Below are positions 1 through 64,000 of a DNA stretch of 64,000 nucleotides, in pieces (position 1 is the first letter of the stretch; each line of letters begins with the position of its first letter). A model generated the notes under the pieces. That model saw only the letters and a list, made by a program, of their open reading frames with translations. It was not told the origin of the DNA and ran no database searches. The stretch comes from Parachlamydiales bacterium (GTDB lineage Bacteria > Chlamydiota > Chlamydiia > Chlamydiales > SM23-39), in NCBI GenBank assembly GCA_050302075.1, contig JBNLAH010000003.1:32001-96000 (forward strand). The letters run 5' to 3'. The translations under genes and the position numbers were made by a program.

Positions 1-755
1 TAATTTAGTGCATTCTTAAAAATTATTAGCCCTGGGCCATTAGCTGGAACTGGAACATTTTTTCGAATGCAATCTTCTTTTATTTCAGTCCAGTTTGGGA
101 GGTTCTCAAAAAATAAAGCAGCTTCAGGATGTGGCATAAGACCAAAAACTAGACCGCTGTCATCACAAACTCCTGCAATATCAAATAAAGAACCATTTGG
201 ATTTTCCTCGCTGTATTTTAAGGCTATCTTTTGATTTGCAAACATAGCTTCAATTGTTTTCTCGCTCTTTGCAAAAAAACATCCCTCACCATGTCTAATA
301 GGAAGATATAGATTGTCTATTCCTTTTAAGAAGATGCATTTGCTGGAGCAAACTTTAAGCTTCACCCATTTGTTAATAAAATAATTTGGGATGTTTGCTT
401 TTAAGGTTGTGAGACCTTCTGTTGAGAAAAAACCAAGTTGAGATAGCACTTGAAACCCATTACAGATACCTAAAATGCACTTTCCTTCATCAACAAATTC
501 TAAAAGTTTTTCTTTTAAGGAAGACTTGTACTTTAGCTTATTTGCAAAAGCTTTTCCAGCTCCAAGCTCATCACCAAATGAGAATCCTCCAGGGAAGACA
601 ATAATATGAAATTCTTTCAAATCAATTTTCTCATCTATCAGTTCATTTAAATGAGCATACTTATAATCGACGTCTAGCAAGTTAAATGCATATGCAGTTT
701 CTCTTTCGCAGTTAATGCCAAATCCAAAAATAATCAACGCTTTAATCGATGTCAT
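1..755 (-). CDS. purQ: Phosphoribosylformylglycinamidine synthase glutaminase subunit PurQ (runs off the left edge near its C-terminus)
   Basis: Not in the ORF track. Manual minus-strand translation from ATG at 755 gives MTSIKALIIFGFGINCERETA...FPGGFSFGDELGAGK...GICNGFQ...RHGEG...GLMPHPEA, the PurQ motifs. Overlaps the purL stop. Confidence 0.93.
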   Translation of the reverse strand, partial: MTSIKALIIFGFGINCERETAYAFNLLDVDYKYAHLNELIDEKIDLKEFHIIVFPGGFSFGDELGAGKAFANKLKYKSSLKEKLLEFVDEGKCILGICNGFQVLSQLGFFSTEGLTTLKANIPNYFINKWVKLKVCSSKCIFLKGIDNLYLPIRHGEGCFFAKSEKTIEAMFANQKIALKYSEENPNGSLFDIAGVCDDSGLVFGLMPHPEAALFFENLPNWTEIKEDCIRKNVPVPANGPGLIIFKNALN

Positions 756-3636
756 TTAAAGTACCCTGCCACACTGATTTTAGTTTCTCTGTATCTTCTT
801 GAATTATTTTTTCTCCTTGTTTGTCTTTGATGATAAATGTTCTATCTAAAGTAACCTTCCCAACCTTAAATATAGGCTGTTGTTGCATGACCTTTTCAAA
901 AAGTTCTATATTCTCCTGACTTATGCTAAGCACAAATCTAGAACTCGATTCAGAAAATAAAAGTTCAAGTTCATTTAAGCTTGAATGAAAATCATCTAGA
1001 GAAACTTCAACTCCGAATGAGCTTGAAAAACATGCTTCAGCAAGTGCTACTATAAAGCCTCCATCAGAAATATCGTGACAAGATGCGACATAGCCTTTCT
1101 GTATACATTCAGATAGCTTTTTATAATATATTCCAGCAACTCCAGCATCAACACTGGGAACTTTGCCTTGAGTTATCTTATTTGAAGATGCCCACTCGCT
1201 CATCATAAGCTCGTCTTTTGTGCTACCCAAAACGTATACAGCATCATCTACTTTCTTAAACTCCATTGAAATAGCCTTTCTGTAATCAGAAACCTTTCCA
1301 ATAGCTGAAATTAGCAAGGTGTATGGAATTGATATTTTTTTATCTTTAAATTTATAGTCATTTTTCATGCTGTCTTTGCCAGAAATAATTGGTAGTTTAT
1401 ATGAGCTACAGATATCAAAAAGTGCTTGATTTGCTTTGATGAGTGCTCCTAGTTTCCTTTTTCCATCAGGAGTTTTATCAATATCATAAATTGGATCTGG
1501 CCAGCAGAAATTATCTAGTATTGCAATACGCTCAAAATCTGCGCCAACACACAAACAGTTTCTTACTGCTTCATCAACGGCATTTAAAGCCATTTCATAA
1601 GGAAAATCACTAAATTTAGGGCATATCCCATGTGATATTGCAATAGCTGCCTTAGAGCTAGATCTGGTTTCTAACGGCACTAAAACAGCAGCATCCGAGG
1701 GACCTGATAGGTGGGTAAAAGGTTTGATGATAGTCTGGGCCTGCACTTCATGGTCGAATCTTCTAACAATTTTTTCCTTACTACAAACATTTAAAGAAGA
1801 AAGTACTTTTGTTAGTTCTTTCAAATAGTTTATCTCTTTTTTATAGCTAATTGGCTCGACCTTTTGATCCTCCCAAATAGCTTCCAATTCAAGCTTAGGA
1901 TGCCCAAAATGTAGAAATTTAAGATTAAGTAAGGCCACTGTCTTCGCTTCATACAAAACATGAAAATAACCACTGTTTGTAAACTTGCCAACGACAGAAA
2001 TTTCTAGTTCATGAAAGTCTGCAAGCTCTTGAAGACTTTTTAAGTCTTTAGCTGCTACAGCAAGCGTCATCCTTTCTTGTGACTCGCTGATTAAGATTTC
2101 ATAGGCCTTAATGTTTTTTGCCTTCAACTTTGCTTTATCTAAGTGTATTTCACATCCATTAGACAACAAAGCCATCTCACCGATCGAAGATGAAAAGCCT
2201 CCAGCGCCATTATCTGTAATTGCACGGTATAGCCCAAAGTCTCTGGCATTTATAATAAAATCAGATAACTTTTTTTGGGTAAAAGGATCTCCTATTTGAA
2301 CAGCTCCAATTGGGCTTTTCTCATGAAACTCTTCAGATGAAAATGTAGCTCCGTGAATACCATCTTTTCCTGTCCTACCACCTGCTATGATGATTAAATC
2401 ATTAGCCTCAACCATCTTCTTTTCAGTTGGCTGATTATTGATTCTCTTAGGTATGATTCCAATACTCCCACAGTATACAAGCGGCTTTCCTAAGTAATTC
2501 TCATTAAATACAATTGATCCATTAACTGTTGGGATTCCAGATTTATTTCCACCGTGCTCAATTCCCTTTACTACTCCTTCAAATACGCGCTTAGGATGTA
2601 AAATTTTTTCAGGCAAAGGTTTTTGATAATCAGGAGGAGCAAAACAAAAAACATCGGTATTTGCAATAACACGAGCGCCTATCCCTACTCCCAAAATATC
2701 TCTATTAACTCCCAGTATCCCTGTCAGAGCGCCACCATAAGGATCTAATGCCGATGGACTGTTATGAGTTTCCACCTTAAAGGCAACATTATATTTCTCA
2801 TTGAACTCAATAATACCAGCATTGTCGCTAAATACACTTACTAACCAATCAATACTTTTAGAAAGCTGAGTGGTCACGCTTTTAATATATGTTGAAAATA
2901 ACGAATCAATAATCTTGGCTTCACCATTTTCAATAAAAGTTATTGAAGCGTTGAATATCTTATGTTTACAGTGCTCACTCCAGGTCTGGGCGATAGCCTC
3001 CAGTTCAACGTCAGTTGGAAAAGCTTTAAGACCTAGTACCTTGCGCTTTTCTTGAACATCTTCAGATTCATAATATTTTCTGATTGTTTGCATTTCATTT
3101 AAGTTAAGAACTAAATGTCTTTTTGCGCTTAACTCCTCAAGCTCAGCATCGCTTATATCAAGTGAGATATAGTTAAAAATATCTGTATCTTTTTTAGAGA
3201 TCTCAAAAATCTCTATTACTTCATTTGCTATAAATTCCTTAACTATTTTCTCAACTAGTTTGAAACTGAGCTGTCCTTTAATAAGATAAATAGTAGAAGT
3301 GCTTAAAAATTCTTTTTCAGAAAACCTTTCGTTTAGGAAATCTTCAATTGCAATTTTAGCAGTGTTAGCTAAATTGTCATTTACCCCAGGTAGGTATTTT
3401 ACGCTGACTTTCCAGTCATAGTCTTGCTCGTCCAAAGTATTTAAGCTTTCATTGAATTGATCTGACAAGACTTCTTCTTTGATTATTTTTTTTTGCTTTT
3501 CTGTCAGCTCTTTATAGATGTGAAATCCATCAAATATAGAAATATCATGTAAAAGATGAGTACAGTATTTATTAATATTCTTAATAACTACAGATGAATA
3601 AGCCCTATCCTTTGACACGTAAATGTTTTGCATCAA
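742..3636 (-). CDS. purL: Phosphoribosylformylglycinamidine synthase subunit PurL with N-terminal PurS-like extension
   Basis: AQTWSEHCKHKIF, KVETHNSPSALDPYGGA, DNGAGGFSSS, SESQERM and CHDISDGG motifs; lies between purM and purQ. Confidence 0.95.
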   Translation of the reverse strand: MMQNIYVSKDRAYSSVVIKNINKYCTHLLHDISIFDGFHIYKELTEKQKKIIKEEVLSDQFNESLNTLDEQDYDWKVSVKYLPGVNDNLANTAKIAIEDFLNERFSEKEFLSTSTIYLIKGQLSFKLVEKIVKEFIANEVIEIFEISKKDTDIFNYISLDISDAELEELSAKRHLVLNLNEMQTIRKYYESEDVQEKRKVLGLKAFPTDVELEAIAQTWSEHCKHKIFNASITFIENGEAKIIDSLFSTYIKSVTTQLSKSIDWLVSVFSDNAGIIEFNEKYNVAFKVETHNSPSALDPYGGALTGILGVNRDILGVGIGARVIANTDVFCFAPPDYQKPLPEKILHPKRVFEGVVKGIEHGGNKSGIPTVNGSIVFNENYLGKPLVYCGSIGIIPKRINNQPTEKKMVEANDLIIIAGGRTGKDGIHGATFSSEEFHEKSPIGAVQIGDPFTQKKLSDFIINARDFGLYRAITDNGAGGFSSSIGEMALLSNGCEIHLDKAKLKAKNIKAYEILISESQERMTLAVAAKDLKSLQELADFHELEISVVGKFTNSGYFHVLYEAKTVALLNLKFLHFGHPKLELEAIWEDQKVEPISYKKEINYLKELTKVLSSLNVCSKEKIVRRFDHEVQAQTIIKPFTHLSGPSDAAVLVPLETRSSSKAAIAISHGICPKFSDFPYEMALNAVDEAVRNCLCVGADFERIAILDNFCWPDPIYDIDKTPDGKRKLGALIKANQALFDICSSYKLPIISGKDSMKNDYKFKDKKISIPYTLLISAIGKVSDYRKAISMEFKKVDDAVYVLGSTKDELMMSEWASSNKITQGKVPSVDAGVAGIYYKKLSECIQKGYVASCHDISDGGFIVALAEACFSSSFGVEVSLDDFHSSLNELELLFSESSSRFVLSISQENIELFEKVMQQQPIFKVGKVTLDRTFIIKDKQGEKIIQEDTEKLKSVWQGTLNDID

Positions 3637-3641
3637 TATCC

Positions 3642-4586
3642 CTATTTCGAAAAAACATTTCCTATTTTTATGTATTTAAGACAGCTATCAAATTGCATAG
3701 TCTCAAAAACACTTTCCGATACAATAAATGTGTAACCAATACCCATGTTAAATGTCTGATACATCACAGTATCACTAACTCCACCCTTAACTTGGATCCA
3801 CCTAAATATCTTCGGAATGTCCCAGCTATAATTTAGATCTACAAAAAAACCATCTGGCAAGGTTCTTTGAATATTATCAACCAAACCGCCTCCAGTAATA
3901 TGAGCCATTGATTTAACACTGTACTTAGTTAAAGTTCTCTCTACATCGCTTACATAAATTCTAGTAGGATGTAATAGACATTGCCCTAAACTATCACCAC
4001 CTAAAGGCTCATCTAATGACCTTTGGTTGTCGTAAATAATCTTTCTAATTAAAGAAAATCCATTGCTGTGAACTCCATTTGATGTAAGCCCTACAACTAC
4101 ATCTTTACTTTCAATATTTTTCCCATTTATAACTGAATCATTTTGGACAATTCCAACACTAAAACCTGCTAAGTCATACTCTTTTTCCTTATAAAGTCCA
4201 GGCATTTCAGCTGTCTCTCCTCCTAAAAGAGTACACTTTGCCATTTCACACCCTTTTTCAATCCCTTTAAGAACTTCTTTAGCAACATCTATGTCAAGCT
4301 TGCCACAAGCAAAATAATCTAAAAAAAATAAAGGGGTAGCCCCCGTTGTGATAATATCATTGACACACATTGCAACTAGATCAATTCCTACCGTTGAATG
4401 CTCGTTTAACTCAAATGCAAGTTTCAACTTTGTACCAACTCCATCGGTTGCAGCTACCAAAGATTGATTCTTATTAATAGGATATAGGCCAGAAAAGCCT
4501 CCTATATGGGGAAATTTTTTTTGTAAGAAGGAAACAAATTCATTTCCTAAATTAACGTCTACACCCGCCTCTTTATATGATGGCAT
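3642..4586 (-). CDS. purM: Phosphoribosylformylglycinamidine cyclo-ligase (AIR synthetase)
   Basis: SYKEAGVD, TDGVGTKL, GIDLVAMCVND, GGETAEMPG, HITGGGL and TFNMGIG motifs. Confidence 0.96.
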   Translation of the reverse strand: MPSYKEAGVDVNLGNEFVSFLQKKFPHIGGFSGLYPINKNQSLVAATDGVGTKLKLAFELNEHSTVGIDLVAMCVNDIITTGATPLFFLDYFACGKLDIDVAKEVLKGIEKGCEMAKCTLLGGETAEMPGLYKEKEYDLAGFSVGIVQNDSVINGKNIESKDVVVGLTSNGVHSNGFSLIRKIIYDNQRSLDEPLGGDSLGQCLLHPTRIYVSDVERTLTKYSVKSMAHITGGGLVDNIQRTLPDGFFVDLNYSWDIPKIFRWIQVKGGVSDTVMYQTFNMGIGYTFIVSESVFETMQFDSCLKYIKIGNVFSK

Positions 4587-4702
4587 TCATAACCGCTTTA
4601 AATAAAAATAAGCATTTTTAAATTGCAGAAATTTTTACGGCAAGTATTTTTTAAAAAAATAAATTTACAATTTTCAGGAAAAGGCTTTAATAAAGATTTA
4701 TG

Positions 4703-4731
4703 AAAAAGAGCGCAGTAAAACCTGCGCTCTT
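4703..4731 (-). terminator. Intrinsic terminator of the Cys-rich lipoprotein gene
   Basis: Hairpin AAGAGCGCAG-TAAAAC-CTGCGCTCTT with an A-run on its left (U-tail on minus strand), just past the stop at 4743. Confidence 0.8.
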
Positions 4732-4742
4732 AATTAAAAGAA

Positions 4743-5297
4743 TTATTTTTCGTTAAATCTTCTTGGATCTCGACGGTTTTGTTCACTTAACTCTGTATCT
4801 CTTCCAAAAAGTTCGTTTCTAGTATACTGTCTGCCGTTTGGTCCACAAGAACTGCAACAGCTATCACATGGATCGCAGCAATCAGGTTCACAGCAATCTC
4901 CACAACCGCAATCTCCACAACCGCAATCCCCACAGCCGCAATCATCACATCCACAATCATCACATGGGTCACAGCAGTCAGTACATTCTTTTTTCTTTGG
5001 CTGCATTGGAGCATAGATTCCTGTTGGCTGATTTGTCTCCTCACACCTTGGGTTGCACCATTCACAGTCAGATTTTGGGCAACAGTCTTTTGGGCAACAT
5101 TCGTCATCATTGTACCTTTTTCTCATAGGCATCTTAGTATCACTATCTTTCATCATTGGCTGAGACTCTCTCATTTGAGATCCTCTCATTGATTGTCTTT
5201 GACTGCTTTTGCCATCTTTGGTTGGCTGGCATGCCATAGTTAAAAAGCTCATCGCAAAAACTGCGCAGAAGAGCTTTATAAATAACTTTTTCTTCAT
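4743..5297 (-). CDS. Cysteine-rich lipoprotein, OmcA-like envelope protein
   Basis: Basic N-terminus, hydrophobic stretch and lipobox-like LTMA-C; about 29 Cys in CC/CGC/CCDPC motifs; GAGGAG RBS upstream; own terminator. Confidence 0.65.
   Translation of the reverse strand: MKKKLFIKLFCAVFAMSFLTMACQPTKDGKSSQRQSMRGSQMRESQPMMKDSDTKMPMRKRYNDDECCPKDCCPKSDCEWCNPRCEETNQPTGIYAPMQPKKKECTDCCDPCDDCGCDDCGCGDCGCGDCGCGDCCEPDCCDPCDSCCSSCGPNGRQYTRNELFGRDTELSEQNRRDPRRFNEK
4893..4961. repeat. Imperfect 15-bp tandem repeat encoding (DCGCG/DCGCD)n
   Basis: About four GCAATCTCCACAACC-like units inside the Cys-rich gene. Confidence 0.75.
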
Positions 5298-5468
5298 GAT
5301 TTCTCCTCGTTAGTAAAAACTTTCATTTATCACTTATTTTTGCAAATTATCTCTAAAATATTTTTTTGTCTAGTAGGTTATATAAAAAAATTTAAAACTA
5401 TTCCTCGTTGAGAACTTATTTTAAAAATGTTACTATTTGTGGAATTAATAATTATTAAACGGTTAATT

Positions 5469-6314
5469 ATGATAAATAAATTGTTTAAATCTTTGATTTT
5501 AATTTTATTAACGCTAGCTCCTTTATTATCAATCTCAAGTAAAGAAGCCGACAAAAAGTACTCAAATACAGCACTTTTTACTACAGAAAAAAGCTTTTCA
5601 AACTTCGGGTATTGGGAACATATAGATCTTACTAAGCTTAAAGCATCTGATAGAATTGAGAGTCAAAAAAATTTATACCGTTATGCTCTAGACCACCTAG
5701 AATTATATGATGACGACAAAGTTTTAGAGGTAGGCTCTGGCAGAGGACAAGCAGCTCAAATAATTCATGATGAATATACAGCTGACAAATATGTTGGCCT
5801 AGACGCCTCTAAAAATAATACAGAAGCTGCAAAAAAACTAAATAGCCAACTACTGGAAAGCGAAAAGACTTACAAATATATAGTAGGAAAGGCTGAGAAT
5901 TTACCCTTTGATAACACCTCATTCTCTAGAATACTCTCAGTTGAGGCTCCTAAAAATTTTTACCCTTTTGAGAGATTTATAAATGAGTCTGAAAGAGTTT
6001 TAAGACAAAATGGTAAAATCGTAATCGCATCAATCTTTGCTCAAAATGGTGATAGTATTAACTCGTTAAAGGATCTTAAGAGTTCCATTACTTCAATAGA
6101 TAAAGCTCATAAAGCTTTAAAAGCAAAAGGATTTGTAGATATCCACATTGAACCAATTGGTCAGTATGTATTTGATGGATTTGATAAATGGTCTAAAAGT
6201 TCTAATGAATATAAAAATCACCCTATGCAAATCTGGAAAAAAGCATATGATGAAGGATTGATCAATTACTATGTTATTTCAGCATACAAGCCAGTCGAGC
6301 TGATTCGAATGTAA
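5469..6314 (+). CDS. Class I SAM-dependent methyltransferase with N-terminal signal-peptide-like segment
   Basis: VLEVGSGRG motif I, GLDAS, GKAENLPFDNTSFSRILSVEA and an NFGYW motif. Likely start ATG 5469 (MINKLFKSLILILLTLAPLLS); the ORF track starts at 5427. Confidence 0.8.
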   Translation: MINKLFKSLILILLTLAPLLSISSKEADKKYSNTALFTTEKSFSNFGYWEHIDLTKLKASDRIESQKNLYRYALDHLELYDDDKVLEVGSGRGQAAQIIHDEYTADKYVGLDASKNNTEAAKKLNSQLLESEKTYKYIVGKAENLPFDNTSFSRILSVEAPKNFYPFERFINESERVLRQNGKIVIASIFAQNGDSINSLKDLKSSITSIDKAHKALKAKGFVDIHIEPIGQYVFDGFDKWSKSSNEYKNHPMQIWKKAYDEGLINYYVISAYKPVELIRM

Positions 6315-6372
6315 CTGCTTTTTAAGCTATCTTTCAGCTATTATAGTTGAATACCAGATCAAACAAAAATAT

Positions 6373-7698
6373 ATGAAAGCAAGTGCAATACTATTAATGG
6401 CTGGAAGCGGTAGTAGATTTAAGAAATCTTATCCCAAGCAATTTTATAAACTGCTTGGTACTCCAGTCTACATCCATACTTTAAAACAATTCATAAAATC
6501 AGCCATTTTTCAAGAAATTATTCTATGCTGTCATTCTGATTACATTGATGAAGTAAAAAAAGAAACAGAGCAATATCAAAATGTAAAAGTAGTATCTGGA
6601 GGGAAAACTAGACAGCAGTCGAGTTTTAATGCAATAAATGCCTGCAGTGATGACTGTGAAATAGTCTTAATACACGATGCAGTAAGACCATTTGTTAGCA
6701 CAAAAATAATAAGAGATAACCTTACCCTAGCACAAAAATACAAAGCTGTTAACACCTGCATTGAAAGTACTGATACTTTAGTAAAAACCAGTGATAAAAT
6801 AAAAATTGATAGCTTCCCTGACCGTAAGAGCCTTATGCGAGGACAAACCCCACAAACGTTCGAATATTCTTTAATAAAAAAGGCTCACTTAAATGCAATT
6901 AAAAAGAACATAACAAATGCAACTGATGATTGTCAGTTAGTCTTTATGCTCCCTCACCCTGTTTACATCTGTAAAGGTGAAGAGAAAAATATAAAAATCA
7001 CAACCCCTTTTGATATTAATATCGCAAAACAGATCCTTCAAGAAGCAGAAATATCTTTAGAGCCTTCAGATAAATCATTTGAAGGAAAAAAATATATCTT
7101 GATTGGGGCTAGTGGAGGTATTGGGAAACACATACATAATCTTATTGAACAAAACGAAGGGTTTGTTATTCCTGTATCTTTAAAGAACTCAAAATACAAG
7201 ATGGATCTAACAAAGAAAGAAAGCATTAAAAGTGTTTTAGAAATGATCCATAGCAAATACGGCCCTGTAGATGGGTTAATTAACTCTGCAGGTCTTTTAC
7301 ATAAGTCGCCGCTTTCTGTTTTAACAGATTCAGAAATTGACAATCTAATTAATATTAACCTTACAGGTGTCATATATTGTTGTAAGTTTACAAAAATAAA
7401 GCGACATGGACACATCATTAACGTTTCATCTTCTTCTTACGTAAAAGGAAGAAAGAATCATAGCATTTATTCAAGCTCAAAAGCTGCACTAGTTAATTTC
7501 ACTCAAGCATTAGCGGAAGAAAGAGAAGATTTATATATCAATTCTGTAGTTCCCCAAAGAACCAATACCAATATGAGAAGATCCCATTTCTATGATGAAG
7601 ATCCTAATGAACTATTATCGCCTGATACCGTAGCTTTGGAAATTATCAATATATTAAAAAATGAACAAAGCGCAAAAGTATTCGAGCTATTCATATAA
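6373..7698 (+). CDS. Bifunctional IspD/TarI-type cytidylyltransferase fused to a short-chain dehydrogenase (Bcs1-like architecture)
   Basis: N-terminal MAGSGSRF..PKQF, IHDAVRPF, GQTPQTF, ATDD, NIKITTPFD; C-terminal SDR IGASGGIG, INSAG and YSSSK (YxxxK). Confidence 0.85.
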   Translation: MKASAILLMAGSGSRFKKSYPKQFYKLLGTPVYIHTLKQFIKSAIFQEIILCCHSDYIDEVKKETEQYQNVKVVSGGKTRQQSSFNAINACSDDCEIVLIHDAVRPFVSTKIIRDNLTLAQKYKAVNTCIESTDTLVKTSDKIKIDSFPDRKSLMRGQTPQTFEYSLIKKAHLNAIKKNITNATDDCQLVFMLPHPVYICKGEEKNIKITTPFDINIAKQILQEAEISLEPSDKSFEGKKYILIGASGGIGKHIHNLIEQNEGFVIPVSLKNSKYKMDLTKKESIKSVLEMIHSKYGPVDGLINSAGLLHKSPLSVLTDSEIDNLININLTGVIYCCKFTKIKRHGHIINVSSSSYVKGRKNHSIYSSSKAALVNFTQALAEEREDLYINSVVPQRTNTNMRRSHFYDEDPNELLSPDTVALEIINILKNEQSAKVFELFI

Positions 7699-7699
7699 T

Positions 7700-8007
7700 T
7701 TTTTGAAACTTCACCTTCTGCTATTTTTTTAATGTGCCATAGATTTTCTTTGGGTAATCCTAACGAAATAAGCCTTTTCGATTTTTTCCAAATCTAATTG
7801 ACATAACTCATCTAAACTAAAGTGTGCCATCTCAGCTTCTCTCAAGATTTCCCTTTCTTTTAAGCCTTGATCATTCTTGGCGTGTATATAAGTTTCTATA
7901 CGAGAATTGTCTATATATAGATCAACAAGTGTTATTATGCTTTTTTTTTTAACTCTTCTGAAATTATTAAATTGCTACTTGAGATTTCAGCTAACAATTT
8001 ATTGATA
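7700..8007 (-). pseudogene. Frameshifted C-terminal remnant of the 721-aa orphan gene
   Basis: Out-of-frame segments after the stop translate to VDINKLLAEISS..., SIITLVDLYIDNSRIETYIHAKNDQGLKEREILREAEMAHFSLDELCQLDLEKIEKAYFVRIT and ENLWHIKKIAEGEV, resembling the end of the first internal repeat; a T10 run at 7941-7950 marks one frame change. Confidence 0.6.
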
Positions 8008-10173
8008 TCAACTTACAAGCTTTTTTTGCTTTTGATGGTTGTTAAAAGGTTTATAATAGCCTTGGTATTGACTAAAAAAGCCCCTTAGTAAAGAAGGAGC
8101 TAAGTCCATTAATACCATAAAGTCTTTTAACTTTTGCTCAAATAATGGCAACCTTTCATAATCTAATTTTTTATACTCGCATAAAAAATAGATAGCAGCT
8201 GACAATGCTATCATATCAAAGTAACTTTGTTTACTCGGCTCTATGTTAAGCCTACTCTCATAAATTTGCATACAACACCCTAAAAACTCATTTAACTCAT
8301 AGCCTTCTATTTTCGATGCATCTGTTAATTTTTTGTTTTTAGTTTTTACATAAACAAAAAAAGCACCGAGTAAACACTTGTTAGTTATTTGAAAAAGTGC
8401 ACTCTTATCACTTTGTAGCATCGCAATTATTTGTAATTTTGATTCAACATAAATACTAAGCGAATTTAAATTAACATGATTTGGATGAAACAAATAAATC
8501 ATAATTTCATATGCAAAAGATGAATTTAAGAATTTAGATTCAGCATCTAAAAGCGTTTCATTTTGAGCTAGTTTCTTTGAAATCTCATCTTTAATTGCCT
8601 TAGCCCTTTTTAAAAGATTTTCATCGATTAACATCAGGGCCGTCTTAAAATCAAAGATACTGGCTATAAGTTCCACTTCTTTTGAATTAGAAACCATTTG
8701 ACCTTGCGCTGAACTAGAGGTTATAGCTGATGCAGAAGGCACATCTACATTCTGAATTTCTAAGGTGTTGCTATCAACTTCAATGGATTTTGATATGGAA
8801 GATATTTCTATAGAACTTGCGAGTGAGTCTAACCTTTTGATAGCTTCAATGGTATCTTCATCTAACTCAACTTCCTGAGATATTATTTTAATATTCGACA
8901 AAACATCTTTAAAATAATTAGTTTCAACTCTTTGTAGATAAATTCCCTCTAATTGCTCTTTTGTCATATTATCTAACTCATCTGCAGTTATATCTTTTAA
9001 TCTTTCACCTTCTTTGCAGCGAGCTTGATTAAGCCTAAAAGCTAGAAAAACCTCTAAACACGAGAACTTAATATAAATTTTTAAAAACTTTGGTAGGAAT
9101 TTTTTATAATAAGCATAGTCTACGCAATCCTTTTTTTTATTTTTAAAATAAAAACATATAAGAGCCAAAGAGCTGTTAGATTTTATAAATAACGCAGGAT
9201 CTGGTGTTAGAATGGGAAGTGGCTTTGAACCGCTCTCTTTACTATATTTGAAATAAAAAGCTCTTACTAAAGTCCATTCTGATAGTATGCTTTTAAAAAG
9301 ATGTATCAAATTTCTTTGATGAGGTAATTTTTTAAATTCTTTAATTGTAGCTTCTAGCTGCTTTAATGAAACATCAGGCAAATAAAGATCATATAATTTT
9401 CTATCCAATTCATACATCTCATTGATATTTAAAAGGTTATATTTGCATAAAAAGTAAATAGATGCTGCAACCGCTTGTACTTGAATATAATCAATTTCAT
9501 CTTCTTGCATGCTAAATCTTTGGTTATAGATTATTTGAGATGCCCAAATTAATTTATGGATATCTATCGTGTCTAAGATAAAACAACCATCAACATCTTC
9601 AAAAATTTGAATTGCAATTAAATAAGCTCCAAATAAAACCTTTGGAGGGGGCCATTTCGGATCTTTTTCAACAGCAAAGTCTCGGCTTTCTTTTGACCTC
9701 AACATTTTCTTTATTTTTGTTAGGTCTTTAAACAGCCTATTATGGTTCATAACCGATTTAATCTGCCCGCGAGAATAATAGAGCATCATTGCATCATAAA
9801 AAGATAACGAGATCATGAATTTTTGTTGCTCTTCTGTATAGTTACCCTGACTTTTCATTTTAATGCTATTAAGCATTATGAAAGATTTTTGAGCTAAAAT
9901 ACGATCTTCAGAAAACAGCGCAACTTTAATATCTAATAATTTTGAGCAACTTTTTAACTGCCTACTAGTACCAGTTAAAGATGTAATATCTATAACCTCT
10001 CTAGATTCCAAAATTGTTTGAAAATCTTTTTTATTATTTCTAAAGTCTAATAAGTTAGAAAAAACATCTTCAAAAATTTTACTTGCTTTAGTTGGAAGAG
10101 TTGGAATAGCCACCTTTGGAAAATCTTCCAATTTAATGTCTTCACTATTTTCAACCCTCTGAATACAATTCAT
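8008..10173 (-). CDS. Hypothetical alpha-helical protein with internal duplication (possible secreted effector)
   Basis: 721-aa ORF; repeated motifs AVAASIYFLCKY / ALSAAIYFLCEY and LFGAYLI / LLGAFFV separated by a Ser-rich linker; no recognisable family. Confidence 0.7.
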   Translation of the reverse strand: MNCIQRVENSEDIKLEDFPKVAIPTLPTKASKIFEDVFSNLLDFRNNKKDFQTILESREVIDITSLTGTSRQLKSCSKLLDIKVALFSEDRILAQKSFIMLNSIKMKSQGNYTEEQQKFMISLSFYDAMMLYYSRGQIKSVMNHNRLFKDLTKIKKMLRSKESRDFAVEKDPKWPPPKVLFGAYLIAIQIFEDVDGCFILDTIDIHKLIWASQIIYNQRFSMQEDEIDYIQVQAVAASIYFLCKYNLLNINEMYELDRKLYDLYLPDVSLKQLEATIKEFKKLPHQRNLIHLFKSILSEWTLVRAFYFKYSKESGSKPLPILTPDPALFIKSNSSLALICFYFKNKKKDCVDYAYYKKFLPKFLKIYIKFSCLEVFLAFRLNQARCKEGERLKDITADELDNMTKEQLEGIYLQRVETNYFKDVLSNIKIISQEVELDEDTIEAIKRLDSLASSIEISSISKSIEVDSNTLEIQNVDVPSASAITSSSAQGQMVSNSKEVELIASIFDFKTALMLIDENLLKRAKAIKDEISKKLAQNETLLDAESKFLNSSFAYEIMIYLFHPNHVNLNSLSIYVESKLQIIAMLQSDKSALFQITNKCLLGAFFVYVKTKNKKLTDASKIEGYELNEFLGCCMQIYESRLNIEPSKQSYFDMIALSAAIYFLCEYKKLDYERLPLFEQKLKDFMVLMDLAPSLLRGFFSQYQGYYKPFNNHQKQKKLVS

Positions 10174-10252
10174 TTTTTCTTAAATTTTTTTATTAAGATG
10201 AATTTCTATAGCAATTAGCAGAAAAAAATCAAGCCGTAAATTCAGCATAACT

Positions 10253-10275
10253 AAAAGGGAGCAAGTATGCTCCCT
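10253..10275 (-). terminator. Intrinsic terminator after outer-membrane protein copy 1
   Basis: AGGGAGCA-AGTA-TGCTCCCT hairpin with an A-run on its left. Confidence 0.75.
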
Positions 10276-10286
10276 AATTTAGAACA

Positions 10287-11324
10287 TTAGAAATCGAATC
10301 TAGCACCAACATTTAAACCGTGAGACAAGACTGATCTTCTCCAGTTAAATAAATCTGTTGGGACTGTTGCATCTGTTGAAACATTGTACTCTTCTAAGTA
10401 AGAGACAAAGTTTGGCCAGTAGTGCAATTCATATCCAAGCTTTAGTCCAAAATAGTAACAGCATTTACAAAAATGCTTTCCCCAAGTAAGACCTAAGCCT
10501 GCTTGAGCATTCATTTGGAAATCTGTGTCTTTATAGTTTTGAGTAAGTGTTGATGTACTTGCAAAGTTAGTTGCAGTATCAAACAACGTTGACTCATCTC
10601 TGATTCTATAGTTTTTTTGCCCGATCAATGCTGAGAATGAAGAGTTTCCATATAAGCCGAATCCCCAACATAAATCAACATTCATGTCCATACCAGTGTG
10701 TAGACCAACACCTAAATTAAAATGATGGTTTACATCAACATGGTGTGTTTGTGGGAAACCTACAACAGAGTTCTCTGCTACATAGTCAACTCTTAAATCT
10801 GTTTTTACCCAAGCAAACCTAACACCTACAAATGGGCTAAAAGAATATCTTGAGCATGTGTATACTGTATTAAAATCAAAGTCCAACATTCTCATTTTGA
10901 AGCGGTTTTTTGCACTAGCAGAAAGACTTAAAAGTCCTGTTGTGTCCCCTTCAAATGGATCGTTTAAAAGCCAGTAAGCAGATATTGAATTGCTGATATT
11001 AGAACTTGATGTCACGTTCCCAACTGAAAATGAATCTGTTCCATCAGTGCTATACTGGGTGTACTTTGCTGTTCCAAAAGAGCAGTTAGAAAAGTAAACT
11101 CCCAAAGCTACTCTAAATCCTGAATCAGCAGACAAAGGCACATTATGGATATTTGAGCTATATGTATTTATAGCATTTCCTGTCCCTATAGAAAATGGCG
11201 GAACTCTGTACCTTTCACTTGCATATGGTGTTAAGCTATATGTTTTAAGGTATAAATACTCACCTTCCACAAATGCCCAGCCACATTTCACAGGTAGTGG
11301 AAGACCAAAACAACATCTTTTGTA
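10287..11324. repeat. ~1038-bp direct repeat, copy A (partner 13042-14079)
   Basis: By-eye comparison at offset 2755 found three substitutions (T/A codon near the C-terminus, N/Y codon, one synonymous). Confidence 0.9.
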
Positions 11325-11519
11325 ATTTTCATCACAGCCACACCTTGGCTCATAACATAAACTGCTACTTTTACTAGCTTGCCAGTCTTGCATATCAACT
11401 TTATCGTTGTTTTTTGACCTTGCTGATATGTCAAATTCAAAATCATTATCTTCTGCAAAACCGAAAGTCGCAAAAAACAATCCAATAGCTAGAGGAACTT
11501 TAAAAAACTGTTTCATCAC
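10287..11519 (-). CDS. Beta-barrel outer-membrane protein, Lpg1974/MOMP-like family (copy 1)
   Basis: Signal peptide, EGEYLYLK, SGFRVALG, FSPFVGVRFAWV, GYELHYWPN, C-terminal GARFDF with terminal Phe; Cys clusters. Confidence 0.8.
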   Translation of the reverse strand: MMKQFFKVPLAIGLFFATFGFAEDNDFEFDISARSKNNDKVDMQDWQASKSSSLCYEPRCGCDENYKRCCFGLPLPVKCGWAFVEGEYLYLKTYSLTPYASERYRVPPFSIGTGNAINTYSSNIHNVPLSADSGFRVALGVYFSNCSFGTAKYTQYSTDGTDSFSVGNVTSSSNISNSISAYWLLNDPFEGDTTGLLSLSASAKNRFKMRMLDFDFNTVYTCSRYSFSPFVGVRFAWVKTDLRVDYVAENSVVGFPQTHHVDVNHHFNLGVGLHTGMDMNVDLCWGFGLYGNSSFSALIGQKNYRIRDESTLFDTATNFASTSTLTQNYKDTDFQMNAQAGLGLTWGKHFCKCCYYFGLKLGYELHYWPNFVSYLEEYNVSTDATVPTDLFNWRRSVLSHGLNVGARFDF

Positions 11520-11613
11520 CTTTTGTAACCTTATTTCTTAAATTTTACGCTTGGTTTAAGTTACTTAATATAAAGTAAAAATTTCAATAAATTATTTCCT
11601 TTAAACAAACTCC

Positions 11614-12879
11614 TTAAAAATCAAAACGAATTCCTGCATTCAGGCCATGTGAAAATACAGTTCTTTTCCAAACGAAAGTATCTCTTGGAATCGAATTAGC
11701 ACCTACTGCATTAGAATTTAAATAAGTTAAAAAATTTGGCCAAAATATTGCTTCATAGCCGACCTTGATACCGGCATAATAAGCACATTTACAAAAATGA
11801 GCTCCCCAGTGGAATCCACATCCAAAAGAACCCGAAAATTGAACATCTGTTTGTTTATAATTTTCTGTTACTCTTGAACGAACCGGGCCTGAATCATTTA
11901 GTAAAAGGATATCGCGTATTCGAAAGTTTCTTTGTCCAACTATAGCAGAAAATGATGACGAAGTATAAAAATTCAAATTCCAGCATAGATCTAAATTCAT
12001 ATCAATTCCAGTATGAAACCCAGCTCCTAAGTTAAAATGCTGGCTGACATCAATATGGTGGCCTTGTTCAAAGTCTAAAGTTGGATCAATATATTTATAA
12101 TCTACGAATAAATCTGTTTTAACCCATGCTACTCTAGCCCCAACAAATGGATTAATTGAAAGATTAGAGCAAGTGATTGCTCTGTAGAAATCAAAGTCTA
12201 TTACCTTCATCCTGAATCTATTGGCAGCATTACTGTTTACTTGGGTGACATTATTTAAATCAGTTGGGCCACCTCTTGTCGCAAGCAGCCAAAAAATAGT
12301 TAGACCAGATCTATTGGGAGCCGCCGCTGAATCTATATTGTCTACAGAAACACTGGCCTTTCCATCTGTTTCAAATTGGGTATATTTGGCTGTAAAGTAA
12401 GAGCAGGAAGAAAAATATATTCCCAAGCATGCTCTATAACCTGAATTAGCATCTAAAGGGACAAATAAATCCTCTGAGTCATATTCAGTTGCACTTCCAA
12501 TCGTTGGAGGAGGAACCTGCCTCCTAACTCCTAAAAATGGAGTTAAGCTATATGTTTTAAGGTATAGATATTCACCTTCGAGAAAGACCATACCACACCT
12601 TGCCGGTAAAGGCAGTGGGTAACAACACCTTGTATAAGGCTCACAGCAGCTTTTTGTCATACATAGAGAAGATTCTTTTTGCTTAGTTTGTTTTAATTTT
12701 TTTTCACTTCTTTCACTGCTTTCCTTTTTTTTAACATCTTCAATTGAAAAAAAACCTTTGTCTGACAAGTCTGCATTCTCAGTCAGTGTTTTATCCGGAG
12801 CTTTATTTTCTACTTTGATATCGACTTCTTCTGCAAAAATTGCACTAAAAAAGAAAAATGCTGTAAATAGTGTTCTCAT
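11614..12879 (-). CDS. Beta-barrel outer-membrane protein, Lpg1974/MOMP-like family (copy 2, divergent)
   Basis: Same motifs as its neighbours (EGEYLYLKTYSLTP, NPFVGARVAWVKTDL, GYEAIFWPNF, GIRFDF) with clearly diverged loops. Confidence 0.8.
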   Translation of the reverse strand: MRTLFTAFFFFSAIFAEEVDIKVENKAPDKTLTENADLSDKGFFSIEDVKKKESSERSEKKLKQTKQKESSLCMTKSCCEPYTRCCYPLPLPARCGMVFLEGEYLYLKTYSLTPFLGVRRQVPPPTIGSATEYDSEDLFVPLDANSGYRACLGIYFSSCSYFTAKYTQFETDGKASVSVDNIDSAAAPNRSGLTIFWLLATRGGPTDLNNVTQVNSNAANRFRMKVIDFDFYRAITCSNLSINPFVGARVAWVKTDLFVDYKYIDPTLDFEQGHHIDVSQHFNLGAGFHTGIDMNLDLCWNLNFYTSSSFSAIVGQRNFRIRDILLLNDSGPVRSRVTENYKQTDVQFSGSFGCGFHWGAHFCKCAYYAGIKVGYEAIFWPNFLTYLNSNAVGANSIPRDTFVWKRTVFSHGLNAGIRFDF

Positions 12880-12997
12880 AGCTACCTTTAGTATTTAAAA
12901 AAGACAAATACTAAAAGTAAGTTAGGGGTCAATTTATTTCAAAGAAGATCTTATAATTTTTATTTTAAACTTATGAGAAAATTTATTAGACAAAGAC

Positions 12998-13026
12998 AAA
13001 AAGGGACCCTAAGAAAAAGGGTCCCT
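12998..13026 (-). terminator. Intrinsic terminator after outer-membrane protein copy 3
   Basis: AGGGACCCT-AAGAAAA-AGGGTCCCT hairpin with an A-run on its left. Confidence 0.8.
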
Positions 13027-13041
13027 ATGCTTAAAGTTACG

Positions 13042-14079
13042 TTAGAAATCGAATCTAGCACCAACATTTAAACCGTGAGACAAGACTGATCTTCTCCAGT
13101 TAAATAAATCTGCTGGGACTGTTGCATCTGTTGAAACATTGTACTCTTCTAAGTAAGAGACAAAGTTTGGCCAGTAGTGCAATTCATATCCAAGCTTTAG
13201 TCCAAAATAGTAACAGCATTTACAAAAATGCTTTCCCCAAGTAAGACCTAAGCCTGCTTGAGCATTCATTTGGAAATCTGTGTCTTTATAGTTTTGAGTA
13301 AGTGTTGATGTACTTGCAAAGTTAGTTGCAGTATCAAACAACGTTGACTCATCTCTGATTCTATAGTATTTTTGCCCGATCAATGCTGAGAATGAAGAGT
13401 TTCCATATAAGCCGAATCCCCAACATAAATCAACATTCATGTCCATACCAGTGTGTAGACCAACACCTAAATTAAAATGATGGTTTACATCAACATGGTG
13501 TGTTTGTGGGAAACCTACAACAGAGTTCTCTGCTACATAGTCAACTCTTAAATCTGTTTTTACCCAAGCAAACCTAACACCTACAAATGGGCTAAAAGAA
13601 TATCTTGAGCATGTGTATACTGTATTAAAATCAAAGTCCAACATTCTCATTTTGAAGCGGTTTTTTGCACTAGCAGAAAGACTTAAAAGTCCTGTTGTGT
13701 CCCCTTCAAATGGATCGTTTAAAAGCCAGTAAGCAGATATTGAATTGCTGATATTAGAACTTGATGTCACATTCCCAACTGAAAATGAATCTGTTCCATC
13801 AGTGCTATACTGGGTGTACTTTGCTGTTCCAAAAGAGCAGTTAGAAAAGTAAACTCCCAAAGCTACTCTAAATCCTGAATCAGCAGACAAAGGCACATTA
13901 TGGATATTTGAGCTATATGTATTTATAGCATTTCCTGTCCCTATAGAAAATGGCGGAACTCTGTACCTTTCACTTGCATATGGTGTTAAGCTATATGTTT
14001 TAAGGTATAAATACTCACCTTCCACAAATGCCCAGCCACATTTCACAGGTAGTGGAAGACCAAAACAACATCTTTTGTA
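13042..14079. repeat. ~1038-bp direct repeat, copy B (partner 10287-11324)
   Basis: Identity starts exactly at the stop codon and decays around the CGCDE(N/D)YKR codons. Confidence 0.9.
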
Positions 14080-14301
14080 GTCTTCATCACAGCCACATCT
14101 TGGCTCAAAACATAATGAATCATCTTCTTGATTCATCGTTTGTCTATTACCGTTCATCATGTCACGATTATTCATATTACGTGACTTTTTGTTTGATCTT
14201 GCGACCACGGCCCCACTTTCATAATCATTACTTTGAGCAAAAGTTAAACTCATGAAAAGAAATGAGGCTAAAAAAGGTAATTTATATAGAATACCCCTCA
14301 T
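13042..14301 (-). CDS. Beta-barrel outer-membrane protein, Lpg1974/MOMP-like family (copy 3)
   Basis: Barrel nearly identical to copy 1, N-terminus unrelated. Start ATG 14301 (MRGILYK) has a GAGGAGG RBS; the ORF track starts at 14352. Confidence 0.8.
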   Translation of the reverse strand: MRGILYKLPFLASFLFMSLTFAQSNDYESGAVVARSNKKSRNMNNRDMMNGNRQTMNQEDDSLCFEPRCGCDEDYKRCCFGLPLPVKCGWAFVEGEYLYLKTYSLTPYASERYRVPPFSIGTGNAINTYSSNIHNVPLSADSGFRVALGVYFSNCSFGTAKYTQYSTDGTDSFSVGNVTSSSNISNSISAYWLLNDPFEGDTTGLLSLSASAKNRFKMRMLDFDFNTVYTCSRYSFSPFVGVRFAWVKTDLRVDYVAENSVVGFPQTHHVDVNHHFNLGVGLHTGMDMNVDLCWGFGLYGNSSFSALIGQKYYRIRDESTLFDTATNFASTSTLTQNYKDTDFQMNAQAGLGLTWGKHFCKCCYYFGLKLGYELHYWPNFVSYLEEYNVSTDATVPADLFNWRRSVLSHGLNVGARFDF

Positions 14302-14421
14302 AAAAATCCTCCTCGTTTTCTTTCCGTTTATCATAAAAAGTAATTTTATCAAGAAAAAAAATAAAAATAATTTGATATTTTTGAAAAAAATAAAATTAAA
14401 ACTACAAAAAGATAATCTAAT

Positions 14422-15819
14422 TTAGGACTTTTTTCTTTTAGATGAAGCTTTTGTTTTGTACTCTTTTAGAGTCTTTTTTACCTCTTTAGCATGATCTAGC
14501 ATGGGAAGTGGATATGAGCACTTATCATGATGTTTTCCCAAATACCACTGGTGTATTTCTTTATAATCCAAATTAACAAGTTCTAAAACCCACTTTTTAA
14601 TATATAAACATTTAGGATCTATTTTTAGTGCCTGAGTCCAAGGATTAAATACTCTGAAGTAAGGCTGCGCATCACATCCTGTACTGGCAGCCCACTGCCA
14701 ATTACCATTATTAACAGCAGGGTCGTAGTCTATAAGAGTTCTTGCAAAGTATTTTTCACCCCATCTCCAATCAATATGTAGGTCCTTAACAAGAAAACTA
14801 GCTACAATCATACGAGTTCTATTATGCATAAACCCAGTCTGGTTCATTTCTCGCATACCGGCATCTACAATTGGAAATCCCGTATTGCCTTCGCACCACT
14901 TTTTAAATTTTGCCTTATTATTTTCCCACTTAATGTTATTAAATTTATGGTTAAAAGCACCTTTAAATACATGAGGGTAATAAAAAGCAACATTTGTAAA
15001 AAAGTCTCTCCAATATAAAGATCTTAAAAGCTCTGAGCTACTTCCTAACTGTCTTAATATAGCATGATACACCTCTCTTATTGAGCATGTTGTAAATTTT
15101 AAATGAGCTGAAAGATGAGTGGTTTTGTCAGGGTATGGAAAATCTCGATCTATGCTATATTTTGAAAACTTCTTTAGGTTTTTTAAAATTTTCAATGCTT
15201 CAGACCTTCCTCCTTTAGCTTGTTCGAAGCGCTTTGGTAAAACTTTTTTATTTAAGCTATTGTCTTTAGCAAAAGGAATAGTTTTCGAATAATAGTTATT
15301 ATAACGATTATTTATAGGAGGTAAAACATCAAGCTTAGATGCATTTCGATAAAAAGGAGTAAAGATAGAGTAAGGTTTTTTATCTTTTTTTAAAGTTTTT
15401 TCAACTGGAACCAATAGGGCATCGTCCGTAGAGTGAAGGTCGACCTTATACTTTGTACATGCGGCCTTGATTTTCTTATCTCTTTCGATGCTATACGGTG
15501 TATAGTCCCTATTAATAAAGACTGCTTCTATTTTCAGTTTTTCTATGCATTCAGACACTACTTTCTCAGGAGCTCCCCAAAACAAATAAAGCTTGCCTTT
15601 TTTAGCATTTAATTCCTTTTCCAAATCTTCCAATGACTCAATCATAAATTGTAGGCAACGGTCACTTCGATATTGATTATGTTTAATTTGCTCTGGAGTG
15701 AAGATAAATGAGCAAATGACTTCTTTAGAATTATTGAGAGCTAAGATTAACCCTCTATTATCTTGAATCCTCAGATCTCTTCTAAAGATGAACAACGATC
15801 TTTGATATTTTTTTTCCAC
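14422..15819 (-). CDS. phrB: Deoxyribodipyrimidine photolyase / cryptochrome family protein
   Basis: FRRDLRIQDN, LYWRDFF, GNTGFPIVDAGMREMNQTGFMHNRTRMIVASFL, NNGNWQWAASTGCDAQPYFRVFNP. Confidence 0.92.
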   Translation of the reverse strand: MEKKYQRSLFIFRRDLRIQDNRGLILALNNSKEVICSFIFTPEQIKHNQYRSDRCLQFMIESLEDLEKELNAKKGKLYLFWGAPEKVVSECIEKLKIEAVFINRDYTPYSIERDKKIKAACTKYKVDLHSTDDALLVPVEKTLKKDKKPYSIFTPFYRNASKLDVLPPINNRYNNYYSKTIPFAKDNSLNKKVLPKRFEQAKGGRSEALKILKNLKKFSKYSIDRDFPYPDKTTHLSAHLKFTTCSIREVYHAILRQLGSSSELLRSLYWRDFFTNVAFYYPHVFKGAFNHKFNNIKWENNKAKFKKWCEGNTGFPIVDAGMREMNQTGFMHNRTRMIVASFLVKDLHIDWRWGEKYFARTLIDYDPAVNNGNWQWAASTGCDAQPYFRVFNPWTQALKIDPKCLYIKKWVLELVNLDYKEIHQWYLGKHHDKCSYPLPMLDHAKEVKKTLKEYKTKASSKRKKS

Positions 15820-15829
15820 AAGCTTGCCT

Positions 15830-16285
15830 TTAAATAGTATTCCACCTTTTTAAAGTTTTGAGCATGCTCTTTGCATGAGAGCCTTCCCAGTAAATTTTTT
15901 TGCATTTTTTACAAACTTTAAAATTATTGAGATCCTCTTTTACATGCGGAGGGATTTCCTCTAGTATCTCATCTTTATTAATTTTATTAAGGATATAATT
16001 ACATTTTAAACATCTTGAAAAAGGATGTAAAACCCAGTTAATTTTAAGCTTTTTATTAAGTTCTTTAACATTTTTTTCAAGCTCATTTGCGCTTAAAAAA
16101 ATCACATTCTTATTCATTTCAGAAAAAAAGCTGTCGCATGTAAGTAAGATTCTATTTTCTTTTACAGCTATATTTAACATTTGAACATCATCAACATGTT
16201 CGGCAATAAACAAGGTATCATAGCCAGCAGCCCTTAGCCATTTCCCTAGTTTAATTAACATTCTGTCGCATAAGAACTTAATCAT
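15830..16285 (-). CDS. Mut7-C RNase (PIN-like) domain protein
   Basis: FLCDRMLIKLGKWLRAAGYDT, ENRILLT, FSRCLKCN and CKKCKKIYWEGSH. Confidence 0.85.
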   Translation of the reverse strand: MIKFLCDRMLIKLGKWLRAAGYDTLFIAEHVDDVQMLNIAVKENRILLTCDSFFSEMNKNVIFLSANELEKNVKELNKKLKINWVLHPFSRCLKCNYILNKINKDEILEEIPPHVKEDLNNFKVCKKCKKIYWEGSHAKSMLKTLKRWNTI

Positions 16286-16320
16286 TCAAAAATTCTTTTC
16301 AATGTCATAAAGCTAAGTGA

Positions 16321-17160
16321 CTAGTTCATAACTATCTTTTGAAGATTCCATCTTTCATCTTTATCAGATGGAGAAAATAAACAAATCTCACCAAAATCAA
16401 TCTTTGCCTTTTCTCCAGTTAACAAAAAAGAGAGGCATTCAAAAACCATACTATGAGACACAATTATTTTGATACTTCCCTTAAACGACTTTTCTTTTAA
16501 AAGCTTATTAAAAGATTCATAAATCCTTCTTTTGAAAATTTCGTTTGTTTCAGCATCAGCCGGCAAAGTGCCCTCACTTTGATTTTCTTCTAATAACCTA
16601 AAGTCCCCAAAATAACGTTCATGTATATTAGGAAAAACCTGTTCAGTTTTTTCTAGTGCCTTAGCAATAGTTTCAGCTGTTTGCCTAGTTCTTCTAAGTT
16701 CGCTAGAAATCACTGCAACATCTTGTTTTACATATAAATCCTTTAATAATAAAGCTGCTTTTTCTGCCTGGATTTCTCCTTCTTTATTTAAAGGTAAATC
16801 CAAGGGACCTTGTTTTATAAGATCTTTATTCCAATCTGTTTTGCCATGCCTCACAAATAAAAACTCCTCTCTTGGAAATATGGCTCTTATCTTTTCAACC
16901 TCTTCTACAACTTTAAAAGGCATCTTTAATACCGGTTCTATTACTCGTCTCTGACCATCGTAAGTAATTTGGAAATTCCCAAAAGATAAGTGCTTTTTAA
17001 TCACCTCACTTATCGCTATATCTATATCTTCACGATCATCAGGAATATATACTAAGTATTCACCTTCAGAGTAACTTGATAAAAAAGATCTAAACTCACC
17101 AGAAAATTTCACTATAAAGCTTTTTGGACTTCTATTGCCTATTGATTGGAGTGCACTCAT
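16321..17160 (-). CDS. Histidine phosphatase (phosphoglycerate mutase-like) family protein with ~95-aa N-terminal extension
   Basis: FVRHGKTDWN, SSELRRTRQTA, ERYFG and IVSH motifs; GGAGG RBS. Confidence 0.85.
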   Translation of the reverse strand: MSALQSIGNRSPKSFIVKFSGEFRSFLSSYSEGEYLVYIPDDREDIDIAISEVIKKHLSFGNFQITYDGQRRVIEPVLKMPFKVVEEVEKIRAIFPREEFLFVRHGKTDWNKDLIKQGPLDLPLNKEGEIQAEKAALLLKDLYVKQDVAVISSELRRTRQTAETIAKALEKTEQVFPNIHERYFGDFRLLEENQSEGTLPADAETNEIFKRRIYESFNKLLKEKSFKGSIKIIVSHSMVFECLSFLLTGEKAKIDFGEICLFSPSDKDERWNLQKIVMN

Positions 17161-17253
17161 AAAAACCTCCTCATATATTTGTGAAAAAAATTTAATTGAT
17201 TTTATTTATGTGAAAAAACTAATTTTTTCAAAATTAAAAACAAAGGGCATTTT

Positions 17254-17532
17254 ATGAACTTTTATTCTTTTCCCACAGAAAGAAATCTTTTTGGCTGCCT
17301 GAGAAATCACTTTTCTATAGAAGAAAACTCTTCTGTAAATAAAGATACCATTCGTTTTGCAGCTTTTTTATTTGCAAACAAACAAAATGTTGAGCCTAAA
17401 AGAATCAGCGCTGGTGTTAGATCTGTGCTTATCAAATCTGGATTAGGTGCTGCACAAAAGAAAAGATTAGAAAATATACAGATAATTTTAGTCGAAGCTA
17501 TCAAAGATTGTGCCAAACAACAAAAAAAATAG
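17254..17532 (+). CDS. Small hypothetical protein, paralog of 18549-18848
   Basis: Shares YSFP(T/S)E..LF.C...H, (V/I)EP and AIKDCA motifs with the 99-aa ORF. Confidence 0.7.
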   Translation: MNFYSFPTERNLFGCLRNHFSIEENSSVNKDTIRFAAFLFANKQNVEPKRISAGVRSVLIKSGLGAAQKKRLENIQIILVEAIKDCAKQQKK

Positions 17533-17624
17533 TCCAAATTACTTTTGTAAGCTCTCTTTCATTATATGACTAAAATTATCGCTCTATTAAGCTTGATAAA
17601 GCCAAACATTTGACATTGTCAATA

Positions 17625-18395
17625 CTAAACTTCAAAGCCCATTTCTGAATGTGCCTTGTCAAAAATGGACAGAATTGAAGACTTGCCATTCTCATCTTCT
17701 ATAGAACGAGCTATTTCACTAACTGCTTGCAAAGTACCTAAAGCCATAGCAAGTTCATCTATTTTATGATAGCCATAGGCTACTTGGATAAGCATTAAGC
17801 AATTATCTGTCTTATCATTTATAAGAACAGCATTGGCATTTTCTTCTATAAAAGCATTTAAGGCGCTTTCGAATTCCTCAAGCTCTATGTACTCTAATGC
17901 AATAGCATGTAAAGCTTTGCAGATTTCTTTTTTATCACTCAAAGTTGCAATTAAATTCTCTCTAACTTTTAAACCCTCTATTTGCTGCTGCTTTGAAAAT
18001 CTAGGTGTCAAAATTTGATTTTCATCTCTCGGTAAATCGCTCTCTGAATCTGATTCAGATAAATCCTCTAAAGAGAAACCTAAAGTACCTAAATCGAAGC
18101 TACCACTTGAAGGGACCTCCATATCTTCTAAAACTTGGTTATCTATTTCAACTTCTAAATAGTCATCTTGAAATTCCTCTTTTTCAATTAGCTCAAAGTC
18201 TTCTTGAGATGGTATCAGGTAGCTTATAATATGATTTTGCAAATCTCTATTATGATCTCCTAAATACTCTCCAATAAGACTAATGATATTGTTTGCATCT
18301 TCTGTAAAAGAAGTAAAACTATCGGGAGAATAATTAACATCTGAAGTAGATATTGAACTTATATTACCTTTAGAAAAAGACACTAAACTTGTCAT
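17625..18395 (-). CDS. Hypothetical acidic protein with C-terminal TPR-like helical repeats
   Basis: Ser-rich N-terminus, acidic middle, helical pairs ALHAIALEYIELEEFESAL and MLIQVAYGYHKIDELAMAL. Confidence 0.65.
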   Translation of the reverse strand: MTSLVSFSKGNISSISTSDVNYSPDSFTSFTEDANNIISLIGEYLGDHNRDLQNHIISYLIPSQEDFELIEKEEFQDDYLEVEIDNQVLEDMEVPSSGSFDLGTLGFSLEDLSESDSESDLPRDENQILTPRFSKQQQIEGLKVRENLIATLSDKKEICKALHAIALEYIELEEFESALNAFIEENANAVLINDKTDNCLMLIQVAYGYHKIDELAMALGTLQAVSEIARSIEDENGKSSILSIFDKAHSEMGFEV

Positions 18396-18548
18396 AAAAT
18401 ATTACCTATTATTATTTTTTTTGGAGCAAGATATATGGCTTAAAGATTGATCACAACAGAAATCAAAAGTTACGAAAAATATTTCATTGTCTTTTATTTT
18501 AGTGAAAATTAGAGTTTACACCTCAACCTATTAAAAGGAGCTTTTATT

Positions 18549-18848
18549 ATGAATCCATTACCCTCTTCGTATTCATTTCCTAGCGAGCACCAACTTTTTG
18601 ACTGTATAGCAAGCCATCCCGTGTTAGGAGATACTTCCTCTTACTTTACGAAAAGAAAAGTTACCCAGGCAGTAGTTAAGGCTTTTGCTGATAAAAAAGA
18701 CATGTCCTCTTCTGAAATTGAGCCAAGAACTACCGCCGCCATTCGTGAATCAACATTTGTAAGAGGAAATCCTAATATATCAATTAGCTTATTGGCAGTT
18801 ATGCAAATGAGTTTTGCTCAAGCTATAAAAGATTGCGCTAATAAATAA
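18549..18848 (+). CDS. Small hypothetical protein, paralog of 17254-17532
   Basis: AAGGAG RBS, shared motifs with the 92-aa ORF, terminator downstream. Confidence 0.75.
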   Translation: MNPLPSSYSFPSEHQLFDCIASHPVLGDTSSYFTKRKVTQAVVKAFADKKDMSSSEIEPRTTAAIRESTFVRGNPNISISLLAVMQMSFAQAIKDCANK

Positions 18849-18875
18849 CTGAAAAGCAGCTCTTTTAATAAACTC

Positions 18876-18915
18876 TGAAAAAACCTTAAGCAACATTAGG
18901 CTTAAGGTTTTTTCA
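18876..18915. terminator. Bidirectional intrinsic terminator
   Basis: TGAAAAAACCTTAAGC-loop-GCTTAAGGTTTTTTCA inverted repeat between convergent genes. Confidence 0.85.
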
Positions 18916-18949
18916 TTTATTTGCAGAGTTTATTGTCTGACAGTACTTA

Positions 18950-19507
18950 TTAATCATCATCTTTAGGTCCCCAAATTTCAGCTATTATCGCAAGCGCTAT
19001 AGCACAGCATACTAACCCTGAAATTTTTAAAACTGGATTGTGATCAAGGTTACAGCATTCACAAATTGTATTATCATTACCACGCCTTTCTAAATTAACA
19101 GGGCGTCTTCTCATTTGATGACTTAAATTAGGATGTCTTTGCAAAGAAGAGCTTTCAGATTGTCCTGGATAACATTTTAGTGCGTTAAAAGCTACTTCCG
19201 AAATTTTTATTTGTTTTGGGTTAGATCCAGAAACTTCAGAAATCCCTTTAAAATTACGGTCTACTATAATTTTATCAGATCTATTAACTAATCGAACAAG
19301 AAAATTAATCCCATCAAGACTTGGATTTTCATTTAGAACTTTTATAGTTTGTTTCTCTCTATCACTAAAATCTGCAGAGTTATTTTCTATAAAACTTGCT
19401 AGCTGACTTATTACCTGATGTGCGACTTCTATCTTATATTGGGGATTTTCAAGTTCTTCTTGAATATCTATTGCAACATGACCTAACTGAGATGGCTGTA
19501 CAGACAT
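18950..19507 (-). CDS. Hypothetical protein with one C-terminal transmembrane helix and Cys pairs
   Basis: AGGAG RBS; C-terminus ICECCN...ISGLVCCAIALAIIAEIWGPKDDD. Confidence 0.7.
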   Translation of the reverse strand: MSVQPSQLGHVAIDIQEELENPQYKIEVAHQVISQLASFIENNSADFSDREKQTIKVLNENPSLDGINFLVRLVNRSDKIIVDRNFKGISEVSGSNPKQIKISEVAFNALKCYPGQSESSSLQRHPNLSHQMRRRPVNLERRGNDNTICECCNLDHNPVLKISGLVCCAIALAIIAEIWGPKDDD

Positions 19508-19623
19508 TTTTACTCCTAGTTTTAAAATTAATGAGTTGAATATGCTGCTGAGACTGCGTCTATTTTTTCAAGTTTTATTTAGAAGCTTAGATGTTCTTTC
19601 TAAAGGTAATTTCCATTACTTCT

Positions 19624-20616
19624 TTAAAATTCTTTAAAACTTTTTATCCAATTTATTGCCTCTTTTAAAATCTTTTCGTCATTTTTTGAGGAGACATATA
19701 AATCTGGATTGATTATTTCTGAACAAATTTTTTTATCCCAAGACGCAATTCGAGATGATGTGACAAAAAGAAGAGTCCCGTCATTAAGTTCAAACATTTT
19801 AGTACTATTAGCAAAACCAGCGGAATACTCCCCAAAGACCTTAGAAAATCTGCTTCTTAAAGCTATCGCTATGATTTCTCCTGAACTTGCTGTTGATCTA
19901 CCTATAAGGATTGCAATAATAGGCTTATTACGTTTTACCTCATAATAATTTTTATCAGGCATTGAAAGTTGAACACTGCTACCCTGTTTCACAGTCCCAT
20001 TTTCATAGGAAAACGGAATATATTTATTTTCTGAGTCAGTAAAATATCCCAATACTTTGTTTCCAGTAATTGCACCCAGCCCCAGCAACATCGGCCATAA
20101 ATTACCGCCCTTATTATTTCTTAAGTCAATAATCCAGCTATTCACATCTGTGCTGTCAATTTTCTTGATAATGTTCTGAAGATTTTGAGCATACTCTTGG
20201 TTTAATGATATATCCAAGCTTGGACACGAGGGCATGCTTATGTAACCGATTCCCTCTTCTATTAGCTTCCCTCTAATTTCATCATTTAGCAGGGAATTTC
20301 TCTGACCTACTTGGTTTGGACGAAGTATAAATCCATGCTTATCGCCAACTTTATACAGTAATTGGTTTATTATTGGATAAACTTCATCAAAGGATTGACA
20401 TAAGCTTGCCTTACCAAAAAATTCTTTCTCTATTTTCTTCCAATCAACTTGATCCTTGTAAACTGAATGCTTTTTTACAATAGAGATAACTTCATGTATA
20501 TAAGCATGCACTTTATGCCTATCAAAAATTCTTAATGAAGAAATCCAAGATAATATCCCAACTACTGATAAAGCTATCATGAAAAATAAAACATAATAGG
20601 CTTTTAAAAATTTCAT
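19624..20616 (-). CDS. Membrane-anchored S41-family serine peptidase, nisin resistance protein (NSR)-like architecture
   Basis: N-terminal TM helix, helical region, DKHG, IGYI, IIDLRNNKGGN, catalytic TASSGE motif, FGEYSAG, INPD; 330 aa with no evident PDZ domain. Confidence 0.85.
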   Translation of the reverse strand: MKFLKAYYVLFFMIALSVVGILSWISSLRIFDRHKVHAYIHEVISIVKKHSVYKDQVDWKKIEKEFFGKASLCQSFDEVYPIINQLLYKVGDKHGFILRPNQVGQRNSLLNDEIRGKLIEEGIGYISMPSCPSLDISLNQEYAQNLQNIIKKIDSTDVNSWIIDLRNNKGGNLWPMLLGLGAITGNKVLGYFTDSENKYIPFSYENGTVKQGSSVQLSMPDKNYYEVKRNKPIIAILIGRSTASSGEIIAIALRSRFSKVFGEYSAGFANSTKMFELNDGTLLFVTSSRIASWDKKICSEIINPDLYVSSKNDEKILKEAINWIKSFKEF

Positions 20617-20726
20617 AAGGTTTTACATATATTATAAATCAAAAGGTAAACATCACTAGTTGGGAATTATCTTAATTTAAATAACTTAGTTTTAATGATT
20701 AAAAAGACTTCCAATTAAAAACTATG

Positions 20727-20909
20727 TCATCGAGGGCAACGACCACTACATTCACAACTACAACCACTAGCTGTAACAATTTTAGTAGGCCCCATATCCA
20801 TTGCTTTGATCTTAATCTCTTGAATACGTAAATCAAGATCAAAAAAATCTTCATCCTTATTGAGTTCACTAATATATTCATTTTTAATAGCTATACCACG
20901 AATATCCAT
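20727..20909 (-). CDS. Putative class I (FDLD/FxLD-leader) lanthipeptide precursor
   Basis: ATG at 20909 with GGGAG RBS 7 nt upstream gives 60 aa: acidic leader containing FFDLDLRI and core TKIVTASGCSCECSGRCPR (4 Cys, 5 Ser/Thr). Confidence 0.65.
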   Translation of the reverse strand: MDIRGIAIKNEYISELNKDEDFFDLDLRIQEIKIKAMDMGPTKIVTASGCSCECSGRCPR

Positions 20910-21207
20910 AATATTACTCCCTTGCAAATATTAAATTTTTTACCAAACAAGAACTAACGTGGACATGATTTTCTTTCTCAACTTTTTACTCAAGCTTTTT
21001 ACATTAAAAAATAATATCCGCACTTAACTCTATTAAAAAAAGCTAAGCAAAACCGACTAGATGTAACTTATTTACGAATTGAAAAAATGAAACCTGATGC
21101 ACTGGATCTCAATGGAATGCCACAGATCAAGTTACAGATTTTTTAAAGTTTCTTTGAAAGAGATTAGAAATTGCTATTTGAGTTTCTTAAATTTCAGAAA
21201 AAAGAAA

Positions 21208-21280
21208 TGAGGCTTATTGGGCTCGAACCAATGACCCTCTCCTTAAAAGGGAGATGCTCTACCAACTGAGCTAAAGCCTC
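21208..21280 (-). tRNA. tRNA-Lys (TTT)
   Basis: GAGGCTTTAGCTCAGTTGGTAGAGCA...CTTTTAA...GGTTCGAGCCC...AAGCCTCA cloverleaf; no encoded CCA. Confidence 0.95.
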
Positions 21281-21288
21281 GCTTAAAC

Positions 21289-21363
21289 TGACCCCAAGGG
21301 GATTCGAACCCCTGTTGCCGGAATGAAAATCCGGTGTCCTAGGCCGGGCTAGACGATGGGGCC
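21289..21363 (-). tRNA. tRNA-Glu (TTC)
   Basis: GGCCCCATCGTCTAGCCCGGCCTAGGAC...TTTTCAT...GGTTCGAATCCCCTTGGGGTCA cloverleaf. Confidence 0.95.
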
Positions 21364-21416
21364 TTAAGGCAAATTAGGTTTTAGATTTTACCTTGGCCAC
21401 TTAATTTGTTGCAAGT

Positions 21417-21968
21417 TTAAATCTCCATAATTTCTTTTTGCTTCTTATCACAAAGTTCATCTACTTGCTTACAAAAATGATCAGTGTGCTCTTGTATCTT
21501 TTTTTCTAAATGCTTCTGCTCATCTTCTGGCATTTCGCCACCAGATTTTTGTTCCTTTATTAATGCATTATATTTACGCCTTACTTCTCTAACAGCAATT
21601 TTTGCATCTTCACCCTTTTTTTTACACTGCTTCGCAATTTCCTTCCTCATTTTTTCGTCCATCGGTGGAATATTTATCCTAACAGAGTTTCCTTCTACAA
21701 TAGGAAGCAGGTTTAAATTAGCATTTTCAATTGCTTTGCCAATCGCTTTTGTATTATTTGCATCAAAAGGCGTAATTAACAATTGTCTAGGTTCTGGAAC
21801 AGTAATGTTTGCAATATCTTTTAAACGCATTTTAGCGCCGTAAACTTCTACAACTACAGGATCTAAAACACCCGGATTTGCACGAGATGAGCGCAAATTT
21901 CTTAGCTCAGATTTTAGGTGATCAATAGATCCTTCCATTTGCTTTTTGACTTGATTTTCAATGCTCAT
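21417..21968 (-). CDS. frr: Ribosome recycling factor
   Basis: LRSSRANPGVLD, VEVYG, PEPRQLLITPFD, AKIAVREVRR. Confidence 0.96.
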   Translation of the reverse strand: MSIENQVKKQMEGSIDHLKSELRNLRSSRANPGVLDPVVVEVYGAKMRLKDIANITVPEPRQLLITPFDANNTKAIGKAIENANLNLLPIVEGNSVRINIPPMDEKMRKEIAKQCKKKGEDAKIAVREVRRKYNALIKEQKSGGEMPEDEQKHLEKKIQEHTDHFCKQVDELCDKKQKEIMEI

Positions 21969-21980
21969 ATTATTACTCCT

Positions 21981-22013
21981 AAAAAAAAACTTTCCGGGGT
22001 TACCAGAAAGTTT
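21981..22013 (-). terminator. Intrinsic terminator-like hairpin between tsf and frr
   Basis: Minus strand AAACTTTCTGG-TAACC-CCGGAAAG followed by T9, ending directly at the frr AGGAG RBS. Confidence 0.7.
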
Positions 22014-22045
22014 AGTAAAGATTAGATTTAAAAGAAATTAATCTT

Positions 22046-22891
22046 TTAAGAAATTGACCAACGCCAAAATCTAGTAACTGATAATGACTTGCCTGTTTCT
22101 TTTGAACAAGCATCCAAATATGCTTGCACACTAACAGAAGGGTCCTTCACAAATTTTTGTGATAAAAGAGCTACTTGGTCACAGTAAGCTTTGACTTTAC
22201 CTTCAACAATCTTTTCAATTACATTAGCCGGCTTTCCTTGGACTTGTGATTTTGCAATCTCTTCTTCTCTTTTAATTATATTCTCAGGAACGTCATTTTG
22301 AGATAGATATTCAGGATCTTCAGCTGCAACATGCATTGCTATGTCTTTTGCTATCTTATCTGCTGAGTTTGAGCCTGAAACTTCAACTAAGCAAAGTATT
22401 TGACCACCCATATGAGAATAAATCCCATAAGAAGAACTTTCGATTTTACTTATAATTTCAACTCTTTTTATCTGAATGTTTTCTCCAAGTGCTTGAATAG
22501 TCACGTTTCTATATTCATCAAGAGTCAAGGTTTTATCTTTAGTATAAGTATCTTGCATTAAAGCTTCTAAACTAGCTGGATTTGTGTTTGCAGCTTGTTC
22601 TGCAACATCTTTTAAGAAAGCTTGAAATTTTTCGTTTTTTACTACAAAGTCAGTTTCAGCTCCAGCTTCAACTAATGCTAAGGTATTCGCTGTTTCGGCA
22701 CAATAAATCGCACCCTCTTTAATTTCTCTTCCTTCTTTTTTTACTGCAGAAGCCATTCCTTTTTTTCTCAAATATTCAATCGCGCGATCAATGTTACCAT
22801 CCGATTCTACCAAGGCCTCTTTACATTTTGTCATTCCTACGCCAGTTCTTTCCCTTAGCTCCTTGATCATTGCAGCTGTTAATTCACTCAT
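22046..22891 (-). CDS. tsf: Translation elongation factor Ts
   Basis: IKELRERTGVGMTKCKEAL, ETDFV, IAMHVAA; likely start MSELT at 22891. Confidence 0.97.
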   Translation of the reverse strand: MSELTAAMIKELRERTGVGMTKCKEALVESDGNIDRAIEYLRKKGMASAVKKEGREIKEGAIYCAETANTLALVEAGAETDFVVKNEKFQAFLKDVAEQAANTNPASLEALMQDTYTKDKTLTLDEYRNVTIQALGENIQIKRVEIISKIESSSYGIYSHMGGQILCLVEVSGSNSADKIAKDIAMHVAAEDPEYLSQNDVPENIIKREEEIAKSQVQGKPANVIEKIVEGKVKAYCDQVALLSQKFVKDPSVSVQAYLDACSKETGKSLSVTRFWRWSIS

Positions 22892-23705
22892 TACTCTTTC
22901 CCTCTTCTTCTGATTCTTCATTCACTTCTGGAGATTTTTCTGTTTCTCCCATTTTCTCTACTACATTAGTAGAAGATGGCTTCTCAGAAACATCCCCTTT
23001 AGAGATTGCTATATTCATTTCATTCTTCTTATTGATTATTGCTTGAGTTAAAGCATTTAGGATTAATTTAATGCTTTTTAAAGCATCATCATTACAAGCA
23101 ATAACGTAATCAATTAGATCAGGATCACAGTTAGTGTCAACTAGTCCAAGTACTGGAATATTCAATTTTCTGGCCTCTTCAACTGCTATGTGCTCTTTAC
23201 TTGGATCTACAACTATTAATAGTCCAGGAGGCTTTCGCATTGATCTGATGCCCGATAGGTTTTTCTCCAATTTAACTTGTTTTTTTGTTAACTCAGAAAG
23301 CTCTTTCTTTGTAAGCCCTTCACCACCAGCAGAAATTCTCTTCTCAATTCGCTCTAATGTCTTTACTGACTGCCTGATAGTTGTAAGGTTTGTAAGCATG
23401 CCACCAAGCCATCTCTCACATACGTAGAATTCCCCTGCTTGTTCAGCTTGATCTTTAACAACTGATTTTGCTTGCTTTTTTGTGCCAACAAATAAAATAG
23501 ACTTTCTTTTAGAAACAGCGTCTACAACAACTTTTTCAGCTTCTCTAATTTGCTGAAGAGTTTTTGCTAGGTCTATAATGTAAATTCCATTGCGCTCTTC
23601 GAAAATATATCGCTTCATTTTCGGGTTCCATCTGCGCTTTTGGTGACCAAAATGAGCACCTGATTCTAATAAATCTTTAATAGTTACTTCTTCTTTCGCG
23701 TTCAA
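22884..23705 (-). CDS. rpsB: 30S ribosomal protein S2
   Basis: LLESGAHFGHQKRRWNPKM, ERWLGGMLTN, VDTNCDPD; TTG start. Confidence 0.97.
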   Translation of the reverse strand: MNAKEEVTIKDLLESGAHFGHQKRRWNPKMKRYIFEERNGIYIIDLAKTLQQIREAEKVVVDAVSKRKSILFVGTKKQAKSVVKDQAEQAGEFYVCERWLGGMLTNLTTIRQSVKTLERIEKRISAGGEGLTKKELSELTKKQVKLEKNLSGIRSMRKPPGLLIVVDPSKEHIAVEEARKLNIPVLGLVDTNCDPDLIDYVIACNDDALKSIKLILNALTQAIINKKNEMNIAISKGDVSEKPSSTNVVEKMGETEKSPEVNEESEEEGKSNE

Positions 23706-23737
23706 AGTTGTCTATCCTCTATTTTAATTAGTTCGTT

Positions 23738-23808
23738 AGCGCCTGATCAGAATCGAACTGACACAAGTAGCTTGGAAGGCTACTGTTCTACCATTGAACT
23801 ACAGGCGC
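23738..23808 (-). tRNA. tRNA-Gly (TCC)
   Basis: GCGCCTGTAGTTCAATGGTAGAAC...CTTCCAA...GTTCGATTC...CAGGCGCT cloverleaf. Confidence 0.95.
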
Positions 23809-23947
23809 ATGATTTTATCCAAAACCATCAAAAAACCGAAACAACATTTTTACCCTAATAACTATTTTTTTCCAAGGAAAAATATGTTCGACAAACTGCA
23901 TAATAATTCATTAAATTATTTTTATAGGAAATATTAACTCTTTTATT

Positions 23948-26900
23948 ATGGGCAACAAGGATTTTTTTTCAAAATCTTCGAAAATTCTTCGAATTATATT
24001 TATTTTTTTATTTTTACTAGTCTTTAGGGTCTGGCACCTTTGTGTTATCCAAAAAGACACAAAAAAAATGGAAGCTAAAGCCCCTCAAAGACGAATTCTA
24101 TTAGAAAAAGCACAAAGGGGAACAATAAGAGACCGCTTTGATTTACCCCTTGCAATGAACCGTATTAGGTTTAACGCGGCAATTTATTATGAACAAATAC
24201 TTCAAATCCCTAGAGTAAAGTGGATAGACAAGAATGGTCAAAAGATAAAAACTTTCCCAAGAAAAGATTATATTGATCGGCTAGCTGCCTTTTTATCACA
24301 AGAACTTAGTCTTTCTAAACAAGAACTTGAAGATCAGATTTATGCAAAAGCGACCCTTTTTCCCCATATACCATTTGTACTAAAAGAAAATATTCCAGAA
24401 AAGACTTACTATAAATTGAAATTTTTAGAAAGAAACTGGCCTGGGCTATATGCTGAGATATCATCTACTAGATATTACCCAAAAAATGAAATAGGCTCTT
24501 CAATTATAGGAACCATGGGGGCAATTAATGAAGAAGAGTTTATTTCGAATGCAGAAGAAATAAAAATTTTAGAAAAATACTTAGAAAAGCAGTTTGATTT
24601 AGAGCATGAAGTTCCACCTTTTGGCTATCAAAGCAAACAAGAAGTCCTATCGAGACTAAAAGAACTTAAAGAAAAAGCTTACTCTGTAAATGATCTGGTC
24701 GGTAAGTATGGGATCGAAAAAAAATTTGAACAGCAACTACGCGGCTCTGTCGGCAAAAAACTTTTTGAAGTTGATGTACGAGGATCATTCGTTAAAGAAT
24801 TACCTATACATACCAAGCCAATACCCGGCAATAACATCAAATTGACCATCTCAGCCGAGCTACAGGAATATGCAGAAAAGCTCTTAGCAATAAGAGAAAA
24901 AACAATGGCAGACCTAGGTTCGGATAAATTACCTTGGAGTATTGGTGGAGCCATAGTTGCTGTTGACCCCAACAATGGAGAAGTCTTAGCTCTTGCCAGT
25001 TATCCAAACTACAACCCAAATGATTTCATCCCATCTTCCAACCCACAAGAAAAAACTGAAAAACAAGCGAGGATACTAAAGTGGCTTGAAACGAAAGAAC
25101 ATATCGGTCAAATCTGGGATGGAAAAAAAGATTTAACGAAAAAAGTTTATGATCCAGATAAAAAAAAATACAGTGAACTTACAAAAAAAATTAATTGGGA
25201 CTCTTTTATTACAAGTTTAATATCTGAAAATAATGAAGTTTTCAAAGCTATTAAAAATATAGATACCCTAAAAGCTGCTATCAGTGTTCAAGAGGACGTT
25301 GAGACAATTTTATATTTTACAAAAGCTACAGATGTAGAGCTTCTTTTCGATGTCATATTTCCCAATGATATATCATCAGCCCCCAAAGCTTCACTTGCTG
25401 AAAAAGAACTATTGGCAGAAAAATTAAAAGCTATTTTTAGTTATGTTGACTTCCCCTTAAGACGTCTAAAAGAAATATTCAGAGGAGTTGTACATAATAA
25501 AGACAAATTATTAATTGTTGATATTTTTCGAATTGCTGTTTTTAGTGCTTCTTTTTCAGACGGATTGATTTCTGCTATCAGCGATTTAAATATTGGTGAC
25601 TATTTTGAATATAGTAGACACCTCTTGCATTTTGAAAAACTGATCAAAGACGAGACAAAAAAGATATTCGATGAAACCTACTTTCAAATATGGAGAGATT
25701 ACAATTTAACTGATTATCTGAAAGAAAAAAGAAAAGAGGAAAAGAAAAAAAATACCTATGCAAGACCATATACCGATTATATAGATCAAAAAAAACATGA
25801 GTTATTCAAAGCCTTTTGGGAAGAACATAAAGTTGCATTTCAACTTCTAACAATTTTAGGAATAGATGAACTGGGAGATGAGCACTTTAAGATTTTTAAA
25901 AAATGGCACGAACAGCTAAAAGAAAGCTGCTTTCCAATAAAAAAAACACAAGAGTCATTCCAATCACTATTCCCATTCTTTAGCCAAATAGATAAAGAAC
26001 TAGTCAAAGACTTTATAAAAACTGTCCGATGTTTCAATGACCTGAATCGTCCATTATATGGGAAATACAGAAAAGTAACAAAAAATGAACCGAAAGAAAT
26101 GGATTTGGCAATGCTAGCATACCCTCATGAAGGATTTGGATACATGCTCTCTTATGCATATCAATGCCCTCTACCTTTAGGTTCTATTTTCAAGGTTTTA
26201 ACAGCTTATGAGGCTCTAAGGCAAAACGATGACAAGGTGAGCCATTTTTCCATGATAGATAAAGTGGAAGGATCTAAGGGTAATTTTATCGTTGGATATA
26301 ACTTAAACAACAAACCCTATAAAAGAATCTACAAAAAAGGAAGGCTGCCCAAAAGCACGCACTTAAATATTGGCAAAATAGACTTTTTTTCCGCAATGGA
26401 GCAATCTAGCAATCCTTATTTTTCAATTTTAGCATCTGATTACATAGCGTCTCCAGAAGACTTGAACTCTGCCGCTTCTAATTTCGGTTTTGGAGAAAAG
26501 ACTAAAATTGACTTAGTTGGTGAATATAGAGGAAGCCTCCCTGACGATTTGTCACATAATCGCACAGGTCTTTATTCTTACGCAATAGGACACCACACCC
26601 TTACTGTAACTCCATTGCAGACCGCTTTATTTTTATCGGCAATAGCCAATGAAGGAAAGCTCTATAAACCTAAAATTGTAAGTCAAATATTGGGATCATA
26701 CCAAGATTTAGCCGAAAAAGAGGTCTTTTTATACCAAAAGAGTTTGCAGAAACTAGGGATTCATGTTCCTGTTTTTTCTGTTAATGATTCTGATAAATTT
26801 ACTATGGTTCAAGAAATTGCATCTAAAGTATCCAAAAAAATTTTTATGACAAAAAATTTAAAGGATAAGCTTCTAAAGTCAATGGCTGCAGTCATACACG

Positions 26901-27247
26901 GAAACAAAGGAACTGCAAGAGCCTCAAGAATCAAGGCATTAAAAAACGATTTAGAGTTGAGTGAACTTTATAAGCAGATTTCTAAAAAAATGGTGGGAAA
27001 GACCTCTACAGCAGAAATTTTCTATGTTCCGCATATTGCAGCATCTGAAAAAATAAAATTATCCAAGCACGTGTGCTTTGCTGCTATTAGCTTTAAAGAA
27101 TCAGTTTTAAACTCAAAATTCAAAAACCCCGACCTGGTTGTTATCGTGTATCTTCCATTTGGAAAATCTGGGAAAGAAGCCGCCCCACTCGCAGCTCAAG
27201 TTATTGCTAAGTGGGATGAAATACGTTCAAGATCCGGAAGATATTGA
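23948..27247 (+). CDS. mrdA: Penicillin-binding protein 2 (class B transpeptidase, long chlamydial type)
   Basis: N-terminal [33 protein letters not shown], SxxK (GSIFK), SSN and GKTST; large insertion characteristic of chlamydial PBP2. Confidence 0.9.
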
Positions 27248-28207
27248 ATCTTGTTCTAATGACAAAATTTGGTCAAAATATTTAATTGTAGCTAAGAGGC
27301 CATCATCAATTGAAGTTGTAGGGCTCCACTTCAAAAGTTCCTTAGCTCTTTTGATATTTGGTTTTCTTTTTCGAGGATCATCTGATGGAAGCGGTAATGT
27401 AATGATCGGTGATTTAGAGTTTGTAAGCAAAAGGATTTTCTCAGCTAAATCAATAATCCTGAACTCATCAGGATTACCTAAATTGATTGGACCTATTGCT
27501 GAGTAGTCAGATTTCATCATAGCACAAATTCCCCCTATTAGATCGCTCACATAACAAAAAGATCTAGTCTGTTCGCCTGAACCGTAAATTGTAATAGGTT
27601 GGTTTTTTAAAGCTTGGACTATAAAGTTAGAAACTACCCTTCCATCATTGGGCTGCATTCTAGGCCCATATGTGTTAAAAATTCTAACTACCTTAATAGG
27701 AATCTGAAACTCTCTCCAATAATCAAAAAATAGGGTCTCAGCGCATCTTTTACCCTCGTCATAACAAGATCGAAGCCCTGTTGGATTAACATTCCCCCAA
27801 TAGCTTTCCTCTTGAGGATGTAACTTAGGATCTCCATAAACCTCACTAGTTGAAGCTTGTAGCACCTTGGCCTTGTTTGACACTGCCAAATCCAGCATAT
27901 TTATAGAGCCTAAAACACTTGTCTTAGTTGTTTGAATTGGATCCATTTGGTAATGGACCGGAGATGCCGGACAAGCAAAATTATAGACTTCATCAACATC
28001 TAACTGCAAGGGTCTACAAATATCGTGTTCAATTACATTAAAGTTAGAGTAGCAAATTAAATGATCAATATTTTCTTTTTTACCAGTGAAGAAATTATCT
28101 ACACAAGTTACAAAATGATCTTCTTTGATTAATCTTTCACATAAATGAGAGCCTAAAAACCCAGCTCCACCGGTAACTAATATTTTTTTTTGTTCTTTTT
28201 TTCTCAT
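27227..28207 (-). CDS. UDP-glucuronic acid decarboxylase (UDP-xylose synthase) family
   Basis: [52 protein letters not shown]. Confidence 0.92.
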
Positions 28208-31047
28208 TACTTTACTTTTAGAAATCCAACCATGCTTTCTTTTTGAAAAAAAGCAGATAACTTTTGTACTGTTTCATCTATAAAAGACACTACCAATTTG
28301 TCAGAAAATTGCAAATAAGCAGTAGCCTCAGCACTAGTTGGACTTGTCTTTCCATATGCTATAACAATGTCATATTTTTCTTTTATTTCTTTTATAAATT
28401 GATGAAAAGATAAAGATCTCAATATTTCTGTTCCGTATCTAGAAGTTATTCCCGCTGGCAAAAAGTCAAAATTATGAAACCTTTGAATGGGGATTTCTTT
28501 AAGATTTTTATCTAAATATTGTGCCATTCCTATGCCCTTATTTGAATGGATTGATTGAAAGTTAAGTTCAAGCAATAATACTTTCTTCCCAATCTTACCA
28601 ACTAAATCGCTTAAACAATAAGCATAGTTCGGCCCATTGTTTCCTATTAAACTTAATACTTTACATGATTTTTCCAATAAAGGCTCGGAAAATTGAATAA
28701 TATTTCTTAACACTTCTAAGTCATTATCATTAATGTATTCGACTTCAGGACCATCGCAGGCATAAGAGATCTCTCCTAGGGTTATTTCTTTAATGGCACT
28801 CAGATTGTCTAATGTAGCTATAAAACCTTTAGATAAGGCTCTTATAAAAAAGTATAAAAAAGCTAGAAAAAGGCCGATTAAAAAAGTCACAACAAATATA
28901 AAAAACCCTTTTTTGCTGTTAGGGCCTTTTGGGAACTCCGCCAATTCAATAGGTTTGGATGCAATTTGTTTTAAGTGGTATTCAATTGTTTTAGATTCTA
29001 TTAAACTTGTTAAAGACTGGATCATCTTTAGTGCAGCTCCAGAGCGCAGATCTAGTAACTTTTCTTTTTTCCATTTCTCGGGGAGTAACAACATGTTGTT
29101 TCTAATTGATTGCATTTGATTTTGTAACAAGTTTTTTTCTTTTAAAATATTTTCTTTTCTAAAAAACAAATAATCTTTTGCTTGCTGATCTAAAATTGAG
29201 ATCTGTTGATTGGTCCTATCAAGAGCTGCCATCTGAAGCGCATAAAACTTGTCTTTATATAAATTTTCTAACGACCTCTCAGCTTGGAGAGTTTGGCTAA
29301 TATGTGTTTTCAAAAATTTACGAATTAAAAAAAGATCTTTTTCTAATCTCCCCTTGTCTTTCTCACTTAAAATATCATTATCATTTAAACGAAATTGAAT
29401 ATCATTTGCCTGATTTATAAGCCCTTTACTTACAGAGTCTGAAAGGAAAGGAGATATAGAGCTTATTTCAAATTGATCCTTGTCAATTTCTTTCAAAATA
29501 ATTTCCAATTGTCTTACTTGAGCTTGGATTTGATCTATTTTATGATTATATTTTATATAAAGCTCATTTGCAGTATCAGCGTCCAACCCTTCAAACATCT
29601 TGTCTTGAGATTGAGCAAATATTGGCCTAGATTTTAATATTTTTTCTTGAGTTGTCAGAGCTCTTTTAAATTGAGACAGGTGATAATTCAAATCTTCTTT
29701 TATTGTATTTTCATCTTTTTCTGTCTTTAAACCTTCAATTTGTGAAGATGTCTTTAATATTTCTTTTTTGTTTAATTGTTCCAGTGCATTTTCGATCTCA
29801 CTTTTTTCTTTTCTTAAACTTGAAATATCTTTCAAAAGTTTATCCATATTTTGGGAATACGTCCCTTGCAGCGGATCTTCATTCTTTTTTTCCTGTGAAA
29901 AAAGCGACATGCTTAAGGCATCTTTTTTCTGGTTCAAAGTACTTTTCTGAATACTCATAGCAGCAAGTTTTTTCCCAACAAGCTCATCATTAAATATAAA
30001 ATCGCTGTCTGATTTTTTTAACAAATCAATATGCGCAAGCTCTAAGTCAAGGTCGAATAGCCTTTTCAAACATTCTGCGTGGGGGTTTGCAAAGCTTGAA
30101 ATTTCTTGTTCTAAAGCAATAAATCCATTCTTAATTAAATTGTCTGATAGATACTCTGCATGGCTATCGAGAGTATTTTCAAGGTTTTGCCCTACTTGCT
30201 TTTTTCTTTGCTCTAAATATTTAAATTGTTCTTTAGCAAAGGTGTCACTCTCTTTCTCTAAATATTTAACATAAGAGTGCATAAGCCCATTTAAAGTATT
30301 TTGAGCTAGATATGGATCAATATCTTTGTAGGTTATATCCAAAACATTATCGCTATAACGCGACACTTGGATTTTTAAATTGCGTTTAACTTTTGCAACA
30401 CAGCCCTCAACTGATGTAAAATTTAAAATATAAGCTTTGTTTTTTTTTAAATTTTTTGGAGTCGCTTGTATTATAAAAGAAATTTCATCTAGAAAGATTT
30501 TTTCATTTAACCTTCCTTTTGCTTTCACTTTTTTCTTCATATCAAAAATTTCAAATGAGTCGTTTGACTTAAAAAAAACAAGATATTTTCTTGAAGCTGT
30601 AGATGGACAATTTACTTCTTTAAATCTAAAGTTGCTACTTTCCTTATCAGTTATTTTAAATTCTCTTTTTAGATTTTGAAAGTACCTTGATAAGATTGCA
30701 AAAAAACGACTTTTATTTTTCAAATAGCAACTAGCTTGCAATCCAAATTTTTTCACAACAGGCTCAATTACAAGCCGAGACTGAATCATCTCCTTAGCTT
30801 TATTCTTATCATTTTCAACTGATCCTGACGAAAAAAAATCTTTAAAATTCAACGATTCTTTTTTTTCGGGCATTTCTGAAAATTTAGCAGAAGATTGGTA
30901 GACATCAGGTTTAATCATTACATAAAAAAAACAAATACTTGCAAAAATTAAAGCAAAACCAAAAATTTGTTTTTTTAAAGTAGTAAAAATATTTGATATA
31001 TCGCTTAAGCAAAAAAATACTTCATCACCTGACATGTTATTTCTCAT
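28207..31047 (-). CDS. Wzc/GumC-like polysaccharide co-polymerase with degenerate C-terminal kinase-like domain
   Basis: Two TM helices flanking a long coiled-coil region, then a cytoplasmic BY-kinase-like remnant ([23 protein letters not shown]). ATGA overlap with the wza-like stop. Confidence 0.75.
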
Positions 31048-32096
31048 GGAATAAACAACCCCCAACTACGACATCCTTTGCCAATAACATCTATACCGGT
31101 AAAACAAGGTAGAAGCTGTGAGATAAAACGATTCCATTCGGTAATTGGCTTTGCAGCAACATAAACAACATCTCCCGGCATCAATAGCAGCGATTCATTT
31201 GGCAAATGAATAACATGCTTCCAACTAAGTGTGTATATCTTCGGGCATGCTATTGCTCCTCTAATGATTTGGATATATGATTTGTCCCCTGTAAACGGAA
31301 TTCCTCTGGCGGACGCCAAAGCTTCTCTTAATGATATATATCCATTAGGCAAATTGACAACAGTTTCACAGCCTACTTCCCCTAGAACCATTAGATTGGC
31401 AGATGAGGGATCCGCTATATAAATTTTGTCACCACCACGCATAACAACATTTTGGGTCATATCGCCCTCCTTTAAAAGCTTATGGAAATCAACTGATATT
31501 AATTGATTGTCTCGAATCATATAACTTTTAAAAAGGTTTGCATTTGGAGGGACCTTTGCAATTGAAAGAACATCAAACAATCTAATTTTTCCATCTACCG
31601 GCACACTGGAAATTGCCACAAGCCCGGCCAATTCAACTTTTCTTAATATTCTGTTTTTATATGCTACAAAAGCTTCTATATCACTAATTTGGTTCAAATA
31701 AAGGTTCTGAATTTTTTCTTTAGCTTCCTGGAGTGTTAAGCCACTAACACAAACGGGTGGAAGGTCTGGCAAATATATCCTCCCGTCAGTTACCCTATAA
31801 CCAATCGTATTACCAATTTTAGAAACAGCTTCTGTAATGTCTGATCTTTTGGGATGATAGATCTCAATTTTTAGAACATCATCTTCATGAATTGTATCTT
31901 TATACTCTTCTAAAAAATCTAAAGGGAGCTGTTCAAAACATTTGCCTTCCATTTCCAAAATAGAAAATTTTCCAGCCTTTATTTTGTAAGAATCTACGAC
32001 GAATTGGTCTGCTCCACAAACATCTTTGCCCATATAAGGAGTTGAGCAAGAACTAAGCAAGCTTAAAAAAATTATAAACAAAAGAGAACATCTCAT
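31044..32096 (-). CDS. Polysaccharide export outer-membrane lipoprotein (Wza-like)
   Basis: Lipobox LLSSC, DGRIYLP..VSGLTLQEA poly-export motif, SLBB repeats, LMPGDVVYV and EWNRFISQLLP helix. Confidence 0.88.
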   Translation of the reverse strand: MRCSLLFIIFLSLLSSCSTPYMGKDVCGADQFVVDSYKIKAGKFSILEMEGKCFEQLPLDFLEEYKDTIHEDDVLKIEIYHPKRSDITEAVSKIGNTIGYRVTDGRIYLPDLPPVCVSGLTLQEAKEKIQNLYLNQISDIEAFVAYKNRILRKVELAGLVAISSVPVDGKIRLFDVLSIAKVPPNANLFKSYMIRDNQLISVDFHKLLKEGDMTQNVVMRGGDKIYIADPSSANLMVLGEVGCETVVNLPNGYISLREALASARGIPFTGDKSYIQIIRGAIACPKIYTLSWKHVIHLPNESLLLMPGDVVYVAAKPITEWNRFISQLLPCFTGIDVIGKGCRSWGLFIP

Positions 32097-32424
32097 GCTA
32101 ATTCACAGGGCTAAAATTTCTATTTCGCAGCTGTTTACTTATGTTTGGTCCCTTTTTTACCTTTAAGTAGCCATAAAGAAGAATAAAAGATTTGCTCAAA
32201 ATAGCGTAAAAAAAAGCTTGCATAATTGAAGCCTGAATTTAAATGTTTTTTTTACATTAATGAAAATACACTACCACTTGGTTATGAGCCAGTCAATATG
32301 TTTAAAGCAGGATCTGTTATGATTTTAGTTAAATTTGTTGAATTCGATGATAAAAATCATGTATACATGATTGCAATCTATGAGAGCTTTGCACTTTAAA
32401 AACATAGCTCTTTGGTAAAAATTT

Positions 32425-33417
32425 ATGAAATTAAGACCTACCCAATCATTAATGAAAAGAGTTTTAATAACAGGTGCTTCCGGTTTTATAGGATATCATT
32501 TAGCCTTTTTTTTAAAAAAAAGAAATGATTTTGTTATTGGGATAGATAATTTTAATGATTATTACGACCAAAGTTTGAAAACTTACAGATCTAATCTATT
32601 AAAGGAAATTGGCGTTGATGTTTTTAATATTAACATCTTAGAAACAGATAAAATAATTAAAATAATCAATGAAAACTCAATTACACATATTGTCCACTTG
32701 GCAGCTCAAGCTGGGGTTAGAAAATCATTTACCCACCCTGAGGACTATATAACCAACAATATCAATGGATTTTATAACATACTAGAAATTTGCAGAAAAA
32801 CACCTAATATAACTTTGCTGTACGCATCTTCTTCTTCTGTCTATGGAGTAAACCGCAAATCGCCTTTTTCTGAAGACGACCATACTGACCACCCTGCAAA
32901 TTTATATGGGGCAACCAAGAAGTCAAATGAAGCTATGGCCTTTGCATACCACAATCTATACGGAATAAAAATGACAGGCCTACGCTATTTTACAGTTTAT
33001 GGACCAGCTGGAAGACCTGACATGGCCTATTTTTCTTTCGCAAAGTCAATTATGAATAACCAGCCTATTTCTGTCTTTAACCATGGAAAAATGCAAAGAG
33101 ATTTTACATACATCGATGATATTGTAGAGGGCACCGCTTCAGCGCTTGACTTAGAGTCTGACTTCGAAATTTTCAATTTAGGTAATAACAGGCCTATCGG
33201 TATTATGAACTTAATTGAGGAACTAGAAAAAGGGCTATCTAAAAATGCAATAATCAATATGCTACCTATGCAGCCTGGAGAACTAATTGAAACTTGCGCT
33301 GATATATCAAAGAGTCGCAAACTCTTAAACTATCAACCCAAAGTAAGTTTTGAGACAGGTATTTCAAAATTTATCGATTGGTTTTTTTCTTATCAGAAAT
33401 GTCTTCTATCTTCTTAA
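32425..33417 (+). CDS. UDP-glucuronate 4-epimerase family NAD-dependent epimerase
   Basis: TGASGFIG, HLAAQAGVR, YASSSSVYG, YGATKKSNE, LRYFTVYGPAGRPDMA. Confidence 0.9.
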   Translation: MKLRPTQSLMKRVLITGASGFIGYHLAFFLKKRNDFVIGIDNFNDYYDQSLKTYRSNLLKEIGVDVFNINILETDKIIKIINENSITHIVHLAAQAGVRKSFTHPEDYITNNINGFYNILEICRKTPNITLLYASSSSVYGVNRKSPFSEDDHTDHPANLYGATKKSNEAMAFAYHNLYGIKMTGLRYFTVYGPAGRPDMAYFSFAKSIMNNQPISVFNHGKMQRDFTYIDDIVEGTASALDLESDFEIFNLGNNRPIGIMNLIEELEKGLSKNAIINMLPMQPGELIETCADISKSRKLLNYQPKVSFETGISKFIDWFFSYQKCLLSS

Positions 33418-34879
33418 ACGCCTTTGATAAATTTTCAATTACATCTGATGCTACTAAAGCATATGTAGAAGTTTCCTTTTCTGCTATTTGAGCCGAAAGT
33501 CCATGCAAGAAAGCAGCTTGCGCCGCTGCTTGGAATTGTTCTACTCCCTGAGCTATTTGAGCTGCTATAATACCTGTTAGAACATCACCGGTGCCTGCTG
33601 TAGCTAAAGCTGGTGTCCCACTAGAAATAATAAATGGCGTTTTTTCATAATGGACTACTATGGTAGGAGCACCTTTTAATACAACAATCACTCGTTTTTT
33701 CTTTGAATATGCAATTGTCTTTTCAATTAAAGCGATATCGTCTAACTCTTTTTCATTTAAAATTTTGAGCATCTCCCCTCGATGAGGAGTTAAAATTGTA
33801 TCTTGCGGAAGCTCTATTTCAGGACTTTTTGCCAAGAAAAATAGAGCATCTGCATCCAAAACAACTGGAATATCAAGTTTATCTAGCACTTTCAAAAAAA
33901 TTGATTTTGATTCATCAGACCTTCCCATCCCAGGTCCCATAAAAACTGCTTTAGCCCTTTCAACTTCTTTGAAAAACTCTGGCAGACTATCCTCAGATAG
34001 CCATTGATGGATAACCTCTAAGGGCTTTGATTCAGTCTCGGTTTCATCTCCTATAGAATATAAACGAACTATCCCCGCCCCTGCTTTTAAAGCTGCAAAA
34101 GAGCTTAAAATTGCCGCTCCAAACATCCCATAAGACCCAGCTAATCCAACCACATAACCAACATCATACTTGTGCCTTTTTGCACGCACAATAGGAAGTT
34201 TGACATCTGTTTTCTGAAAATAGTTGGCAAAAGGATCTATCTGATCTATAAATTCTTTAGGAAGACCAAAATCTGCATGAACAAGTTTTCCAGTGAAATT
34301 AGGACCATCATTTAAAAAAAATCCTGCCTTTAACAACCCGAGATAAATTGTTGTATCAGCTTTGACGGCGTCTGGCATTACAGCCCCATCAGATCCATTT
34401 AAGCCCGATGGCACATCTATTGAAAAAACTTCTGAATTTGATGAATTGATTTTTTTTATAATACTAAGATAAGGATCTTTTAGACTACCTTTAAACCCAG
34501 TCCCAAGTAAACCATCAACTAATATTGCATCATTTGGGAGCAATAAATCATTAACATTGCTTATAAAATAAGTATTCCCACCACTTGCTTTGAACTCTTT
34601 AAAATACTTCTGATTTAGCTTTGAGCTGTCTTCTATTTTTGAAAAATAATATGCTTCTACATAGAAATTTTCTTTTAAAAGAATGGCTCCTGCAACATAA
34701 GCATCTCCACCATTATTTCCTTTGCCACAAAGGAGCAAAATCTTCCGACCTTTGGCAGATTTTTTAATTGTTTTTGCGATATTTGAACCGGCCAATACCA
34801 TAAAAGCATCATCAGAACATCCCTCTTCAAATGCTTTTTTTTCTATTTCAGACATTTGTTTGGATGTTACAACTAACAT
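33371..34879 (-). CDS. nnr: Bifunctional NAD(P)H-hydrate epimerase/dehydratase
   Basis: CGKGNNGGD, DGLLGTG, IDVPSG, GPGMG, VLDADAL, LTPHRGE, ATAGTGDVLTG. Confidence 0.92.
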   Translation of the reverse strand: MLVVTSKQMSEIEKKAFEEGCSDDAFMVLAGSNIAKTIKKSAKGRKILLLCGKGNNGGDAYVAGAILLKENFYVEAYYFSKIEDSSKLNQKYFKEFKASGGNTYFISNVNDLLLPNDAILVDGLLGTGFKGSLKDPYLSIIKKINSSNSEVFSIDVPSGLNGSDGAVMPDAVKADTTIYLGLLKAGFFLNDGPNFTGKLVHADFGLPKEFIDQIDPFANYFQKTDVKLPIVRAKRHKYDVGYVVGLAGSYGMFGAAILSSFAALKAGAGIVRLYSIGDETETESKPLEVIHQWLSEDSLPEFFKEVERAKAVFMGPGMGRSDESKSIFLKVLDKLDIPVVLDADALFFLAKSPEIELPQDTILTPHRGEMLKILNEKELDDIALIEKTIAYSKKKRVIVVLKGAPTIVVHYEKTPFIISSGTPALATAGTGDVLTGIIAAQIAQGVEQFQAAAQAAFLHGLSAQIAEKETSTYALVASDVIENLSKAFKKIEDISDKKKTNR

Positions 34880-34883
34880 TTAG

Positions 34884-35879
34884 CTACAGGTGTTCTTCTT
34901 TAATTGCTCTTGCTAATAAGCTTTTTACAGCATCTTTAGGATTTAAATCTTTATAAATTATTGAGTAGATCGCCTCAGATATTGGAACCGCTATATTATG
35001 GGCTTCTCCAAGTTCATAGGCAGATACACAAGTGTATGCACCTTCAACAGCCATACCTACTTTGTTAAATGCATCTTTTGGAGATAATCCCTCTGCTAAA
35101 AACCTTCCAAAGCGGTAATTTCTAGATAAAGTAGAAAGACAGGTGACACAAAGATCTCCCATTCCTGAAAGGCCATTCAAAGTAATCTCATTGCATCCTT
35201 TTATAACACTAAGCTTTCTAATTTCATGTAGACCTCTTGTCATAAGCGCAGCTTTTGTATTATCTCCAAAACCAAGCCCATCAGAAATTCCACATGCAAT
35301 GGCAATGATGTTTTTCATGGCACCACCAAAACATACTCCCATTAAATCTGAGTTAGGATAAATTCTAAATGTGGGTGTTGTAAATAAATCTTGAATCATC
35401 ATCATTACATGAAATGAATAAGCTGAGCAGACTACAGATGTTGGAAGGTTTGCAATTACTTCTTCAGCATGCGAAGGACCACTTAAACATCCAATTAAAT
35501 CCTTATCAAGCTTCTCTTTTATGATTTCAGGAAAAAGTAACCCAGTCTTTTGTTCGATTCCTTTTGATGTTAAAATAAAAGGAACAGGCTTTTCCCAAAG
35601 ATTTAAAACCTGAGAAAAAACTTCCCTAATGCCTTTCGAAGTAACACTTTCAACAACAACATCACATTCTTTCAAAGCTATTTTTAGATCTGAAGTAAAC
35701 TTAAGATTTTCAGGAGCTTTAAATTCTCCCAGCTTTGGATGTTTTTTTTCTTTTTCTAAAATACTTATTAGATCTTTTGATCTGGCCCAAAGAGTGACGT
35801 CATGTCCATTATTTGCAAGCAATGACGCTAAGCAAAATCCCCAAGTACCTGCCCCTAAATACGCTATTTTCATTTTCAT
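34884..35879 (-). CDS. gpsA: NAD(P)H-dependent glycerol-3-phosphate dehydrogenase
   Basis: GAGTWG, SKGIE, LSGPSHAEEV, GGAMKNIIAIACG, GMGDLCVTC, SRN. Confidence 0.95.
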   Translation of the reverse strand: MKMKIAYLGAGTWGFCLASLLANNGHDVTLWARSKDLISILEKEKKHPKLGEFKAPENLKFTSDLKIALKECDVVVESVTSKGIREVFSQVLNLWEKPVPFILTSKGIEQKTGLLFPEIIKEKLDKDLIGCLSGPSHAEEVIANLPTSVVCSAYSFHVMMMIQDLFTTPTFRIYPNSDLMGVCFGGAMKNIIAIACGISDGLGFGDNTKAALMTRGLHEIRKLSVIKGCNEITLNGLSGMGDLCVTCLSTLSRNYRFGRFLAEGLSPKDAFNKVGMAVEGAYTCVSAYELGEAHNIAVPISEAIYSIIYKDLNPKDAVKSLLARAIKEEHL

Positions 35880-35993
35880 TCTAGTTAGATAATTTACAAA
35901 TTATAAGCACTATAGCCATTTAGGACAATGGACTGCTTTGCTTTTGCGAGCGAAAAAACATCCTGTAAAAAATATTTAACACAAGAATAAGGT

Positions 35994-36326
35994 CTATTTT
36001 ATTTCTTTTAAAATAAATGATTCTTGAATCAAAAAAAATGCTAACCTTTTTTCTTTCACATAAGAAATTAAAACACCGATTAGTTGATGGCACGAAAAAC
36101 ACTTTAATGGATGATTACCTTCGTAACTGAAAAAGCCTTCTCGGGCTTTGTCTAAAGCAAAAGTTCTGTCAAGGTAACATCTTTTAAGCGGACCTGGGCC
36201 ATCTTTTTGATAGTACATTAAAAAATGCTTACAAAGACCACAAGAGACCTTAAGTAAAGATGGCTCTCCTCTAGCTTCTGTATAAGAATCGTATTTAAAT
36301 TTGATTAAATCTTTCCAACTACCCAT
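35994..36326 (-). CDS. Small zinc-ribbon-like hypothetical protein
   Basis: CGLC...YQKDGPGPLKRCYLDR...CFSC; likely start MGSWK at 36326 (the longer track ORF overlaps the upstream gene). Confidence 0.65.
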   Translation of the reverse strand: MGSWKDLIKFKYDSYTEARGEPSLLKVSCGLCKHFLMYYQKDGPGPLKRCYLDRTFALDKAREGFFSYEGNHPLKCFSCHQLIGVLISYVKEKRLAFFLIQESFILKEIK

Positions 36327-36354
36327 TTGTTTATTTTGTCCTATCCTAACATTG

Positions 36355-37251
36355 TTAAAAAAGCTTCTTATAAATTTGATCCACTGAAAGTGAATCAACA
36401 TTTTTAAATTCTCCAATAATCGGCTCATGGATAAGACGTGGATTAGGAGAACTTACGCTTTGCTTTATTATCCCCTGTCTCGGATCTCCCCAAAGAGAAA
36501 TGACTTTTAAGTTGAAAGTTGTATTTAGGTAATAGATCAAAGATAAAATACCGCCATCCAACAATAAAGCTGTATCACAGGCATTTTTTAAAATGGAAAG
36601 CAACTCAAAGAGCGTAGTTTTCCCCCTTAAATCCAAAGCATTTTCCAACTCAAGCTTTGTCTCTTTGCTTCCTATTAGCACGATTTGCACATTTTTCTGT
36701 GCTTCAATTTTAGATATCAACTGCTGCCATTTTGTAATGCTTAATGTTCTCCATAAATTGTAATTAGAGCCGACATCAAGTTGGATTGCTATCACTTTTT
36801 TTGACAGATCAATTGAAAATTTTTTATAAAGATTATCATTCTCAGAATTCCAACTAAGCGTCGGTGTTATCTTGCCAAGCTGCCATTTGACCCAGTAAGT
36901 TGGATCCGGTTTTTCAATAATCAAATCATAGTCATCTGGATTCAATCCAATTTTTTTTATAGAATCGATTAAGCCATGCTCTTTATTTCTTTCCCAAAAA
37001 GGGCAAACAGCTACATTTACTTTTTCTAACATTGAAAAGCCGTCTTTTAAATCTTTTCTAGTTACAAATGTAATTTTGGCATCTGGGATGAATTGCTTGA
37101 CTCTTTTTACAACTGCAAAAAGTCCTAATGGAATATCACCAAGTCCCCTATTCCATTCGATCAGAATATTATTCTTCCCTTGTTTCATCAGCTTTTTAAG
37201 CATCACATCTAAGGGATTAGATCTTATCTTCTTTAGTATTTTTTTTAGCAT
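36355..37251 (-). CDS. Glycosyltransferase family 9-like protein (divergent)
   Basis: RGLGDI, PDAKITFV, DLRGKTTLFEL; follows the waaF-like gene. Confidence 0.75.
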   Translation of the reverse strand: MLKKILKKIRSNPLDVMLKKLMKQGKNNILIEWNRGLGDIPLGLFAVVKRVKQFIPDAKITFVTRKDLKDGFSMLEKVNVAVCPFWERNKEHGLIDSIKKIGLNPDDYDLIIEKPDPTYWVKWQLGKITPTLSWNSENDNLYKKFSIDLSKKVIAIQLDVGSNYNLWRTLSITKWQQLISKIEAQKNVQIVLIGSKETKLELENALDLRGKTTLFELLSILKNACDTALLLDGGILSLIYYLNTTFNLKVISLWGDPRQGIIKQSVSSPNPRLIHEPIIGEFKNVDSLSVDQIYKKLF

Positions 37252-38287
37252 TATTATCAATCTGGGTTAAAATGGCCTTAAGCACCTGCTTTTCTGTTAT
37301 TTGTTGCATGCATCTAAAATCAATTGGACACTTCCGTAAATAGCAAGGAGAGCACTCTGTATTTGCACTTATTATGGTCCCACCAGAATAAGGACCAGTT
37401 CTTTTAGGATTTGTTGACCCAAAAATAGCAATAACTGGGACACCAAGGGCATCTGCAATATGCATTGGACCACTATCATTTGTTAAAAAAACAGAGCATT
37501 GTTTAATTAGGCAGGCAAGTTCTCTAATTGATGTTACACCCGCTAGGTCTATAACGTTTTTTGGCATGAAAGAAGCTATTTCTTTTACAATTTTAAAACT
37601 TTTATCATCTCCAAAACAAACTACAAAACAATCCCTTGACTCAACTAGATCTTTGACAACCTTGCTGTATTTTTCTTTAGGCCAACACTTTGCTGAACCG
37701 TATTGAGCTGTTGGATTCACCCCAATCAGCGGCTTATCAAAACTATAGCCGTGATGCTTTAGAAGCTCTTTAGATTCATTTAACTCTTCCTCAGTCAGAT
37801 AAAGATGAGGTTTTGTTTTTGAAGTTTTAATCCCCAATGGCTGTAAAAGCTTTTTATAAAATTCAACTTGATGCTCTTCTTCTTTATTTTTTTCAATCGG
37901 GTAATCTAATAAAAAGTTTCTAAAATTGCCATCATACCCCAAACGATTTTTCACTTTACCTTGCCAAAACCACCAGGCAGAGGAAAAGGAATTGGTCAAA
38001 AGTATGCCAAGGTCATACTTGCCGGTTCTTAACTTTGAAATGATGTTTCTTTTCTCTATCCTTTTCTCAAAAAACCGATTTTGAGGTTTTGTAAAACAAA
38101 ATATCTCATCAATTTCAGGATCTTTTTCTAAAAGTTCACAAATGGGTTTTTTGCACATTGCTGTAATCTCAGCACCAGGAAACTTATTTCTAAGGTCTGT
38201 TAGAACTGGAGTTGCCATTACCAGATCTCCAATCCAATTTGGCATGCGAACAATTATTTTTTTTGGTTCAAAATCAATTAGGCTCAT
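37217..38287 (-). CDS. waaF: Lipopolysaccharide heptosyltransferase II (GT9)
   Basis: RMPNWIGDLVMATP, NSFSSA, YGSAKCWP, DLAGVTS, TNDSGPMHIA, CSPC; likely start MSLIDF at 38287. Confidence 0.85.
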   Translation of the reverse strand: MSLIDFEPKKIIVRMPNWIGDLVMATPVLTDLRNKFPGAEITAMCKKPICELLEKDPEIDEIFCFTKPQNRFFEKRIEKRNIISKLRTGKYDLGILLTNSFSSAWWFWQGKVKNRLGYDGNFRNFLLDYPIEKNKEEEHQVEFYKKLLQPLGIKTSKTKPHLYLTEEELNESKELLKHHGYSFDKPLIGVNPTAQYGSAKCWPKEKYSKVVKDLVESRDCFVVCFGDDKSFKIVKEIASFMPKNVIDLAGVTSIRELACLIKQCSVFLTNDSGPMHIADALGVPVIAIFGSTNPKRTGPYSGGTIISANTECSPCYLRKCPIDFRCMQQITEKQVLKAILTQIDNNAKKNTKEDKI

Positions 38288-38354
38288 AATTATAAAAGGG
38301 CTAAACTGGTTATAATGGCACATAATTTGAATAAAGAGAAGATACAAGTCTTTT

Positions 38355-38846
38355 ATGGAATTGATTATTTTGGGAGTTGATCCAGGAACTGTAATAACTG
38401 GATATGGTATCATCAAAAAAAATGAAAACAATTTGACTGCACTTGACTATGGATGCATCAGACCCCCTGTAAAAAAGGAACTTAGGGATAGGTATTGGAT
38501 TATCTTTCAATCCTTGGAACATTTAATAAAAAAATACAAACCAGATGCAATCTGCGTAGAAACACAATTTGTTAAAAAAAATGTACAAGTTGCAATGAAA
38601 CTTGGTATGGCTAGAGCTATTGTTTTGCTCCTCAGCGCAAAATATGGTATTCCTCTTTTTGAATATGCGCCAAAAAAAGCAAAGCTTGCAGTAGTCGGAA
38701 AGGGATCTGCCAGTAAGTCCCAAGTACAACATATGGCCAAAGTTGTATTAAGCTTGGATAAGATCCCAGAGCCCGAAGATGCTGCCGATGCCCTTTCAAT
38801 TGCAATATGTCACGCAAATAGAGAAAACTTATGTATGAATACTTAA
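38355..38846 (+). CDS. ruvC: Holliday junction resolvase RuvC
   Basis: ILGVDPG..ITGYGII, VETQF, KLAVVGKGSASKSQV, DAADAL. Confidence 0.96.
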   Translation: MELIILGVDPGTVITGYGIIKKNENNLTALDYGCIRPPVKKELRDRYWIIFQSLEHLIKKYKPDAICVETQFVKKNVQVAMKLGMARAIVLLLSAKYGIPLFEYAPKKAKLAVVGKGSASKSQVQHMAKVVLSLDKIPEPEDAADALSIAICHANRENLCMNT

Positions 38847-39406
38847 GAGGAACTTTAGTAGAGAAAAATCCCAATTATGTGATTTTAGATGTAGCAAATG
38901 TCGGCTATCGTTTATTAATCCCACATGGTCTTTACTCTAAGTTATGTCCAATTAATGAAGAGACTGTGTTATATACAACATTCATAGTAAAAGAAGACTG
39001 CCATACTTTATATGGATTTGTTTCAAAAGAAGAGAAAAATCTATTTGATGTTCTAATAACAGTCAGCGGCGTTGGCCCAAAACTTGCACTCACAATTGTA
39101 GGTTATTTAGACCAATCAGAGTTTCAGACAGCCATACAAACAAATAACTCATTAGTTTTATCTAAAATCCCAGGCATTGGAAAGAAAACGGCTGAAAGAT
39201 TAATTTTAGAGATGAAAGATAAAATTAAAAATTTACTCCCTGTAGAATTTAAAGATGGCAGTCTTAATATTGATTGCATAAATGCTTTGACGAATTTAGG
39301 CTATAGCCCTTTAAAGGCTCAAAAAGCTGTAAAACAAATCTTAGCAGAAGAGTCTCACACTGAGATAGGCATTATTATTACTAAGGCACTTAAAATTTTA
39401 AATTAA
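38831..39406 (+). CDS. ruvA: Holliday junction branch migration protein RuvA
   Basis: MYEYLRG, LYGF, VSGVGPKLA, IPGIGKKTAERLILEMKDK, ALTNLGY. Confidence 0.96.
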   Translation: MYEYLRGTLVEKNPNYVILDVANVGYRLLIPHGLYSKLCPINEETVLYTTFIVKEDCHTLYGFVSKEEKNLFDVLITVSGVGPKLALTIVGYLDQSEFQTAIQTNNSLVLSKIPGIGKKTAERLILEMKDKIKNLLPVEFKDGSLNIDCINALTNLGYSPLKAQKAVKQILAEESHTEIGIIITKALKILN

Positions 39407-39472
39407 TTAATCTAGAATTAATAATCTGTCATATTTTATAATATCTATTCTAAATTATCTTATTTAAAATAA

Positions 39473-40840
39473 ATGAATTTTGTTCATAAAAACACCTTGA
39501 CTGATGATACAATTGCTGCCATTGCCACTCCTATTGGAGATGGAGCAATAGCTATCATAAGGATATCCGGCAAAAATGCCTTTAAAATTGCCAATTCAAT
39601 CTTTTCAAGAGATGTGTATTCGTTGAAGTCACATTTTGCTGCATATGGTAAAATCATAAACAAGCAAAGAGACACCGTTGACCATGTTATTTTAATACCG
39701 ATGAAAGGTCCAAAATCTTATACAGGAGAAGACAGCGTTGAAATACACTGCCACGGTGGAAGATTTATAACAAAATCAGTTTTGGATGTTGTTTTAAGTG
39801 AAGGAGCCAGAGCTGCTGAGCCTGGAGAGTTTTCTTTAAGGGCATTTAAGAATGGCAAAATGGACTTATCACAAGCAGAAGCTGTCCAATCAATAATTGC
39901 AGCAAAAAGTAAGCAGTCCTATTTGGCTGCAAAAAACCAATTAGAAGGCGCTCTTTCAAAAAAGATAAAGCATTTTCAAGAAACCCTAATTGACATTGCA
40001 GCTATACTGGAAGCCTGGGTTGACTTTCCTGAGGAAGATTTGGAATTTGAGGCCTTTGAATCAGTTATTTCTCGCATTGAAGCTATCCTTTTGCAAATGA
40101 AAGAACTGGCAGAAACGTTTCATAATGGAAGAAAAATCCATGAGGGGCTAAGCATTTGTTTAATTGGAGCTCCAAATGTCGGAAAGTCCTCGCTTATGAA
40201 CCTTCTTTTAAGAAAAGAAAGGGCTATCGTTTCTGAAATAGCCGGAACTACAAGAGATACCATTGAAGAAGATTGTTTTATTGATGATTTCCAGTTTAAG
40301 CTAATTGATACAGCTGGAATTAGAGACACTCATGAAATAATTGAAAAAGAAGGCATTAAAAGATCGATTGAAGCTAGTGAAAAAGCTGACGTTATTTTCT
40401 ATTTATTAGATGCTTCAAAAAATACATCCAATGAAGAGATCGAAACAATTCAATCATTGGATAAAGATAAAACAATTGTCATCCAAAATAAATGCGATTT
40501 AAAAAATCCAAGCAAGCTAGACTTCCCAACTGTTGTTAATATATCTGTTTTAAAAGAGTCAAAAATCAGCGAATTGACAAAAGCCTTAAAAGAGAAAGTA
40601 AAAAACAAAGATCTTGACAATACCGACGTAATTCTAACACAATACCGCCACAAAAGTGCCCTTGAAAACTCCATTAAACTTTTAGAGAATGTTATTAATG
40701 GGCTGAAAAGTAAAGCTTCAGCTGAATTTGTATCTTTTGATATGCGCTCAGCGCTAAAAGAGCTTGGATCTATTATTGGAATGGATGTCACTGAAGATAT
40801 TTTATCCGCAATTTTCTCAAAATTTTGCCTAGGAAAATGA
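39473..40840 (+). CDS. mnmE: tRNA modification GTPase MnmE (TrmE)
   Basis: DTIAAIATP, GAPNVGKSSL, GTTRD, DTAGIR, NKCD and C-terminal FSKFCLGK. Confidence 0.97.
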   Translation: MNFVHKNTLTDDTIAAIATPIGDGAIAIIRISGKNAFKIANSIFSRDVYSLKSHFAAYGKIINKQRDTVDHVILIPMKGPKSYTGEDSVEIHCHGGRFITKSVLDVVLSEGARAAEPGEFSLRAFKNGKMDLSQAEAVQSIIAAKSKQSYLAAKNQLEGALSKKIKHFQETLIDIAAILEAWVDFPEEDLEFEAFESVISRIEAILLQMKELAETFHNGRKIHEGLSICLIGAPNVGKSSLMNLLLRKERAIVSEIAGTTRDTIEEDCFIDDFQFKLIDTAGIRDTHEIIEKEGIKRSIEASEKADVIFYLLDASKNTSNEEIETIQSLDKDKTIVIQNKCDLKNPSKLDFPTVVNISVLKESKISELTKALKEKVKNKDLDNTDVILTQYRHKSALENSIKLLENVINGLKSKASAEFVSFDMRSALKELGSIIGMDVTEDILSAIFSKFCLGK

Positions 40841-41454
40841 CAAAAAAAGAAAAGGCTGAACTAGTTCTTAAACTACTAGACAAGTATGTCCCTGATCCAA
40901 AAATCCCTTTAAAACATACAAGTCCGTTTACTTTATTAGTTGCAACCCTTTTATCCGCCCAGTGCACCGATGAAAGAGTGAATATAGTTACTGAAAAGCT
41001 ATTCAAAATAGCAAATACTCCACAGAAAATGAGTCAGCTAGAACAAAGTGAATTGAAAAGCGTTATTCAGTCATGTGGCCTTAGTAACACTAAATCAAAA
41101 GCCCTAATTAACCTATCAAAACAAATGCTAGAGCAATTTGATGGAAAAGTTCCCAGAACCTTTGAAGAACTTGAATCACTTCCGGGAGTTGGCCATAAAA
41201 CAGCTTCGGTTGTTATGGCCCAAGCCTTCAATATCCCAGCATTTCCAGTAGACACCCACATCCATAGAGTTGCCAAAAGATGGGGTCTATCTAACGGAAA
41301 AAACGTTAAGCAAACTGAGGAAGACTTAAAAAAGCTCATTCCGAAAAACCGATGGATTAAAGCTCATTTGCAAATTATTTTATATGCGAGAAAATACTGT
41401 AGAGCAAAGGGACATCAAAAATCAGAGTGCCCTATTTGTTCCGGCCTTTCCTAA
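40837..41454 (+). CDS. nth: Endonuclease III
   Basis: LLSAQCTD, HhH LPGVGHKTA, VDTHIHRV and a partial C-terminal Cys cluster; ATGA overlap with the mnmE stop. Confidence 0.93.
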   Translation: MTKKEKAELVLKLLDKYVPDPKIPLKHTSPFTLLVATLLSAQCTDERVNIVTEKLFKIANTPQKMSQLEQSELKSVIQSCGLSNTKSKALINLSKQMLEQFDGKVPRTFEELESLPGVGHKTASVVMAQAFNIPAFPVDTHIHRVAKRWGLSNGKNVKQTEEDLKKLIPKNRWIKAHLQIILYARKYCRAKGHQKSECPICSGLS

Positions 41455-42339
41455 AGATTGCCCCATCTTTGCGTAGACTTCGATCTTTTTGTAACTAGAA
41501 TCAAGTAAGTCCTGGTCGATTTTAATTTTTCCAGATTCGAATAGCATAACTATACAAGAGCCTCCAAATGAAAAATAACCCTTCTCTTTTCCTTTTTCTT
41601 GATGCGAGTTTAAGATAAACGTCTGATGGATCGACCCAACATTAACAGCCCCAATTTCTACAAATAATACTTCTCCAAACTTCTCGCTTTTAAGTTTTGT
41701 GACAACCCTTTTGTTCTCACTTAAATACTTTATATTTTTCCACAAAGCTATTGGATTTACAGAATGAAGTTTTCCATTAATAAGTTTTGGTACATCAGAA
41801 ACGCAATCAAAAGGAAAGTGAAAACGGTGATAATCAATAGGACAGAGCCTTGCAATTACGACAGCTCCCTTTGAATACTTTTCAGCAAGTAAATCATCTT
41901 TCAAAAACTCAGCTAATGTAAAATCTTCGCCTTTTACAAAAATTTTCTTTACACCTTCAAAGTTTTGATAAGCTAAATACCTTCCATCAGCCGGCAAAAT
42001 AGCTACATTTTTGTCTAAATCAATGGGCCTTGCACTTGGAACTAGTTTACGAGTAAAAAAATCGTTAAAAGATGTAAAATCTTTTTTTAGAAATTCCTTT
42101 TCATTTAAATTAAACATTTGAATGAACGGCTTTACCTTCCTCTTTGTAAAGCTTTTTTTTTGAATCCATCCATAAATTCTTGAAAATAAGTGAAACCGGC
42201 AAACAATCGCCAAAATTGGCTTAGAAATAAGTTTTACATACCACTTGTCACTATATAAAAATAAAAGCGCCTTTTCTCCATATATGGCTTCTTTTTTTTT
42301 CTTTTTACTCTCTCGTTCTATGTAAAATATTTCCTTCAT
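41422..42339 (-). CDS. psd: Phosphatidylserine decarboxylase proenzyme
   Basis: SFNDFFTRKL, PADGR, RLCPIDYHRFHFP, HSVNP and the FGGS autocleavage motif. Confidence 0.93.
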   Translation of the reverse strand: MKEIFYIERESKKKKKEAIYGEKALLFLYSDKWYVKLISKPILAIVCRFHLFSRIYGWIQKKSFTKRKVKPFIQMFNLNEKEFLKKDFTSFNDFFTRKLVPSARPIDLDKNVAILPADGRYLAYQNFEGVKKIFVKGEDFTLAEFLKDDLLAEKYSKGAVVIARLCPIDYHRFHFPFDCVSDVPKLINGKLHSVNPIALWKNIKYLSENKRVVTKLKSEKFGEVLFVEIGAVNVGSIHQTFILNSHQEKGKEKGYFSFGGSCIVMLFESGKIKIDQDLLDSSYKKIEVYAKMGQSLGKAGTNRAL

Positions 42340-42477
42340 ATTTCCTTTTTAAGTTATTCGAATATGGTAAGTATATCATAATCAACAGAAAAAGAACTTA
42401 TTTTAATTTTTTTTGAAATTTGAAAATAATCTAAATTTTTATATAATAATTTTTAAAATCTAATCTATATATAATCT

Positions 42478-45468
42478 ATGTTTGGTCTTGTAAAAAAAAT
42501 ATTTGGCACTGCCCAAAGCCGGAAAATAAAAAAGTATTCTCAGCTTGTTAAAAAAGTAAATGAGTGGGAAGAAAAATATCAGGCTTTGAGCGACTCTCAA
42601 TTAGTTGAAACTGTAAATAATCTGAAGCAAAGATACAAATCTGGAGAAACTCTAGAGCAGCTCTTACCAGAAGCATATGCTCTTGTCAAAAATGCATGCC
42701 GAAAACTTTGTGGGACTCAAATTAATGTATCAGGTTATGAACAAAAGTGGGATATGATCCCGTATGATGTTCAGATCATAGGCGCAATAGCTATGTTCTA
42801 TGGATCTATCTCTGAAATGCAGACTGGAGAAGGAAAGACTTTAACTGCTTCAATGCCACTTTTCATCCATGCTATATCAGGAAAGGCTGTTCATCTTGTC
42901 ACAGTTAATGACTACCTTGCAAAAAGAGATAGTGAATGGATTGGAACGATTTTTAAAAAATTAGGGCTAAGCGTTGCTGCCTTAACAAATGATGTACCTC
43001 CTTCGGTGAGGAAAAAATTATATGAAAGCGACATTGTGTATGGCACTGCCTCCGAGTTTGGATTTGACTATTTACGCGACAACTCTATGGCAATGCACAA
43101 AGATGAACAAGTTCAAAGAGGACACTTCTTTGCAGTAGTCGATGAGATCGACTCTATCTTAATTGACGAAGCTAGGACACCTCTTATCATTTCAGGCCCA
43201 GCAACTAACAGCAGACAGATGTATAATGAACTGAAAGAAGGTGTATCTCAGGTCGTAAAATCACAAAAAGACCTCTGTCATAGGCTGGCATTAGAAGCTA
43301 AAAAGGAACTTGAACAGTCAGGAGCCTTTAACGAAACGCCAGGGAAAATCAACAAAAGTAAAGCAAAAGAGGCCTATCACAAATTATGGCTTGTCAGCAA
43401 AGGCACGCCACGAAATAAGGTTTTAAAAAGAATTAAAGAAAACCCCGACATGCGAGCTGAAATCGAAAATTGGGAAACATTCTATCATTCTCAGCAAAAC
43501 AAAGAAGAAAAGTTAAAAGCTTTGGCCGAGTTGTTTATCATAGTTGATGAAAAAGCCAATGAGTATGAGCTTACAGACAAAGGGATTGATCTTTGGTGTT
43601 CATCACATGCAAACAGTGAAGGAAAGAATGACTTTGTCATGTTGGACTTAGGTTATGAATATGCAAAAATCGATGAAGACAAAAGCCTTTCAGAACAAGC
43701 AAAAATTCAAAGAAAATTAGAAATCAGAGAAGAAGATGCTAAAAGAAAAGAAAGGTCCCATAATTTAAGACAGCTGTTCAGGGCACACCTTCTGATGGAA
43801 AAAGATGTCGATTATATCGTACAAGATCAGAAGATTATCATTATTGATGAAAACACTGGCCGACCTCAACCAGGAAGGCGCTTTTCAGATGGCTTGCACC
43901 AATCAATCGAAGCAAAAGAGTCTGTTGAAATTCAGGGAGAGACCCAAACTTACGCTACTATCACCTTACAAAACTACTTCAGGATGTACGAAAAACTATC
44001 TGGGATGACTGGGACTGCTATGACAGAGGCCAATGAGTTTAAAGAACTTTACAAGTTAGAAGTATTAGAGATTCCGACATACCTTCCATCTAACAGAAAA
44101 GATCGAAACGATGAAATCTACATGACCGAGCGCGAGAAATACAATGCGATATTAAAAGAAATAACAGAGATTCATAAAATTGGAAGACCTATATTGATCG
44201 GTACTGAATCAGTAGAAGCGTCAGAGAAACTGTCTCGCATCTTACGTCAAAACAAACTTCAGCATACAGTATTAAATGCAAAGAACCATGCCTTAGAAGC
44301 TGAAATTATTGCAGATGCCGGCAAAAAAAATGCCATCACCCTGGCTACGAATATGGCTGGAAGAGGAACAGATATCAAACTCCAAGAAGGTGTAAAAGAA
44401 CTTGGTGGGCTTCATGTTATTGGAACAACAAGGCACCAGTCTAGAAGAATCGATAGACAGTTAAGAGGTAGATCAGGAAGACTAGGAGACCCAGGTTCAT
44501 CAAAGTTTTTTATTTCTTTTGAAGACTCTTTAATGAGGCTTTTTGCATCACCTAGAATGACTGCACTATTACAGAGATTTAGACCACCTGAAGGTGAAGC
44601 AATTTCGGCTAAAGTATTGAACAAATCAATTGAGACTGCTCAAAAAAGAGTTGAACAAAGAAATTATACAATCAGAAAGCATACACTAGAATACGATGAT
44701 GTGATGAACATGCACAGACAGGAAGTCTATGCTTTCAGAAATGAAATATTAGAAAGTGAAAAGCCTCTTCAAATAGCTGAAGAGTTTATAGAGTCTGTAT
44801 GCCACGATGCCAGTGATGAGTTCCTTTCTCAAAAAGACTTTGATGGTTACATCGATTTCTTAATGAGACAATTTCCAGTTACTATACCTATCCAAAGCTC
44901 TGAAGATTCTCAAAAACTTATTGACGATGCTTTTAATAAAATAAAAGCTGCTCTTTACCAAAAATTAGAGCATCAAAAATCTGCCATCCAATCATTAAAT
45001 AACGAAAATAGTCCAAGTAAAGCTGAAGGTATTTTAAACGAAGTTATCAAAAACTTGATGCTCAGAAAAATTGATTTCCTATGGCAAGAGCACCTTTTAT
45101 CAATTGACCATTTAAGAGATGATGTAAACCTTAGAGCTATTGGTCAAAAAGATCCTCTTCTAGAGTTCAAGCATGAAGCTTTTGTTCTTTTTGATCAGTT
45201 TTCAAAAAGAATCAAAAAAGAAATTTCAAAAGACCTTTTCCGCTTTGAAATGGTCCCACCCGCTGGAATATCTGTTGAAGAATCTTTAAAAAAGGTCCAA
45301 CTTCACACAAAAAAAACATTTGCACCTGAAGTTGAAAAACCTCAAGAGTCTCAGGTAGAACAAAAAGCAGTACCTACCGTATCAGAGGCTAAGGTAGGCA
45401 GAAATGATGATTGTCCTTGTGGTAGCGGGAAAAAATATAAAAAGTGTTGCGGAGTGCACGTTTCTTAG
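42478..45468 (+). CDS. secA: Protein translocase subunit SecA
   Basis: MQTGEGKT, VTVNDYLA, DEIDSILIDEARTPLIISG, TNMAGRGTDI, SEC-C motif CPCGSGKKYKKCC. Confidence 0.98.
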   Translation: MFGLVKKIFGTAQSRKIKKYSQLVKKVNEWEEKYQALSDSQLVETVNNLKQRYKSGETLEQLLPEAYALVKNACRKLCGTQINVSGYEQKWDMIPYDVQIIGAIAMFYGSISEMQTGEGKTLTASMPLFIHAISGKAVHLVTVNDYLAKRDSEWIGTIFKKLGLSVAALTNDVPPSVRKKLYESDIVYGTASEFGFDYLRDNSMAMHKDEQVQRGHFFAVVDEIDSILIDEARTPLIISGPATNSRQMYNELKEGVSQVVKSQKDLCHRLALEAKKELEQSGAFNETPGKINKSKAKEAYHKLWLVSKGTPRNKVLKRIKENPDMRAEIENWETFYHSQQNKEEKLKALAELFIIVDEKANEYELTDKGIDLWCSSHANSEGKNDFVMLDLGYEYAKIDEDKSLSEQAKIQRKLEIREEDAKRKERSHNLRQLFRAHLLMEKDVDYIVQDQKIIIIDENTGRPQPGRRFSDGLHQSIEAKESVEIQGETQTYATITLQNYFRMYEKLSGMTGTAMTEANEFKELYKLEVLEIPTYLPSNRKDRNDEIYMTEREKYNAILKEITEIHKIGRPILIGTESVEASEKLSRILRQNKLQHTVLNAKNHALEAEIIADAGKKNAITLATNMAGRGTDIKLQEGVKELGGLHVIGTTRHQSRRIDRQLRGRSGRLGDPGSSKFFISFEDSLMRLFASPRMTALLQRFRPPEGEAISAKVLNKSIETAQKRVEQRNYTIRKHTLEYDDVMNMHRQEVYAFRNEILESEKPLQIAEEFIESVCHDASDEFLSQKDFDGYIDFLMRQFPVTIPIQSSEDSQKLIDDAFNKIKAALYQKLEHQKSAIQSLNNENSPSKAEGILNEVIKNLMLRKIDFLWQEHLLSIDHLRDDVNLRAIGQKDPLLEFKHEAFVLFDQFSKRIKKEISKDLFRFEMVPPAGISVEESLKKVQLHTKKTFAPEVEKPQESQVEQKAVPTVSEAKVGRNDDCPCGSGKKYKKCCGVHVS

Positions 45469-45520
45469 GCCTTGCCTTACCGGGATTAAATTGCTATAAA
45501 GCAAAAAAAAGGTATAGCAA

Positions 45521-46162
45521 TTGAGACTTCCCCCCAAAAAGATCACTTATCAAGATCGCATTGAAATGCGCCCCTTTTCGTTAGTAGATAGCGACCTTAT
45601 CTATCAAGCGGTTAGAGACAGCCAAAGCGCTTTAAAACAGTTCAAAGCTTGGGCCCACTTCAAAAAAGATAGAGAAACTGCCCTATTAATTTATTCAGCT
45701 TTATCATCTAAAACCTCAATTGGGCAAGAAGCTCATTTTTGTGGTTTTAACAAAGGAACTGACGACTTTTTATTTTGCATTGGACTCTTTCCCGATAATC
45801 GTTTGAATCAACACTCAATGGAACTTGGCTACTGGGTATCTTCTAAACATAGTGGTGAAGGACTTGGAACATTATCTGCACAAATTACCATTTATTTGGC
45901 TTTTTTTTATTATGGAGCAGATAGGCTAGCTATACGCTCAGACCCTGATAACAAAGGGTCGCTTGCAATAATCAATAAATGTGGCTTTAAAAAAGAAGGT
46001 GTAATGAGAAACTCGCTTGCAAAACCAACAAGCGAAATGCTAAATGATGGATATTCCACAAATAGAGACTCTCTTTATTTTAGTATTATATCTGATGATT
46101 TGAAGGATCTTGACTGGATCGATCAGATAGCAAATGAAATAGAGATTATTCCAATTATTTAA
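45521..46162 (+). CDS. GNAT N-acetyltransferase, RimJ/RimL family
   Basis: MELGYWV...GEGLGT, N..S....KCGFKKEG; TTG start. Confidence 0.8.
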   Translation: MRLPPKKITYQDRIEMRPFSLVDSDLIYQAVRDSQSALKQFKAWAHFKKDRETALLIYSALSSKTSIGQEAHFCGFNKGTDDFLFCIGLFPDNRLNQHSMELGYWVSSKHSGEGLGTLSAQITIYLAFFYYGADRLAIRSDPDNKGSLAIINKCGFKKEGVMRNSLAKPTSEMLNDGYSTNRDSLYFSIISDDLKDLDWIDQIANEIEIIPII

Positions 46163-46313
46163 TGCGGTAAAGCTCAATCTATAAGGTCAAATATATCTGC
46201 AAAAAACTTGTCCACAACAACCTATTTCAAGATGATTACCACTTCACATCATATTCATTTCCACTTGTTTTTAACTAAATCTCTATTTAACCTATAGCCC
46301 CTGAAACTAACTT

Positions 46314-46622
46314 ATGGAGTTTGATATGACAACAGCAATTGTCCCTTATGATACAAGAATTAAAGATAGTGCTGAACAATTTGCTCAGCGTATTTTTGAA
46401 AGCTGTAATAGTAATAAAGTAGGAAGTGCTGCAAGCAATTGCTTTGATTTACTAAGAATGCAAAACCAAATTCAAGACCTTCACCAAATTCATGACCTTC
46501 ATTTTCACTTTCCAGTTGAAAACGCTGAAGTTGAAGAAATAGTGCATGTGAGATCTATCTTACTTAAAGTTAACCCTTTTACTTCCACTACACCTCTGTC
46601 AAAGATTGAAGAATTAGATTAA
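46314..46622 (+). CDS. Hypothetical protein
   Basis: 102-aa ORF filling the intergenic space; GGAG precedes the second Met; short internal QIQDLH/QIHDLH duplication; hairpin downstream. Confidence 0.5.
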   Translation: MEFDMTTAIVPYDTRIKDSAEQFAQRIFESCNSNKVGSAASNCFDLLRMQNQIQDLHQIHDLHFHFPVENAEVEEIVHVRSILLKVNPFTSTTPLSKIEELD

Positions 46623-46678
46623 TATAGAATGCTGATCAAACATATTTTGATTTGGTTTAATACACCTTTTAAAATTAA

Positions 46679-46705
46679 GACTTTCTGCAAGAATGCAGAA
46701 AAGTC
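46679..46705. terminator. Hairpin between convergent genes
   Basis: GACTTTCTGCA-AGAA-TGCAGAAAAGTC imperfect inverted repeat. Confidence 0.55.
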
Positions 46706-46742
46706 AAACAAATCTCTAACTTATTAAACTTCTGTTAAAACC

Positions 46743-47189
46743 TTACTCTTCTAAATTTTTCCAACTCCATAAAAGTGCTGGCATAGAAATTAAAAGAAGA
46801 ATGATTAAGTGCTTATGGTTGATGCTGAGGGTAATTTCCCCTTCATTTGAAAAGAAAAACAAAATAAGCGAAAAACCTATCAAACTAAGCGACATTGTTA
46901 AAATCGCTGCCGCAACTGAATCTGAGTTTTTTTCTTGATCCTCTTCTATTTCTTCATAGTCTTCATTGCTTTCTACATTCTCTTCATCTTGCATTTGATA
47001 AGGAGGCGGATATAATGAAGCTATCGTTTGCTTATATGACAGTGCTTTATTATCAGCATCCTCTTCAGATTTATAATCCGAATCAAATTCTTCTAATAAG
47101 TCAGTGCCACAATAAGGACATACTATTACATCCAAATCAACTTGTGCATTACAGTTGTAACAAATTTTTTGACGATTTTGTGTTTTCAT
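46743..47189 (-). CDS. Zinc-ribbon membrane protein (conserved chlamydial-type hypothetical)
   Basis: CYNC...CPYC, acidic linker with LYPPPY, two C-terminal TM helices; divergent from lpdA. Confidence 0.75.
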   Translation of the reverse strand: MKTQNRQKICYNCNAQVDLDVIVCPYCGTDLLEEFDSDYKSEEDADNKALSYKQTIASLYPPPYQMQDEENVESNEDYEEIEEDQEKNSDSVAAAILTMSLSLIGFSLILFFFSNEGEITLSINHKHLIILLLISMPALLWSWKNLEE

Positions 47190-47332
47190 ACTAAACTATA
47201 CTCTTAACTTACATAGTAATATTTTACGACATTTTTCAAACGAAAAAATAATCAAAATAAAAGCAAGTGCATGATTTTTTCAAATTTACTAGAATATAAA
47301 AAGATAAAATTCAAAAAAGCGTGCAAAAAACA

Positions 47333-48745
47333 ATGGCAGAAAAAAAAGAATTTGATGTTGCAGTAATTGGGGCAGGACCTGGCGGATATGTTGCAGCGAT
47401 TAGAGCTGCTCAAAATGGAGCTAAAGTTGCTTTAATTGAAAAAAAAGATTTAGGTGGAGTGTGTTTAAATGTGGGATGTATCCCAACAAAAACTTTGCTT
47501 GCAACAAATGATATCTTACAAAAGATTAATGACGCAAAAGAGTTTGGAATTAATGTAGAAAACATTTCTTTCGACTTTGAAAAAATTAAAAACAGAAAAG
47601 ACAATGTTGTCACAAATATTCGAAACAGCTTAGAAGGATTGATTAAATCCAACGGAATCGAAATTATCAGAGGAAAAGCTGAATTCATCTCTTCTGAAGA
47701 ACTTAAAATAAGTGGTGAGAATACTTTTTTATTAAAAGCACAAAAATATATTATCGCAACAGGATCTGAGCCCTTAGATATTAAGACTTTCCCATGTGAT
47801 GGAAAAAGAATTCACAACTCATCTTCAATTTTAGAGCTAACATCACTACCAAAATCATTAGCAATAGTCGGCGGTGGTTATATCGGATGTGAGTTTGCAT
47901 CGTTATATGCCTCTTTAGGCGTTAAAGTCATTATCCTAGAAGCTCTGGAAAGTATTGTTTCAGCGCAAGGAAAAATGATTGCTGAAACACTTACAAAAGC
48001 ATTTCAAAAACAAGGAATCGAGATTCAAACAAATGTTTTTGTCCAAAGCATTGAATCAAAAAATAATGGCCTTACTATTCACCTAGCTGGCGGCAAAACG
48101 GTAGATGCAGAAATGGCATTGGTATCAGTTGGAAGAAAATTAAATTCTAATAACCTTGACTTAATGAAAGCTGGAATTGCTACTGACAACTCAGGGGCTA
48201 TCATCGTAAATGAAAAAATGGAGACCTCAACCCCTAATATCTACGCGATTGGAGATGTAACAGGTAAATGGCTTCTTGCACATGTAGCCTCACATCAAGG
48301 AATGGTAGCAGCAGACAATGCCACTGGACAAGACAAACAAATGCACTACTATGCTGTCCCTGCTGTAATTTTCACAACTCCTGAAATTGCCATGGTTGGG
48401 ATGACACTTGAGCAAGCTGCAGCTGAAGGATATTCACCTACAATTGGAAAATTTCCATTTCAAGCTTTAGGTAAAAGTCAGGCATCACACCAAACAGAAG
48501 GCTTTGCCCAAATTATCAGCGATAAGAAGACAAATCAAATTTTAGGAGCTCAAATTATAGGTCATGAAGCCTCTGCTCTTATCGGAGAAATGACTTTAGC
48601 TATACAAAATGAGCTTACATTAGACTGTGTAATTGATACAATTCATGCACATCCGACAGTAGCTGAAGTATGGCTGGAAGCGGCTCTTATGGCTAATGAG
48701 ACTCCTATTCATTTTCCACCAAAAAAGAAGAAAAAAAATGATTGA
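47333..48745 (+). CDS. lpdA: Dihydrolipoyl dehydrogenase
   Basis: GAGPGGYVAA, GGVCLNVGCIPTK, GGGYIGCE, HAHPT. Confidence 0.96.
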   Translation: MAEKKEFDVAVIGAGPGGYVAAIRAAQNGAKVALIEKKDLGGVCLNVGCIPTKTLLATNDILQKINDAKEFGINVENISFDFEKIKNRKDNVVTNIRNSLEGLIKSNGIEIIRGKAEFISSEELKISGENTFLLKAQKYIIATGSEPLDIKTFPCDGKRIHNSSSILELTSLPKSLAIVGGGYIGCEFASLYASLGVKVIILEALESIVSAQGKMIAETLTKAFQKQGIEIQTNVFVQSIESKNNGLTIHLAGGKTVDAEMALVSVGRKLNSNNLDLMKAGIATDNSGAIIVNEKMETSTPNIYAIGDVTGKWLLAHVASHQGMVAADNATGQDKQMHYYAVPAVIFTTPEIAMVGMTLEQAAAEGYSPTIGKFPFQALGKSQASHQTEGFAQIISDKKTNQILGAQIIGHEASALIGEMTLAIQNELTLDCVIDTIHAHPTVAEVWLEAALMANETPIHFPPKKKKKND

Positions 48746-49664
48746 GAGCAAGGCTAAGAAAAAATTAAATGTTCTACCTAATAACCCGGAGCAAAATGAC
48801 AATCCAGGATCATGCGGACCTGGAAGATTTCCATCTTGGCTCCATAGGAAGGTCCCAAAAGGAAAAAAGCAATTTAAAACAAATACAATTTTAGAAAAGT
48901 ATCAACTTAGTACTGTTTGTGAAGAGGCAAAGTGCCCAAATCGTATGGAATGCTTTTCAAAAAAAACAGCCACCTTTTTGGCTTTAGGTAAGCAATGTAC
49001 CAGAGCATGTGGATTTTGTGATATTGACTTTTCCAAAAACCCCAAAGCACCTGAAAAAGATGAGCCTGTAAGAATTGCCTACTCTGTCAAAGAGCTTGGC
49101 CTGAGGCATGTCGTTATCACAATGGTCGCAAGGGACGACTTAGAAGATCACGGAGCATCTCATATAGCAAAGATAATTGATAAAATTAGAGAAATTAATC
49201 AAACTGCCACTGTAGAAGTCTTGACATCTGATTTTTCTGGAAGTGAAGATAGCCTTAATATCGTATTAAATAGAAAACCAGAGGTCTTCAATCATAATAT
49301 TGAAACAGTAAGAGAAATATCTCCTAAGGTCAGACATAGCGCAACTTATGACAGAACTCTAGAAGTATTGGCTAGAGCTAAACAGTCAAATAAATGTAAA
49401 TATATCAAGTCAGGCATAATGGTCGGATTTGGAGAAACCCCCGAGCAGGTTCAATCAACAATTAAAGACCTAAAAGATGTGGGCTGCGACATCATCACTA
49501 TAGGTCAATATCTCCAGGCATCGAGACTAAAGCTAAGAGTAAAGGAATTTGTCACTCCTGAGACTTTTAAAAAGTATGAAAACTTTGGCAAAAGCATTAA
49601 TGTCAAACATATGTATTGCGGTCCATTTGTTAGATCTAGCTACAACGCTTCACTTTTTTTATAA
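48738..49664 (+). CDS. lipA: Lipoyl synthase
   Basis: CEEAKCPNRMEC, radical-SAM CTRACGFC, C-terminal VRSSY. Confidence 0.97.
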   Translation: MIESKAKKKLNVLPNNPEQNDNPGSCGPGRFPSWLHRKVPKGKKQFKTNTILEKYQLSTVCEEAKCPNRMECFSKKTATFLALGKQCTRACGFCDIDFSKNPKAPEKDEPVRIAYSVKELGLRHVVITMVARDDLEDHGASHIAKIIDKIREINQTATVEVLTSDFSGSEDSLNIVLNRKPEVFNHNIETVREISPKVRHSATYDRTLEVLARAKQSNKCKYIKSGIMVGFGETPEQVQSTIKDLKDVGCDIITIGQYLQASRLKLRVKEFVTPETFKKYENFGKSINVKHMYCGPFVRSSYNASLFL

Positions 49665-49725
49665 AAAATAATTCTTGATTTCTACTGCTCTTTAGAGGTA
49701 ATTGTTGCCTTAAGGGGGTGGATGA

Positions 49726-51003
49726 ATGAATGGGAGTGTGGCTACTGTTGTATTAGCCGGAGGTCAAGGTACAAGGCTTTTTCCTTTGACTCTTCGTCAT
49801 TGCAAGCCAGCTGTTTATTTTGGGGGGCTTTATCGTTTAATTGATATTCCAATATCAAATGCTCTTAACTCAGATATGAGGCAAATTTTTGTAATAGCCC
49901 AATATCTAAGTACAGAGCTTCATCATCACCTATCACAGACATATCAATTTGAAAATATTCAAAAAGGTTCACTAGATTTTTTGACCCCGCAAGAAAGACC
50001 GAATGGTGAGAAAGTTTGGTTTAACGGCACCGCCGATGCAGTTCGAAAAAATCTTGAGTCGCTTTTAGAGTCCCCTGCCGATTACTTTCTTATCTTATCA
50101 GGAGACCAGCTATATAATATTGATTTCCAAAAAATGTTAGAATTCACAATTGAAAAAGATGCAGATCTTACAATTGCATCTCTACCAGTAAAAGAAAACG
50201 ACGCTTCAAGGCTTGGGGTTTTAAAAATTAATGACCAATCTAAAATTGAGGATTTTTTTGAGAAGCCCAAAGAACCTAGCATTCTAGATAAATTCAAGAT
50301 AAGTAAAGATTTTTTTAAAAAAAATAAACTTGCCATTGAAAAAAGTAAAACACACTTAGGTTCAATGGGTATTTATATATTTAAAAGAAACGTCTTAGCT
50401 TCACTTTTAATCGAAGACAATAGAGAAGACTTTGGGAAACATTTAATACCTTTTCAAATAAAAAAAGGTAGGTCATTTGCCTACGTATATGATGGTTATT
50501 GGGAAGATATCGGAACGATATCATCTTTTTATAATGCAAATATGGCCCTTACAGACAATACTCTAGGGTTGGATACATATGACGAGTCTCATCCGATTTA
50601 TTCACGACAGTTCCATTTACCAGGACCCAGGATTTTAGATACAAAAGTAACAAACTCTATCATATGTGATGGAAGTGTTATTAAGGGAAAAGAAATTACA
50701 AATTCTATTATAGGTCTAAGGTCTCACATAGAAAAAGGAACAACAGTCAAAAATAGCATTCTATGCCCCAATCATTATTACTTTAGACCTCCTTATCAAG
50801 AACATCTACCAGAAACCTTTGGAATTGGAGAAAATTGTTTGATTGAAAATGCAATCATAGATGAACATGTTCGAATTGGAAATAATGTTAAGCTAATAAA
50901 TAAAGAAAAGCGCTTAAACTACGATGGCAATGGAGCATATATAAGAGATGGCATTATCGTAGTTACTGCAGGAACTTACCTTCCGGACAATTTTGTTTTA
51001 TGA
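49726..51003 (+). CDS. glgC: Glucose-1-phosphate adenylyltransferase
   Basis: LAGGQGTRLFPLT..KPAV, GTADAVR, LSGDQLY, FFEKP, SMGIYIF, DFGK, YWEDIGT. Confidence 0.96.
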   Translation: MNGSVATVVLAGGQGTRLFPLTLRHCKPAVYFGGLYRLIDIPISNALNSDMRQIFVIAQYLSTELHHHLSQTYQFENIQKGSLDFLTPQERPNGEKVWFNGTADAVRKNLESLLESPADYFLILSGDQLYNIDFQKMLEFTIEKDADLTIASLPVKENDASRLGVLKINDQSKIEDFFEKPKEPSILDKFKISKDFFKKNKLAIEKSKTHLGSMGIYIFKRNVLASLLIEDNREDFGKHLIPFQIKKGRSFAYVYDGYWEDIGTISSFYNANMALTDNTLGLDTYDESHPIYSRQFHLPGPRILDTKVTNSIICDGSVIKGKEITNSIIGLRSHIEKGTTVKNSILCPNHYYFRPPYQEHLPETFGIGENCLIENAIIDEHVRIGNNVKLINKEKRLNYDGNGAYIRDGIIVVTAGTYLPDNFVL

Positions 51004-51746
51004 GTGTTTGGGCAATTGCTGATTTACATCTATCAATTAGCACTCCCGCTAAATCTATGGAAATACTTTCTGATAAGTGGAAAAACTATCACGAAAGAAT
51101 TCAAAATAATTGGTCTAGTTTAATAAAAAATGAAGACCTTGTGTTAATTCCAGGAGATATTAGTTGGGCATCTACACTAGATGATGCTTTAGTAGATCTT
51201 GAATGGTTAGATAAATTACCAGGGAAAAAGCTACTTTTAAAAGGTAATCATGACTACTGGTGGGGATCTTTGAGCAAAGTAAAAGCAGTACTTCCAAAAT
51301 CCATTTCAGTACTCCAAAACGATATCTATACATTTAACGATATTACAGTTGGAGGCGCCAGACTGTGGGATACACAAGAATACAGTTTTGATGACTATAT
51401 CGAGTTTGTAGAAAATCCTCACGCTAAAGATAAAGAAGAAAGCACTCAGGTTGACTTGCAAGAAAAAATCTTTGAAAGAGAACTCATGCGACTTGAAATG
51501 AGCCTTTCAAAAATTCCAAAAAATGCAAAACATAAAATTGCATTGACGCATTACCCCCCAATTTCTGCTGATTTAAAATCTTCTAGAGCATCTCAAATAT
51601 TAGAAAAATACAGCATTCAAACTTGTATCTTTGGCCATCTGCACTCTATAAAAGATAATGTAAAAATGTTTGGTAAAAAAAATAACGTAAATTACATTTT
51701 TGCTGCTGCCGACTACATTGATTTTAAGCCCCTACTTATTATTTAG
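51000..51746 (+). CDS. Calcineurin-like metallophosphoesterase
   Basis: IADLH, PGDISW, KGNHDYWW, THYPP, FGHLH. Confidence 0.88.
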   Translation: MSVWAIADLHLSISTPAKSMEILSDKWKNYHERIQNNWSSLIKNEDLVLIPGDISWASTLDDALVDLEWLDKLPGKKLLLKGNHDYWWGSLSKVKAVLPKSISVLQNDIYTFNDITVGGARLWDTQEYSFDDYIEFVENPHAKDKEESTQVDLQEKIFERELMRLEMSLSKIPKNAKHKIALTHYPPISADLKSSRASQILEKYSIQTCIFGHLHSIKDNVKMFGKKNNVNYIFAAADYIDFKPLLII

Positions 51747-51747
51747 A

Positions 51748-52725
51748 CTAATGAAGCGTTAGCTTAAATTTCTTAATATCGGGATCTTCTGAATTTATTT
51801 TTTCAATAGGTTTTCTATTTTGACGCAAATTCATAATTCTTTGGATGGATTTCTCCATGTCATCTTGGTCAAGCCTACGATAGTAGTCTGCTACTATCTT
51901 CATAAGCTCTACAAAATCTTCCTCAGTCTTAAGAATTTCTAAGGTAAGCTTGGCCAGTTTTACAAATATAGCGCGGTCACCTACTTGAACCATAAATCTT
52001 AAAATTTCAAGCTGAAGATCCAAATCGTTATTTTTCTTGAGCTCTTTGACTAGCTTTTTGACTATCTCATTTGCATCTGAAATATCCTCATCAGCTGCAA
52101 CTTTTGCTTTTAAAAAGTCAAACCATTTTAAGTCACTTAAATACGGATAAAATCCGTCAATTAACTCAGCTGCATATAAGAAATATCCAGCATCGATCTG
52201 CTCGCAAATATAATCATACAAAAACCCTTCTAAATCATGGGCACAATATTCAGTTAAACTATTGAAAATCTCTTTAGGTTCTACCCCAAGATCTGCATTT
52301 TCATCCAAAATCTCCATTAAATTGGCTAAAGAATCCTGGATAATTTCGTCATTATCTAAAATCCCCTGATCATACTGATAGATCCGGTTGTCAAGCTCGT
52401 CACAAAAAATCGACAAAGTTTGCTTCTCAGGAACAAGCCTTCTCCATATTTCAAAAACCAATAAATATACCTTATCATAAAGGCTTGGCTCTTCTATTTC
52501 AGCCAGAATAACATCGGTCATCCCCTCTGGACTTTCGCAACTATTAGCATACTGAATAAAAGCATGCTTATCTAAAGGGATATTTAAGTTATTAAGTTGA
52601 AGAAATAACTCATCCAATGATAATGTCCTTAGATCTTTGATTTGCCACTCTTCCACAGAGATAGAGGGATCATCTAAGGAATTTAATCGTAGTAAATTAT
52701 ATAATGCTTTTGTATGAAACTTCAT
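51748..52725 (-). CDS. Conserved hypothetical acidic helical protein
   Basis: 325-aa ORF with coding-like composition (YLLVFEIWRRL, FCDELD); no function recognised. Confidence 0.75.
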   Translation of the reverse strand: MKFHTKALYNLLRLNSLDDPSISVEEWQIKDLRTLSLDELFLQLNNLNIPLDKHAFIQYANSCESPEGMTDVILAEIEEPSLYDKVYLLVFEIWRRLVPEKQTLSIFCDELDNRIYQYDQGILDNDEIIQDSLANLMEILDENADLGVEPKEIFNSLTEYCAHDLEGFLYDYICEQIDAGYFLYAAELIDGFYPYLSDLKWFDFLKAKVAADEDISDANEIVKKLVKELKKNNDLDLQLEILRFMVQVGDRAIFVKLAKLTLEILKTEEDFVELMKIVADYYRRLDQDDMEKSIQRIMNLRQNRKPIEKINSEDPDIKKFKLTLH

Positions 52726-52808
52726 AAAAAAAATGATACTATTTATTTCAATATATAGTCAAATCAAGCTTTAAAAAGATATAAATCTCAAATATTTTTT
52801 AAAATCAA

Positions 52809-53246
52809 ATGATTTATAAACGCAAAAAAAATAATTTTTTATTATTAGAAGTAATAATAGCTTTCACATTAATTTTTTTCTTTACTTTTCCCTTCTTAAA
52901 AAGACCATACTCTCTTTTTCATAGCGAAAAAAAGCAACTTGTTAAAATTGAAAAAGAGAGAATAGCCTATATTTCCTTTTCTGAGATATTAAATAAGGTA
53001 TACAAGAAAAAATTTTCCTTGAAAGAGCTTGATATAGCTTCAGAAAAAAAAGCCCCTATGTACTCTTTATCCGAATATACATCGTATTTGGGAGTTCCCA
53101 TCCAAAGAACATATCAGTTGATACGCAAATCAAAGAAAACTTCTCGAAATAACACCACCCTTATTAAAATGAAAATAGTGTTATCTCTCACAGATGGAAT
53201 TTCTAATGAGAAATTCAACTATTATTTTTTAATTGAAACCAACTGA
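52809..53246 (+). CDS. Type II secretion pseudopilin-like protein
   Basis: Basic leader followed by FLLLEVIIAF (Glu at +5) and a hydrophobic helix. Confidence 0.6.
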   Translation: MIYKRKKNNFLLLEVIIAFTLIFFFTFPFLKRPYSLFHSEKKQLVKIEKERIAYISFSEILNKVYKKKFSLKELDIASEKKAPMYSLSEYTSYLGVPIQRTYQLIRKSKKTSRNNTTLIKMKIVLSLTDGISNEKFNYYFLIETN

Positions 53247-53292
53247 TATTTTTTTTCTTTTCACAAAAAACAAAAATTTGCATCTTGCAAAT

Positions 53293-55155
53293 ATGGAAGA
53301 GAAAAAGACAATATTCAAGCCTTACGTCTCCAAAGACAAGACAATTAAAGAATTTTCAATTAAATCGATTGTCTTAGGAACTATCTTAGGCTTCTTGTTT
53401 GCAATTGGAAACGCCTACTTAGGGTTAAAAATTGGAACAACTATTTCAGCCTCAATTCCTGCTGCTATTATCTCAATGGGAATTTTTAAAATCCTGTTTA
53501 GAAAAAATGCAACTATTTTAGAGAACAACATTGTACAAACAATTGCAACCGTTGGAGAAGGACTGGCAGCCGGAGTAATTTTTACGATCCCAGCTTTAAT
53601 TATTCTTGGAGACCCCCCATCTATAGGAAAAATTTTTATAGTAAGTTTCCTCGGAGGAATCCTAGGTGTCTTATTTATGATACCTATGCGAAGATACATT
53701 ATTGTTGAAGAACATGGAGTATTGCCATTCCCAGAAGGGACTGCCTGCGCTGAAATTTTAAAAACAGGCGAAAAAGAACACAAAACTGCGATCATGGCCC
53801 TATGGGGAATAATGATCGGGGCTCTTTATAAACTATGCTCTGGCTTCGGTCTATGGGCAGAAAAATTCACATACATCTTAAAGCCTTTTCAAAAAGCAAA
53901 CATAAGCATTGACGCCACTCCTTCTTTAGTTGGAGTGGGATTTATAATCGGCCCCAAAATAACAAGTATTATGTTCTCAGGTGGAGTTCTAGCATGGTGG
54001 GTTGTAATCCCTTTAATTCGGATGTTCGCAGCTGAAAACTCGATAATTTATCCATCAACTATCCCATTTGCAGAAATGAGCTCAAATGAGATTTGGGCAA
54101 ACTATGTTCGCTATATTGGAGCTGGAACTGTTGCAACCGGGGGGCTTTTAAGCTTAATAAAAATTTGGCCTCTTATCTTTAAGACTGTGCACGTTGGAGT
54201 GAAAGAACTATTTAGCGGATTAAAGCACAAAAAAAAATTAGACAGAACAGATCAGGACATTTCTTTAGCATGGTTAATTCTGGGGTCAATCGCAATTATT
54301 TTAACACTTTGGCTACTGCCAAACCTCTCAATGAACCTGACTACTATTATTCTATTGGTAATTATTGGTTTTTTCTTTGTTGCCGTTACATCCATTACCG
54401 TTGGATTAGTTGGATCTACATCAAATCCAGCCTCAGGCATGACTATCACAACCTTGTTGATTACTTGCCTAGTTTTTGTACTCTTGGGTTGGACTGAAAG
54501 ATTTTATTTAATTGCTGCAATCACTATGGCTGCTGTGGCAAACATTGCAATTTGTATGGCGGCCACAACTTCTCAAGACCTCAAAGCTGGATTTTTATTG
54601 GGGGCAACCCCGAAAGCACAGCAGGTAGCTGAAATAATAGGCATCTTTATCCCTGCTTTAGCCTTAGGAGGCACTCTATACATCTTAAACGAAGCTTACA
54701 CTCTTGGTTCAGATAATATGCCAGCTCCACAAGCTACCTTAATGGCGTTGATAGCCCAAGGAGTTATCGAAGGAGAACTGCCTTATACACTATTCATCAT
54801 TGGCATAATCATTGGACTAATTGTTCAATTAATAAAAATCCCAGTGCTGCCCTTCGCTATCGGACTTTATTTGCCCCTTTCATTAACATCAGGTATACTT
54901 TTTGGTGGAATTGCCTCTTGGTACGTTAACAGACATACAAAATCAGAAGAGGCTAAAGAAAAGGGAATATTAATATCTTCAGGATTCGTCGGAGGAGATG
55001 CTTGTATCGGAATAATAATAGCAATTCTAACTGTCTTTGGGGCCGTTTCTCCAGAAGCAACAAGCCTGCTTCCTTCTTATTTTTCTTTTATTACCTACGC
55101 TCTTTTAACTCTATTCTTAGTCTACTTTTCTCTAAAAAAGACAAAAAAAGTATAA
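53293..55155 (+). CDS. Oligopeptide transporter, OPT family (YSL-like clade)
   Basis: NAYLGLKIG, ASIPAAII, ENNIVQT, LPFPEGTACAE, SNPASG, QDLKAG, PAPQATLM; many TM helices; likely ATG at 53293. Confidence 0.92.
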   Translation: MEEKKTIFKPYVSKDKTIKEFSIKSIVLGTILGFLFAIGNAYLGLKIGTTISASIPAAIISMGIFKILFRKNATILENNIVQTIATVGEGLAAGVIFTIPALIILGDPPSIGKIFIVSFLGGILGVLFMIPMRRYIIVEEHGVLPFPEGTACAEILKTGEKEHKTAIMALWGIMIGALYKLCSGFGLWAEKFTYILKPFQKANISIDATPSLVGVGFIIGPKITSIMFSGGVLAWWVVIPLIRMFAAENSIIYPSTIPFAEMSSNEIWANYVRYIGAGTVATGGLLSLIKIWPLIFKTVHVGVKELFSGLKHKKKLDRTDQDISLAWLILGSIAIILTLWLLPNLSMNLTTIILLVIIGFFFVAVTSITVGLVGSTSNPASGMTITTLLITCLVFVLLGWTERFYLIAAITMAAVANIAICMAATTSQDLKAGFLLGATPKAQQVAEIIGIFIPALALGGTLYILNEAYTLGSDNMPAPQATLMALIAQGVIEGELPYTLFIIGIIIGLIVQLIKIPVLPFAIGLYLPLSLTSGILFGGIASWYVNRHTKSEEAKEKGILISSGFVGGDACIGIIIAILTVFGAVSPEATSLLPSYFSFITYALLTLFLVYFSLKKTKKV

Positions 55156-55727
55156 AACGTTCCTTCTTTTCACTCCTTGAAATAAGTATTTCCTTATTTT
55201 TAATTTCTATTTTGTTAACAGGACTTTTTTCTTTTTTGACAGACCTCCCAAAAGCAGATAAATACCTTCGTGAAAAAAAACAGAAAATTTTAGAAATAAA
55301 TTTTTTGCAGATGAGACTGCAACAAACCTTTAGTAAGTGCCTTCTTGAATCAGATGTAGAATTCCAATTTGAATTTTCATCAGAAGACAAAAAGCTTTCT
55401 TATGTATTGGACTTAGGAATTGATAGGGATCCCGATTTTAGTGGTCCAGTAAATGCTGCTATTTATATTGATCAAAATAATAATTTAATAATAAATTACT
55501 CTTCTACCCAAAATACTAAAAAAGAAAAGTATGAGATTTTGTTAAAAGACGTATCTGACATTGATTTTTTCTTCTATGACGATGAAAACAAAAAATGGCA
55601 AAAAAATAAACTGCTAAAACAAGCTATTTTGCCAAAGATGCTTAAAGTTGTAGCATACAAAAACAACACGAAAATTGAATTTGCTTATATTTTTCCACAA
55701 ACAGAACCAATAATGATCAAATCATGA
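55152..55727 (+). CDS. Type II secretion pseudopilin-like protein (GspJ-like); start codon uncertain
   Basis: IKRSFFSLLEISISL prepilin-like leader. The nearest plausible start is ATA at 55152 overlapping the OPT stop; the only canonical start (TTG 55002) lies 150 nt inside OPT. Confidence 0.55.
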   Translation: MKRSFFSLLEISISLFLISILLTGLFSFLTDLPKADKYLREKKQKILEINFLQMRLQQTFSKCLLESDVEFQFEFSSEDKKLSYVLDLGIDRDPDFSGPVNAAIYIDQNNNLIINYSSTQNTKKEKYEILLKDVSDIDFFFYDDENKKWQKNKLLKQAILPKMLKVVAYKNNTKIEFAYIFPQTEPIMIKS

Positions 55728-56590
55728 ATATACTAGGATATATATCAGCAATTTTAATCTTAATTGGAATAGCTTTTCAAAACTATTATATGGGATGGTT
55801 CTTAGATAAGAAAATCAATGATAATCTAAAAGGATATCATACAGCATTTCACGAAATCGAAAAAAAATACATAAATCAAAAGTTTGATTCTATTCCAGAG
55901 AAAAAAGAAAGAAAGAATTCTCCTCAAGATATTGAAAGCAAGGCTAGTTTAAAGATGCCTCATAAAAAGGAACTAACCCCTCCCTGCATGCGCTTGAATT
56001 TATGGAGCTACAAAAATGCAGACCTAAATAATCCAATAAACTTTCATGTAATAGATAAGCTGCTTACTTTTCTATATGGTGATGTAATTATTCCAAAAGA
56101 AAGGATCCCAGGTTTTTCTAAAAATCTAATTAAAGCAATCCAAGCCAAAAAAACATCAAAAGTTCATTTAGAACAGTTAAAATTTGATACCCCTCAAGAC
56201 CAAGAACTATTTTATAAAATGCTCAAAGGATGTGAAAATAGCTACCCTTCTCTTTTAAATTATGTAACTTTTGAAAGCTCTCCCTCCCCAAAAATCTGCA
56301 TAGCATGTGCAGACTATACCATTTTAGCAAGCCTGTTTAATGAACAAATAGCTGAAACATTGACATTCAACAAAAACGACCCTTTAGAACAAATAGCAAT
56401 AGATAAAGAGTCTTTCCAAAAAATCATCTCCTCATATTGCTTAGACAAAGCTTATCTTCCTGACTTTATGCTAAAACATAAAAAATCAAGCTTAGGTGAA
56501 GTCATAATCAGTTCTGAAGAAGAAAATACACATATTCAGCTGAATCAAAAAATGCCCTTGAACATCAATCGTGCAAAGAAAAATAGCTAG
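55724..56590 (+). CDS. Hypothetical membrane-anchored protein, possibly GspK-like
   Basis: N-terminal hydrophobic helix, RLNL motif, ATGA-coupled to the preceding pseudopilin-like gene. Confidence 0.55.
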   Translation: MNILGYISAILILIGIAFQNYYMGWFLDKKINDNLKGYHTAFHEIEKKYINQKFDSIPEKKERKNSPQDIESKASLKMPHKKELTPPCMRLNLWSYKNADLNNPINFHVIDKLLTFLYGDVIIPKERIPGFSKNLIKAIQAKKTSKVHLEQLKFDTPQDQELFYKMLKGCENSYPSLLNYVTFESSPSPKICIACADYTILASLFNEQIAETLTFNKNDPLEQIAIDKESFQKIISSYCLDKAYLPDFMLKHKKSSLGEVIISSEEENTHIQLNQKMPLNINRAKKNS

Positions 56591-58337
56591 GTAAAAAGAT
56601 TACAAATCTAGTTCCTTTCCCTTCTTTTGAAGTAACAGATATCTTACCATGATGTTTTTCGATTATGGTTTTGACGATAGATAATCCTAAACCCGCTCCA
56701 CCAAATCTTCTAGATCTAGCTTTATCAACCCTATAAAACCTCTCAAAAATATGCTCTAAGTCAGCTTCAGGAATCCCAATTCCATTATCAGTTATCTCTA
56801 ACTCAATTTCACTAGCCCATTGCGTTAGAACAATCTGAATATCAGGTTTTTCTTTTGAGTATTTGACGCTGTTTTCTAAAATGTTTAAAATTGCAAGTTC
56901 CAGCAAATGAAAATCCCCACCTATCGGATCAATTTCTGACTTTTTTTCAAACCTGACTTCAACGTCTTTATACGAATCCTGAATGATGTATATGCAATTT
57001 TCAATCATTGCAACAAAATCCATTTTTTCAAACCTTTCCGAAGAAAGATTTTCTACGTCAGCCAACGTCAAAAGACTTTTGACAAGTAAATCTAACCTTT
57101 GACAAGTTTTAACAATTTTATCCGTGATATTTGCTAACATTTCCTTAGATAAGTCTGGAATATCTTGCAAAGTCTCCGCAAACCCTCTTATTACTGTGAT
57201 AGGAGTTCGTAGCTCATGAGAGGCATTTGCTATAAAATCTTTTCCCATTTCAACGACTTTAAAGTCTGATGTCTTATCCTGAAAAACTAATACAGCTCCT
57301 TTTTTATGAGCTTTAGGGATTGCAATAATATCTAAAATTGCTTTTGTAGAATCATTTTTCATAAATCTTTCAATTATTATTTCTTCTTTTGCCTGACACT
57401 CCATTGTAATTTTTTCACATGTGTCAATCAAAGAAAGATGCTTATCTTTAAAACTAATTAAAGACTTTGAAATAATTTTTTCTTTTTGTGTGGTCAAAAT
57501 TTTAGCCGCCATATGATTTGCATAAGTAATTACACTAACCTCATTAACAGCTATGACCCCCTCCATTAAAGAGTCTAATATCGATTCATTTTCATTTTTT
57601 TGCGAAGTTAAGTTATTGATCTGATCCTTAATCTTGTCGGACAGAGAATTCAAAGTAAGCGCCAACTTCCCAAAATCATCCTGAACGTCTATTACATCGC
57701 TCAAGTCTATTTTAGGTAAGACTCCTTCTTTATAATCCTTGATTGAATTTAGGATGTGTTGAATAGGCCTACTTAAGCGATTTAAAACAAATAAGATCAT
57801 TACTGAAAATAAAATCAAAAGAACGATCCCAAATGACAGAAAGCCTATTTTAAAGTCCCTTTTCAAATCAGACACTTGTTTCAAGGGAAATGCAGTTCTA
57901 ATAACATATGTTTTTCCTTGGAACTCAAATGAAATTGCAACATATGCAAACGTCTGTGAAAATAATTTTGAATAGTCTTCCTTATATCCTACCCCTTTCT
58001 TAATTGCCTCAACAACTTCCGGATGCTCCACAAAATAGTTTTCTTGAAATTCCTCCCCTAGCAATCCTCTTACGTGTGAATCATATAGAACTATCCCTTG
58101 ATCTGAGATCAAACTCACTCGAAAAAATACTAAAAGCTCCTGATCTTTTAACTTCTGCACCATTTGATCAACGCTTTCAGAATCTTTAATTTTTATAATC
58201 AAATCCTCTGTTCTCTCCTCTAATGAGCGCTTAACTACATTTTGGACAGCTTTTTCAACTAATGGATACAAAAGAACTAAAAAAATCAAAAGAAGGGATA
58301 TCTGAGATATCAAAAGCTTTTTTCTATAACTAAGCAT
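56565..58337 (-). CDS. Sensor histidine kinase, PhoR-like (TM-HAMP-PAS-HisKA-HATPase)
   Basis: DFIANASHELRTP H-box, NILENSVKY, DNGIGIP, FERFYRVDKARSR, GAGLGLSI. Confidence 0.92.
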   Translation of the reverse strand: MLSYRKKLLISQISLLLIFLVLLYPLVEKAVQNVVKRSLEERTEDLIIKIKDSESVDQMVQKLKDQELLVFFRVSLISDQGIVLYDSHVRGLLGEEFQENYFVEHPEVVEAIKKGVGYKEDYSKLFSQTFAYVAISFEFQGKTYVIRTAFPLKQVSDLKRDFKIGFLSFGIVLLILFSVMILFVLNRLSRPIQHILNSIKDYKEGVLPKIDLSDVIDVQDDFGKLALTLNSLSDKIKDQINNLTSQKNENESILDSLMEGVIAVNEVSVITYANHMAAKILTTQKEKIISKSLISFKDKHLSLIDTCEKITMECQAKEEIIIERFMKNDSTKAILDIIAIPKAHKKGAVLVFQDKTSDFKVVEMGKDFIANASHELRTPITVIRGFAETLQDIPDLSKEMLANITDKIVKTCQRLDLLVKSLLTLADVENLSSERFEKMDFVAMIENCIYIIQDSYKDVEVRFEKKSEIDPIGGDFHLLELAILNILENSVKYSKEKPDIQIVLTQWASEIELEITDNGIGIPEADLEHIFERFYRVDKARSRRFGGAGLGLSIVKTIIEKHHGKISVTSKEGKGTRFVIFLPSYFSLHD

Positions 58338-60756
58338 TTTCTGTAACTGCGTTTAAAAGATCATCAGGAACATTTAAAACTGAATATACAGTGACTTCTT
58401 CAGTAAAACCTTTTAATTTAACTGGATCTAATTTCTTAGTTTCTATCTTATCTTTCTCTTTTAAGTTTTGAAGGGTTTCTTCCGTAATTAAAATCTCTTT
58501 TGGCTCTGCAACTGAACATACCCTTGATGCCATGTTTACATTCGATCCCAACACAGTATAATTAAGTCTATTCTCAGCTCCCATATTGCCCGCTAAGACA
58601 ACTCCTGTATGGATGCCAATACCAATATCTACTCTTGACATATTGTTTTTAAGCCGCTCATTGTTCCAGTCTTCTATTTTTTTTCTCATAATATAAGCCG
58701 CAGCAATTGATCTCAGAACAGAGTTCTCTTTCTCAATAGGAGCTCCAAAAAGGGCCATTATTTCGTCCCCGACATATTTATCAATTACCCCTCCACATTG
58801 GTCAACTGCTTGAGAGAGCTTGGTCATGGTTACATTTAATAGGTCAATAACTTCATGTGGCTGCATATTTTCTGTCATTTTTGTAAAATGTCTAATATCT
58901 GCAAATAAGATTGTGACTGTCTTCTCTTCTCCCCCAAGCTTTACTGAGCCTTTTAAAATCTCTTCTGCAATCTGCTTCGACACCACTTTGTTTAGAACAC
59001 CTCTTACCTTCTCTTTATCTTTAAGACCTTTTACCATCTCTTTAAAAGATGTGCAAAGAGCCTTGACTTCTCTGCTATGCCCTACTGGAATCTGAGGAAG
59101 GTCTATCTGGTCAAAATGACCCGCAGCAATAGGCTCTGTCATTTTTGCAAGCTTTGATATCGGCCTTGTAACTTTTTTAGCAAGATTGTGCAAAAAAATT
59201 AGTGCAACAAAAAGAGCTATCAAGCCAATTACCCGCATAGAAAAAGTTATGCTATCAATCAAACTTGTTATTTCATTTGAAATAAAATTCACAAATGCAA
59301 AAGCGTTAGACTCTAAATCTAAAATATAAAAATGAAGGTCAGAGTCTTCATAAGGCTCCAGCTTTAGGTAATAGTAGCTGTCTCCTCCAATATTAATTAA
59401 ACCTTCTTTTCCTTTGAGTTCTTTTGAATCTATTTCATAAAAAGAAGATCTCTCTAAGTGGATTCCTTGAGGATTATAAACAGTCACTACCTTACCTTCA
59501 TGGACAAGTAATGCAAATTGATTCGCAGCTAAAGAAAGTCTTTGTAAAAGATCCGCAATATCTATTCCAAGTGATAGAAAACTATCTGGGCTATATTCTA
59601 ATGTATTTGCTATGAAAAGCTTGTCTTTTTGAGGATCAGAGACCAGTGCAATTGTCGAAGGTATCGGAAAATCTTTTTTTGGCATATTTTTTTCAAAATA
59701 TTTAGCATCAGCAAATATCTTTTTGCTTGAAAAGACCTCTGAGCTATTAACTCCATTTCCAACAGTTTTGTCCTCAAATATCATAGCAATACCTAAAGGA
59801 GCTCTATCATCTAAAGGAGATGACCCAAATAAATCCAGGTAAAGAAGAGATGTTATCTTCCACATCATCCTGACTACAACATCTTCGTTTACATTCTCAA
59901 CCAATGCTTCATTAAACTCATTCAGTATTGTCTCTGACAACGAAGGATCCATGCCTTTAAAAAAAGATGGAGGAAAAATAGGTGGCTCCGGTTTATCGGG
60001 AAACCTTTCAAATGACTTTGGGTTTTCCTCAAAATATTTCTTCAAAAATACTTTGGCTTTTTTGATTTTTTTCAAGAATAACTCTTTATAAGCCTTCATT
60101 TGGCCAACTTCTTCTTTTGAAAGAGCTTCTTTCGATGAATAAGAAATGTCACCTTCGAAATCTAAGTCTAATAAAACCCTTGGGCTATAATAGTAATATT
60201 CGTCAGGCTGCTTTTTTACTTCGTAATCAATTAAAGAAGGCGTTACTTTTTTCACTTCATCAGAGGAGATTCTGATTCCGATATAAGTCCTATCTGGCGT
60301 TTCTTCATGGAAATGTATCCAAGCTAGATCCTCATCTATCATCTTTTTCTCACATGCATTTAATGCAAATGGATCTGGGAGCAAAAGAGATGATAAGCTT
60401 CCTTGATATGTGTTTTGAATAAACCCGAGCCATTTATTTTCTAGCAAAAGCAAAGAAGAAGGGTTCCAAGACTGAAATCCTTTGCTTTTTATGAACTTTG
60501 CCCTGAGATATGAAAATTCTTGAAGGCGATATAATATTGCATCTACAGCTGCCTGAAAATCAGCTAAAACTATACCTAAAAAACTTTCAAAATGAGATCT
60601 TACTACCTCTTCTTGTTTTTTAATTTCCTTTCTAGTTTTACCTTCTGACTCTTTAAGTTGTTTATAGACTAAATTATTCTCAATAAAGTAACTGATTGTG
60701 GCGAATAGAAAAAATAAACTGCCAATCCAAATAAATAATTTAGTTCTTAACTTCAT
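58330..60756 (-). CDS. Membrane-bound class III adenylate cyclase with large extracytoplasmic domain and HAMP
   Basis: LFADIRHFT, DKYVGDEIMA, GIGIHTG, NYTVLGSNVNMASR; two TM helices; HAMP before the catalytic domain. Confidence 0.9.
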   Translation of the reverse strand: MKLRTKLFIWIGSLFFLFATISYFIENNLVYKQLKESEGKTRKEIKKQEEVVRSHFESFLGIVLADFQAAVDAILYRLQEFSYLRAKFIKSKGFQSWNPSSLLLLENKWLGFIQNTYQGSLSSLLLPDPFALNACEKKMIDEDLAWIHFHEETPDRTYIGIRISSDEVKKVTPSLIDYEVKKQPDEYYYYSPRVLLDLDFEGDISYSSKEALSKEEVGQMKAYKELFLKKIKKAKVFLKKYFEENPKSFERFPDKPEPPIFPPSFFKGMDPSLSETILNEFNEALVENVNEDVVVRMMWKITSLLYLDLFGSSPLDDRAPLGIAMIFEDKTVGNGVNSSEVFSSKKIFADAKYFEKNMPKKDFPIPSTIALVSDPQKDKLFIANTLEYSPDSFLSLGIDIADLLQRLSLAANQFALLVHEGKVVTVYNPQGIHLERSSFYEIDSKELKGKEGLINIGGDSYYYLKLEPYEDSDLHFYILDLESNAFAFVNFISNEITSLIDSITFSMRVIGLIALFVALIFLHNLAKKVTRPISKLAKMTEPIAAGHFDQIDLPQIPVGHSREVKALCTSFKEMVKGLKDKEKVRGVLNKVVSKQIAEEILKGSVKLGGEEKTVTILFADIRHFTKMTENMQPHEVIDLLNVTMTKLSQAVDQCGGVIDKYVGDEIMALFGAPIEKENSVLRSIAAAYIMRKKIEDWNNERLKNNMSRVDIGIGIHTGVVLAGNMGAENRLNYTVLGSNVNMASRVCSVAEPKEILITEETLQNLKEKDKIETKKLDPVKLKGFTEEVTVYSVLNVPDDLLNAVTENA

Positions 60757-60759
60757 ACT

Positions 60760-61848
60760 TTACACTGATGAAAAAAAGTTCTCGTATCCTTCTTGAGTTA
60801 TTAATACCATATCCTCATATCTTGCGCCACCAACTTCAGGATCATAAAGTCCAGGCTCGATGGTAATTACCATCCCAGGCTTAAGTAGAAGATCCTTATC
60901 TTCTCCATCCCACTTAATTCTAGGATATTCGTGCACTTGAATGCCTACACCATGTCCAAGAGAATGAACAAACAATTTTTCTACTCCTTCCTCAGCCATT
61001 ACTTCTCTCGCCATCTTGTCCAAATCACCCACTCGAGTTCCAGGCTTGCACACAGACAGCGCTCTGTTCTGGGCCCTTTTAACTATAGAGTACAATCTTT
61101 GAATGTCAGCTGGAGGCTCCCCTAAGAAAACCATTCTTGTCATATCAGAACAATAATCATCTACTACCACCCCTACATCAATCAAAACAGCATCGTTCTT
61201 CTGCAGTTTTGTATCTGAAGAGTTATGATGTGGAAATGCTGTGTTCTTGTTAAATGCTATAATTGGTTGGAAAGAAAGAGCTTGTGCCCCATTTTTCTTG
61301 CAAAAAAGCTCAAACTCTATCGCCACGTCTTTTTCTGTTAGACCTTCTCTTAAAAAAAGACAAATATGTTCAAATGCTCTCCAAGTAAGGTTTGCTGCTT
61401 TCTTCATAGAAGAAATTTCTTCAGCATCTTTGATTAACATTAAATTTTTTAGAGGATCGTCCACCGGAATCAGTTTAAAATCGATCACTTTTTTCTGCTC
61501 TTTAAGCCTGTCGATTAATTTCACAAGTTTCAAATATGACTTATAGCTGGTTTTTTGTGAGTTGAAAGCAATCTTTTTGCTTAGATTCGCTCCATGCTCA
61601 TTAAAAAATTCTAAAATTACCTCCTCATCTAATGACGTAACAGGATATGGACTCTTAGACTTTGCAACTGCTAAATATCTCCCGTCAACTAAAAGACGAA
61701 TGTGACTTTTCGAAATTAATAATATACCAGCACTTAAATGAAGGCCTGTTAGATATAGTAAAGAGATATGATCATCTACTAGTAAAATATCCAACTTGTT
61801 CTCATCTAAGTATTTTTGGACTCTTTCCATTCTTTTTACAAATGACAT
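60760..61848 (-). CDS. pepP: Xaa-Pro aminopeptidase (M24 family)
   Basis: DGRY, PHH, YCSDMTR, HSLGHGVGIQVHEYP, TIEPGLY, RYED. Confidence 0.9.
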   Translation of the reverse strand: MSFVKRMERVQKYLDENKLDILLVDDHISLLYLTGLHLSAGILLISKSHIRLLVDGRYLAVAKSKSPYPVTSLDEEVILEFFNEHGANLSKKIAFNSQKTSYKSYLKLVKLIDRLKEQKKVIDFKLIPVDDPLKNLMLIKDAEEISSMKKAANLTWRAFEHICLFLREGLTEKDVAIEFELFCKKNGAQALSFQPIIAFNKNTAFPHHNSSDTKLQKNDAVLIDVGVVVDDYCSDMTRMVFLGEPPADIQRLYSIVKRAQNRALSVCKPGTRVGDLDKMAREVMAEEGVEKLFVHSLGHGVGIQVHEYPRIKWDGEDKDLLLKPGMVITIEPGLYDPEVGGARYEDMVLITQEGYENFFSSV

Positions 61849-63554
61849 ATGGCAGCCTTTTTTGCTCCGAATAATTTATGTATATCTGTAGCGCTACATT
61901 GAATCAAGGTCGGTTTTCCACTTGGAGAATAAAACGGATCTTTTGCTAAAAGTAAATTTTGAAGCAAAAGTTTAGCTTCTAACTTAGAAAAATCACTCTT
62001 TGTGTTTGTCAATGACTGAGCTATTTTTTTTACTTTTTGTTCCTTGATATCACTCACTTTGTCCTTAATGCAAAACTCCTCTACAACATTCTTTACATTT
62101 TCCTCCGAAAAAAATGCAGGTATCCTGTGGATAAAAATTGTGTTAGTCCCACCTATGCTTAAATCAAATCCACTTGTCCTCAAGAAAGGTATCTTATCTT
62201 GAATCGATAAAATTTGATCTTGTGACACCTCCAACATTATTGGCACTAATAAAGATTGCATCTCAATTTGTGATGGTCCATTGGCAAGCAAAGTATTGTA
62301 GATCACTAAAGAATAAATCTCTTTTAAATCAGCAATAATAAATGCACTTTGCTTTAAGTTCAGCTTCTGAAAAAAAGACACTGATTCAATAAAACAATAT
62401 CTCTCAAAAACCTTCAGAAACTCAAAACTTATTTTCTGACTGCTCTCAAATGGAAGCTCCGCCTCAGGAGGCTTTTCTATAGCTACCTTAGGAGACTGAA
62501 AATTATAATCCATTTGAGAAGACATAGATAAGTTAAATTTTGGGGAAGGTACCTTTCTCTCAAAAGCAGCCTTAACGCATTCATATATTAGCTGTTCAAT
62601 TTCATAAATATTGCTTAAACGGATCTGCTTTTTTTGAGGATGAACGTTAAAGTCAACTTCTTTTGGGTCTAACTCAAAAAAAAGAATAAAAACTGGATAA
62701 TTATTTTCAGGTATTCTTGTCCCATAAGCTAACTGTACGATACTTGAAATCTCTAAAGACGTAACATACCTTTGATTGACATATACATACTGGTTTATTC
62801 GGTTTTTTTTATAAAACTTTGGATGAGATAAAAAACCATAAACCCTAAGCCCGTCTTTTTTTTGATCAACCCACTTTAAAGTCTCTAAAAAACTATCATT
62901 GAAAAGATCTCTAATTCTATTTGATAACATTTTATCTATACTTAATGGATAAACATTAAGTTTTAGAACTAACTTCTCATCTGTAAACAACTGAAACTGA
63001 ATGTTAAGATGTGAAAGAGAGAATTGAGTGATAAGTTTAACTATTGCAGCTGTATTTGACGCTGCAGACTTTTGAAACTTCTTACGCGCTGGAGTGTTAA
63101 AGAAAATATCTTTGACAGTAATAGTTGTCCCCCTAGTTCTGGCAATTTCTTGAAATGAGGTTATTTTTCCGCCAACAATAGTCATCTCATGGCCACATGA
63201 ACTTTCAATAGCAGATGCAATTGTAACTTTTGAAACTGCACAAACAGATGATAACGCTTCTCCTCTGAAACCCATGGTAACTAAAGCTAAAAGATCATTT
63301 ATCTCGGTAATTTTTGAAGTAGCATGTCTTAAAACACAGCTCTTGATGTCCTCCTTTTCCATGCCATCGCCATTGTCATCAACACTGATGAGCAAAAACC
63401 CACCATTTCTGATTTTAACTGTTATTTTAGTAGCATTTGCATCAATTGCATTATCGACTAGTTCTTTTACTACACTGACAGGATTTTCAATAACTTCACC
63501 TGCCGCAATTTTATTTATTACTGATTCGCTTAACTGATGTATTTTTTTTGTCAT
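61836..63554 (-). CDS. mutL: DNA mismatch repair protein MutL
   Basis: IAAGEVIENP, VKELVDNAIDA, RHATSKI, MGFRGEALSS, FFNTPARKKF, DFNVHPQK. Confidence 0.95.
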   Translation of the reverse strand: MTKKIHQLSESVINKIAAGEVIENPVSVVKELVDNAIDANATKITVKIRNGGFLLISVDDNGDGMEKEDIKSCVLRHATSKITEINDLLALVTMGFRGEALSSVCAVSKVTIASAIESSCGHEMTIVGGKITSFQEIARTRGTTITVKDIFFNTPARKKFQKSAASNTAAIVKLITQFSLSHLNIQFQLFTDEKLVLKLNVYPLSIDKMLSNRIRDLFNDSFLETLKWVDQKKDGLRVYGFLSHPKFYKKNRINQYVYVNQRYVTSLEISSIVQLAYGTRIPENNYPVFILFFELDPKEVDFNVHPQKKQIRLSNIYEIEQLIYECVKAAFERKVPSPKFNLSMSSQMDYNFQSPKVAIEKPPEAELPFESSQKISFEFLKVFERYCFIESVSFFQKLNLKQSAFIIADLKEIYSLVIYNTLLANGPSQIEMQSLLVPIMLEVSQDQILSIQDKIPFLRTSGFDLSIGGTNTIFIHRIPAFFSEENVKNVVEEFCIKDKVSDIKEQKVKKIAQSLTNTKSDFSKLEAKLLLQNLLLAKDPFYSPSGKPTLIQCSATDIHKLFGAKKAAICHL

Positions 63555-63591
63555 TAGATATATATTTGGTAAAAAAGATTTAGGTTTACTT

Positions 63592-64000
63592 TTGAAGAAG
63601 TTACTTCTCTTAGTTTTGACTACCTTTTCATTAAATGCTTTTTACGTAGGAAATATTGCTGAACCTGCAATTTTGGAAAAAGGTATTTTTAGTGATAAGG
63701 ATCCTTGGATAAAAGTTCAAACTGGTTACCTCGTTGATTTTGTTAACGATAAAAAGCTAGTATCAGACCATAACATTGTAGCTGTTGGCAATGAAAATCG
63801 CATTAACGATTTTGAAATCATCTCTAATATGGGAAAAGTCTCTGTGACTTTTAGAGAAAGGATGGAAGTCTATGGCATGTTTGGTCAGTCTGCTGTTAAA
63901 CTAAATTGGTTTGCCAGCACCCCAAACAATGATGATGGGCAATTTCTAAAAATTGAGTCTGAATATAATTTTTCTTGGATAACAGGGATAAAGGTCATCC
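63592..64000 (+). CDS. Chlamydial major outer membrane protein (OmpA/MOMP)-like porin, N-terminal part (runs off the right edge)
   Basis: Not in the ORF track. Translation from TTG 63592 gives MKKLLLLVLTTFSLNAFYVGNIAEPAILEKGIF...GYLVDFVNDKKL, echoing the MOMP motifs LPVGNPAEP and GYYGDFVFDRVL; frame open to the window end. Confidence 0.7.
   Translation, partial: MKKLLLLVLTTFSLNAFYVGNIAEPAILEKGIFSDKDPWIKVQTGYLVDFVNDKKLVSDHNIVAVGNENRINDFEIISNMGKVSVTFRERMEVYGMFGQSAVKLNWFASTPNNDDGQFLKIESEYNFSWITGIKVI

What the first reader, a model, noticed from the sequence alone, without database searches (positions are those of the whole stretch)
19624..20909. Two-gene cassette: FDLD-leader lanthipeptide-like precursor next to an NSR-like S41 peptidase
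Seen: a 60-aa ORF with a good RBS, an acidic leader with FFDLDLRI and a Cys/Ser/Thr-rich C-terminus, followed 110 bp later on the same strand by a TM-anchored, PDZ-less 330-aa S41 peptidase (DLRNNKGGN, TASSGE). Established: FxLD/FDLD is the class I lanthipeptide leader motif recognised by LanB/LanC, and the nisin resistance protein is a similarly sized membrane-anchored S41 protease with a TASSAEM motif that cleaves a lantibiotic. Inference: this is a RiPP module in a chlamydial lineage, with the peptidase acting as self-immunity factor or as a non-LanP leader/maturation protease, and the modifying enzymes encoded elsewhere or lost. I am not aware of such a pairing being characterised in Chlamydiota.
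Basis: partly seen in the sequence, partly recalled or inferred. Interest (0 to 1): 0.82.

Follow-up and report, generated by a model that had tools for sequence, protein, structure and literature searches.

The report
Orphan lanthipeptide gene beside NSR-like protease
An uncultured chlamydia-like bacterium carries a small gene that looks like the precursor of a ring-forming antibiotic peptide right next to a protease built like the enzyme that streptococci use to destroy nisin, while the ring-forming enzymes sit on another part of the genome; the link between the two genes is plausible but unproven.

Summary
Both genes are on the minus strand: a 60-aa ORF (20727-20909; AAGGGAG 7 nt before the ATG) and, 110 bp downstream, a 330-aa PDZ-less, N-terminally anchored S41 peptidase (19624-20616).

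The same genome has one LanB and two LanC genes beside a gallidermin-type LanA on contig C1.

The peptide has no sequence homologue in two very large searches. It still behaves like a class I LanA: a leader model built only from relatives' LanAs ranks it 1st of 22,794 ORFs, and hhalign gives P 7.5e-5. It is also the only ORF whose 4 terminal Cys each have Ser/Thr 3-4 residues upstream.

The peptidase is NSR-type. NSR (4Y68) is the best PDB match by sequence (E 1e-18) and by fold (TM 0.75/0.86), and the His/Ser dyad is kept.

The pairing itself is not conserved. None of 160 homologue loci, mostly Bacteroidota, holds a LanA, LanB or LanC, and the 72%-identical homologue has no upstream peptide.

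Class I lanthipeptide clusters in Chlamydiae were already catalogued (PMC9666466, Data S10). Verdict: a real, probably functional module in a new arrangement, with the protease's role inferred. Interest is moderate.

The parts
20727..20909 (-). 60-aa candidate class I lanthipeptide precursor (orphan LanA). The acidic leader carries the box FFDLDLRI. The putative core is (TK)IVTASGCSCECSGRCPR.
   Evidence: ORF. NCBIfam NF038155 lanthi_I_FDLD gives 15.3 bits, E 0.026, below the cut-off of 20. It is the only genome hit of that model. A leader HMM from relatives ranks it 1st of 22,794 ORFs. hhalign against 5 chlamydial LanAs gives probability 62%, P 7.5e-5. The three nearest Atlas clusters are all lanthipeptide families, score 0.83. 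No sequence homologue was found.
20917..20923 (-). Shine-Dalgarno-like AAGGGAG, 7 nt upstream of the peptide ATG
   Evidence: Read directly from the sequence.
20617..20726 (-). 110-bp spacer between the peptide and the peptidase. A weak hairpin overlaps the peptide stop codon (20743..20726), and a promoter-like site lies at 20695..20666.
   Evidence: site counts do not exceed the shuffles; the fold is -11.8 kcal/mol, z -1.2, not significant. Neither termination nor read-through is shown.
19624..20616 (-). 330-aa NSR-type S41 serine peptidase. It has an N-terminal membrane anchor (residues 2-26), a helical bundle, and cap and core domains, and no PDZ.
   Evidence: Pfam PF03572. PDB sequence hit to 4Y68, E 1.1e-18. 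Model pLDDT 85. Foldseek to 4Y68: TM 0.75/0.86, rmsd 2.4 A. Tree.
20335..20337 (-). Codon of His94 (GDKHGF), aligned with the catalytic His98 of SaNSR
   Evidence: Alignment. The role of His98 comes from PMC4698656. A His stands at this column in 8 of the 8 rows that cover it in A1; the ninth row, P0010, starts later.
19885..19887 (-). Codon of Ser244 (TASSGE), aligned with the catalytic Ser236 of the SaNSR TASSAEM motif. Glu247 aligns with Glu239.
   Evidence: Alignment. S244, S245, G246 and E247 are invariant in A1. Roles come from PMC4698656.
21208..21363 (-). tRNA-Lys (21208-21280) and tRNA-Glu (21289-21363). They form the conserved boundary of the variable segment that holds the peptide and the peptidase.
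   Evidence: In the nearest relative G004, and in G003 and G008, frr-tRNA-Glu-tRNA-Lys is conserved. In G004 it is followed directly by the porin paralogue array.
14422..21207 (.). Lineage-specific segment, absent from the syntenic site in relative G004. It holds photolyase, a Mut7-C RNase, a histidine phosphatase, four unassigned ORFs, the S41 peptidase and the peptide.
   Evidence: tblastn synteny. S41 and the 185-aa neighbour g18950 were each found in 0 of 60 relatives. GC is flat at about 0.32-0.33.

Best explanation
The 60-aa ORF is a stand-alone ('orphan') class I lanthipeptide precursor.

Proposed steps:
- Its FDLD-type leader is recognised in trans by the LanB dehydratase on contig C1, which dehydrates the core Ser/Thr (inferred).
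- One of the two LanC cyclases on the same contig then closes thioether rings onto the four Cys (inferred).
- The spacing T3-C7, S5-C9, S8-C11, S12-C15 in the putative core IVTASGCSCECSGRCPR would give a compact four-ring peptide (inferred).
- The adjacent 330-aa S41 enzyme is an NSR-type serine protease (shown by sequence and fold) with an intact His94/Ser244 dyad (shown by alignment).
- It is anchored by one N-terminal helix, so its catalytic domain should face the periplasm (topology inferred).
- By analogy with NSR, it threads a ring-containing peptide through its tunnel and cuts next to a ring. The most likely purpose is protection of the producer's own envelope (self-immunity) or resistance to related peptides (inferred).

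The two genes sit at the tRNA-Lys-proximal edge of a lineage-specific segment. They are best read as an add-on module to a lanthipeptide system that is native to this chlamydial group.
For: Modifying enzymes:
- LanB and two LanC with a gallidermin-family LanA are present on C1 of the same genome.
- C1 and C3 have the same GC, 0.335. C1 carries chlamydia-type TLC transporters.
- LanB occurs in 4 of 60 relatives. One LanA there is 47% identical to the C1 LanA. The cluster is therefore native to the group, not a binning artefact.

The peptide resembles a LanA:
- The relatives' LanA leaders read FDLDIKI, YDLDVTV and YDLDIKM. The window peptide reads FDLDLRI.
- A leader-only HMM from three relatives ranks the peptide 1st of 22,794 ORFs.
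- hhalign against 5 chlamydial LanAs gives P 7.5e-5. It aligns the box and the first Thr...Cys.
- The three nearest Atlas clusters are FxLD or gallidermin/nisin lanthipeptides, score 0.83, a lead only.
- NF038155 gives 15.3 bits.
- The Cys and Ser/Thr pairing is unique: 1 of 22,794 ORFs.
- The RBS is strong.
- The FDLD box is the LanB-binding element in MadA/MadB (PMC12241602, passages). MadB (9G04) is the closest solved relative of the C1 LanB, E 1.8e-74.

The peptidase is NSR-type:
- The residues matching SaNSR His98, Ser236, Glu239 and Asn172 are kept.

Linkage and need:
- In a genome of roughly 1,750 genes (my estimate), the single NSR-type gene lies directly next to the top-ranked LanA-like ORF. 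By chance that would happen about 2 times in 1,750.
- The C1 cluster region annotated here has no ABC-type immunity genes.
- No S8 or C39 peptidase was found in the genome, which is 96% complete.
Against: - The pairing is not conserved. 0 of 160 loci with homologous S41 genes (91 of them at least 8 kb) contain a LanA-like ORF, LanB or LanC. This holds by tblastn, by regex and by profile HMMs with a positive control.
- The 72%-identical homologue L093 has a Fic gene upstream, not a peptide.
- The recurrent neighbours of the family in Bacteroidota are an M28 peptidase (52 of 156 loci), a TIM-barrel enzyme (50), a GMC oxidoreductase (47) and an ABC exporter (34). None is a lanthipeptide gene.
- In the tree the window clade is not specifically sister to the Firmicutes NSR. 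The inner branching is an unresolved polytomy.
- The peptide has no homologue at all, so selection cannot be measured.
- It stays below the curated cut-off of NF038155. The leader HMM E-value is only 0.076.
- The C1 LanB has Ser where MadB has Arg182 and where 4 relatives have Arg or Lys. Its cognate LanA reads FDLK, so this LanB may be tuned to a different box than FDLD (n=5, anecdotal).
- The four relatives that have LanB lack this S41.
- No expression data exist.
Confidence: 0.4

Rival explanations
1. Neighbours by coincidence. The peptide may be a LanA, but the S41 enzyme is a general periplasmic peptide-trimming protease, like its many Bacteroidota homologues, with no role in lanthipeptide biology.
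For: - 0 of 160 homologue loci show any lanthipeptide gene.
- The closest homologue sits in a different context.
- The family's usual neighbours are other peptidases and an ABC exporter.
- A promoter-like site lies between the two genes (not above shuffles).
- PMC11251773 (passage) states that the functions of nisinase-related S41 proteases are unknown.
Against: - Chance adjacency of the only NSR-type gene to the best LanA-like ORF is about 2 in 1,750 (my estimate).
- The only characterised member of the subfamily acts on a class I lanthipeptide (PMC4698656).
- Both genes lie in the same lineage-specific segment.
Confidence: 0.25
2. Maturation protease. The S41 enzyme replaces the missing LanP/LanT-C39 and removes the leader, or trims the C-terminal Pro-Arg, of the adjacent precursor.
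For: - No Peptidase_S8 and no Peptidase_C39 was found in the genome, which is 96% complete.
- No LanP was found in the four relatives' cluster regions that were annotated.
- The peptidase lies on the same strand, 110 bp downstream of the precursor.
Against: - The four relatives with LanB clusters have no such S41, so chlamydial lanthipeptides mature without it.
- A beta-lactamase-fold hydrolase is conserved inside the C1 and G039 clusters and is an alternative candidate.
- NSR cuts C-terminal to a ring and inactivates its substrate (PMC4698656). Leader removal would need the opposite geometry.
Confidence: 0.15
3. Relic or non-gene. The 60-aa ORF is a decaying remnant of a lost cluster, or a chance ORF, and is not made or not modified in this organism.
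For: - No homologue exists anywhere.
- The family-model scores are below threshold.
- There is a possible mismatch between its FDLD box and the C1 LanB, which pairs with an FDLK leader.
- The ORF lies far from the modifying genes, on another contig.
Against: - The frame is intact and has a strong RBS.
- Two independent features, the leader profile and the Cys/Ser/Thr pairing, each single it out among about 22,800 ORFs.
- hhalign gives P 7.5e-5.
- The gene callers behind the protein collection also called it (P0012).
Confidence: 0.2

Closest known systems
Nisin resistance protein NSR (SaNSR, PDB 4Y68; lactococcal plasmid pNP40 NSR)
   Same: - A PDZ-less S41 serine protease of about 320 aa with an N-terminal membrane anchor.
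- Helical bundle, cap and core fold (TM 0.75/0.86, rmsd 2.4 A).
- The His/Ser dyad and the Glu of the TASSxE helix are kept, as is the GGN...PM loop with Asn172.
- Identity is 26-28% over nearly the full length.
   Different: - The motif is TASSGEI, not TASSAEM.
- The ring-binding residues Met173/Ile174 are Leu/Trp here.
- There is no NsrFP/NsrRK-type transporter or two-component genes nearby.
- The host is a diderm, chlamydia-like bacterium, so the enzyme would work in the periplasm.
- In the tree it is not specifically sister to the Firmicutes NSR.
- It sits beside a putative producer's precursor gene rather than in a non-producer's resistance operon.
- Its substrate is unknown.
Class I lanthipeptide precursors with an FNLD/FDLD leader box (nisin/epidermin/gallidermin family, maddinglicin MadA; NCBIfam NF038155, Pfam PF02052)
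   Same: - A short precursor with an acidic leader and an F-D-L-D box followed by alternating hydrophobic and basic residues.
- About 15-19 residues lie between the box and the first core Ser/Thr, as in the genome's own LanA and in G039's.
- The core is rich in Cys, Ser and Thr.
- LanB and LanC are present in the genome.
   Different: - It is not next to LanB or LanC; it lies on another contig.
- It scores below both family cut-offs (NF038155 15.3 against 20 bits; no PF02052 hit).
- It has no sequence homologue.
- The core is very short, 17-19 residues, with CxCxC.
- That the 3-7 and 8-11 spacing resembles nisin/epidermin rings A and B is my recollection. It was not tested.
Chlamydial class I lanthipeptide clusters listed by antiSMASH (Dharamshi et al. 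2022, PMC9666466, Data S10)
   Same: The phylum and the BGC class are the same. The C1 cluster here and those in relatives G003, G019, G020 and G039 are of this kind.
   Different: That catalogue lists regions only. I saw the supplement rows and text passages, not the whole paper. I saw no mention there of unlinked precursors or of S41 peptidases.
NSR-like S41 proteases of unknown function ('nisinase-related', MEROPS S41.UNA as named in PMC11251773)
   Same: This is the subfamily the protein belongs to. 231 of 296 pattern-matched stretches were confirmed by tblastn in species genomes, and 310 of 483 in metagenomes. The 80 genome loci kept are mostly Bacteroidota. Plasmid-borne copies occur in Enterococcus, Lactococcus, Lactiplantibacillus and Streptomyces.
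   Different: None of the 160 loci examined has a LanA-like neighbour. This copy does.

Membership tests
NSR-type S41 peptidase (nisin resistance protein subfamily) | Peptidase_S41 catalytic domain without a PDZ domain, about 320 aa | tested here: met
   Pfam finds only PF03572, residues 123-307, E 1.2e-22, in a 330-aa protein.
NSR-type S41 peptidase (nisin resistance protein subfamily) | Three-part fold: N-terminal helical bundle, protease cap, protease core forming a tunnel | tested here: met
   The AF2 model has pLDDT 85. Foldseek's top hit is 4Y68_A: E 7e-23, TMq 0.75, TMt 0.86, rmsd 2.4 A over 299 columns. The next fold scores TM 0.57/0.50. The fold description comes from PMC4698656. The tunnel itself was not measured.
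NSR-type S41 peptidase (nisin resistance protein subfamily) | Catalytic dyad Ser236 (in TASSAEM) and His98, plus the positioning Glu239 | tested here: met
   Ser244 in TASSGE, His94 in GDKHGF and Glu247 align with them. The Ser, Ser, Gly and Glu are invariant in 9 homologues. The motif is 5 of 7 identical to TASSAEM.
NSR-type S41 peptidase (nisin resistance protein subfamily) | Ring D/E-binding residues Asn172, Met173, Ile174 | tested here: inconclusive
   Asn172 is kept. Met becomes Leu173 and Ile becomes Trp174. The effect on specificity is unknown.
NSR-type S41 peptidase (nisin resistance protein subfamily) | Groups with NSR rather than with CtpA/Tsp-type S41 enzymes in a phylogeny | tested here: met
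   The clade of 33 short S41 proteins, which includes pNP40 NSR, is separated from the genome's two Tsp-type proteins (671 and 681 aa open frames) at 100% SH-aLRT. Inside the clade the order is unresolved (35 rows, every third of the genome loci used).
NSR-type S41 peptidase (nisin resistance protein subfamily) | Encoded in a resistance operon with a BceAB-type transporter and a two-component system (as described for nsr operons; recalled, with PMC4828448 seen as a listing only) | tested here: not met
   The neighbours are the peptide, tRNAs and unassigned ORFs. No ABC or two-component-system genes lie within the segment.
NSR-type S41 peptidase (nisin resistance protein subfamily) | Cleaves nisin or another lanthipeptide and confers resistance | not testable with these tools
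   This needs an enzyme assay or an IC50 test in a laboratory strain.
Class I lanthipeptide precursor (LanA) | Short ORF with an N-terminal leader carrying an FNLD/FDLD-type box | tested here: met
   FFDLDLRI is at residues 22-29. The leader HMM from relatives ranks it 1st of 22,794 ORFs, E 0.076. hhalign gives P 7.5e-5.
Class I lanthipeptide precursor (LanA) | Core with Ser/Thr and Cys placed so that rings can form | tested here: met
   All 4 Cys have a Ser/Thr 3-4 residues upstream. This is true of only 1 of 22,794 ORFs.
Class I lanthipeptide precursor (LanA) | Scores above the curated cut-off of a LanA family model | tested here: not met
   NF038155 gives 15.3 bits against a cut-off of 20 and 13.7 bits in the genome scan. 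There is no PF02052 hit.
Class I lanthipeptide precursor (LanA) | LanB dehydratase and LanC cyclase available | tested here: met
   One LanB (329 bits on the N domain, 152 bits on the C domain) and two LanC (193 and 135 bits) lie on contig C1.
Class I lanthipeptide precursor (LanA) | Encoded next to its LanB/LanC | tested here: not met
   The peptide is on contig C3 and the enzymes are on C1. No second LanB or LanC was found.
Class I lanthipeptide precursor (LanA) | Actually dehydrated and cyclised | not testable with these tools
Mass spectrometry is needed.

The most novel reading that the evidence does not exclude
An obligate-symbiont-type chlamydia uses an NSR-type tunnel protease as the dedicated partner of its own unlinked lanthipeptide. 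The role would be producer self-immunity, or the missing processing protease in a lineage that has neither LanP nor a C39 transporter. That would make the 'nisin resistance' fold part of lanthipeptide production rather than only of defence by non-producers. It would also hand a first natural substrate to the large, functionally unassigned NSR-like S41 subfamily.
Probability: 0.3. Interest if true: 0.65.

Novelty: new variant of a known kind. Interest (0 to 1): 0.5.

Why it matters
NSR is the only studied member of a widespread S41 subfamily. One paper (PMC11251773, passage seen) states that the functions of its relatives are unknown. A copy placed directly beside a lanthipeptide precursor, in a genome that also holds the modifying enzymes, offers a concrete and testable enzyme-substrate pair.

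It also bears on two further questions. One is how diderm, host-associated chlamydiae survive or mature their own lipid II-type peptides without LanP, LanT-C39 or LanFEG. The other is whether precursors can be recruited in trans to a distant LanBC cluster.

If the pairing is coincidental, the result is still useful. It adds one more lanthipeptide cluster, and an orphan precursor, to the catalogue for Chlamydiota.

Tried and rejected
- Complex prediction of the LanB N-domain (A2, residues 1-720) with the peptide. The queue was full three times and the tool was then declared unavailable. No result, no verdict.
- Expression data. The look-up of sequencing runs listed no RNA holder. The one DNA holder may be the source sample.
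- Homologues of the peptide. The word-indexed search of 5.8 billion proteins and phmmer over 1.84 billion representatives returned only the peptide itself. The scan of 300 genomes of the order gave only chance-level hits (best E 9.8e-4, inside a 300-aa frame).
- Terminator between the genes. The hairpin at 20743..20726 folds no better than shuffles (z -1.2). Promoter and terminator counts are near shuffle expectation. This was not used as evidence either way.
- Recent horizontal transfer judged by composition. GC is flat. No repeats flank the pair.
- Chlam_OMP6 as a taxonomic marker. No hit, and the control was silent, so it is uninformative. The DUF4135 (LanM) search was uninformative in the same way.
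- Atlas search for the 185-aa downstream neighbour. No usable hit.
- The NCBIfam scan of 25 window proteins gave ordinary housekeeping names and no taxonomic marker.
- An idea considered and dropped: that the two LanC genes serve the two precursors. Relative G020 also has two LanC genes, and only one LanA candidate was seen in the part of its contig that I scanned.
- An idea considered and dropped: that the tRNA-Glu next to the peptide is linked to LanB chemistry. The tRNA pair is conserved at this site in relatives that lack the peptide.
Full report
WHAT IS THERE. Both genes lie on the minus strand.
- The small ORF runs from 20909 to 20727 (60 aa). An AAGGGAG lies 7 nt before its ATG.
- After a 110-bp spacer comes a 330-aa ORF (20616-19624).
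- Pfam finds only a Peptidase_S41 domain in the larger protein (residues 123-307, E 1.2e-22) and no PDZ.

THE ORGANISM. The window is part of contig C3 of a 1.84-Mb, 89-contig, 33.5% GC assembly that is 96% complete.
- It has four full-length TLC nucleotide transporters.
- It shares the rpsB-tsf-frr-tRNA-Glu-tRNA-Lys arrangement with relatives of its order.
- Two earlier notes of this scan call the genome an environmental chlamydia. I checked that only through these features.

THE KEY CHECK: ARE THERE MODIFYING ENZYMES? Yes. Contig C1 carries, in one direction:
- a 68-aa LanA (Pfam Gallidermin, E 1.4e-7; leader ...DSDFDLKL...);
- a LanC;
- a 1004-aa LanB with both dehydratase domains;
- a beta-lactamase-fold hydrolase;
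- a second LanC;
- an AstE/AspA-type hydrolase;
- an MFS transporter.

Several points argue that the cluster belongs to this organism:
- C1 and C3 have the same GC.
- LanB is present in 4 of 60 relatives.
- One of those relatives (G039) has a LanA 47% identical to the C1 LanA, and the same beta-lactamase-fold gene.

The genome shows no Peptidase_S8 (LanP) and no Peptidase_C39. The DUF4135 search was uninformative.

IS THE 60-AA ORF A LanA? Sequence searches find nothing but itself:
- the word-indexed search of 5.8 billion proteins;
- phmmer over 1.84 billion representatives;
- 300 genomes of the order, which gave only chance-level hits.

Curated models are sub-threshold. NF038155 'FDLD family class I lanthipeptide' gives 15.3 bits against a cut-off of 20, though the peptide is that model's only hit in the genome.

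Profile-level and feature-level tests are positive:
- The LanA candidates next to LanB in relatives have leaders FDLDIKI (G039), YDLDVTV (G003) and YDLDIKM (G020).
- A 22-column HMM of those three leaders, containing nothing from this genome, ranks the window ORF first of 22,794 ORFs (E 0.076).
- hhalign of the peptide against five chlamydial LanAs gives probability 62% and P 7.5e-5. It aligns the box and the first Thr...Cys of the core.
- The protein-language-model atlas returns two 'FxLD family lanthipeptide' clusters and one gallidermin/nisin cluster as the nearest three. The score is 0.83, a lead only.
- Independently of the leader, this is the only one of 22,794 ORFs whose last 20 residues hold at least 4 Cys, each with Ser/Thr 3-4 residues upstream (criterion set post hoc).
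- The FDLD box is the element bound by the class I dehydratase MadB (PMC12241602, passages). MadB (9G04) is the closest solved relative of the C1 LanB (E 1.8e-74).

I put the odds that this is a genuine class I precursor at about 0.65.

One caveat concerns the enzyme match. The C1 LanB has Ser where MadB has Arg182 and where four relatives have Arg or Lys. Its own LanA reads FDLK rather than FDLD. The enzyme may be tuned to a slightly different box.

IS THE PEPTIDASE NSR-LIKE? Yes.
- Against all PDB sequences, the nisin resistance protein 4Y68 is the top hit (E 1.1e-18, residues 39-306). The next S41 scores E 1.6e-3.
- An AlphaFold model (pLDDT 85) matches 4Y68 at TMq 0.75 / TMt 0.86 and rmsd 2.4 A. 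The next fold, the D1 C-terminal processing protease, reaches only 0.57/0.50.
- The residues that PMC4698656 (abstract and passages) identifies as the dyad and its support (His98, Ser236, Glu239) align with His94, Ser244 and Glu247.
- Of the ring-binding trio Asn172/Met173/Ile174, Asn is kept and the other two are Leu and Trp.
- The genome's other two S41 genes are Tsp-type, with open frames of 671 and 681 aa.
- In a 35-row tree the short NSR-type proteins form a clade cut off from those two at 100% SH-aLRT.
- Inside that clade the order is unresolved among six lineages: the window clade (with its 73% and 72% homologues), the Firmicutes NSR, a Streptomyces copy, a Phycisphaerae-type group and two Bacteroidota clades. 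For that tree I used every third of the genome-collection loci.

ARE THE TWO GENES A FUNCTIONAL PAIR? Here the evidence splits.

Against:
- The subfamily is large. 231 of 296 pattern-matched stretches were confirmed in species genomes and 310 of 483 in metagenomes. The 80 genome loci kept are mostly Bacteroidota.
- In the 160 loci kept (median 8.9 kb, 91 of them at least 8 kb) there is no LanA-like ORF, LanB or LanC. This holds by tblastn, by regex (seven trivial matches, none convincing) and by profile HMMs with a working positive control.
- The recurrent neighbours are an M28 peptidase (52 of 156 loci), a TIM-barrel enzyme (50), a GMC oxidoreductase (47) and an ABC exporter (34).
- The 72%-identical homologue L093 shares 80% nucleotide identity with the window gene, but only across the gene itself. 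It has a Fic gene upstream.
- The four relatives with LanB lack this S41.

For:
- The genome has one NSR-type gene and one top-ranked orphan LanA-like ORF, and they are direct neighbours on the same strand. By chance this would happen about 2 times in 1,750 (my estimate).
- Both lie in a segment (about 14.4-21.2 kb) that is missing from the syntenic site of the nearest relative. There, tRNA-Lys is followed directly by the porin paralogue array.
- The C1 cluster region has no recognisable immunity genes.

The hairpin at the peptide's stop codon and the promoter-like site in the spacer are not distinguishable from chance. Co-transcription therefore remains open.

MECHANISM I THINK MOST LIKELY (confidence about 0.4 for the whole chain).
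- The precursor is modified in trans by the C1 LanB and LanC to a compact, up to four-ring peptide.
- The membrane-anchored NSR-type protease then handles ring-containing peptide in the periplasm, most probably as protection of the producer.
- Shown: the presence of all parts, the fold and the catalytic residues.
- Inferred: trans-modification, topology, substrate and purpose.

The rivals are coincidental neighbours (0.25), a maturation protease replacing the absent LanP/C39 (0.15), and a relic or unexpressed ORF (0.2). These overlap in part with one another.

WHAT IS KNOWN ALREADY.
- Class I lanthipeptide regions in Chlamydiae are listed by antiSMASH in Data S10 of PMC9666466. They include Parachlamydia acanthamoebae and Candidatus Rhabdochlamydia helveticae. 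I saw the supplement rows and text passages only.
- PMC11251773 (passage) notes that nisinase-related S41 proteases are widespread and of unknown function.
- My full-text searches found no paper describing a lanthipeptide precursor paired with an S41 peptidase: 'lanthipeptide' + 'chlamydiae'; 'nisin resistance protein' + 'S41' + 'lanthipeptide'; two whole-word S41/lanthipeptide combinations (zero papers). These cover only the held open-access library.

VERDICT. The parts are members of known families. What is new is the arrangement: an unlinked precursor plus an NSR-type protease, in a chlamydia. Interest is moderate (0.5). It would rise if the enzyme were shown to cut the ring-containing product.

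Noticed in passing
genome contig C1:294.8-304.7 kb (locus L004:8892-18679): A complete class I lanthipeptide cluster: gallidermin-type LanA, LanC, LanB, a beta-lactamase-fold hydrolase, a second LanC, an AstE/AspA-type hydrolase and an MFS transporter. It has no LanP, LanT or LanFEG. The beta-lactamase-fold gene is also present in relative G039's cluster, so it may be the leader peptidase or an immunity factor.
   Followed up: partly
L004:14097-17111 (LanB residues ~150-175) and LanA L004:18476-18679: The C1 LanB has Ser where MadB has Arg182 and where four relatives' LanB have Arg or Lys. Its LanA is the only one with FDLK instead of an acidic fourth box residue. This may be charge covariation between enzyme and leader (n=5).
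   Followed up: partly
window 10287-14352 (three ORFs), and L211 in relative G004: A tandem array of paralogous proteins of 410-436 aa. The two ORFs that were scanned carry the Legionella_OMP (porin) domain. There are three copies here and five in the nearest relative, directly after tRNA-Lys.
   Followed up: partly
window 17254-17532 (+) and 18549-18848 (+): Two small ORFs (92 and 99 aa) look paralogous by eye: a shared SFPxE..LF.C start and an AIKDCA end. Neither has a Pfam hit. Their function is unknown.
   Followed up: no
window 18950-19507 (-): A 185-aa ORF just downstream of the peptidase. It has a Cys-rich, hydrophobic C-terminus (…ICECCNLDH…GLVCCAIALAII…). It has no family, no atlas hit and no homologue in 60 relatives. 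It could belong to the module or be an unrelated lineage-specific gene.
   Followed up: partly
window 18876-18915: A perfect 16-bp-stem hairpin with T-runs on both strands lies between convergent ORFs. It looks like a bidirectional terminator.
   Followed up: no
L093:887-941, 1735-1789, 3007-3061 and genome C2:78.4-84 kb (L198): The metagenome contig with the 72% S41 homologue has a 55-nt repeat after each of three genes. Related pieces of 50-130 nt (89-94% identity) occur on contig C2 of this genome. They may be lineage-specific intergenic elements separating gene cassettes.
   Followed up: partly
window 6373-7698 (+): A 441-aa protein that fuses an IspD cytidylyltransferase domain (residues 4-222) to a short-chain dehydrogenase domain (about 234-440).
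   Followed up: no
window 15830-16285 (-) and 14422-15819 (-): A Mut7-C RNase-domain protein and a photolyase sit in the same lineage-specific segment as the peptide and the peptidase.
   Followed up: no
L191:14974-15129 (+) in relative G019: A candidate LanA ending in ...ILMC lies next to a flavoprotein (LanD-type) gene, an ABC-2 transporter, LanC, LanB and a methyltransferase. The C-terminal Cys would fit AviCys formation; that last point is recalled chemistry and was not tested.
   Followed up: no
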